Numbered from the whole stretch's first letter, positions 1-63,633 are shown. The stretch: DNA of 63,633 bases, filler included, from Reclinomonas americana ATCC 50394 (GCA_048213135.1; 19 parts of 19 records of this genome joined end to end with filler, not necessarily neighbours in it), one strand, 5' to 3'. Notes: generated from the sequence alone by a model not told the origin. Program-made: numbers and translations.

Positions 1-12417: not shown

Positions 12418-15400
12418 TCACTGCCCGTGCACTGCGACCGCGAGCTCTTGCTTGAGGTAGGTGCGCAGAGCACGTGCCTTTTGCTCGTGTGCCACAAAAT
12501 ACGCCTCGAACTTGTCGTACACGGAGCCCATGAGCGCATCCGTGTCGGCATCCTCGGCCACGTTCAGTAGCACACCAAAGGCCTCGTCCCACAACTGCTT
12601 CTGCCAGTACCTGCGCGCGTGTACGCAAGTCAGATGCGGTGCGGTGGTTTGGGGAAAGAATAACAAGATCTCCACCAACCCCTTGCTTCGCTTGACTGGC
12701 ATCCAGCGGCCGTCGGCACCCTGGCGGGCCACCTGCAACGGCTCACGATGCAGCATCCAGTGCACACATTTGGCGATGCCAATGAGATCCACCTGTGTGA
12801 TTGCAACGTGTCAGCGGCATTCGCGATGTGGCTGTTTAGACGATGGTGACTGCACCTCAAACTTCCACGGACGACCCTCCACAATCGTCTCAAACACCGT
12901 GTCTCCCGCCGGCGCGCCATGGAAGCGCAGGTCACCCGGGAAGACGAGAAGGTCGATCGACTGGCGGAAGTCTGTCATGGTCAAGCCGACGTGCTCCCAG
13001 CCTGGTGCACCACCTCGCGTCCAATCAGCCATCCACTGGTCGTGACTGGCAGAGTGGGGAAAGGAGTGAGGGAAGGTAGCACAGAAGCAGAGAGGCAGCT
13101 GAGGAAGACACTCAACAGGAATTCTCCTCCAACATGCACTCTCCAGTTACCTACCTCATCCACAACGTCCTCTTCCGTTCTCCTTTCTTCTGCACTCTAC
13201 CTCTTCACTATCTTTCCCTTCCCTCTTACCCCCTCATTACGCAACTCAATTCCACATCGCAGAAGAAGGGTGCGCGGGGAAATCCCACAATGCACCACTC
13301 CAGTGCCGTGGAGTGCGCGAGTCATCTTCAGCATCTCCATCAGTAGGAACATGACAATCAGTTCGTTGATCTCACGCTCGCGATGGTGCGTCGTCACCCA
13401 CGTCTGCGAGAAAGTGTCATTTTTGAGGAACTCGCTCTTTTCCTGGCAACAAAAAATCACTGCATACCTCCAGCGAGAGAAGCTCATCGCGTCGCACAAG
13501 AGTGACTGACTTGTCGGCGAAGCGGTAAAAGTTGACGGCCACCGGCAGCCACTGGAACATGCGGTCGAGACGCTTGAGAACATAAAACTCCCACGCGTCC
13601 TGATTCGGTCGCACACGGATCGAGTACTGCAGCAGACCACCAAACGAGGTCACAGTCTCCTCGCTCTCCACATCAAACACAGACACGTCGTCGTGCTCGT
13701 CGCGGAACGCTGTCACGCGGAAGCATCGATCGCCAAAGTCCACGCTGACACTCTGCTGCGAGCTCTTGCAGTGCTCGAGGAGCGCAACATCGAATCCGAC
13801 CTCGCCGGTGCGATCCTCAAAGCCAATAGCGGTACGCGCACATGCTGTTGTCATGGCGGTGAAGAGTGAGTGGGTGTTTCTCTTTGAGATTTTCTGCTGA
13901 CTTCCTTTCGCTCACCATCAACAGCCTCGCTCATGCGTTCCCGAATGTCTGCGGTGAACGGGAACACCGCTTCTCCCTCGCCGAGTGCAATTCGCGGCAG
14001 CTCCAACGTCAAGCCAGTATATGTGCTCTCGTTGGCCACGCTCATGTCGTCGGCAGCGGCAGTGGAGCGTGCTGCATGAAGAAGAGAATGTCTCAGCTTA
14101 CAGCGCCTCCGGCATCTTGCATACCACTTAAAAAGCGCGAGACACACACACACACCAGCAGAGGCAGTAGCAGAGGTCAGCGGAGTGCGCAAGGGGCCAG
14201 GAGCGGCTGAGAGCGGCGTGCGCTGCAACAATAGGCCGCCGTGGCTGAGTGCTGGGGTCTTGGGCCACTGCGTCAAGGTCGACAAGTCAGCGGCAAAGAA
14301 GCACTCTCGTGCACGAACTGAGACCACTCAACATCGTTCAGCACCGAAATATTGCAGTTCGAAGTGTCGAGCGAGTGCCGATTGCGAATCCCCGACAGAT
14401 CATTTTCAGCATCATCAAAGGCAACTGCGGCTGACGACGCGAGGTGCTGCGTGGGGAACACTGCCAAGTCAGTGCCTGCCTGCAATCTCTCATGCGTGCG
14501 TCACTCCAACCTTGCCAATGTTGATCGTGGTCGTCTCATCGCCGACATCCTCGCAAATGGTGAATGGCTGCGCTGTGGTCGACTGTGGGAGCGGAGTGAT
14601 TGGCTCCAGTGAACTTGACAAGTCGAGAATACTCGACGAGTCTCCGGCATGTGCCCTGCAATGCCAGTTAGTTATCCGCGACACCATTGCTGCAAGCACA
14701 ATCCGCACATGCACTCACTGATGGGGGAATCGTCGATGCAAAATGTCGGCATTGGTGAGGCGCGCGGGTTGCGCAGGCTCGCCGCCCTCCCCGTCAATTT
14801 CCTCATCGGTGCGCGACGACAGCACTCGCAGCACGCGGTTGCCGGCCGGTTGCATTCTGCAATCAAAGCAGAAAACGCATTGAGTCACAAAACTGATGAA
14901 GAGTCAGCGAATGCAGCTCTTCTCCACTCAACGACGGTGACAGAGCGCCATGCTGCGCGCCATGCGGATCAAAGTTCTCCTGCCCAAACGTCGTCGTCGA
15001 TGTGACGTCTTCGTCACAGAAGACCTCGAACGCCGGTACAGCCTTGGGGGGTGCGGCAAGGCTCATCGGCTTGCGAGCCGGTGCAGCTGCAGGCGGCGCA
15101 GCGGCGGTACGCGGTCCAAGACTGTGCAAAACGCGCACAACATGAGTGCTCGTCATGAGACAGCGATTGCTATTGCCTCTGCTGAGACGCAACGACATTG
15201 GGGGCGGTTTGGAGGCACGCAGAGGGGCGTCGCCCATGAGAGGAGCGGAGAACATGTCGAGAATGTCGGCCATGGCTTTCTTGGTGTGGAATGTCGGCTC
15301 GGACACCGCTGTCGTACGTGCAAGTCAGGAAAACTGCGAGCGCAAGGAAGGCACCGAACCACCAGTCTGTCACGCAACGACCTCCAGCAGCACCACCATC

Positions 15401-16671
15401 ATCATCGTCGTCATCGTCGTCGTCATCCTGTTGCGGCCGCTCTTGCTTCTTCGTCACCGGTGCCGGTGCCGGTGCTGGTGCTGGCTTGGCGGCAGCCTTG
15501 ATCGTCGGTGCCGGAGCTGGCGTTGGTGGCTTTGTAGCGGCGGGTGCGGGTGTGGCCACCGCCACAGGCGCCACCTTCGGAGCCACCGTTGTTGCAGCAG
15601 CAGCGGCGACAGGGGCCGCGGGCACCCTGTGACAGAGGTGTGAGTGCACAACCTAAACGATATAAATGGCAGAGATGCGTACGCACTTGGGTGTGCCAAA
15701 GCGTCGCGGTCCTGGTCCACTGTAGTAATTCAAGCGCTGCGCTCGGACCTCTTCAAACGACAGAGCATCATCTGTCGCTCCGCTCTTCAGCATTTCGCGG
15801 TTGTAGGCCGACTGTTCGGGGGCACGAGGTGCATCTGCGTCACAGCGATGGATGTGAGAACATGGGGAAAGACAAAGAATGCAAATGCACACACACACAC
15901 CTGCTGCTGGCTGACGAGAGCCCGATGGCGCAGCAGTGGCGCTGGCGGTGGCTGCTGAAGGTGCAGCGGGCTTGCTCGACGAGGACGACGCAGCACCGGC
16001 TGGTGGCAATGCAAAGTTCTGCAGCGGATTCTTGCGCAAGCTCTCCGCCAACCTGTAACCGAGGGGAAATTCAGCACACGCCATCACACCAGGATGGAAG
16101 CTTTACCACGCACCGCAGAGTTGTCTCTGATGGCTGTGTCCGCAGAGAGGGTGCTTGTGTCGGTTCAACGGGCTCCTCATCATCCGAATCCTCGCTGTCG
16201 CGGGGATGAAAAGAGAGAGCGTGACGAAATAACAAAGACTGCATCACAAACCTGACACAGTCTTCGTCCACCAGCACAGTGAACTGAGCAGCTGGCGGGG
16301 CACGGGGCAGGGCTGTTGGTCGTTGTTGATGCTGAAAACGGGGAGAATATAAATCAGCGAGTTCCAGGGTGCGCGTACGGGAGCCGGGCAAACCTTGGCG
16401 TCGGCCATACGCTCCACTTTCGGCTTGTTCTCCTTGACACGCTGCTGAGCTGGAGTCAAGTTCTCCCACCCGCGCTTCGTCTCCTCTGACACGCCCGTGA
16501 GGAGGACGTGAGATGCCGATCTGTGAGATGTGTGGGTCAGTGGATGAATCCTCAACAGGATAATGGAGTCAGCACGCGTACCCATTCTCGTCGTCGTCCG
16601 AGTCGTCGCCCTCCTCCAGAATGGCAAACCCGCCCTTGTTGGCCGTGTTTGACTGCGACGCTGCCTTGGAA
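12418..16671 (-). CDS. BUB1: MadBub (Bub1/BubR1/Mad3-family) spindle checkpoint protein, 5'-truncated, multi-exon, with degenerate kinase domain
   Basis: ABBA-like FAILEE, WENL..KEN, ABBA-like FTVLVDE, GLEBS (LSFEEVRA), CD1 (PTFHTKKAMADILDMF), ABBA FEVFCDE, then Bub kinase signatures WEFYV, DFRQSIDLLVFP, GRPWKFEVDLIGIA and RYWQKQLWDEAFGVLLNV. Confidence 0.88.
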
Positions 16672-16771
16672 NNNNNNNNNNNNNNNNNNNNNNNNNNNNN
16701 NNNNNNNNNNNNNNNTTAATTAATTAANNNNNNNNNNNNNNNNNNNNNNNNNNNNNNNNNNNNNNNNNNNN

Positions 16772-17045
16772 AGACGCCGAGCCCGGTGCTCCAGGCCATC
16801 AGCAAGGCGAGGACGATCAGCGCGGCGATCTGCAGCCGGCGCGAGCGGGCGAAGAGCAGGGCGAGCGTCGTCAGGCCGATTGCGGCGTAATGCGGAGCCC
16901 GCTGCTCGAGGCAGAGCTTGCAGGGCCGCAAATGCAGGACGAGTTCGAAGAACCAGGCGCCGCCGATCAAGGCAAGGCTCACGAGCCCGATCAGGGCGAT
17001 CAGGCGGCGGGGGTCGGCGAGGAGGCGCGAGGCAGGGCCGGTCAT
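16772..17045 (-). CDS. dsbB: disulfide bond formation protein B family (3'-truncated), bacterial
   Basis: GAWFFELVLHLRPCKLCLEQR carries the DsbB PCxLCxxQR motif within hydrophobic helices. Confidence 0.88.
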
Positions 17046-17053
17046 GGCGACAC

Positions 17054-17665
17054 TCAGCAGGAGAGGAACTGGCCCGAGCCTGTCAGCAGCTTGAGGCCGA
17101 AATAGAGCAGGATCAGCAGGGCGGCGCCGCCGAGCGCGATCAGTTTCAGCCGCTTCTCGATGAAGTGGCGGATCGTCTCGCCATAGCGGCGCAGCAGGAA
17201 GGCGAGGGCGAAGAAGCGGGCGCCGCGCGCCAGAATGCAGGACAGCACGAAGAAGCCGAGCCCGATATGGACGGCGCCGGCCAGGATCGTCACAACCTTG
17301 ATCGGCGGCAGATGCGCCAGGCCCGAAGTGGTCAAAAGCAGCAGCGTCGTGTCCGGCCCGGCGCAGGCGCGCAACTGCTCGAAGGCGTCGAGCTTGCCAT
17401 AGAAGGCGAGCACTGGCCGCGCCAGCGCATCGAAGGCGTAGTAACCGAGCGCGTAGCCGGCGATGCCGCCGAGCGTCGAGAAGATCGTCGCGATCAAGGC
17501 GAGGCGATAGGCCCGCTCGGGCTTGGCCAGCGCCATCGGCACGAACAGCACGTCGGCCGGGATCAGGAAGAAGGAACTCTCGACGAAGGCGACGACGGCG
17601 AGCCAGAGCTGCGCGCTGCGGCGCGCGGCGAGCGAGAGCGTCCAGAGATAGAGGCGTTCGAACAT
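17054..17665 (-). CDS. YqaA-family (DedA/VTT) membrane protein, bacterial
   Basis: LAVVAFVESSFFLIPADVL, STLGGIAGYALG, PPIKVVTILAG and ARGARFF. 203 aa. Confidence 0.88.
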   Translation of the reverse strand: MFERLYLWTLSLAARRSAQLWLAVVAFVESSFFLIPADVLFVPMALAKPERAYRLALIATIFSTLGGIAGYALGYYAFDALARPVLAFYGKLDAFEQLRACAGPDTTLLLLTTSGLAHLPPIKVVTILAGAVHIGLGFFVLSCILARGARFFALAFLLRRYGETIRHFIEKRLKLIALGGAALLILLYFGLKLLTGSGQFLSC

Positions 17666-17884
17666 CGCCGGCCCTTAGAGCATCGGACCGAAAAGTGGAA
17701 ACCACTTTTCGGAGGCAATCCGATGCCTGACAAAGTGACAGATAGCCATTTGGCGTCCGAAAGGACGCACGGCGATCTAGCGGGCGCGGGGCCTTCCGTC
17801 CATGGCTGCAACGTCACGGGAAAAGCCGATCACGCGAGATTGACCAGCCTTCGCCGATCGCTATAGTCCGCCGCGCCCGAAAGG

Positions 17885-17969
17885 GCCCCTGTGGCGGAAT
17901 TGGTAGACGCGCTCGACTCAAAATCGAGTTCCGCAAGGAGTGCTGGTTCGATCCCGGCCAGGGGCACCA
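17885..17969 (+). tRNA. tRNA-Leu (CAA)
   Basis: Acceptor stem GCCCCTG/CAGGGGC, D-loop GGAATTGGTAGAC, anticodon arm CTCGA-CTCAAAA-TCGAG, long variable arm, GGTTCGATCC T-loop and encoded CCA. 85 nt. Confidence 0.97.
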
Positions 17970-18079
17970 TTCCTCACGGCATCCGTCGTCCGTCGGGCCC
18001 GCCGCCCTAAAATCGCCTTTCGCTCCCGCTCTGTCTTGCCCTCGAATCGATCCTGACGGGCAGCCGAGGAGACGTGAGC

Positions 18080-18574
18080 ATGAGGACAGTCGCCATCGCC
18101 GTCGCAGCCAGCGTTCTCGGGGCCGTTCCGGCTTTTGCCGAGGAACTTCCACAACGCAAACCAGGCCTCTGGGAGAGCAAGTCGACGAGCGCCGAGGGCG
18201 AGACGAGCGCCAAGCAATGCGTCGGTCCCGGCACCGACCGCGCCATGGTCGGCGGCATGGCTGGCGCCGCCTGCTCGAAGATGGAGGTGACGAAGACCGC
18301 GACTGGCTATTCCGTCGCGACCGAGTGCGCGATCGGCCAGATCAAGGCGGTGGGCAATAGCGTGGTCACTGGCGATTTCCAGACGAGCGTGCGCACCGAG
18401 GGGACCACCAAGCTCACCGGCGTGCCCGGCCAGGCCGGGGAGGTCGAGCGCAAGCTCGTGGTCGAGGCCAGGCGCGTCGGCGATTGCGGGCCGGGCCAGA
18501 AGCCCGGCGACATCATCATGCCCGATGGCAAGGTGATTTCGATGCCGGGAGCGGCCGGCGCGCCGAAGCAGTAA
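18080..18574 (+). CDS. DUF3617-like exported protein, bacterial
   Basis: Signal peptide, PQRKPGLWE, KQC, and C-terminal ARRVGDCGPGQKPGDI. GAGG RBS-like sequence upstream. Confidence 0.75.
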   Translation: MRTVAIAVAASVLGAVPAFAEELPQRKPGLWESKSTSAEGETSAKQCVGPGTDRAMVGGMAGAACSKMEVTKTATGYSVATECAIGQIKAVGNSVVTGDFQTSVRTEGTTKLTGVPGQAGEVERKLVVEARRVGDCGPGQKPGDIIMPDGKVISMPGAAGAPKQ

Positions 18575-18578
18575 CTGC

Positions 18579-18812
18579 TCAGCCGGGCGCGCCGGCGATC
18601 ACGCCCTTGCGGAACAGGAAGCAGCCATAGGGGCGGGGATCGCCGACCTGCACCACGGCGAAGGCCTGCTTGGCCGCTTCGTAGAAGGCGAAGCGCTCGA
18701 TGCCGGCCAGCGGCTCCGAGCGGCCGAGCGCCCGGTCGAGTTCGGCCTGGACCTGGCGCTGCACGTCAGGAATTTCGGCGGGATCGCCGACGACCAGCAT
18801 GCGCCGTGCCGG
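18579..18812 (-). CDS. RbsD/FucU-family mutarotase (5'-truncated), bacterial
   Basis: IERFAFYEAAKQAFAVVQVGDPRPYGCFLFRKGVI is the RbsD/FucU C-terminal signature. Confidence 0.88.
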   Translation of the reverse strand, partial: PARRMLVVGDPAEIPDVQRQVQAELDRALGRSEPLAGIERFAFYEAAKQAFAVVQVGDPRPYGCFLFRKGVIAGAPG

Positions 18813-18912
18813 NNNNNNNNNNNNNNNNNNNNNNNNNNNNNNNNNNNNNNNNNNNNTTAATTAATTAANNNNNNNNNNNNNNNNNNNNNNNNNNNNNNNN
18901 NNNNNNNNNNNN

Positions 18913-19188
18913 GCCGATCTCCTGCCCAAGTCGGCCGGGCGCCTGCTGGAGATCGTGACGCAGGCCGCGATCATCCTCTTCGCCGCGATCCTGATCCGCT
19001 ACTCCTTCGGGCTGATCGAGCGGACCTGGGATGTCGAATCGATCGCGCTGCCCGTATCGAGCGCAGCCCTCTACGTGGTGATGCCGCTGGCAGGCCTCGC
19101 TTTGATCCTGCAGGCGCTGGCCGAGATCGGCGACGTGCTCGCCGGCCGCAAGGTCGACACCGCCGAGCCGGGGACGCAGCCGCTATGA
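18913..19188 (+). CDS. dctQ: TRAP transporter small permease DctQ (5'-truncated)
   Basis: Two TM helices with SIALPVSSAALYVVMPLAG. The stop overlaps the dctM start (ATGA). Confidence 0.8.
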   Translation, partial: ADLLPKSAGRLLEIVTQAAIILFAAILIRYSFGLIERTWDVESIALPVSSAALYVVMPLAGLALILQALAEIGDVLAGRKVDTAEPGTQPL

Positions 19189-20471
19189 GCACGCTGATGC
19201 TGCAGATCCTGCCGGTCTGGTTCGCCGCGTTGCTGCTGGGCGTGCCGCTCTTCGTCTCGATGGGGCTGGCGGCGATAGCCTTCGCCTTCTTCGGTGGCTT
19301 CCCGCTCGGCATCGTCCCGCAGAAGATCGCGCAATCCGCCAACTCGTTCCCGCTGCTGGCGGCGCCGCTCTTTATCCTGATGGGCAACATCATGAATTCG
19401 GCGGGGATCACCGACCGGATCTTCGCCTTTGCCACGGCCTGCGTCGGCTGGCTGCGCGGCGGGCTCTGCCACGCCAACATCCTCGCCAGCGTGATTTTCG
19501 CGGGAATGTCGGGCTCGGCGGTGGCTGATGCCGGAGGCGTCGGCACGCTCGAGATCAAGGCGATGCAGGACGAGGGCTACGATCCCGAGACGGCGGCGGC
19601 GATCACGGCGGCTTCGGCGACGATCGGGCCGATCATCCCGCCTTCGCTGCCAATGGTGATCTACGGCGTTTCCGCCGACGTCTCGATCGGCGGGCTCTTC
19701 CTCGCCGGCGTCATCCCCGGCCTGCTGATGGCCGGCGCGCTGATGGCGATGGTGGTCTATGTCGCGAAGAAGCGCGATCTGCCGCGCCATCCCTTCCCCG
19801 GCGCGGCCCAGCTCTGGGTCGCCTATAAGGAGGCGCACTGGGCGCTGATGACCCCGGTCATCCTGTTCGGCGGGATGATGCTGGGCATCTTTACGCCGAC
19901 GGAGGCGGCTGCGGTCGCGACCGCCTATGCGATCGTGCTCGGCCTCTTCGTCTACAAGAGCTTCTCGCTGAACGATCTGCCGGAACTGGTGGTGCAGACC
20001 GTCGAGACCACCGGTGTCGTGCTGGCGCTGGTGATGGCGGCGGCGGCGCTCGGCTGGTGCCTGTCGATTTCGCGCATCCCGCAGACGGTCGGCCCGATGC
20101 TGGTCGACCTCGCCGGCAACCCGCTGATCTTCCTCCTGATCGTCAACCTGCTGCTGCTCTTCGTCGGCTGCTTCATGGAAGCGCTGGCGGCGATGCTGAT
20201 CCTGATCCCGATTCTGACGCCTGCCGCGGCGCAGTTCGGCATCGATCCGGTCCAGTTCGGGCTGATTTTCGTGCTCAACCTGATGATCGGCACGATCACG
20301 CCGCCGGTGGGCGTCGTGCTCTTCGTCACCTCGAAGATCGCCAAGATCTCGTTCGAGGCGATGTCGCGGGCGATCGTGCCCTGGCTCCTGCCGCTGCTCG
20401 CCGTGCTCGCCGCGATCACGCTCTGGCCACCGCTGACGACCTGGCTGCCGAACCTCGTGCTCGGCAAATGA
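19185..20471 (+). CDS. dctM: TRAP transporter large permease DctM
   Basis: 428 aa. SFPLLAAPLFILMGNIM, FAGMSGSAVADA, IGPIIPPS, GIFTPTEAA and IGTITPPVG. Confidence 0.95.
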   Translation: MSTLMLQILPVWFAALLLGVPLFVSMGLAAIAFAFFGGFPLGIVPQKIAQSANSFPLLAAPLFILMGNIMNSAGITDRIFAFATACVGWLRGGLCHANILASVIFAGMSGSAVADAGGVGTLEIKAMQDEGYDPETAAAITAASATIGPIIPPSLPMVIYGVSADVSIGGLFLAGVIPGLLMAGALMAMVVYVAKKRDLPRHPFPGAAQLWVAYKEAHWALMTPVILFGGMMLGIFTPTEAAAVATAYAIVLGLFVYKSFSLNDLPELVVQTVETTGVVLALVMAAAALGWCLSISRIPQTVGPMLVDLAGNPLIFLLIVNLLLLFVGCFMEALAAMLILIPILTPAAAQFGIDPVQFGLIFVLNLMIGTITPPVGVVLFVTSKIAKISFEAMSRAIVPWLLPLLAVLAAITLWPPLTTWLPNLVLGK

Positions 20472-20572
20472 GNNNNNNNNNNNNNNNNNNNNNNNNNNNN
20501 NNNNNNNNNNNNNNNNTTAATTAATTAANNNNNNNNNNNNNNNNNNNNNNNNNNNNNNNNNNNNNNNNNNNN

Positions 20573-21464
20573 GCTCGATCGGCACCGGATTGCGCTTCTG
20601 CGGCATGATCGAGGAGATCTGCACGAAGGCGTTGGGGACGTAGATCTGGCCGACCTCGAAGGCGGTCCAGAACTGCAGGTCCTGGATCAGCCGGCCGAGA
20701 TGCAGGAAGACCAGCTCGATCGCGCTGAATACGGCGGTCGTGTAGTCGACCGCGGCGATGCAGCCATAGGAATTCCGCAACGGCGCCTCGAAGCCGAGCA
20801 GATGGGCGGTGCGATGGCGGTCGAGCGGGAAGCCGGAGGTCGTGATCGCGGCTGCCCCGAGCGGGCAAAGGTCGAGCAACTCGCGCGCCTGCATCAGGCG
20901 CCGATGGTCGCGCAGCATCACCTCGATCGCGGCGGAAAGGTAATGGCCGAGCGTCGAGGGCTGGGCCGGCTGACCATGGGTGTAGGCGACGATCAGCGTC
21001 GCCTTCTCGCGCTCGGCCAGCGTCAACGCCGCGGCGATCAGGGCGCGCAGCTGGCCGGCAAGCTTGTCGAGTCGCGGCTTCAGCGCCAGCTTGAACAAGG
21101 TGTGGTCGATGTCGTTGCGTGAGCGGCCCGTGTGCAGGCGGCCATTGTCGTCGGGTTGCAGCCGCTTGCGCAGCTCGGCCTCGACCAGGAAGAAATAATC
21201 CTCGACCTCGCCGGTATAGGTCAGCGCCGCTGGCTCGATCTCTTTCTCGACCGCAATCAGGGCTCGGGCGATGCGCGAGGCGGTCTCCCGCGGGAGAATC
21301 CCCGTCTCGGCCAGCATGACGAGATGGGCGCGGTCGATGGCGCGGAAGCCGTCGACATGATGCGTCCTGGCCCCGTCGAAGAGCGGGCGCAGCACCGTCT
21401 CCTTGTAGACCGGGTTCGGAAAGACGGAGTTATCGCTGACGCGCGGGTCGGCGGGTTCGATCAT
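20573..21464 (-). CDS. argininosuccinate lyase-like (fumarase/aspartase superfamily), 3'-truncated
   Basis: LHTGRSRND, AYTHGQPAQP, CPLGAAAITTSGFPLDR and SSIMPQKRNP. Confidence 0.9.
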
Positions 21465-21469
21465 CGAAC

Positions 21470-22312
21470 TTATCCCTTCAGCCCGGCGAGCACGACGCCG
21501 CGGACGATGTAGCGCTGCAGCAGCAGGAAGACGGTGAGCGTCGGCAGGGTCGCCAGCGCCGCGCCCGTCATGATCAGCTCCCACTGGACTTGTGCCTCGA
21601 CGGCGTAGCTCGTGAGGCCGACGGGCAGGGTGTAGAGTTCCTTGCTGGTCGTCACGATCAGCGGCCAGATGAAGGCCGTCCAGTTGCTGAGGAAGGTGAA
21701 GATCGCCAGCGCCGAGAGCGCCGGCGTGACCAGAGGCAAGGCGATGCGCCAGAAGATCGCGAACTCGTTGAGGCCGTCGACGCGTGCTGCCTCGAGGAAA
21801 TCGTTCGGCACCGTCTCGAAGAACTGCTTCATCAGGAAGGTGCCGAAGGCGGTCATCATGCCGGGGAACATGATGCCCCAATAGCTGTCGAGCCAGCCGA
21901 AGTTCTTGGCCATGACGTACCAGGGGATGACCAGCATCTCGGTCGGAATCATCAGCGTCGACAGGATCGCGACGAAGACGAGGTAACGGCCGCGGAACTG
22001 GAATTTCGCCAGGGTGTAGCCGACCAGGCTGTCGAAGAAGACGTTGGAGAGCGTCACCGCCGTGGCGATGCCGAAGGAATTGGCGAACCAGCGCAGGAAG
22101 CGGCCGTCGGACAGCACCGTCACGTAGTTCTCGAGCGTCGGATGCGCCGGGAAGAAGGCGAGATCGTAGATCTCGGAGGAATCCTTCAGCGAGGTCGCGA
22201 ACATGAAGGCGAGCGGCGTCACCATCAGCAGGCCGCCGCCGAAAAGCAGCAGCCAGGTCAGGATGCGGCCGGGCTCGATCCGGCCGGAGACGGGGGAGGC
22301 GATGGCGCTCAT
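21470..22312 (-). CDS. carbohydrate ABC transporter permease (MalG-like)
   Basis: The real start is MSAIASP at 22312, overlapping the upstream stop. EAA loop VPNDFLEAARVDG, and FLSNWTAFIWPL. Confidence 0.93.
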   Translation of the reverse strand: MSAIASPVSGRIEPGRILTWLLLFGGGLLMVTPLAFMFATSLKDSSEIYDLAFFPAHPTLENYVTVLSDGRFLRWFANSFGIATAVTLSNVFFDSLVGYTLAKFQFRGRYLVFVAILSTLMIPTEMLVIPWYVMAKNFGWLDSYWGIMFPGMMTAFGTFLMKQFFETVPNDFLEAARVDGLNEFAIFWRIALPLVTPALSALAIFTFLSNWTAFIWPLIVTTSKELYTLPVGLTSYAVEAQVQWELIMTGAALATLPTLTVFLLLQRYIVRGVVLAGLKG

Positions 22313-23247
22313 CAGCGGTCCCTCAGCAGGCGCAGCTGCAGCAGCGAGATGCAGAGCAGCACGAGGAAGAGCACGACGGTCTGCGCCGCGGCATAGCCCA
22401 TGTCGAAGGAGGAGAAGGCGGTCTGGTAGATCATCAGCACGAGCGGCTTGGTCGCGTTCAGCGGCCCGCCGGGATCGCTGCTCGTCTGGCTGGTCATGTT
22501 GTAGACCTGATCGAAGATTCGCAGGAACCCGATCGAGGAGAAGACGACGAGGAAGATGATCGTCGGCTTGAGCAGAGGCAGCGTGATCTTCCTGAGGATC
22601 GCGAGATCTGGGAGCCCGTCGATCCGCGCCGCCTCGTAATAGGTGGTGGGGATGGCGCGCAGGCCTGCGAGGAAGATCACCACCTGGAAGCCGAGCCCGG
22701 CCCAGATCGCCGGCGCCAGCACGGCCGGCAGCGCCTGGGTGGTCGAGCGCAGGAAGGGCTGCTGGGCGATGCCGAGCCCGGCGAGCAGGTTGTTGAACAG
22801 CCCGATCGGCACCGGCTGGTAGAACCAGCGCCAGACCCAGGCCATCGCCGCGGCCGTGGTCAGGAAGGGCAGGAAGTACAGCGCCCGGATGAAGCCGTGC
22901 ATGAAGCGGATGCGGTCGAGATGGTAGGCGATCACGAAGGCGAGGATCAGGCTGAGCGGCGTGCCGATGACGAGGTAGAGGAAGGTGTTGCCGAACACCT
23001 TCCAGAACACCGGATCGGCGAGCAGCCGCTCGAAATTCGCCAGCCCGACGAAGCTGGGCGGCGTCATCAGGTTCCACTTCGTGGTCGAGATCACGAAGGC
23101 CTCGACCGTCGGGTAGAAGCGGATCAGCCCGTAGAACAGGATCGGCACGGCGAGGAATGCCCAGGCCCAGACCACCTGCTTCTGCTGCAGGCTGAGGCCC
23201 TGCCAGAGGCGCCCGCCGGAGCGGGCGACATCGGTGTCGGTGGTCAT
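22312..23247 (-). CDS. carbohydrate ABC transporter permease (MalF-like)
   Basis: FVGLANFERL, LAGLRAIPTTYYEAARIDG and FDMGYAAA. Confidence 0.93.
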   Translation of the reverse strand: MTTDTDVARSGGRLWQGLSLQQKQVVWAWAFLAVPILFYGLIRFYPTVEAFVISTTKWNLMTPPSFVGLANFERLLADPVFWKVFGNTFLYLVIGTPLSLILAFVIAYHLDRIRFMHGFIRALYFLPFLTTAAAMAWVWRWFYQPVPIGLFNNLLAGLGIAQQPFLRSTTQALPAVLAPAIWAGLGFQVVIFLAGLRAIPTTYYEAARIDGLPDLAILRKITLPLLKPTIIFLVVFSSIGFLRIFDQVYNMTSQTSSDPGGPLNATKPLVLMIYQTAFSSFDMGYAAAQTVVLFLVLLCISLLQLRLLRDR

Positions 23248-23284
23248 GCGCGTCCTGTCCTGACGTCTGCTTAGACGATCGCCG

Positions 23285-24544
23285 TCACTTCTTGTAGAAA
23301 CGGTCGAGGATCGCCTGCTCGGCCTTGGCCGCCTCGGCGAGCGCCGCCTTCGGCTCCTGGTTCTGCAGCAGGACGCGATTGGCCATGTCGAGGATGACTT
23401 GGCGCTGCGGCAGCTCGTCGACGAACACGGTCGCCTGCGAATAGTTCAGCGCCTTCAGGAACGGGCCGTAGATGGGGTGGGCGAGGTTCTTCTCGGTCTC
23501 CGCCGCAGCCTTGCGCGCCGGCAGCTCGCCGACCGTCTCCAGCCAGAGCTGCATCGCCTCGGGCGAGGTGACGAAGGCCATGAACTTCTTGGCCGCTTCC
23601 AGCTTCTCGCCAGTCGGCTTTGTGGTGATGGCGTTGACCCAGTAGCTGGCGAAGTTCGACTTGGTCCCGTCCGGGCCAGCCGGCAATTCGGCGACGCCCC
23701 ATTCGAAGTTCTTGATGCCGCCGAAGGCACCGAGGCGGAAGGAGCCGTCGATCGTCATCGCCGCGCGCCCGGCGCGGAAGGCGGCCTGGCCCTCGTCCAT
23801 GAAGCCGGCGAGGCCGACCTTGTGGGTGCGCTGGAGATCGGCGTACCAGGCGAGCGACTTGGCGCCGGCCTCGCTGGCATAGGTCACGGTCTTGTTGTCG
23901 TCGGAATAAGGCTTGCCGCCCATCTGGCGCAGCAGCACCTCGCGCCACCAATGGTAGTCCTGGCCGGGCATGTCGAGCGTCACGCCGGCCTGCAGCATGT
24001 TGCCGGCGCCATCGCGCTTCGTCGTCTTCTTGGCTGCGTCCAGGAATTCGTCGAGGGTCTTCGGCGGCTTGCTGGGATCGAGCCCGGCCTCCTGGAAGAT
24101 CTTCTTGTTGTAGAACAGCGCCAGCGAGCGCACCGCCGTCGGCAGGGCGTAGTACTCGCCCTCGCGCTTCATCGCCGAGACGATTGGATAGAACTCTTTC
24201 TCGATCATCTCCGGCGGGAAGGCGTCGCGCGGCAGGGGGCGGATGACCTTGCCGGCGATGAAGTTGTCGACCCAGCCATAGAAGAGCTGGACCACGTCCG
24301 GGCCCTGGCCGGCGGGTGCGGCGGCGACGATCTTGGTCTGGTAGTCGGCATAGGGGAAGGTCGTGTGCTTGACCTTGATGGTCGGGTTGGCGGCCTCGAA
24401 GCGCTTGATCAGCTCGTTCATCGCCTTGATTCGGGCGTCGAATACATATTGCCAGTACTCGATCTCGACCGCCTGGGCGCGAGCTCCGGCGATCGCGCCG
24501 ACCGACATCGCGATACCCAGCAACAATCCGCGAAAGCCGCGCAT
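23285..24544 (-). CDS. ABC transporter extracellular solute-binding protein (family 1)
   Basis: GGAGG RBS before MRGFRGLLLG, signal peptide ending ARA, GQGPDVVQ and LFYNKKIFQEAGLDP..PPKT. Confidence 0.93.
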   Translation of the reverse strand: MRGFRGLLLGIAMSVGAIAGARAQAVEIEYWQYVFDARIKAMNELIKRFEAANPTIKVKHTTFPYADYQTKIVAAAPAGQGPDVVQLFYGWVDNFIAGKVIRPLPRDAFPPEMIEKEFYPIVSAMKREGEYYALPTAVRSLALFYNKKIFQEAGLDPSKPPKTLDEFLDAAKKTTKRDGAGNMLQAGVTLDMPGQDYHWWREVLLRQMGGKPYSDDNKTVTYASEAGAKSLAWYADLQRTHKVGLAGFMDEGQAAFRAGRAAMTIDGSFRLGAFGGIKNFEWGVAELPAGPDGTKSNFASYWVNAITTKPTGEKLEAAKKFMAFVTSPEAMQLWLETVGELPARKAAAETEKNLAHPIYGPFLKALNYSQATVFVDELPQRQVILDMANRVLLQNQEPKAALAEAAKAEQAILDRFYKK

Positions 24545-24823
24545 GGTCTTGTCCTCCCCGATCTGGTTGCGATGCTCGCCTGCATCGGCTCCCGGCCGGC
24601 GAGGCATCCAAGCCGCCATGCTTTTACAGCCGCCTGCTCGCTGTCAACCGATTAATTCACTTGAGTTGGATTAATGGCCGTCGCAGCTTGTGCAGGCAAG
24701 GAAGGCCGACCCAGATGCCGCATNNNNNNNNNNNNNNNNNNNNNNNNNNNNNNNNNNNNNNNNNNNNTTAATTAATTAANNNNNNNNNNNNNNNNNNNNN
24801 NNNNNNNNNNNNNNNNNNNNNNN

Positions 24824-26366
24824 GCGTGTCGCGTAGATGCTGTGGTGGTCAACAACTCGTGTCCGAACTCGATACGATGCTGGTACTGGCTGCTGCTGCT
24901 GTGTTGCGGCGGTGCGGTGATTGTGTGGCTGGCGACGTGTGGCGTGCTGTACGGCTGTGCTCGTCGTCGCAAGCGACGAGTGAAGAAGGAGGTGGGATTC
25001 CCCGAGCGGCTGCAACTGGGTGACGAAGGGTACATGAGGTTCATGATGTCGCCGCGGCTGTGGTTCATTGGATGTCGGTACCTGCCACCGGACGATGTTC
25101 CGGCCGACAAGCTGCAACTGGGTGCACTGCGTGGATTCCCGATCGTGCAACCGAAGGGTGCCGTGCACGGTGGCAGCGGAGATGGATTGTTTGGGGTGGC
25201 TGGTGGCGCAATGACGACGACGGTGGACTTTGCGGTGGAGGGCGACGAGGAGCAGACGCTGAGTGGCAGTGCAAGTTGCGTCGGCAGTTGGTGGAATGCG
25301 GGAGGTGGCGATTGTTGGCTTGGCTGAGACTGACTTGGGTGGTGTGTGCGTGTGTGCAGTGCGTGCCAGAAGCGTGGTTGGTGGCCATGATGGCAGGGCG
25401 GCGGTCGGTCTGCAGCGGATGGTTCCGTTGGTGCCTCTTGCAGGCGAGGGAGGTGGGCGGGGTGGTGCAGGTGTGTGTGTTAGTGTTATTGCTTGTTTAC
25501 GTATTGTGACGAGTGGTGCTGAAAATGAGTAATGCGCCTGTTTAGGCGGCGAGACTGTGCAAGATCGTCGAGTTTTGCCGGTCAGCGGACTGCAGCAACA
25601 GCATGGCATAAATGTGTCAGTCAATGCGCCGAGCGCACAGCATCAGATGCCGGCTTTGCGGTCAATGTTGACGGCGCCTCAGGACGACCGCGACAATGAC
25701 GATGGTCGACGACGGGTGCTACAGGCGGATGACATGGCGGCCGAGCCCATGGAATACATGTCGCCGCCAGTGCCGCTGCGGATCCCGAAGTTGAACCTGG
25801 AGCTGCTGGCGTCGGTGATGAACAGCGGTGGCGGGGCGTACAACAGTGCGCGGCTGGGGTCCATGCCGCTGACGCCGCCGCCGGCTGCGCTGTTGCCGCC
25901 GAGCATTGCGCACCTGGTGACTTCGCGAGCATACCCCAGCGTTCCACCGGTTCCGGTGCTTGTGATACCGCGAAGCTCGCCCATTCTGTCTTCTCCGCGC
26001 CTCGCACCACCGCGCCATGCTCCGCCTCCGATTCCTCAGGGTCGCCCACCATCCCCACCCATGTTCAACGAGTTGTCGCCGCGGCCGCCACCGGTGCCGC
26101 GATATGTGCCTGCCGATGGCGCAGTGGACGAGAATCTATTCAATGCCCTGTCGCCGGCAGACGCGCGGTTCATGGCACTGCGGCCGGGAAGTGCGCGCAC
26201 GGCGGGTGTGCCAGTGGTTCCTCCGTTGCGACTTGCCGGGTTGAGTGGTGGACAGGGTGGTGGCTCGGCATCCGCACCGTCGTCGCCGCGAGGAGCCGGT
26301 GTCGTGATTCCACCGCTGCCTTTGGCTCGATTGGCGAGCATTCGCGAGGACCTGAATCGACAGTAA
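24824..26366 (+). CDS. single-pass membrane protein with proline-rich cytoplasmic tail (5'-truncated, spliced)
   Basis: TM segment WYWLLLLCCGGAVIVWLATCGVLYGCA followed by RRRKRR. The long last exon (~25546-26366) is rich in Pro and SPR/SAR. Confidence 0.55.
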
Positions 26367-26523
26367 TTTTTGCAGGTTTCCGTGATTGGTTTTTTTGTTT
26401 ATGTTTGTGGGTAGCGAGTGGTTCTATAGTTATTCTTTGTGTGTGTTTTCTTTGTTGTTTGTTGCAGCATGTTAGGTGTTTTGCTCTCTTTCTTGATGAT
26501 AGTTAGTTGTTAAATGAAATTGC

Positions 26524-28487
26524 ATGTTTGGCTCGCAGCGCTTTCGTCCTCCTCCGTGTATGTTAACCACGCCACCGTGTCGACTGATGACGAGCCGATT
26601 ACTGTTGTTACCACGTGCATCTTTGTCGAGGTTGTTTGCAAGTCGTGCGACCGCGTCCGTCGACAACGATGCGTCGACGCACTTGCGCAGTGCCTTGCGT
26701 CGCTTCTTCCTGCAAGTGCACCCCGATCGCTTCTTCTCACAGCCGCGACAAAGGTCCGTGGACACACACACACACACTCTCTCTCTCTCACTGAGCGACA
26801 CATGTTGATCGCATGCATGCAGACAAGTCAATGAGGAGTCTCTCAAGCGCCTCAACGCGGTGCTGTCGTGGGTTGGCGGGTCGGCCAGTGGACGACCGCC
26901 GGCTGCGTTGGACTTTGTCTTTTACCTGAGCAAGTCGGAGACGCAGCGCGGTGAGCGATGGACTCCGTTTGAGTTCCGCCACGAGTATCCACCCGCAGTC
27001 GCCAGCGGATCTGCGCAAGCGAGTCGTGTGCGCTCCTTTGTGATGGCCAGTGTGGCACAGATGTTGCTGGTTTGCGGCTGTCGTGAGGTTGTCCTCTTGC
27101 GGTGGATTGTTGATCATGTTGGTTGAGCAGGAGGCGCGCGTGGAGTTGCCACGAGCGGAAGTCGATGCACTGTGGGCGCTGCGACAGCACCCACGTGGCG
27201 CAGCTGGTGCCGAGTCGGTGTCTCGCTCCACGGTGTCGTTGCGGGAGGAGTTGCAAGCACGACTGCGCGAGTATTTTGCAGAGCGCGAGGCCAGCTCGGC
27301 GCCAGGCGATAACGGTTCGCGCGTGCGTGTCATTGCCCTTGCCGTGTGACTTTCGCTGGTCTCTCATGCGTGCGATGCTGACATGCCAGTCGACTGGGGT
27401 GTGTTGGCGGATGAGCTGGTCCGGCAGCGACTGCTGGTGAAGACCGATGCGGTGAGCGAGGCGGCGTTTGGGCGCTTTCTTGCCGGGCTCGCGGAGTGGC
27501 TTCCGCAAGTCGACGAATCCTTGTGGCGCGGTGTACCGATCCTGGTCACTGGCGAGAATGAGAAGCAGCAGTCCGAGCTGTTTGTGCGCGTGCCATGCAA
27601 CGCCACGGTCGGAGTGTTTCGGTCCGCATTGCAGCGACAGGCGGATCGGTGAGCTGTGCCGTCTCTCGTTCTCCTCTCTCGTTCCTTGTTGGGTGTTCTT
27701 TTGCTTACTGCATTGCCTCCAGAGTGCGTGTGGCCAGAGCGGCACACAATGCGGAAGTGAAGCAGGTCGCGGAGCTGTGCTCGACGCTAAAGACGCATCT
27801 GCATCTGGAAGACGTGCACATTCGGTGCGACACAAAGGATGTGGCGAGGTGCGTGATGGCTTGGTGAGTGTGCCGAACTCAAAACTTCCTTGTTCCTGAG
27901 CTGCGCGCAGCTGTGTGGAAAAGTTGATGGACATGCGCGTGCTCCTGAAAGGCTGCGGCGTCGGCGGCCTCGAGTTGACGCTCAGTCGCGAATTTGGTTG
28001 TTTCAGCGGCGAGCAGCGCCTTGTCGACCTGCTATGCATCGACGCGGCAGCGACAGCCGATGACATGTCGGCCTTCTTTCGAAGTCACTGGCGTCTCCTG
28101 CCAGAGATCCGCCGCATGCAAAGCAGCGTGCGACGTGCGACTGGCGACATTGAGCGATGGACCAAATCGCTGCGCAACGACCTCGGCCTGCCCACCGGTA
28201 GCGGTCTCCTACGTCACACCGCCCCCGAGCGCTCGCTTGAGCAGCTCCAGCTTGTCGCCCGTGCATTACGCGCACTGCACGCCATGGTCCCACTGCTGCG
28301 CACGTCGTCGCGCATACGCTGGAACGATCCGTCAACGTCGCTGCTGTTGACATGGGAATGCACTGCGGTTGCTGGATCGGTCGTGCAAGTCGGCATCCAC
28401 GCGCTGCTTGCAGACAGTGACGGAGCGCATCGACTGGCCAGCGCGCTTGCATGTCAGCGTAACAGCAGCAGCAACGTCGTGTCATGA
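26524..28487 (+). CDS. TCAIM-like (DUF4460) mitochondrial protein, spliced
   Basis: Arg/Ser-rich presequence-like N-terminus, then LRSALRRFFLQVHPDRFFSQPRQR|QVNEESLKRLNAVL, matching the DUF4460 J-like motif. Confidence 0.72.
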
Positions 28488-28520
28488 GTGAAAGAAAGTC
28501 CCAGTCAGTGTTGAAACGAA

Positions 28521-31186
28521 ATGGCCGCAAGTGCGCATCGTTTGTGTGGCCCACTGCGTGCGCTCGTGCAAGAAGCATTCTCCGTGTTTGCATCCACACA
28601 GGCTGCACTTGACCGCGGTCAGTGTGTGTGTGCACGCGCGCCATGGCACTCTTGTTGTTGTCACTCTCTCACTCTTTTCGCAGAGGGTCGTGTGAGTGGC
28701 GATGTACTCCTCTCGCAGTCGATTGCATATCGCTCAGTGATGGAGACTGCGCGCTTGTCTCTCGAACGCGCTGTTGTCTCTGGTGAACGCACACATACTT
28801 GTCTCTCTCACACACACACTGTCTCTCTCACACACTCGCGCGCTCAGGTCAAGGATTCGTCGCGGATGGTCTCGACGCGCGACAGACACATCGTCTGGTC
28901 GAGTTCATGAATCTCTTCATTAGCCTGTGGCACTTGTGTGAGGCCGTGTGTGTGAGCAGTGGCGACTCGTATGTGTTGCCGCACTTGCTGCGTTGGGTGC
29001 ACAGTCAGGCGGATGCACCGGCGAGGTACTCTCTTCTGGTGACTCCCTTGTCATGCTCTCTCTCACTCTCACACACGCACGCCTTGCACAGCCTGTCATC
29101 TGCGTTGTTGGCCGCGGAGAGCGCGCTCACAGAGCAAGAGCTGCCTTTGTCGTACTGGGAGGCACGTCGTGTCTGTCTGTCTGTCTGTCTTTGTGTGACT
29201 TGCGTTGTGTGTTGATCTGTTGGCGTGCAGGCGTTGCGACACTTTGTGCTGCTCGGTGACACGAAACGCGACGGGGAGAGTCTCTTTTCGTCGGCACTGC
29301 GACTGCTTGGCGCGCATCCGAGCCACCGCTACGAGTCCGACACGCATGAAGGACTCGAGGTGCGTGTATGTTTGGACGAGTGGAGCGCCAGACAGGGTTG
29401 CTGACTGGCGTGTGTGGCAGCTGTTGCACGAGGTGATTCGCCGGTTGCAGGAGTACCCCGAGGTGCGCCCGCGTGTGGCCGCTCGTCAGTTCGAGTCGAA
29501 CTGGCGACTGTGGCGAGACGGTGTCAGCAAAGTGCGACAGCGTGCCCCGTCGCAGTCGCCACTGTTTGAGATCCTGCTCATTCTGGAGGGCCAAGTTGCG
29601 TAACCTCTGTCTCCATGCACAAAGGCATCGCTGACTGTGTGTGCTGGGGGGCTAGATGGAAACACTGCAAGCGTACGCACAGGACTGGCGAGAGTTGGCC
29701 ATTGCGCGTCTGCTGCACAGCAAGCCGCTGTCCCGCTTCGAGGACTTGGCGCCGGCAGCGGAGGAGGCTCGCCGGTTGAAGCCCGTCCTCGCCGACAGCG
29801 AGAAAATCTCGGATCTCTTCGCCAAGGTCTTTGACGGCACAGTGACAGCGCTGCTTCACCGCTGCTCGGAGATGGCTCGGATGGCGTCTGGCGACTCGGC
29901 CGAATTGGGCTTCCTCTTCACGTGGTTCTCGGCGCACTTGGCTGACATTTTGACACCGGCTGGATTCGTGGAGGATCTGGGCGCGGACAGTGGTGCGTCC
30001 ACTTGTCATCAGCGCTTGCGTGTCTCCTGCCTCGCTCACCATCGCGCATATTCGCAGAGAGTTTCCACGACAACTTTACGAAGAAATACGTCGACGCACT
30101 GAAGGTTGCGTGCCCCGACTTGTGGAGAGTCAATGCCGAGTACGCACGGCTGTGTGGTAGTCCGCTTGCCACCCGACTGGCAGAGGAGGTGCGGCGATGC
30201 ACTCGTGCAAGTACGCACCTGCTTGTGCACTGACTGAATGGGTGTCGCTCGCAGATTATTCGCACGCAGAGACTGACGAGCGAGTCCAAAGCCCTCCGCT
30301 TGTATCAATACTGCTGTGAGGTGTCGCTCTTCCCAGTGGCCGATCAGCTGTGTCGTGATGTGGGCGAGCGATATGTTGCGTCCGCAGAGGGGGTGAGAGA
30401 GGGGATGAAATGTGTTGTCTGTCTTTTTTCTCATGCCGTCTGCGTGCAGATCCGGTGTCGGCGGTACGTGCCGGCGTTGCAGTGGCTGGTCCGAGGCCAA
30501 TGTTATGACAAAGTGGCCGAGGTGGCCGACCTCGTTGTGGTACTGTGGCTTTGCTATGCAGTCGATCTTGTGTGTTTCAGCCGCCGATCTCACTCATTCC
30601 CGCAGGAATCCTACTTTGCGACAAGGGACACGTCGAGTTTGTTTGCGGTGGCCGACTCGTTCCACGAAATCGATCTGCAGGAGCTCGGCGATCGCCTCAC
30701 CCTTGTCAATCTGTTGCGTCGTGTCGCGGCCGCCCCCTCCATTCGAGGGCAATGCTGATCCTCCTCTTGTGCGCAGACTGGCGGATTTCAAGCGCCTGGA
30801 TGTGACGAATCCGGCCTCAACCGTCGAGGCGCGTGAGAGGGCTGCCTCCATTCTGTTCGAGCTGTTGGCCAGCGGGTGCGTCGAAGAACGCATTCGGTGT
30901 CTCCCGTCTATCCTCCCGCTCACTCATGCACTGCAGAACCGTGCCTCGCAAATTCTGGCTCGGTCTTCTGCTGGAGGGTGTGCCACTGCTGCAGGCCACC
31001 GAAAGCGGCACACTCCTCTTCACGCCCGCTCAGGCTGCCGAGCTGTTGCGAATCCTCAATACGCTAACACTGCCGCACAACTGGGTCGATCCACAACATC
31101 AGCCGCTGCCCACTGCCAAGATTGAGCTGCTGCGACGCGCGCTCAGTTTGCACGTCTCCAAGGCGCTGCTCACTGGATTCTACTAA
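28521..31186 (+). CDS. NUP85: nucleoporin Nup85, multi-exon
   Basis: WFSAHLADIL, LWRVNAEYARLC, ALQWLVRG, FWLGLLLEGVPLL..LLFTPAQAAELLRILNTL and KIELLRRALSLHVSKALL parallel conserved Nup85 blocks. Confidence 0.8.
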
Positions 31187-31439
31187 AGATATACAAGGCG
31201 ACAATAAACGACATCTCATGCTCAAACATGCGTGTGGTTGTGGATTGGTGGTGATTACAGCAGAAAGCCGTGAGGAAGGAGATGAGAAAGGGAAAGAGAG
31301 TGTCAAGTGGCAACGAAAAAGGTGAAAAGTTGATGTCGGGCGTGAAAGCAGCGCCTCGCCGCGCACGAGAAGGGATAGAGGAGTAGATTGTGCACACAAA
31401 GGCAAGAGGGGAAACAGGATCGGAAGAGGAGTCGGGGTC

Positions 31440-33110
31440 TCACGTCTTTTGGCGCTTCACACTGCCAGGCTTCTCCAGTTCTCCATCGCCTGGTCGCTTG
31501 CGGTTGTACTGCGCGCACACACACACGAGATGCAAAATGAGCGGAACATGCAAAGGAGTGGCGATGATTGGCACACGCACCGGTCCATCGCGACACTTGA
31601 AACAGAACCAGTCGTCTTCCGGAACTTGCGCCAGTCTGCACACGAGAAGCACACATCAGCTCCGCACCCTCGGCGCACCACCAGCAGCGGCAGCAGCTGT
31701 CTACGCAACGGTGGATCGTCGCAATACGTGTGGCATCCGCGACTGCACTTTTCACACAACAACAGCAGATCGTCCCGATCGCCCTTTCCGCAGCTGCATC
31801 GTCGATATGGTTTAGTCCTCAACTCTTATTCGACCTACCTACACGACTGGCCAGAGGCGCAACTTGTAGCAACGCTCAGATCGTTGAATCTCCAGCAGCT
31901 GATTGTAAATGCGCTTGGCCTCGTTGGTGGCATCCCAGAATTTCTTGGAGAACGCTCCCGCCGGCATCGACTTGAACTCACGATACTTGACCGGGAACTG
32001 CTCGCACGCTGCTCCCGCCACCCACCTCTTCTGCTCCCACCTGTCTCTCCCCACTTTAGCGCAGCATGATTGGTTGGTGCGAAAAATGGCGGGAACGCAA
32101 CCGCTCAAAGGGAAGCACCAGCACATCGTCGGGATGATGCTTCTGCTTCAGCAAGTTGTTAGGCACGCCCGTCATTTGCCGGATGATCTGCATCACCGCA
32201 GACGCGACAAAAAGAAAAGGCACGAGTGAGCGTGTTTGCGTTGGTCGGTCATTGGGCGCGCCATGTCGGCGTGCATCGAGCCCCCTCACACACACACACC
32301 TGGCACGGCCAGTACTCCTCTGCAAAGCCAGGGAAGTCGCGCACAAAGACGATATCCTGCATCATTCGCGCCATTTGAGAGTGAGCAAAAAAAGACAACA
32401 AAAGGTTGACAGCAAGGCAAACCCTCCTCGGACCTTGCTGGTGCCGAGCAACTCCAGAATGTCGCCCTGTTGCGCCTGCTGCAGCATCATATCGACCAGC
32501 TGCTGCTGCTCTCGTTGCTGTTGTAGCCGCAACTGATGCGCAGCCGCGGCATCATCTTTGCACACACAAAAGTGAGACACACAGACGCACACACAAGGAA
32601 CAACCAGACACAATTGCACGCACCAGCCGTTCTCCGCTGCTGTTGCTGCTGATGCGCGTAGCCCACAGGCGCGGCCGCCGATGCGCCTCGTCGCGACGCA
32701 CCTGCGCTCTTCTTCTTCTTCCTGCTGCTGCTGCCTTTTCTTGAGTCGTCATCGTCGTCATCGTCTTCATCCTCGTCGTACTCCTCCTCGTCCTCATTGT
32801 CGTCGCCGTACTCATCGTCATCATCGCCACGCGCAGCCGCACGCGCAGGCGCAGGCGCAGAGACGCGTTGCTGCGGGACGACTTGCGGCTGCTGCTGCTG
32901 TTGTTGTTGTTGTTGTTGTCGTGCGTACTGTTGCTGTTGCATCGCGTACACTTGCTGCTGGTGACGCTTCACGGCATCGACTTCCTCTTCTTCTTCCTCG
33001 TCCTCCTCCTCCTCGTCTTCATCGTCGTCGTCGTCGCGGTAGTAGTGGTACTCGCTGCTTCGGCCGGCCAGGTGGGGGGGGGGGGGGGGGGGGGGGGGCA
33101 CGCGGTCAGC
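31440..33110 (-). CDS. PWWP + PHD-finger chromatin reader with acidic/Gln-rich N-terminal region (probably 5'-incomplete)
   Basis: Spliced frame DIVFVRDFPGFAEEYWPCQIIR...DDVLVLPFERWEQKRWV...FPVKYREF...KKFWDATNEA is PWWP-like. It is followed by CYNCGKGDRDDLLLLCEKCSRGCHTYCDDPPLAQVPEDDWFCFKC (C4HC3 PHD). Confidence 0.82.
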
Positions 33111-33293
33111 ACACGGTGTTAAACACAAAAGTAGGGGTACAGTACCCCAGGAAAAGGAAATTTCGAAATAAGATGTTGAACGAATGGTCGGGANNNNNNN
33201 NNNNNNNNNNNNNNNNNNNNNNNNNNNNNNNNNNNNNTTAATTAATTAANNNNNNNNNNNNNNNNNNNNNNNNNNNNNNNNNNNNNNNNNNNN

Positions 33294-35701
33294 ACCACCA
33301 CCAGCTGCCACCGTTCTTCCAGCGCCAACGTAAACGACATCAGTCGATGATGCATGTGGTGGTGCTGCAGCAGTGGTCTCCGATGCGGAACGAGGCTGCA
33401 TGTGAGACGCTGACCCCAACTGCATACGATACGATGTCCATATCCGAAACAATTGGTCATAGCAATGCCGAAGGCGCATAACCTGTCTGTCATCCTCGTT
33501 CCGAGTAAAAGGCGGGAGTGTCGGTGCCGTGACGCCGTCACCACTCCCACACACATCATTCTCGACTCCCACAAGATAAGCACGTGCCCTCGTCAAGACG
33601 ATGCCGTTGCAGGCGATAATACGACCTGGCGGTAGTGGCAGCGTGTCATCAGCTGCAGGTGGTGGTGAGGCCAGCCATTTTTTCTCCTCGAGCTCGACTC
33701 CGCATTCACCACCACCACCACCACCATCCGGCGGCGGAGCCATGAGCATGAATTGTGAGTTGATGATTGCAGCAACCGTGCACAGATACTCATCCAGGGT
33801 CCAGTTGCACACTGAAGGTGGCAAGGAGGACACAGCAGCAGAGTTGACCGCCGCTCGCACGGTGAAGTGTGAGCGTGCAATGAATTGCAGCTCAGGTTTC
33901 CAAAGCCATAGCGTGTGTAAGTTGCCATCCGATTGAGCTGCCATCGCTTCAGCTGCTTGCAGAGCCTCTTGCGATATCGGTTGCTTCCAGCACTTGAATT
34001 TATCGCCAAATTCTGTGTAGATACGCAGATCAGCATCACTTACATGCGCAGCACAAACGCAAAGCTCGGCTGCCCAGACCTGTTTGTTCCAGTGTTCGCA
34101 TCGCATCACCAACCGCCTTCCGCAGTGTAAGAGCAAGCCTCCGAGTCACCAGGGCACAGGCTCGGTACGCATCAACAGTCGTCGATCGCGGTGATCGAGA
34201 TGGCATCGGCCGCGATGGCGCAGCCTCGAGCTCAGCTGCAGCAGCAGCAGTCGATGGTTGTAAATCTGCCGGCGCTTCTGGCAACAACTGCAGTCGATCA
34301 CAGAGTGCATTGATGCCATCCATAAAGTCCTCGATGTCTGCCGCATGATGTTCGCGCATTGTCATGGAGCTTGCCATGGAGGCATCACCACGTGGACCAG
34401 ACGACGTTGCATCTAGGAGAGAGAGAGAGAGAGCGCGCAAGCCGGGCAAGCAAGCGACAAGTGCATTCAGATGAGCAACCAACACGAATGCACTTCAAAG
34501 ATACATGGTGCACTCACCGTCGTCATCATGCTGAGCACTCTCACGTTGATGATTGGGGGCAGCGGGAGAAGAAGAGTTCCAAAACTGTGCGCCCGCGCCA
34601 GCAAGTACGGCACACTGAATGCGGCGAAGGGCGTGAACCACGCGCTGTCTCTCCTCACTGAGCTTGTTGAGCTGGATTGCACCTGCATTCGGGTCGCTCA
34701 AGAGGGCAACCCACAGGCGAGGCAAGTCATTGCGCAAAAAGCGCATGAAATCGACAGCGGACAAGTGAAGCTGGCGACCATCACCACCACCACCACCACC
34801 ACCACCACCACCACCATTGCCACCACTCGCAACTGCGCACCAAACAATCAAACAAAGATGCCGTGTACATGTCAACAAACAAATGACATGCGTGCTGCGC
34901 ACGTGCACGATCCACACATAAATATGCACACACCGCCACCGGATTCTTGGTCAGGCCTGTGCTCACAATCGCGAACGACACCGGCAGCCGCCGTCGCGAT
35001 CGCACTGCTTGTCGCGATCGACGTGTCCTGATCATGCATTGTTGCAGTGACTGCAGAGAGACGATGCAATATAATGAAGACTGTGAGTACACCGCTGGTG
35101 GTGCACCAACAACATGTACAATCTCACCTCCACCAACACCTGCTGCACCGTGACCAGCATCGACATCGTCGGTGCCAGCATCGTCGACGTGCATCGACTG
35201 TGATGATTCATCACACTGAATGCGCGACAGGAGTGCTCGCAGGTGCGACACCGACAGATGGAGAGGAGATTCGCCACTGTCCGCATGTGATTCAGTGGAA
35301 CCAGCTGATGCGGAAAAACATCGGATGCAGTTATCGATCTGCTTCTTCACGTGCAGCAGTTCCCGCGCGATCGTCGCCGTTTCGTCACACAACGACCCGA
35401 GAGAGAATGCGTTCCTCTCGCCATCCCGCGCAAGCATCTGCAAGTGCGCCGACACGCCTCCGGATCCATGCGTCACGCGCACGACACCGTTCGACAAGGT
35501 ACAAGGCACGATGCTCGCCAGTGCGTCCAAGTAGCTCAGCCAGCACTGCAGGTCCACCACATCCTCCTCTGGATCTGCCATACTTTTGGCGGCAAGCACC
35601 AGGGTGCTGAACTTGCCGCGCAGCTCTCGGCGCAGAAGATTGGCGAAACGCATCAGCCTGTCAACCGCATCAACCTCCTGTCGCAATAGCTTGCAAGGCA
35701 T
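33294..35701 (-). CDS. unknown helical protein, partial at both ends, spliced
   Basis: Successive long minus-strand frames (~35701-35130, ~34800-34520, ~34410-34050, ~34030-33300) are separated by short intron-like gaps. No family recognised. Confidence 0.5.
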
Positions 35702-35801
35702 NNNNNNNNNNNNNNNNNNNNNNNNNNNNNNNNNNNNNNNNNNNNTTAATTAATTAANNNNNNNNNNNNNNNNNNNNNNNNNNNNNNNNNNNNNNNNNNN
35801 N

Positions 35802-46016
<10,215 letters not shown>

Positions 46017-47450
46017 GAGAGGAGAAGGGAGGGGTTTGTGAAAGAGGGGAAGTAGGTGGTGAATACACAGGAAAGGAATGAAAACAGAGAGCGTATGGGG
46101 CAAGTGGGTGTGGAGGGAAGGGAGGGCAAGGGGGNNNNNNNNNNNNNNNNNNNNNNNNNNNNNNNNNNNNNNNNNNNNTTAATTAATTAANNNNNNNNNN
46201 NNNNNNNNNNNNNNNNNNNNNNNNNNNNNNNNNNAGACGATGATTGATCGAATGGGGCACGGGCACGTGAACACAACCTGCGCGCAAACACGGTGCGAGA
46301 AGAGAGCCGACAGATGAAGAAACAAAGACAACTAATGGGGAGGAGGGAAGCAAAAGTGAATCGCGATGGCGTGTGTGCGAGGGGAGAGACAGTAAGTCAG
46401 CGAGTGAGCGTGAGTGTGTGAGTGCGAGAGAGCGAAAGAGTGTGCGTGAGAGAGTGAGCGTGAGTGTGTCCCAGAGAGAGAAGATACGCCCACACTCGTG
46501 TCCACTCTCAATGCTCATCCAACCTCACCTCCCACCCTCTTCATGCATCAGCAGCCCCTCGTTGCCGCGTCAACGCCCTCCGACCCGCAGAGCACCGCGC
46601 GCAAACGAATGTCGTAACGGTCGGTGACACACAACTCCACGCTGCTCGTCACTGATTAAGAGTGACTCTCTCTCTCTCTCTCACACACACAAACACTCCC
46701 TCGCTCTCTCGCACCGCCACGCATAGACACGCTGCCACGGCATCGCACCATCGACAAAGCGAGAAATGCGACACACCCTCGTCCCAGGACAAAGTGGCGA
46801 CAATCCACTGCGCCGTTGTGCGAGAGAGAATGCGAGAGCGCTCGGTGTGCCTGGCAGTCATTGCCGAGCACGTGACTCTATCTCAAGGTACGTTGGTGTG
46901 GAGTCGGGAAGTGATTGAAGAAAGAGAAAGAGAGAGAGAGGAAAAGAATTTGACACCGGAAGGAGGTGGGCGCCGGGCTGGCGAGAGAGTGTGGTTGAAG
47001 TGGGCGTGTGTGTATGTGTTTGTGTGTGCATGGATGAGTGTTTGAGGAGGGAGAGAGAACGAGAGAACAGTGAGCGAGTCGGCGTCCTTTGCGTGAGTGC
47101 GAGAGCACACTGTTCCGCGTGTTCATCAGCGCGTCTCGCGAAGTCAGAGAGACAGACACTGCCACGCTGCGTTGCTTGAAAGAGAGAGAGTGTGTGTGTG
47201 CGAGAGAGAAGGGATGGAGAGTAAGAGCTGAGTCAAGAAGAGAGAACGACGCATTCGATTGCTCTGACAGAAAGAGAGTGGGAGAGAGAGAGGGAGGGGG
47301 AGAGAGACAGACGGAGAGAGGGGAGAGGGAGAGAGACGGAGGGGAGAGGGNNNNNNNNNNNNNNNNNNNNNNNNNNNNNNNNNNNNNNNNNNNNTTAATT
47401 AATTAANNNNNNNNNNNNNNNNNNNNNNNNNNNNNNNNNNNNNNNNNNNN

Positions 47451-48256
47451 AGGCCCTCGGCCATGGCGGCGGTGAAGTCGTGACGGTCGAGCGATTTCGG
47501 ATAGGGCGCGAAGAGATAGCGATGCTCGAGCAGGCGCGCGAGCCGGGCCTCGTCGACCGTGCCCGCGAGCGAGAAGGCGCCGTCGCGATCCATCTCGCCC
47601 CGTCCGTGCAGCTTGATCCAGTCGTTGAGCGGCGCATTGCCCGGGCCGGTGTCGAAGGCGAGCACATGCTCGGCGTCGGCGAAGGCGCTGAGATTGCCGA
47701 CGCCGCCGAGATTGAGAACGGCGGTCTCCTGTCCGGCGCCGATGCTGCGCATCAGCGCAGCGTGATAGCTCGCGACCAGCGGCGCGCCTTGCCCGCCGGC
47801 GCGAACATCGCCGGTGCGGAAATCGTAGACGACGTCGATGCCGAGCCGCCCCGCCATCAACACGCCGTCGCCGAGCTGGCGAGTGTCACCCTTGCGTTCC
47901 CTGGTCGGGGCACGATGCAGCACCGTCTGGCCATGGAAGCCGATCGCCGCGACCTCACTCGCCGCGATGCCCTCAGCGCCGAGGAATTCAGCGACAGCGT
48001 CCGCCTGCGCCAGTGTCAGGGCGCGCTCGGCCTCCGCGAAAATCGCCGGCTCAGCCCCTTCGAAGCGCCAGGCCAATGCAGCCTGAACCGCCTCTGCGAG
48101 CAGGCTGCGAACCTCCTGGCGATAGGGTGCGAGCCGCCAGGGACCGAATTCGGCGACGGCAGCGCCGTCCGTGCGGATCGCGGCGATGTCGATATTGCCG
48201 TCGAGGACCGTTCCGGTCATCAGGCCGATCGCCCAGGCTGGCTGCATGCGCCGCAT
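47451..48256 (-). CDS. anmK: anhydro-N-acetylmuramic acid kinase (3'-truncated), bacterial
   Basis: [62 protein letters not shown] and PKSLDR. Confidence 0.93.
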
Positions 48257-48423
48257 CTCCCTCTCGTCACTCCATATCACGCAATTGCAGACGCAAAGCC
48301 GCTGCGCAGTTTTGCTGGAATGGCTTCGGCGATGCCTGTCACAGGCCGGCCTCACCCGCAATCCCGTCCCGATTCCGACCCAATCGCTACTTACCCAAGG
48401 CAGGCCTGTTCTGGAGATCGGCC

Positions 48424-48482
48424 ATGCTGACCCGTCGCTTCGTCCTGACCGCCTGCCTCGGCCTCGCTCCGGCGGGATCTGC
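48424..48482 (+). CDS. start of a Tat-exported bacterial protein (fragment)
   Basis: GGAG RBS followed by [15 protein letters not shown], a twin-arginine motif. Cut by the linker. Confidence 0.5.
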
Positions 48483-48826
48483 NNNNNNNNNNNNNNNNNN
48501 NNNNNNNNNNNNNNNNNNNNNNNNNNTTAATTAATTAANNNNNNNNNNNNNNNNNNNNNNNNNNNNNNNNNNNNNNNNNNNNACTTCCTCTCCAAGTCAC
48601 TGACAAAAAAACACTTAACGAAAAAGAGCGGCGGCCGATGGACGGACCACTGTCCCTCTCCTCTTCCCGCCGGTGCAAAACGTTGCGAAGAGCAAACATC
48701 TCGCGTGATCCGTGAACTCTCCCACTGATTTTCATATCTTCTCTCCACCCCATGCCAGAAAGACCCAGTAACGGGCGAGTGCCGCGAGTCGCGATTAATT
48801 GTACCTCGCATACACAACACAACAAA

Positions 48827-49927
48827 ATGTCACGGCCAGGCGCAGGGCGCAAGAAGCACAACGATCGGGAAGAGCGTGAGGTGTGTTTGTGAGCGAGTGT
48901 ATGCGGATGGGTGGAGTGAAGGTGGGAGAGTGGGTGGTGACCATGGTCAGCCATGGTCAGCGCACGCGCGCGCACAAGAGAGGGACAGGCCTGTGTGCGT
49001 GTTCCTAGTGAAGTTGATGTGCACCAATGATCTCTGTGCTTCTCTCTCGCTTTTTCTCTTCAACCTGCTGTGTGATGAACGAAGTTGAACTGACACGCGT
49101 GACACACATTCGTGGTGCAGTTGCTCTTGCGCGGTGCGAGTGGCGGCAGCGGTGATGCGCTGGGCGGTATGCGTGTAAGGGACATAAGAACGTCGGGGTT
49201 CGGTCGAGGAGGAGGACGTGGCGGTGGCGGTGGCGACGATGATGATGACGATGGAGGCGATGTGGAGCGCGGTCGAGCACCGATCGCTGATGGTGGCACA
49301 GACTTTCGTGAGGCGCTGGGTCTTGGCAGTGGGCGGCGAACGAGTGGATCGTCGTCGTCATCGTCAGCAGCAGCGATGAATGGTCTTGGTGGAGGAGGAG
49401 GAGGAGGGCGCGCTGTCAGCCCGACTGAGCGGTTGGCGCAGCACTATTCACAGCAGCAGGTGAGTGCAGTCCACTGCTGACAGAAGAAGACAGCGCGTTG
49501 ACGAGGGTGACGGCTGCGCACGCAGGTGATGATCGCCAAGCAAGACAGGCGACTGGACGACTTGTCGGATGCGGTGAAGCGATTGCATGATGTCAGCCTC
49601 GGCATCAACCAGGAACTCGCTGCACAGGAGCCGTTGCGTCAGTCCTCATCGTCTTCGTGGTGTCGTGGTGCTTGATGACTAATGCCGTGACAGTGAACTG
49701 AGAAAGCTCGACGCCGCGCTGGACAACACGAACAGCAGACTGGAACGCAGTCTGCGCAAGATCGATCACCTCTTGAAGAACACCAAAGGTATTGCGTGCG
49801 TGCCTCCACGTTCACTCAGCGGTCTCACTCACCGACTGCGATCGTGTGTGCAGACAGCGGCAAGTGGTGCATCATTTGCTGCTTACTGGCAGTGCTGATT
49901 GTTCTTCTAGTCATTTTGATGTCGTAA
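48827..49927 (+). CDS. Qc-SNARE (syntaxin-8/-6-like), 5 exons
   Basis: QVMIAKQDRRLDDLSDAVKRLHDVSLGINQELAAQEPELRKLDAALDNTNSRLERSLRKIDHLL is a Qc SNARE motif, followed by a C-terminal TM (WCIICCLLAVLIVLLVILMS*). The start codon is tentative. Confidence 0.85.
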
Positions 49928-50299
49928 ATTGTGTGCATGTATAACTTTTGTGATCCGCACACTGCCTGTCCCACAATCCTTCCCCAACACACTGGCCACT
50001 GCAGCCGCAAAAGTGCGAGCGCGGTCACTGCGTCGTTGTCGGAGAAGACCGCATGTGTCCGCCACTCGAGTCTATCTGCTAGGTTGTAAACTGAACTCGG
50101 TCGAGTGAGGATAAGTGGCGTGACTGGCGGCTTCTCTCTCCTTATTTTTTGTTCTTTTTGTGCTTTTAATCATTCTACAGCAGCTGCTTGGACAGCACCG
50201 GCAGGCACTCAGTGATGCGTAACGGGTCGGAATATGCAGCGAGCGTGCAGACAGTGGGAAAGAGGGAAAGGGAATCTCGGTGATGTGCCACCTGTGTGT

Positions 50300-53200
50300 G
50301 GCCCACAAGCTCAATCAGAAAGCACACGATGTGGCACTCAAGTACAGCATGCTCGACACCACTTCCAGATCGAAGAAGTCCGTCTGTGTCTGTTCTTCCG
50401 AGTTTCGTCCACTGCATTTCGGTGTCAGTGGCGAGTTCGGGAGGCAGACCGGCGGCTTCTTCAATTCTTTTTTTGCTTTCTCTCTCTCATTCTCCTTTGT
50501 CGCTCGAGAACAGCATGTGCACTACCATCATCTGGATCGGTGACAACTGCTGCTGGACTGATTCACACTGTGTTGCCAGTGTGAACAGATGAAATACCGA
50601 ACAAGAATCTCTCTCTCTCTGAACATGCAGTCTCTCTCCTCGCCCACAAGCTCGCCCACCAGCCTCACCGTGCTGTACTCAAGTATGGCACGCTCGACAC
50701 CACTTCCAGATCGAAGAAGTCCGTCTGTGTCTGTTCTTCCGAGTTTCGTCCACTGCATTTCGGTGTCAGTGGCGAGTTCGTGAGGCAGACCGGCGGCTTC
50801 TTCAATTCTTTTTTTGCTTTCTCTCTCATTCTCCTTTGTTGCTAGAATGTAGGAGGTGCACCATCATCTGGGTCGATGACAACTGCTGCTGGACTGATCC
50901 ACACACAGTGTTGCCAGTGTGAACAATCAAATACCGAAACAAGAATCTCTCTCTCTCTGAGCATGCAGTCTCTCTCCTCGCCCACAAGCTCAACCACCGA
51001 GCTCATTGTGCTGCACCCAAGTACAGCATGCTCGACACAGCCTCCACATCGAAGAAGTCTGTCTGTGTCTGTTCTTCCGTGTCTCGTCCACTGCATTTCG
51101 GTGTCAGTGGCGGATTCGTGAGGCTGACCGGTGGCTTCTTCGCTTTTACTTTTTGCTCCCTCTCTCTTCTTTTTCGTTGCTCGAATGTAGGAGGTGTACC
51201 ACCACCATCTGGATCGGTGACAACTGCTGCTGGACTGATCCACACTGAGTTGCCAGTGTGATCATGATCAAATGAAATACCGGAACAAGAATCTCTCTCT
51301 CTCCCTCTCTGAGCATGCAGTCTCTCTCCTCGCCCACAAGCTCGCCCACCAGCCTCACCGTGCTGTACTCAAGTACAGCATGCTCGACACCACCTCCAGA
51401 CCGAAGAAGTCTGTCTGTGTCTGTTCTTCCGAGTTTCGTCCACTGCATTTCGGTGTCAGTGGCGAGTTCGTGAGACTGACCGGCGGCTTCTTCGCTTCTT
51501 TTTTTGCTTTCTTTCTATCTCTCTCTCTTTCTTTTGTCACTTAAGTACAGCATGTGTATTACCACCAGGATTGGTGACAACTGTTGTTGGACTGATCCAC
51601 ACTGTGTCGCCAGTGTGAAAACAATGAAATACCGAAACAAGAATCTCTCTCTCTCCGTGAGCATGCAGTATCCCTCCTCACCCACAAGCTCACTCTCCAA
51701 GATCATTATGGTGTACTCAAGTGCAGCATGCTCGACACCACCTCCAGACCGAAGAAGTCTGTCTGTGTCTGTTCTTCCGAGTTTCGTCCACTGCATTTCC
51801 GTGTCAGTGGCGAGTTCGTGAGACAGGCTGGCGGCTTCTTCACTTCTTTTTTGCCTCCTTTCTATCTCTCTCTCTCTCCTTGTCGCTCCAGCATGTGCGC
51901 CATCATCTGGATCGGTGACAGCTGCTGCTGGACTGCTCCACACTGTGCTGCCAATGCGAACGGAGGAAATACCGAACAACCTCTCTGAGCATGCAGTCTC
52001 TCTCCTTACCCACAAGCTCACTCACCAGGATCACCGTGCTGTACTCAAGTATGGCACGCTCGACACCACCTCCAGGTCGAAGAAGTCCGTCTGTGTCTGT
52101 TCTTCCGAGTCTCGTCCATTGCATTTCGGTGTCAGTGGCGAGTTCGTGAGGCAGACCGGCGGCTTCTTCATTTCTTTTTTTGCTTTTCTCTCTCTCCTTT
52201 TTCGTTGCTCAAGTGCATGTGCACCACCACCATCTGGATTGGAGACAACTGCTGGTGGAGAGATCCACACTGTGTTGCCAGTGTGAACAAAAAATAAAAT
52301 ACCGAACAAGAATCTCTCTCTCTCTGTGAGCATGCAGTCTCCCTCCTCAACCACAAGCTCAACCACCGAGCTCATTGTGCTGCACCCAAGTACAGCATGC
52401 TCGACACCACCTCCAGGTCGAAGAAGTCCGTCTGTGTCTGTTCTTCCGAGTCTCGTCCACTGCATTTCGGTGTCAGTGGCGAGTTCGTGAGACTGGCCGG
52501 CGGCTTCTTCACTTCTTTTTTTGCTTTCTCTCTCATTCTCCTTTGCTGCTAGAATGTAGGGGGTGCACCACCATTATCGGGATTGGAGATGCCGGACTGA
52601 TCCACACAGTGTTGCCAGTGTGACCAAATGAAATACCGAAACAAGAATCTCTCTCTCTGTGAGCATGCAGTCTCTCTCCTCACCCACAAGCTCACCCACC
52701 AGACTCACTGCACCGTGCACAAGTATGGCATGCTCGACACCGCCTCCAGGTCGAAGAAGTCCGTCTGTGTCTGTTCTTCCGAGTCTCATCCATTGCATTT
52801 CGGTGTCAGTGGCGGGTTCGTGAGGCAGACCGGCGGCTTCTTCACTTTTTTGCTCCCTCTCTCCCTCTCTCTTCTTTTTTTGTCGCCGAGTGCAGCATGT
52901 GAACCACCATCTGGATTGACGGCAACTGTTGCTGGACTGATCCACACTGTGTTGCCAGTGTGAAAACAATGCAAATGCCTAAACAAGAATCTCTCTCTCT
53001 CTGTGAGCATGCAGTCTCTCTCCTCGCCCACAAGCTCAACCACCGAGCCCGCCGTGCTGCACCCAAGTATGGCATTCTCGACACCATCTCCAGATCGAAG
53101 AAGTCCGTCTGTGTCTGTTCTTCCGAGTTTCGTCCATTGCATTTCGGTGTCAGTGGCGAGTTCGTGAGGCTGGTTGGCGGCTTCTTCACTTCTTTTTTTG

Positions 53201-54660
53201 CTTTCTCTCTCATTCTCCTTTGTCACTCATGTGCAGCATGTGTACCACCACCAGGATTGGTGACAAGTGCATCTGGACTGTTCCACACTGTGTTGCCAGT
53301 GTGAAAACAATGCAAATACCGAAACAAGAATCTCTCTCTCTTCTGAGCATGCAGTCTCTCTCCTCACCCACAAGCCCACCCACCAGGATCACTGTGCTGC
53401 ACCCAAGTATGGCATGCTCGACATGACCTCCACATCGAAGAAGTCCGTCTGTGTCTGTTCTTCCGAGTTCGTTCACTGCATTTCGGTGTCAGTGGCGAGC
53501 TCGTGAGGCTGACCGGCGGCTTCTTCGCTTTTTTGCTCCTCTCTCTCTCTCTTTTGTCACTCATGTGCAGCATGTGTACCACCACCAGGATTGGTGACAA
53601 TTGTTGTTGGACTGATCCCCAGTGTGATGCCAGTGTGAACAAAATAAAATACCGAGCAAGAATCTCTCTCTGTGAGCATGCAGTCTCCCTCTCACCCACA
53701 AGCTCACCCTCCAGGATCATTACAGTGCGCTCAAGTATGGCACGCTTGACACCATCTCCAGATCGAAGAAGTCCGTCTGTGTCTGTTCTTCCGAGTTTCG
53801 TCCACTGCATTTCGGTGTCAGTGGCGAGTTCGTGAGACAGGCCGGCGGCTTCTTCACTTCTTTTTTGCTTCCTATCCCTCTTCTCTTCCTTTGCCTATAG
53901 AGTACAGCATGTGGACCACCATCTGGATTGGAGACAACTGCTGCTGGACTGATCCACACTGTGTTGCAAGTGTGAACAAATGAAATACCGAAACAAGAAT
54001 CTCTCTCTCTCTCTGAGCATGCAGTCTCTCTCCTCGCCCACAAGCTCAACCACCGAGCCCGCCGTGCTGTACTCAAGTACAGCATGCGCGACACCACCTC
54101 CAGGTCGAAGAAGTCCGTCTGTGTCTCTTCCGAGTTTCGTCCACTGCATTTCGGTGTCAGTGGCGAGTTCGTGAGACTGGCCGGCGGCTTCTTCGCTTTT
54201 TTGCTCCTCTCTCTCTCTNNNNNNNNNNNNNNNNNNNNNNNNNNNNNNNNNNNNNNNNNNNNTTAATTAATTAANNNNNNNNNNNNNNNNNNNNNNNNNN
54301 NNNNNNNNNNNNNNNNNNCTCTCTTTTGTCACTCATGTGCAGCATGTGCACCACCATCTGGATTGGAGACAACTGTTGTTGGCCTGATCCCCACTGTGTT
54401 GCCAGTGTGAAAACAATGCAAATACCGAAACAAGAATCTCTCTCTCTCTGGGCATGCAGTCTCTCTCCTCGCCCACAAGCTCAACCACCGAGCCCGCCGT
54501 GCTGTACTCAAGTACAGCATGCGCGACACCATCTCCAGATCGAAGAAGTCAGTCTGTGTCTGTTCTTCCGAGTCTCGTCCACTGCATTTCGGTGTCAGTG
54601 GCGAGTTCGTGAGGCTGACCGGCGGCTTCTTCACTTCTTTTTTGCTCCCTCTCTCTCTTT
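50300..54660 (+). repeat. tandem array of at least 13 ~340-bp units, each with a conserved 91-nt hairpin (candidate ncRNA array or satellite)
   Basis: The core GAAGAAGT starts at 50372, 50713, 51051, 51403, 51751, 52079, 52420, 52753, 53097, 53437, 53765, 54107 and 54542. Spacing is 328-352 bp before the gap. Confidence 0.95.
50372..50462 (+). ncRNA. putative structured RNA hairpin (copy 1 of at least 13)
   Basis: Pairings GAAGAAG/CTTCTTC, CCG/CGG, GTCTG/CAGAC, CGAGT/GTTCG, TCG/CGA, CCACTG/CAGTGG and CAT-[TTCG]-GTG, followed by a T-run. Expression is not shown. Confidence 0.45.
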
Positions 54661-54763
54661 CTTTCTTTCTTCTCCATCAATCACTCACTTGTCATACAAA
54701 TCAACACGAGCGTGCGTACACTTTCTTCTTTTTTTCTCAGTGGCGGTGGCCGCACGCAAGTGC

Positions 54764-56962
54764 TTACTCGCTGTCCACTGCGGGATCCGGATTGCCGCCC
54801 ATCTTCCTGTAACGCTTGAGGAAGAAGGGAGCCTCCGTTCGCAGAGACCGCGGGGAAATGTGCAAGTCGGCAAACGTCTTGGCGTTAGGCGACACGGTGT
54901 TCTGCAGACCGAGGCGAACAATCTGATCACGAGTGATTGGCGGATTTGGCAGCTTCTCCAGCACAGCGGCATACAACTTGGCCAACGTGAGCGGCACTGG
55001 GAATCGCAGAGAGCAAGTTAGCACGCATGAGCAGCAACACGACAGACACACCAAGAGAAGAGGAAGCACTCACTTGGTACCAAGTGAGGCTTGCGCTCGG
55101 TGACCTCGAAAATGAGGTCAGTGATCTCTTGCAGACGCATAACCTCGGGCCCGCCGAGCTCGTACGTCTGACCCATTGAATCCTCGTGGAAAATGCTCTC
55201 GACAATGGCGTCAGCCACGTCGGCGGCCTGTTGCATGTGTGTCAGTATCCCGCTCAACGGCCGCCAAGCATCACCACGCAGTGATCACACGGACGAAACA
55301 TGGACTGGCTGCTGCTTGGCGCGGCCGCTGGCAATCATCGGCACAAACGACAACACCCGAATGCTGGTGGCCAGCGCGTTGAGGAAGTTGTCCTCGGGAC
55401 CAAAGAGCAGGCCGGGGCGCAAAATCGTCGCCGACGGGAACGCCTTCAGCACGGCCTCCTCGCCCGCAGCCTGCGTCAAGAGCACCACACAGATAATGAT
55501 GAGAAACAATCTTCTTTTCTCGCCACGCAGGGACGCCAGACCTTGGTGGCCAGCGACTCGGAGGGCGAATACTTGTCGGCACCGAGGCAAGAGACGTGGA
55601 TCAAGCGCGACACGCCGTTCTCCGCGCATGCCTGCATTTTTTACGCGAGTGAGCTCCCAAGTGCACACTGCGACTCAAGGCTGCGCATGCCGCACCCTTG
55701 CCACGTTCTCGGCCAGTGTTACGTTGGTGTACTCGAACGAGTAGTTGCGTGTGGGGTGGCTGCTGCCCATCAGGTTGATCACCACATTGGAGCGCGACAC
55801 GGCCAAGTTGATTGAGCCCTGGTCTCGCGGCTGCAGTGGAACGACGCAGGATACAGAGGTGAGGAGGGGCCACACGGACGACACACACGCACGATCGGAG
55901 AGTGGAAGAGAGAGAGAGAAAGGAAGACGGGGAGTGAAAGTTGAAATAAAAATGTGGGAACTGATGACGAATATGCGAGTCACACAGAGAGAGCGATCGC
56001 AGTGCATCCGCATCAGCCACGAAGCCCCGAAAGACAACCGAGGTTGCGTCGGGCGTGCCAAAGCAGAGGGAAGAAAAACTCTTCCCGAGCCAGTGACAAG
56101 CGCCCAACATTCCCTCCGGAGCAGTGTGTCTATCCAGCGACGCACAAAGAGAGAGGAAAGAAAAAGGGAGCACGAGGCGACCTTCTCTTCCTTCCGCCCC
56201 CCTTTCTGCTTCCGCCAGCAAAAAGCTTCCCCTCAAAATCCTTCTTGCGCAGTTATGACTCATTTGCTACTCACGACATGCACCCCACATTCAGGGAACA
56301 CCTCCAAAGTGATTGGAGGGAGCAGCAGATCTAAGGACCACGCGTCCAGGAGACAACGAGAGAAAGAGAGGAAGAGAGCAGTAGAGGTGTGTGTTGCGAC
56401 GCAACATGGAAGCGAATGGGCGCAATCTGGCCCAGATCTCCCATGAGCTTCAGATGACGATAGTCGTGCTCATCGCCGCGGTACGGAATGATGACTTGCG
56501 AGCCAATCTTGCCTGAATATAGACACACCCACAGTCGTCACTCACTCATGCAGCAGAATGGTCACTACTGCACACACACGCACCAAGGCGATTGACAGTG
56601 TAACGACCGAGGAAGCCCGTGTTGCCAAACACAGTGGCCACCACACCCGACACCGACGAGCGGCCGCCCAAGCCACGTGGGCCACGCCCAAGGCGGCTCA
56701 CATCAAGTGAGAAGTAGCGACGCGACTGCACACAACAGGAGAAGAAGAAGAAGAGTGTGAGAGTGCGCGGTAAATGGCGACATGAAGCGCACACTTGTGC
56801 CCCATCCCGCATGCGTGCAGACATATGCGCGTGTGTGAGTGTGTGCGTTGTGTGCGCTTGGAGAGAGTGTGTGAGTGTGTGCGAGTGAGACGCAACTGCG
56901 CCGAGCATTTGGGATTGACGAGTGAACGACGATGGATAGTGGATCAACGGATAGCTGGCCAT
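54764..56962 (-). CDS. NDUFA9: NADH dehydrogenase (complex I) 39-kDa subunit NDUFA9, multi-exon
   Basis: [82 protein letters not shown] and [10 protein letters not shown]. Start at 56962 or 56908. Confidence 0.95.
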
Positions 56963-57162
56963 AGCTATCGCCTGCAGGGTGCGTAGTGCGCACGAGTCGC
57001 TTCCTCCCCGCCCACTCCAACTTCGTGTGTGACTCACTCCTCTCTTTGCGCTTTTGTTTCACTGTGTTTGTGTTTGTGTTTCATCTGATGTGTGACGCAA
57101 ACACATTAGGCACATCTTGATTTTGCAGGGAGTGGTGTGTGTGTTTTGACAGGCCGCCTACC
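56963..57162. promoter_or_regulatory. probable bidirectional promoter region between NDUFA9 and AP-2 alpha
   Basis: Head-to-head start codons about 200 bp apart. Positional inference only. Confidence 0.45.
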
Positions 57163-59200
57163 ATGGAGATGCGAGGATTGCAGAACTTCATCGCGGAGAT
57201 CCGCGGATGTTGCGTTGTGTGTGTGTGTGTGTTGGCGTGTGCGTGCGGGGAGAGGAGATGGACATGTGCGCGCGCGCGCTCGCAGCAGCAGCAGAAGAAG
57301 ACGCGTACGCGACACGTTTGTTCTCTCTGCGTCGCTCTCTCTCATGCGTCGTAGTGAGTGGTGAGACAGGGAGCGATTGACTGCTGGTGTAGTTGAGCAT
57401 GCACTCGTCGATTGTCATGCAGCACGTGATGCAGTTGCAGTGAGGCAGCAGATTCGGTGACGGAGACCGCCGCCCTCTGCAGCTACACATGCACTAGTGA
57501 CTTTACCCCTCTGCTTGCTTGTCTTCATGTGCGTGTGTGTCTCCTTGTCTTGGTATGTGCGTGTGTGAGGACTTGCTCGTCCTTTTGTGAGGTCATGATG
57601 CGTCTTCCTCCCACCCTCGCTCTACTTGGCCCTCGGTGCACACTCCGCTCTCCTCCGACGTNNNNNNNNNNNNNNNNNNNNNNNNNNNNNNNNNNNNNNN
57701 NNNNNTTAATTAATTAANNNNNNNNNNNNNNNNNNNNNNNNNNNNNNNNNNNNNNNNNNNNCGTACGCCGGCGACTACGTCTCGGACGACATTTGGTTCC
57801 GTGTGATCCAAATCGTCACCAACGCCGACACGGCACTCAAGCGATACGCTTCTTCCACGGTGTTGGAGGTGCGTGTCGCAGCATGTCGGTTGTTGCCGAC
57901 GTGATGATAATAATAATGTGATTGCATGTCTTGTGTGTAGGCTCTGGAGTCGCCCGCCGCTCACGAGAACGCCGTCAAGATTGGTGGCTACATCATTGGC
58001 GAGTTCGGTTTCCTCATTGACGATGAGACACCACCAGAGCGCCAGTTCGAGGTGCTGCACACCAAGTTCGCCACGGTCACCAACACCACTCGCGCGATTC
58101 TGCTCAACGCGTTCGCCAAGATCCTCAAGCGTGATCTGGTGCGCCCCACGCGTCAAGTCTGTGCTATTTCACTTGCTGCGCCTTCTGACACGTCGTGTCA
58201 CGATGCATGTGCAGAACAACCGCCGTCTGCAGCAGGCCGTGTTCAAGCTGTTCGACAAGTTCACTGACTCGATGGACACGGAGTTGCAGCAGCGCGCGTG
58301 CGAGCTCAAGGCACTCGTGCAGGCTGGTCCGGGTGTGGTGGTTCGTTCGGCTTGCCGATCATGTGACCGTCAGAGTGAGCACATTGTGATGATGGTTTTT
58401 TCCCGATGTACAGAACTTCACCCTGAGCACGCTGCCCGAGTTCGAGCGCCAGAGCTCACTGCTGAAGCTGATTGAGGAGCGCCAGCGTGCCACCGAGGAT
58501 CGCAACATCTGGGTGGCGGTTAGTTGTTGTTACTGCCAGTTGTGAACCAAATGCCGTACCACAGTTGCTCACCTCCTTTCGTCGATGTACAGGCCGAGGC
58601 TCAGTTCGGCGAGGGTGGTCTGGAGGAGGCCGAGGCGCCGCCGGTTCCGGCAGTGCGCACAAAGGCGGCCAGTGGTGGCGGTGCTGCCGACCTGTTCGGT
58701 GGCGACGACATGTTTGGCTCGAAGCCGAGTGCCCCGGCGGCCGCGGCACCGGCAGCGTCTGGCTCCAGGACCACGGTCGACATTATGGACATTTTCGGTG
58801 GTCCCTCGTCTGCACCAGCAGCCGCCGGCGCAGGTGGCGGTGCCAAGAAGGGTGGCGACTTTATGGACATGTTCGACATGGGCCCAGCGGCGGCGTCTGC
58901 TGGCAGCAGCGGTGGCAGCGTGAACTTCACACCGACCGCCGACAACCTGCAGGCGTACGACGATGTCATTCGCAACGGCGAGGGTGTGGTGCACGACGGT
59001 GAGTCGCCATCTTTTTTTGGATCTGAGGGATTAGGAGGGAGGCGAGGGTCTTATTGTGTCTGTTGATGCAGATCAATTCTTGACCGTGACCTACCGTGGC
59101 AAGTTCAAGGATGGTCGCCTGGCACAAATTGGCTTCTACCTGTACAACAAGTCGAGCGCACAAGTGTCGGAGCTGACTGGCGAGATTGACGAAGTCCACG
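57163..59200 (+). CDS. AP2A: AP-2 complex alpha-adaptin (exon 1 at 57163-57208, middle part at 57762-59200, gapped)
   Basis: [54 protein letters not shown] and [10 protein letters not shown], then a hinge with DLFG/DMFG/DIFG motifs and the start of the ear domain. Confidence 0.92.
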
Positions 59201-59316
59201 GTGAGTGACNNNNNNNNNNNNNNNNNNNNNNNNNNNNNNNNNNNNNNNNNNNNTTAATTAATTAANNNNNNNNNNNNNNNNNNNNNNNNNNNNNNNNNNN
59301 NNNNNNNNNGTGACAG

Positions 59317-62192
59317 GAATCGTGGGAGATATTGCGCCCCTCAAACAAGACCAAGAAAGATCATCTTCAGTTGTATGTCAAGCAGGCCATGGATACGTTG
59401 CGCGAGTGCAATGGTCTCATGGCTGCTCTGCTCCGCAACAACCACCTCTCTGAGGCCGAGATATCATGTGCTGTCGCTGGGTGCCGATCGAAAGGTCTGC
59501 AATTTTGTGTGGCTGTTTCAGTTGCTTGCACTGGTATTGACTAGTTCCACACAGAATCTGGCGATGTGAAGATGGTGGTGAAGGAGGAGACGGAGGTGGA
59601 AGAAGAGAATGATGCCGTCAAGCTTGAAGACAATGCCATCAAGGTACGCAGCAATAGTGCATGAGTAAGAGACGCCTGTAGCGAATGTGCGAATCTTCCT
59701 GGACTCTGTCGAGCGTTAACGTTTTGTGTTTACAGGTGGAAGAAGCCAGCGGGGATGAAGGCGAATCGATGCCGAGAAAGGTACGACGATGCCATAGGCT
59801 GTCTGTGCACGGTTAGTGTTGCAGATATGTTGATTGTGCCGTGGTGTGCGCATTTGCAGCGCGTCAAGCGCGGTCGCCATGCTTTAGATGCGGAGATGAG
59901 CAAAGACGAGCGAATGGTGTTGGACAGACTGCTTGTTGCGTTTGCTTGCCCGTCACACCTCAGCAAGACAGATTAGTTGACACTTCCATGTGCTTGCCTT
60001 TCATAACACCTGCTTCGTGCGTGTGTGTATATTAGCTGTGCAACAAGAGGAAGATACTGGTGATGGCATTCGGCATCATGGCACCTATTCTGAAGGGAAA
60101 CGCCGTCCTCTATCATCAGCGCGTTCTCGCTGAACTCGCCTGCAAGGAGTGTGGCATTTCTTCATCAGGAGCTGGCTCTCCGTCTTCCGTAGTCATGGAC
60201 TCATTCGGCAAGTGTCTTGGCGATTTCGTCAATAATGCACGCAAGGGCACGCCTAAGTCAGTTGCAGGAGTGCTCCAGAGCATGAGCAAGTTCATCGAGG
60301 TGAGCATGTGCCTGTTTCAGTCGATATCACACGTGACTGGAAATAGAGTCAACCTCGCTGCATGATTCAACTTTGTAGAAGAGCGAGCTGCGCGGCGCCG
60401 CTCTGGCGAATGCCATCGAGAGACCACTGATTGTGGTGGATGAACGGGGCCATTCTGAGGTGCGCCAACTTTCACTGTGCGCTTTTTGTACTTCTGCTTT
60501 GAGTTGTTGACTTACATGCTTCTTCCACGATGTCGGTCGTGCTGCAGGAGTCATGGAAGACGGTGGCGAGAAAAGGGAAGAGCAACGACCGTCTCCTGCC
60601 GCTCATCGCCCAAGCCGCGCAGGCCCTGCATGAGTGTCCTGGCTTGCAAGTGTCGTTGATTCGAGACGGCTGTCTCTCGGAGGCGGAGATCGCACGGGCC
60701 GTCGAGTGGTGCGCCGAAAGAGGTCTGATGGCATCGAGTACGTCCTACCGTGCATTCTCAGGACTGACAAGTGAGATGCAGCTCTGCTGGAGGCGAAGGT
60801 GATGAAAAAAGAAGAGATGAAGGAGGAAGAACAGGAGGATGATACGAGGGAGGAAATGGACGACGATGAGGACGAGGATATGGGCGATGGTGAGAGGAGC
60901 AAGGTACGACCATGGATGGTGGAGTGGGTGCACATTGTGGCATGTTCCCATGGTGCGCATTCACAGCAACGAGGGAGTGGTTCCGCGGCGATGAGCAAGG
61001 ATGAACAGCTGTTGCTGGCGAGGCTTCTTGTTGCGTGTGTTTGCATTTATGTCCTTCTCTGGCAGTCGTCTGGCTGATTGAATGACCGATGTGTTCCATG
61101 CGGGAGCAGTGCTGCAACAAGAAAAAGATACTGGTGAAGGCTTTTGGCATTATGGCACCGACCGTGATGGGATCCACAGTTCGCCATCACAAGCACGCTC
61201 TTTTTGAACTCGCCTGCAAGGAGTGTGGCGTCCCTCCATCGAAAGCAAATTGTCTGTCGTCGGCAGTCATGAGCTCATTTGGCAAGGGTTTTGTCAGTGT
61301 CGTCGAGTTGGCACGCACTAGAACGCCCAAGTCAGTTGAGGGAGTACTTCAGATGATGAGCGATTTTATTGAGGTGCGCAGCGTCCATGTTACTAATCGA
61401 GCCACCGCTTAAGTATGTACCGCAATGCAGAAGAGTGAACTGCGTGGTGTTGCTCTAGCTGACGTCATTGAGAGACCTGTGGTTGTGGTGGATGAGCGCG
61501 GCCTTTCGGAGGTATGCCCGCCTTGCGCTCTGTGTACGTTGTATCTCGTGAATGGTGTTTTCTCACATTCTGTGCTCTGGAATTCGGTTGTCAGGAGTCA
61601 TCGCGCTTGCCGAGGATGCAGCTCAACAAGCAATACCCTCTTCTGCCATTTGTCACACAGGCCGTGGAGGCTCTCCACAGCTGCCCTGGTCTGCTGGCCA
61701 CTCTGCTCCGAGACGGCTGTCTGTCCGAGGTCGAGATTGCACGCGCCGCCGAGTGGTGTAGTGAACAAGGTTTGGCTACATATCTCTCTCATTGCGGCAG
61801 AGTGTTCGTGCTGACAAGCAAGTGAACAGCCGTGAGGGAGAGGGAGATGGTGAAGAAAGAGGAGAAGCAGGAGGAAGAGGAGGAGGATGAGGACGATGGG
61901 AAGGTACGCCCCATCGCCCGTTTCCGGTAGATGCGAGTCGGGTTCGTGTCCTAACTCTGTGTGGTTTGCGCTTCACAGCACAGCAAGAGTGGATCTGCGA
62001 AGCTGAGCGTCGATGAGCAACTAATGCTGGCGAAACTGCTTGTTGCGTGTTGCCGCTATCTCTTTGCATGTTACCGACAATGCCGTTACTCCCATCTGCT
62101 CACCACATCTTGGAGCAGTGCTGCAACAGGAAGAAGATACTGGTGAAGGCATTCGGCCTCATGGCACCCCTGGTGATGCCATCCACAGTCCT
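59317..62192 (+). CDS. unknown protein (or tandem genes) built from at least 3 copies of a ~200-aa Cys-containing helical module with acidic linkers
   Basis: MSKDE..LL.RLL|.CNK.KILV.AFGIMAP...ELACKECG...SFGK...TPKSV.GVLQ.MS.FIE|KSELRG.ALA..IERP..VVDERG.SE|...CPGL...L.RDGCLSE.EIARA.EWC recurs every ~1.0-1.1 kb with identical intron positions. Confidence 0.75.
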
Positions 62193-62292
62193 NNNNNNNN
62201 NNNNNNNNNNNNNNNNNNNNNNNNNNNNNNNNNNNNTTAATTAATTAANNNNNNNNNNNNNNNNNNNNNNNNNNNNNNNNNNNNNNNNNNNN

Positions 62293-63633
62293 CCTACTGC
62301 TCCTCAGCCCTCTTGCCTCTCACAACTGCCCTCTCATTCACATCCTCGCGTATCTCTCGCACATACGTGGCTCACCTGCAGCCTCTCACTCACTTTTCCT
62401 ACTGCTCCTCAGCCCTCTTGCCTCTCGCAACTGCCCTCTCATTCACATCCTCGAGCATCTCTCGCACATACACACAATATACTTCATGGCTCACCTGCCT
62501 CTTCCGCTTTACTTCGTCTCACCTCCCGTCACCCACTGCTTTGTTCTTTCTGCACCACACCATTCACTCTCACGCCAATTCTCTATCACTGTTTCCCCTC
62601 GCCCATATCTCTCTCAACGACAAATGCTCTCTCTCCCATTGTCTCTCTTCTTTCACCGTCGTTCCTCCCTGTCCCCTTCTCCCCCTCCCCCTCCTCCCTC
62701 TCTCTTTCTCCCCCTACCTTCCCTCTTTCCCTCCGTAACACACCGACCACAAATTTGATACGTGCCAGGTGGATCCAGCGTGCACGAGGCGAGAGAGACC
62801 GCAGAAATAATGGAGACCGTGGCCGTTATACGCGTCGGCGACACCGCAATGACCACAAAGGCAGCCGCCCGCAAGTCCATTGACGAAAAGTCGGTGGCGA
62901 CTGAGAGGAAGAATGCCAGTGGTGCGCCGCCAGGTGTGACTGGATTACTGCCATTGGCGGCACTTGTAGCCAGCAATGGAAAGTCACCACCCGACAGGAT
63001 CACCGTCTGTGGCTTGATGCCCTGGGATATGGAAGGCGCCGATGTGCTCTTGACACGATCTGCACGGTCGCCTCATTAGAAGAAAAGGATGCAAATTGAC
63101 AGCAAAATATCTCCAGCAGGCACGCAACAAATGGATACAGATGCCATGCTAAAGTAGCCTGCCAGGTCAGTGGATGAAGGGAACAACTGCTGCTTCGCTG
63201 GTGTTGGCTCTCCAGTCGTGTCGAATGTGAATGTGATGAAATAGGTCGCGCCATCAGGCGCGCTGTTGAAGCCGCTGATGATGGTGGTCACATTTCCGCG
63301 GCAGTCGGCGTTCTTGAACAGTGTAAATGACGGCGTGGCAAAGGGGAATGAGGCCACTGGCACCGTCAACACCACCACTTGTCCAGACAAACCGACACGA
63401 AGACCGATTGTGCTCGATGTTGTTGCACCAGTGACTACGGACAGATGCAGGAGGATGAGAAGGATGATGGATGTGAGCATGATATGCTGGGTGACCCGTA
63501 CCAATAGTGGTCGTGTTGCCGATTGTCACCGTGCATGACGACGCGACGGTTGGGATTGAAAATGTTGGCAATGGTACTGCCAAAACACAACAAGCACATG
63601 AGCATCTCATTTTGACTTCTCCACTCTTCGCCC
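62293..63633 (-). CDS. paralog or allele of part of the IPT/lectin protein (equivalent to ~40950-42209), partial
   Basis: SGQVVVLTVPVASFPFATPSFTLFKNADCRGNV and LSGGDFPLLA.SAANGSNPVTPGG.PLAFFLS are near-identical to 41173-41815, and the flanking introns are recognisably homologous. Confidence 0.85.

Follow-up and report, generated by a model that had tools for sequence, protein, structure and literature searches.

Tandem hairpin units with a fixed upstream motif and a following oligo-T run: candidate genes of a hitherto undescribed small structured RNA

Described genes for hairpin RNAs

Animal tandem miRNA clusters and hpRNA loci are expressed as Pol II precursors and are not known to have a promoter motif or a terminator in each unit. 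Y RNAs and stem-bulge RNAs, Pol III products about 100 nt long, have upstream promoters, end in an oligo-U tail and are often encoded by clustered genes; in them a conserved terminal stem formed by the 5' and 3' ends is combined with a variable apical part. The snaR RNAs of African great apes are described as about 117 nt long, without an ORF, and with a very stable predicted hairpin (about -56 kcal/mol) followed by a 3' oligo-dT run taken as the Pol III terminator; their tandem-amplified, Alu-derived genes have an intragenic promoter with B-box homology and lie in repeats of 1.5-5.3 kb, and the RNA binds double-stranded-RNA-binding motifs (PMC2094060). The miRNA cluster of bovine leukemia virus (BLV) is reported as a row of hairpins that are each transcribed separately by Pol III, using internal type-2 A/B boxes, and are not cut from a Pol II precursor (PMC12498455). 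For snRNA-type (type 3) Pol III genes, such as U6, the accounts cited give an upstream promoter at fixed distances, a G start and T-rich termination; in seed plants the USE (RTCCCACATCG) is placed around -60, and the USE-TATA spacing sets the choice of polymerase (bioRxiv 10.1101/2025.01.12.632625; 10.64898/2026.10.23.761446).

The locus presented here was found in a window of 63,633 nucleotides (the whole stretch of DNA analysed), which consists of 19 contigs joined by artificial spacers. Like animal tandem miRNA and hpRNA loci it repeats one hairpin many times head to tail, with stronger constraint on one of the two arms; unlike them, it has a motif and a T-run in every unit. As in Y RNAs and stem-bulge RNAs the lower stem is kept while the apical part differs, here between the array and a diverged copy (copy 0); unlike Y RNAs, the array copies show nearly complete pairing as far as a 4-nt loop, and the Y_RNA and sbRNA Rfam models give no match at E up to 10. 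With snaR, as described in the source above, the locus shares a stable predicted hairpin, a 3' oligo-T and tandem gene copies, and differs from it by the lack of a B box, by 341-bp units, by a position-fixed upstream motif and by the absence of any sequence relation (no Rfam match). The row of hairpins recalls the BLV cluster as reported, from which it differs in having no A/B boxes and hairpins of about 91 nt. A fixed-distance upstream motif with a CCCACA core, at a position comparable to that given for the USE, would be a likeness to type 3 genes; unlike these, the locus has no TATA near -30 and its RNA would be no known snRNA (Rfam). Since U6 genes of chlorophytes and liverworts are reported to lack the USE (bioRxiv 10.1101/2025.01.12.632625; 10.64898/2026.10.23.761446), homology of CCCACAA to the USE is doubtful, and the likeness is probably coincidental.

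The host is an intron-bearing microbial eukaryote whose closest protein matches are 56-80% identical. Bacterial contigs are also present in the window, where a bacterial tRNA-Leu is the sole Rfam match at gathering score; neither U6 nor other snRNA genes occur in the window.

Architecture and conservation of the array

Tandem Repeats Finder reports a single tandem array at 50302-54217 (period 341, 11.5 copies, 81% matches), and 13 occurrences of a 10-mer anchor taken from the base of the hairpin follow one another at intervals of 328-352 bp. The final anchor spacing is 435 bp and includes a 100-base N/TTAATTAATTAA spacer, leaving 335 bp, that is, one unit. Unit lengths are not multiples of three. 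The original prediction of at least 13 units of ~340 bp was thus borne out, and a 14th, diverged copy lies upstream, so that the copy number is at least 14 hairpins (13 in the array and 1 diverged; Table 1). The same prediction placed the array between the convergent 3' ends of a Qc-SNARE gene and NDUFA9. The latter was confirmed: it lies on the - strand with its 3' end facing the array and its stop codon at 54764-54766, 121 nt from the T-run of hairpin 13. The gene directly upstream, on the same (+) strand as the array, is SNARE-like by a weak match to the SNAP29 SNARE motif (E 0.03), its single exons having no match in Pfam. Because the window is made of joined contigs, the placement between convergent genes depends on a pair of adjacent contigs, each of which ends within the array.

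Table 1 Coordinates of the array, its hairpins and associated elements in the window
Feature	Position	Strand	Details
CCCACAA of copy 0	49970..49976	+	71 nt before its hairpin; 43 nt past stop codon of SNARE-like gene
Hairpin of copy 0	50041..50137	+	97 nt; lower stem homologous to array hairpin, apical part different
T-runs of copy 0	50145..50159	+	T6 50145-50150, T5 50155-50159; candidate terminator
Whole array	50301..54672	+	13 units, 328-352 bp each; from -70 motif block of unit 1 to ~40 nt past last T-run
CCCACAA, unit 1	50302..50308	+	70 nt upstream of hairpin 1
Motif starts, units 2-13	50643, 50981, 51333, 51681, 52009, 52350 (ACCACAA), 52683, 53027, 53367, 53695, 54037, 54472	+	each exactly at -70
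Hairpin 1	50372..50462	+	91 nt, -52.2 kcal/mol; T7 50468-50474
Hairpin 2	50713..50803	+	91 nt, -46.2 kcal/mol; T7 50809-50815
Hairpin 3	51051..51141	+	91 nt, -38.6 kcal/mol; T4 51144-51147, then T5
Hairpin 4	51403..51493	+	91 nt, -40.0 kcal/mol; T7 51499-51505
Hairpin 5	51751..51841	+	91 nt, -43.0 kcal/mol, loop UUCC; T6 51847-51852
Hairpin 6	52079..52169	+	91 nt, -47.7 kcal/mol; T7 52175-52181
Hairpin 7	52420..52510	+	91 nt, -45.4 kcal/mol; T7 52516-52522
Hairpin 8	52753..52843	+	91 nt, -42.5 kcal/mol; T6 52846-52851
Hairpin 9	53097..53187	+	91 nt, -35.0 kcal/mol; T7 53193-53199
Hairpin 10	53437..53526	+	90 nt, -46.5 kcal/mol; T6 53529-53534
Hairpin 11	53765..53855	+	91 nt, -46.2 kcal/mol; T6 53861-53866
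Hairpin 12	54107..54194	+	88 nt (3-nt deletion), -41.9 kcal/mol; T6 54197-54202
Assembly gap	54219-54318		within CT microsatellite; contig with hairpin 12 stops at 54218
Hairpin 13	54542..54632	+	91 nt, -42.7 kcal/mol; T6 54638-54643

As had been claimed, the flanks vary far more than the core: 17 of the 91 hairpin sites are variable versus 140/247 in the rest of the unit (Fisher 3.4e-10), the leader contributing 23/30 and the spacer 69/125. Conservation is a mosaic with sharp borders (identity per 10 columns 0.80-1.00 in the hairpin, 0.18-0.89 in the spacer), and the loop is as conserved as the arms. An ordinary satellite with even divergence was rejected on these grounds; the repeats are tandem, yet their conservation is a mosaic. 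The spacers between units are merely 55-86% identical, so the copies are old, yet every one retained the hairpin. The hairpin is under strong constraint, and the array as such is under functional constraint; gene conversion, by homogenising the copies, could contribute to the low diversity. The arms differ: only 1/29 sites varies in the 5' lower arm, which is nearly invariant, versus 7/24 in the 3' lower arm (p 0.017), where the variation sits at pair-neutral sites.

Fold, strand asymmetry and flanking signals

A single long hairpin of 88-91 nt is predicted in 13/13 array copies (35-39 pairs, -35.0 to -52.2 kcal/mol), in keeping with the original description of the ~91-nt core as one long imperfect hairpin, and this is enough for the at least about 21 continuous pairs of a miRNA/siRNA precursor. 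In three copies (120-nt windows) the folding z is -4.0 to -5.6 versus dinucleotide shuffles. The fold is specific to the + strand, which is more stable than the - strand in 13/13 copies (mean -43.7 vs -31.0 kcal/mol, mean difference 12.7) and contains 4-8 G.U pairs per copy versus 0-1. RNAalifold, proposed as a check on both strands, gave a consensus of -41.6 kcal/mol with 37 pairs on the + strand and -14.7 kcal/mol with 24 pairs on the - strand. The + strand has 5 fixed G.U pairs and 0 A.C (binomial 0.031); nothing about a DNA palindrome would make all transition mismatches fall on one strand as G.U. The apical 18-mer is identical in 12/13 copies and has no occurrence elsewhere in the window on either strand. 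The classic extra-stable UUCG tetraloop has a C-G closing pair. In the array, the predicted UUCG cap stands in those 12 copies, copy 5 having TTCC instead of TTCG as the prediction had noted, and its closing pair is U.G, not C-G.

All the substitutions listed beforehand are present (CCATTG, GAGTCT, TCTGTC, GGCGGG in copy 8, GAGCTC in copy 10), as are the CAGAC/CTGAC split in about half of the copies (6 A, 7 T) and the 1-nt deletion of copy 10, said to remove a bulge, which together with a T-to-C change converts an internal loop to a continuous helix. The proposal that substitutions preserve the structure holds in part. Of 479 paired cells, 99.2% pair, and 10 pairs were changed on one side only with pairing kept; no both-sided covariation was found among the 13 array copies, and the excess of pair-keeping (10) over pair-breaking (2) transitions at paired sites is weak against a flank-derived null (10/12, p 0.09), becoming 11/12 with p about 0.02 (hand calculation) if a G-to-A change in a U.G pair is scored at the site level. 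Variation is concentrated at sites whose two alternative bases can each pair, on the + strand, with U or G; alleles at pair-neutral sites have frequencies of 3-5/13 and the pair-breaking ones are singletons.

Copy 0 was uncovered by the covariance-model search that had been recommended, here run on the whole window (26.8 bits, E 1.4e-4). It folds at -42.2 kcal/mol (MFE, z -4.2) and carries 4 pairs changed on both sides, a number reached by 0/500 shuffles and compared with 0-1 in slid controls; all four come from this one sequence in an alignment fitted to the structure. Its leader matches the array leader at 13/31, 4/14 and 9/19 positions and its tail is 10/23 identical to the array tail, the T-run nevertheless being kept. 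Stop triplets occur in its apical part, and it has no splice-acceptor-like block.

Upstream of the hairpins, CCCACAA lies exactly at -70 in 12/13 units (ACCACAA in the remaining one) and at -71 in copy 0. Identity is 0.93 in the motif block and 0.60-0.76 in the following 30 columns. A conserved block of 31 nt surrounds the motif in 12/13 array units, unit 1 being without its upstream part. Outside the array CCCACAA occurs 12 times in about 118 kb (both strands), and the chance of finding it within 2 nt of the expected position is roughly 5e-4 (hand calculation). The leader between motif and hairpin, 23/30 of whose sites vary, contains 0 indels in 13 copies, versus 23 gap blocks in the spacer; an indel-free yet variable leader fits a spacing constraint.

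Behind the stem, all 14 hairpins have a T-run (T4-T7) that starts 2-7 nt past it, with T6-T7 in 13 and T4 then T5 in copy 3; in 13/13 array copies the start is at 2 or 5 nt. This agrees with the predicted 4-8 T within about 10 nt. In the eukaryotic contigs, T>=5 runs are infrequent, at 0.54 per kb per strand, the chance of one starting within 15 nt being 0.008, and none stands behind the hairpin on the - strand. An oligo-T terminator directly behind the RNA, as expected for Pol III, is thus found as a candidate in 14/14 cases. The consensus of an A box (TRGYNNARNNG) and that of a B box (GGTTCRANYCY), 30-60 nt apart, were taken as given in PMC12498455. An A box is seen on the + strand in 1/13 units (<=1 mismatch) and a B box in 2/13 (<=2 mismatches), in the tail behind the hairpin, with no conserved place; no tRNA is found within the array by ARAGORN, and a Pol III type 2 gene (tRNA/SINE/snaR/BLV-like) was rejected. 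There is no TATA box at about -25 to -30, positions -32 to -25 reading AAGTAYRG in the array and AAAAGTGC in copy 0. With internal A/B boxes and a TATA box at -30 absent, we infer Pol III from the T-run alone.

As predicted, the units match no known family. Rfam 15 gave one chance mir-4435 match for region 49900-54800 at E up to 10 (17 bits vs gathering 58; spacer, - strand) and nothing in the array at E up to 1; ribozyme families (hammerhead etc.) had no match at E up to 10, and no relatives of the array were found in any collection searched. A protein-coding repeat was rejected: there is no conserved start (the candidate ATG is missing in 4/13 copies) or frame, Pfam gives nothing for 11 array ORFs, and one - strand and two + strand frames have 0 protein homologues.

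Alternative readings and implications

The units have the appearance of genes encoding a small structured RNA not described before. We assign a probability of about 45% to the proposal that each unit would be its own Pol III-like small-RNA gene, in which an upstream element precedes the hairpin RNA and an oligo-T terminator closes it. Tandem amplification would have brought this gene to at least 13 copies, next to which there is an older, diverged paralogue. The fixed upstream motif common to the paralogue, together with the both-sided pair changes there, supports such an arrangement of one gene per unit. We regard the anatomy of the units, their constraint and their strand asymmetry as shown, and infer transcription, polymerase, RNA ends and RNA role. 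The transcription machinery would be placed by the CCCACAA element 70 nt upstream. The RNA would begin with, or close to, the G opening the hairpin, and its synthesis would end, as it does in RNA polymerase III genes, within the oligo-T tract that lies 2-7 nt past the stem. The product would be a structured RNA of roughly 95-105 nt forming one long U-bulged hairpin, its 5' lower arm constrained in sequence and its 3' arm constrained mainly to pair. As to function, our guess is an abundant double-stranded RNA ligand, or a guide-RNA precursor acting through the invariant 5' arm. A more specific version, to which we give little credence, would have natural 'shRNA cassettes': 14 autonomous Pol III-type genes with a new upstream promoter element, in a eukaryotic lineage that is poorly sampled, whose primary transcript would already be the hairpin precursor of a 5'-lower-arm guide RNA. 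Pol III miRNA genes, which until now have been known chiefly in viruses, would thereby gain a cellular equivalent.

An unlikely alternative is one long RNA polymerase II transcript, for example a read-through of the SNARE-like gene or a transcript begun downstream of it, from which a Dicer/Drosha-type enzyme would cut the hairpins to small RNAs, the T-runs being mere pyrimidine-rich spacer; the array would then be a cluster of miRNA-like or hairpin-siRNA precursors in tandem. Guide arms are more constrained than passenger arms in miRNAs, and the far stronger constraint on the 5' arm fits that pattern. The long, nearly continuous, + strand-specific hairpins also speak for this reading; a protein gene of the same orientation lies immediately upstream of the array, every unit is reported with pyrimidine tract/CAG and GTGAG signals (unit 1 has GGGAG), and the facing 3' end of NDUFA9 makes antisense overlap possible. 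Such a precursor accounts neither for the position-fixed -70 motif that copy 0 also has, nor for a leader that varies without indels, nor for the rare T-run behind every hairpin. Typical miRNA hairpins have loops less conserved than their arms, whereas here both are equally conserved, and the 59 kb outside the array contain no complementary target, save for a single chance match (3 mismatches) that lies on a bacterial contig. Quite unlikely, in our estimate, is an element acting as DNA, i.e. a small satellite with a palindromic core serving as a protein-binding, cruciform or recombination site, or maintained by template switching between the arms, with no functional RNA. The head-to-tail order with higher-order subfamilies (leader haplotypes common to units 2/4, 3/7 and 12/13), the GCATGC palindrome present twice per unit, the lack of both-sided covariation within the array and the lack of relatives would suit it; the mismatches, all G.U on the + strand at a mean cost of 12.7 kcal/mol to the - strand, the sharp borders of conservation, unlike ordinary satellites, and the placing of variation at sites whose two alternative bases can each pair with U or G on the + strand would not, and no target-site duplications or transposon-like flanks are found at the array.

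The conserved block could also be an exon of about 149 nt, bounded by CAG and GTGAG and repeated within a spliced transcript, coding or not; this we hold to be very improbable. The pyrimidine tract with its CAG resembles a 3' splice site, and GTGAG, located in the 3' arm of the hairpin, a 5' splice site. Its length is 149 nt in 9/12 cases, 148 in 2 and 146 in 1, and its splice-like signals resemble the short introns of neighbouring genes; since a length of 149 does not divide by three, consecutive exons would run through each of the three reading frames. Stops occur in 2/36 exon-frames, stop triplets are depleted versus dinucleotide shuffles (P 0.002-0.1 per copy), and one frame of the exons joined in silico is fully open. 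With only two stops, however, one open joined frame is guaranteed, and in unit 1 all three frames stay open for >100 nt beyond the putative donor, which indicates a sequence poor in A, not a coding one. No part of the unit varies more than the initial third of the 'exon' (0.60-0.76 identity), while in the hairpin the nucleotides themselves are conserved; unit 1 has neither donor (GGGAG) nor acceptor block, copy 0 contains stop triplets and lacks an acceptor, and the searches of the 11 ORFs and three frames yielded no Pfam family and no homologue.

The arm asymmetry predicts which strand of the hairpin carries function. Even if not transcribed, the array would still be unusual, its palindromic core having stayed constant while its surroundings diverged by 15-45%. 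If transcribed, it would represent a new multicopy, strongly selected small structured RNA without an Rfam counterpart, and CCCACAA at -70 would be a candidate promoter element, along with terminator usage, for small-RNA genes of this lineage, which would aid annotation and may offer guide-RNA expression tools.

A tandem array of hairpins followed by T-runs

Tandem Repeats Finder reports a single array (50302-54217, period 341, 11.5 copies, 81% matches), while an anchor at the hairpin base finds 13 units, numbered 1-13, with a spacing of 328-352 bp, in agreement with the at least 13 tandem copies of the original prediction. As had been proposed, each unit contains one long hairpin (13/13 copies, 88-91 nt, 35-39 pairs, -35.0 to -52.2 kcal/mol); for three copies, folded in 120-nt windows, z was -4.0 to -5.6 and 0/200 shuffles were as good. 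The predicted UUCG cap stands in 12 of the 13 copies and is UUCC in copy 5, the loop being closed by a U.G pair. The T-run described behind the hairpin begins 2 or 5 nt past the stem in all 13 copies. The eukaryotic contigs have few runs of at least five T (0.54 per kb per strand), and by chance one would start within 15 nt with a probability of 0.008. Unit 1 opens the array with its motif block, and the array extends about 40 nt past the last T-run; neither side is bordered by a degenerate spacer.

Rather than a single molecule, the 63,633-base window comprises 19 contigs separated by N44-TTAATTAATTAA-N44 spacers (e.g. 6514-6613 and 54219-54318); as the contigs are joined artificially, physical linkage of features on adjacent contigs is not guaranteed. 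A FAM91-family gene runs in order over a spacer, which implies that some adjacent contigs are true scaffold neighbours. The array itself is split between two contigs, closing 48583-54218 and opening 54319-57661; the break falls inside a CT microsatellite, and the unit spacing over the break minus the 100-base spacer is 335 bp, i.e. one unit. The families found over the four bacterial-type contigs are DsbB with tRNA-Leu(CAA), a DctM TRAP transporter, Lyase_1 (class-I lyase) with an ABC permease, and AnmK; the presence of such high-GC contigs in a eukaryote assembly points to contaminating bacteria or to a bacterium grown in co-culture. The remaining contigs have 53-59% GC, numerous CT and CA microsatellites and genes interrupted by short introns.

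Upstream of the array, a tail-anchored coiled-coil gene on the + strand ends at 49927. For its assignment as a Qc-SNARE there is a weak match to the SNAP29 SNARE motif (E 0.03), and the single exons are without a Pfam match. NDUFA9 was confirmed as the downstream neighbour on the - strand, with its stop codon at 54764-54766. The last T-run and this stop codon, on opposite strands, are 121 nt apart (54643-54766), a gap so short that an ordinary NDUFA9 3' UTR would extend antisense into the last hairpin unit.

Features of the window and of the array unit (signed positions count from the hairpin start)
Feature	Position	Strand	Remarks
FAM91-family gene, first piece	10181-11014	+	contig 10100-11331; profile positions 4-87
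FAM91-family gene, second piece	11484-12317	+	contig 11432-16671; profile positions 183-366
Bacterial-type contig	16772-18812		DsbB and tRNA-Leu(CAA)
Bacterial-type contig	18913-20472		one of four with 65-68% GC and long uninterrupted ORFs
Bacterial-type contig	20573-24723		one of four with 65-68% GC and long uninterrupted ORFs
Bacterial-type contig	47451-48482		one of four with 65-68% GC and long uninterrupted ORFs
GA/CT hairpin	37196-37300	+	about 105 nt, -48 kcal/mol, z -3.4
Copy 0, model match	50030-50155		26.8 bits, E 1.4e-4 over the window
Copy 0, hairpin	50041-50137	+	97 nt, MFE -42.2 kcal/mol, z -4.2
Conserved block of the unit	-92 to -62		31 nt, identity 0.90-0.98
Variable leader of the unit			30 nt; 23 sites vary, zero indels in 13 copies
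Proximal leader of the unit	-31 to -1		moderately conserved
Spacer of the unit, after hairpin and T-run			23 distinct gap blocks

Conservation and pairing of the hairpin

The flanks are indeed more variable than the hairpin, as 17 of 91 columns vary in the latter vs 140 of 247 in the rest of the unit (Fisher 3.4e-10). Between-unit identity is only 55-86% in the spacers and 47-100% in the 30-nt variable leader. With spacers so divergent and hairpins kept, the copies appear to have diverged over a long time, each retaining its hairpin. Gene conversion may contribute to the low diversity of the hairpins, but alone it would not produce such sharp conservation borders. Identical leader haplotypes (columns 11-40) are shared by units 2/4, 3/7 and 12/13, while the spacers are grouped otherwise; judged from the aligned units, this points to a putative mosaic history in which several units at a time were duplicated or converted.

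The palindrome GCATGC, which could be a candidate factor-binding site, occurs twice per unit, at about -90 in the conserved upstream block and at -26 in the proximal leader (e.g. 50624-50629 and 50688-50693), the proximal one being lengthened to AGCATGCT in about half of the copies. The spacers carry a small inverted repeat, CACACTG and CAGTGTG separated by 6 nt (50564-50583 and equivalents), in a region of 0.85-0.89 identity; this mini-hairpin was rejected as a conserved structure, being broken by uncompensated changes in units 2, 5, 7 and 10.

The + strand fold of the hairpin is the more stable in 13/13 copies (mean -43.7 vs -31.0 kcal/mol on the - strand), with 4-8 G.U pairs per copy vs 0-1 on the - strand. 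The RNAalifold consensus has -41.6 kcal/mol and 37 pairs on the + strand, -14.7 kcal/mol and 24 pairs on the - strand, and the consensus pairs include five G.U and zero A.C equivalents (binomial 0.031). All the substitutions listed in the original prediction are present in the array, including the 1-nt deletion of copy 10, which together with a T-to-C change gives a continuous helix.

Among the 13 array copies there are no pairs in which both partners change; one-sided changes with pairing retained are seen in ten, and 99.2% of 479 cells pair. The claim that differences between copies keep pairing holds for 10 of 12 transitions at paired sites; however, against a null built from per-base flank rates (C>T 35/80, T>C 34/70, A>G 20/53, G>A 12/44), which expects 61%, the excess is weak (p 0.093). 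Site-level scoring of one G-to-A change, located in a U.G pair, makes the count 11/12 (p about 0.02, hand calculation). The caution that transitions are the commonest mutations anyway was thus justified, the pair-keeping test being weak by itself. Pair-neutral variants occur in 3-5 of 13 copies and pair-breaking ones are singletons; this frequency pattern and the strand asymmetry are better arguments for an RNA-like fold than the transition test.

The two sides of the stem base differ, the 5' lower arm varying at 1/29 sites vs 7/24 in the 3' lower arm (p 0.017), where most of the variation consists of purine changes facing U and of C-to-U changes facing G. This asymmetry implies that the sequence itself is apparently constrained in the 5' arm, and mainly the capacity for pairing in the 3' arm. 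The constraint on the 5' arm fits both a guide-type product and a sequence-specific protein site, which are not told apart. Columns 144, 146 and 148 of the 3' lower arm (50784, 50786 and 50788 in unit 2), each facing a U in the invariant 5' arm, show polymorphism in 5-6 of 13 copies, and their alleles appear in six of eight possible combinations, a pattern suggestive of repeated mutation or of recombination between units.

The upstream motif and a diverged copy

A covariance model made from the 13 copies, which score 125-147 bits, was run on the 63-kb window and gave one extra match, copy 0, a diverged 14th hairpin upstream of the array. Copy 0 is followed by T6 and T5 runs; its lower stem is homologous to that of the array (arms 16/21 and 14/23 identical) and its apical part differs. 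In the model-fitted alignment four pairs of copy 0 have both partners replaced with pairing intact (A-U to G-C, U.G to G-C, U-A to C-G and G-C to U-A), a number reached by 0/500 shuffles, with 0-1 in slid controls; all four come from one sequence, this alignment leans to structure, and MAFFT gives a slightly different register. A further model match (37236-37310, 19 bits) is not a homologue and belongs to a GA/CT low-complexity inverted repeat. The GA-rich and CT-rich tracts at this place form a hairpin that directly precedes a CAG resembling a 3' splice site and has a weak MIR408 match (E 0.5).

In 12 units the motif CCCACAA starts exactly 70 nt upstream of the hairpin (unit 7 has ACCACAA), and in copy 0 the distance is 71 nt; the leader of copy 0 outside the motif is near random with respect to the array (13/31, 4/14 and 9/19 identical). 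The roughly 118 kb outside the array (both strands) contain 12 CCCACAA sites, and the chance of finding it within 2 nt of the expected place is about 5e-4 (hand calculation). On these sequence features, the motif, its fixed spacing, the hairpin and the T-run read as a putative upstream element, RNA and terminator repeated 14 times. Another CCCACAA site (33568, with T6 110 nt downstream) was discarded, as it falls within the beginning of an ORF on the - strand and is unstructured (z -0.1 and +0.9).

The aligned leaders of the array and copy 0 have no TATA box at -30, and a consensus scan (consensus from PMC12498455) found no tRNA-like A and B boxes in the array units. The array motif has its CCCACA core in common with the upstream sequence element (USE) of seed plants, RTCCCACATCG near -60 (bioRxiv 10.1101/2025.01.12.632625, 10.64898/2026.10.23.761446), an element reported as missing from chlorophyte and liverwort U6 genes; given this absence, we take the likeness as a positional analogy only.

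Known families and alternative readings

In line with the original prediction, an Rfam search (Rfam 15) gave no match for the array. Exact scans for the apical 19-mer yielded five single matches in metagenome contigs and five single bacterial matches in genome contigs, all with unrelated flanks, and a 21-mer of the 5' arm had 0 matches in viral contigs; these are exact-word matches, which diverged relatives would escape. A full-text literature search found no paper with a 17-mer of the loop sequence. The novelty of the candidate hairpin RNA rests on Rfam 15 and on these collection and loop-literature searches, not on the organism's own literature. As to targets, 20-mers of the hairpin gave one chance match, with 3 mismatches, in the rest of the window. 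Four RNA classes, all without Rfam support, were dropped: spliced-leader RNA (without a conserved GT donor after a leader), H/ACA snoRNA (without an ACA/AGA box), C/D snoRNA (the C-box-like GTGACAA is not conserved) and the hammerhead.

Pfam gave no match for 11 array ORFs, and no homologues were found for a 180-aa - strand frame or two + strand frames. In 10/12 units no + strand stop occurs in any frame over about 160 nt, from the TGA of CTCTGAGCATGCAG to the TGA of CGTGAGG (e.g. 50780-50782 and 50958-50960), with stops mildly fewer than in dinucleotide shuffles; this is probably due to A-poor composition, which does not fully explain it. The units might be read as repeated spliced exons (CAG, then 149 nt, then GTGAG), since the length is fixed, stops occur in only 2/36 exon-frames and stop triplets are rarer than in shuffles (P 0.002-0.1 per copy). 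However, the frames of unit 1 are open far past the putative donor, unit 1 is without both splice-like signals, variability within the unit peaks in the first third of the 'exon', and copy 0 contains stop triplets, and we regard this reading as very improbable. A cluster of hairpin precursors transcribed by Pol II is an unlikely explanation, and a palindromic satellite acting at the DNA level a slightly less likely one; the remainder of the probability goes to alternatives we have not thought of.

Y RNAs and animal tandem miRNA or hpRNA loci serve as further comparators. The closest working analogues are the snaR RNAs, described in PMC2094060 as stable hairpins, about 117 nt long, that have a T-run, an intragenic Pol III promoter and tandem amplification; also close are the bovine leukemia virus miRNA hairpins, transcribed by Pol III according to PMC12498455. 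The array has no B box and no sequence relation to either, which excludes membership in these groups. We propose, tentatively (probability about 0.45), that the array units would be autonomous small-RNA genes with Pol III-like termination.
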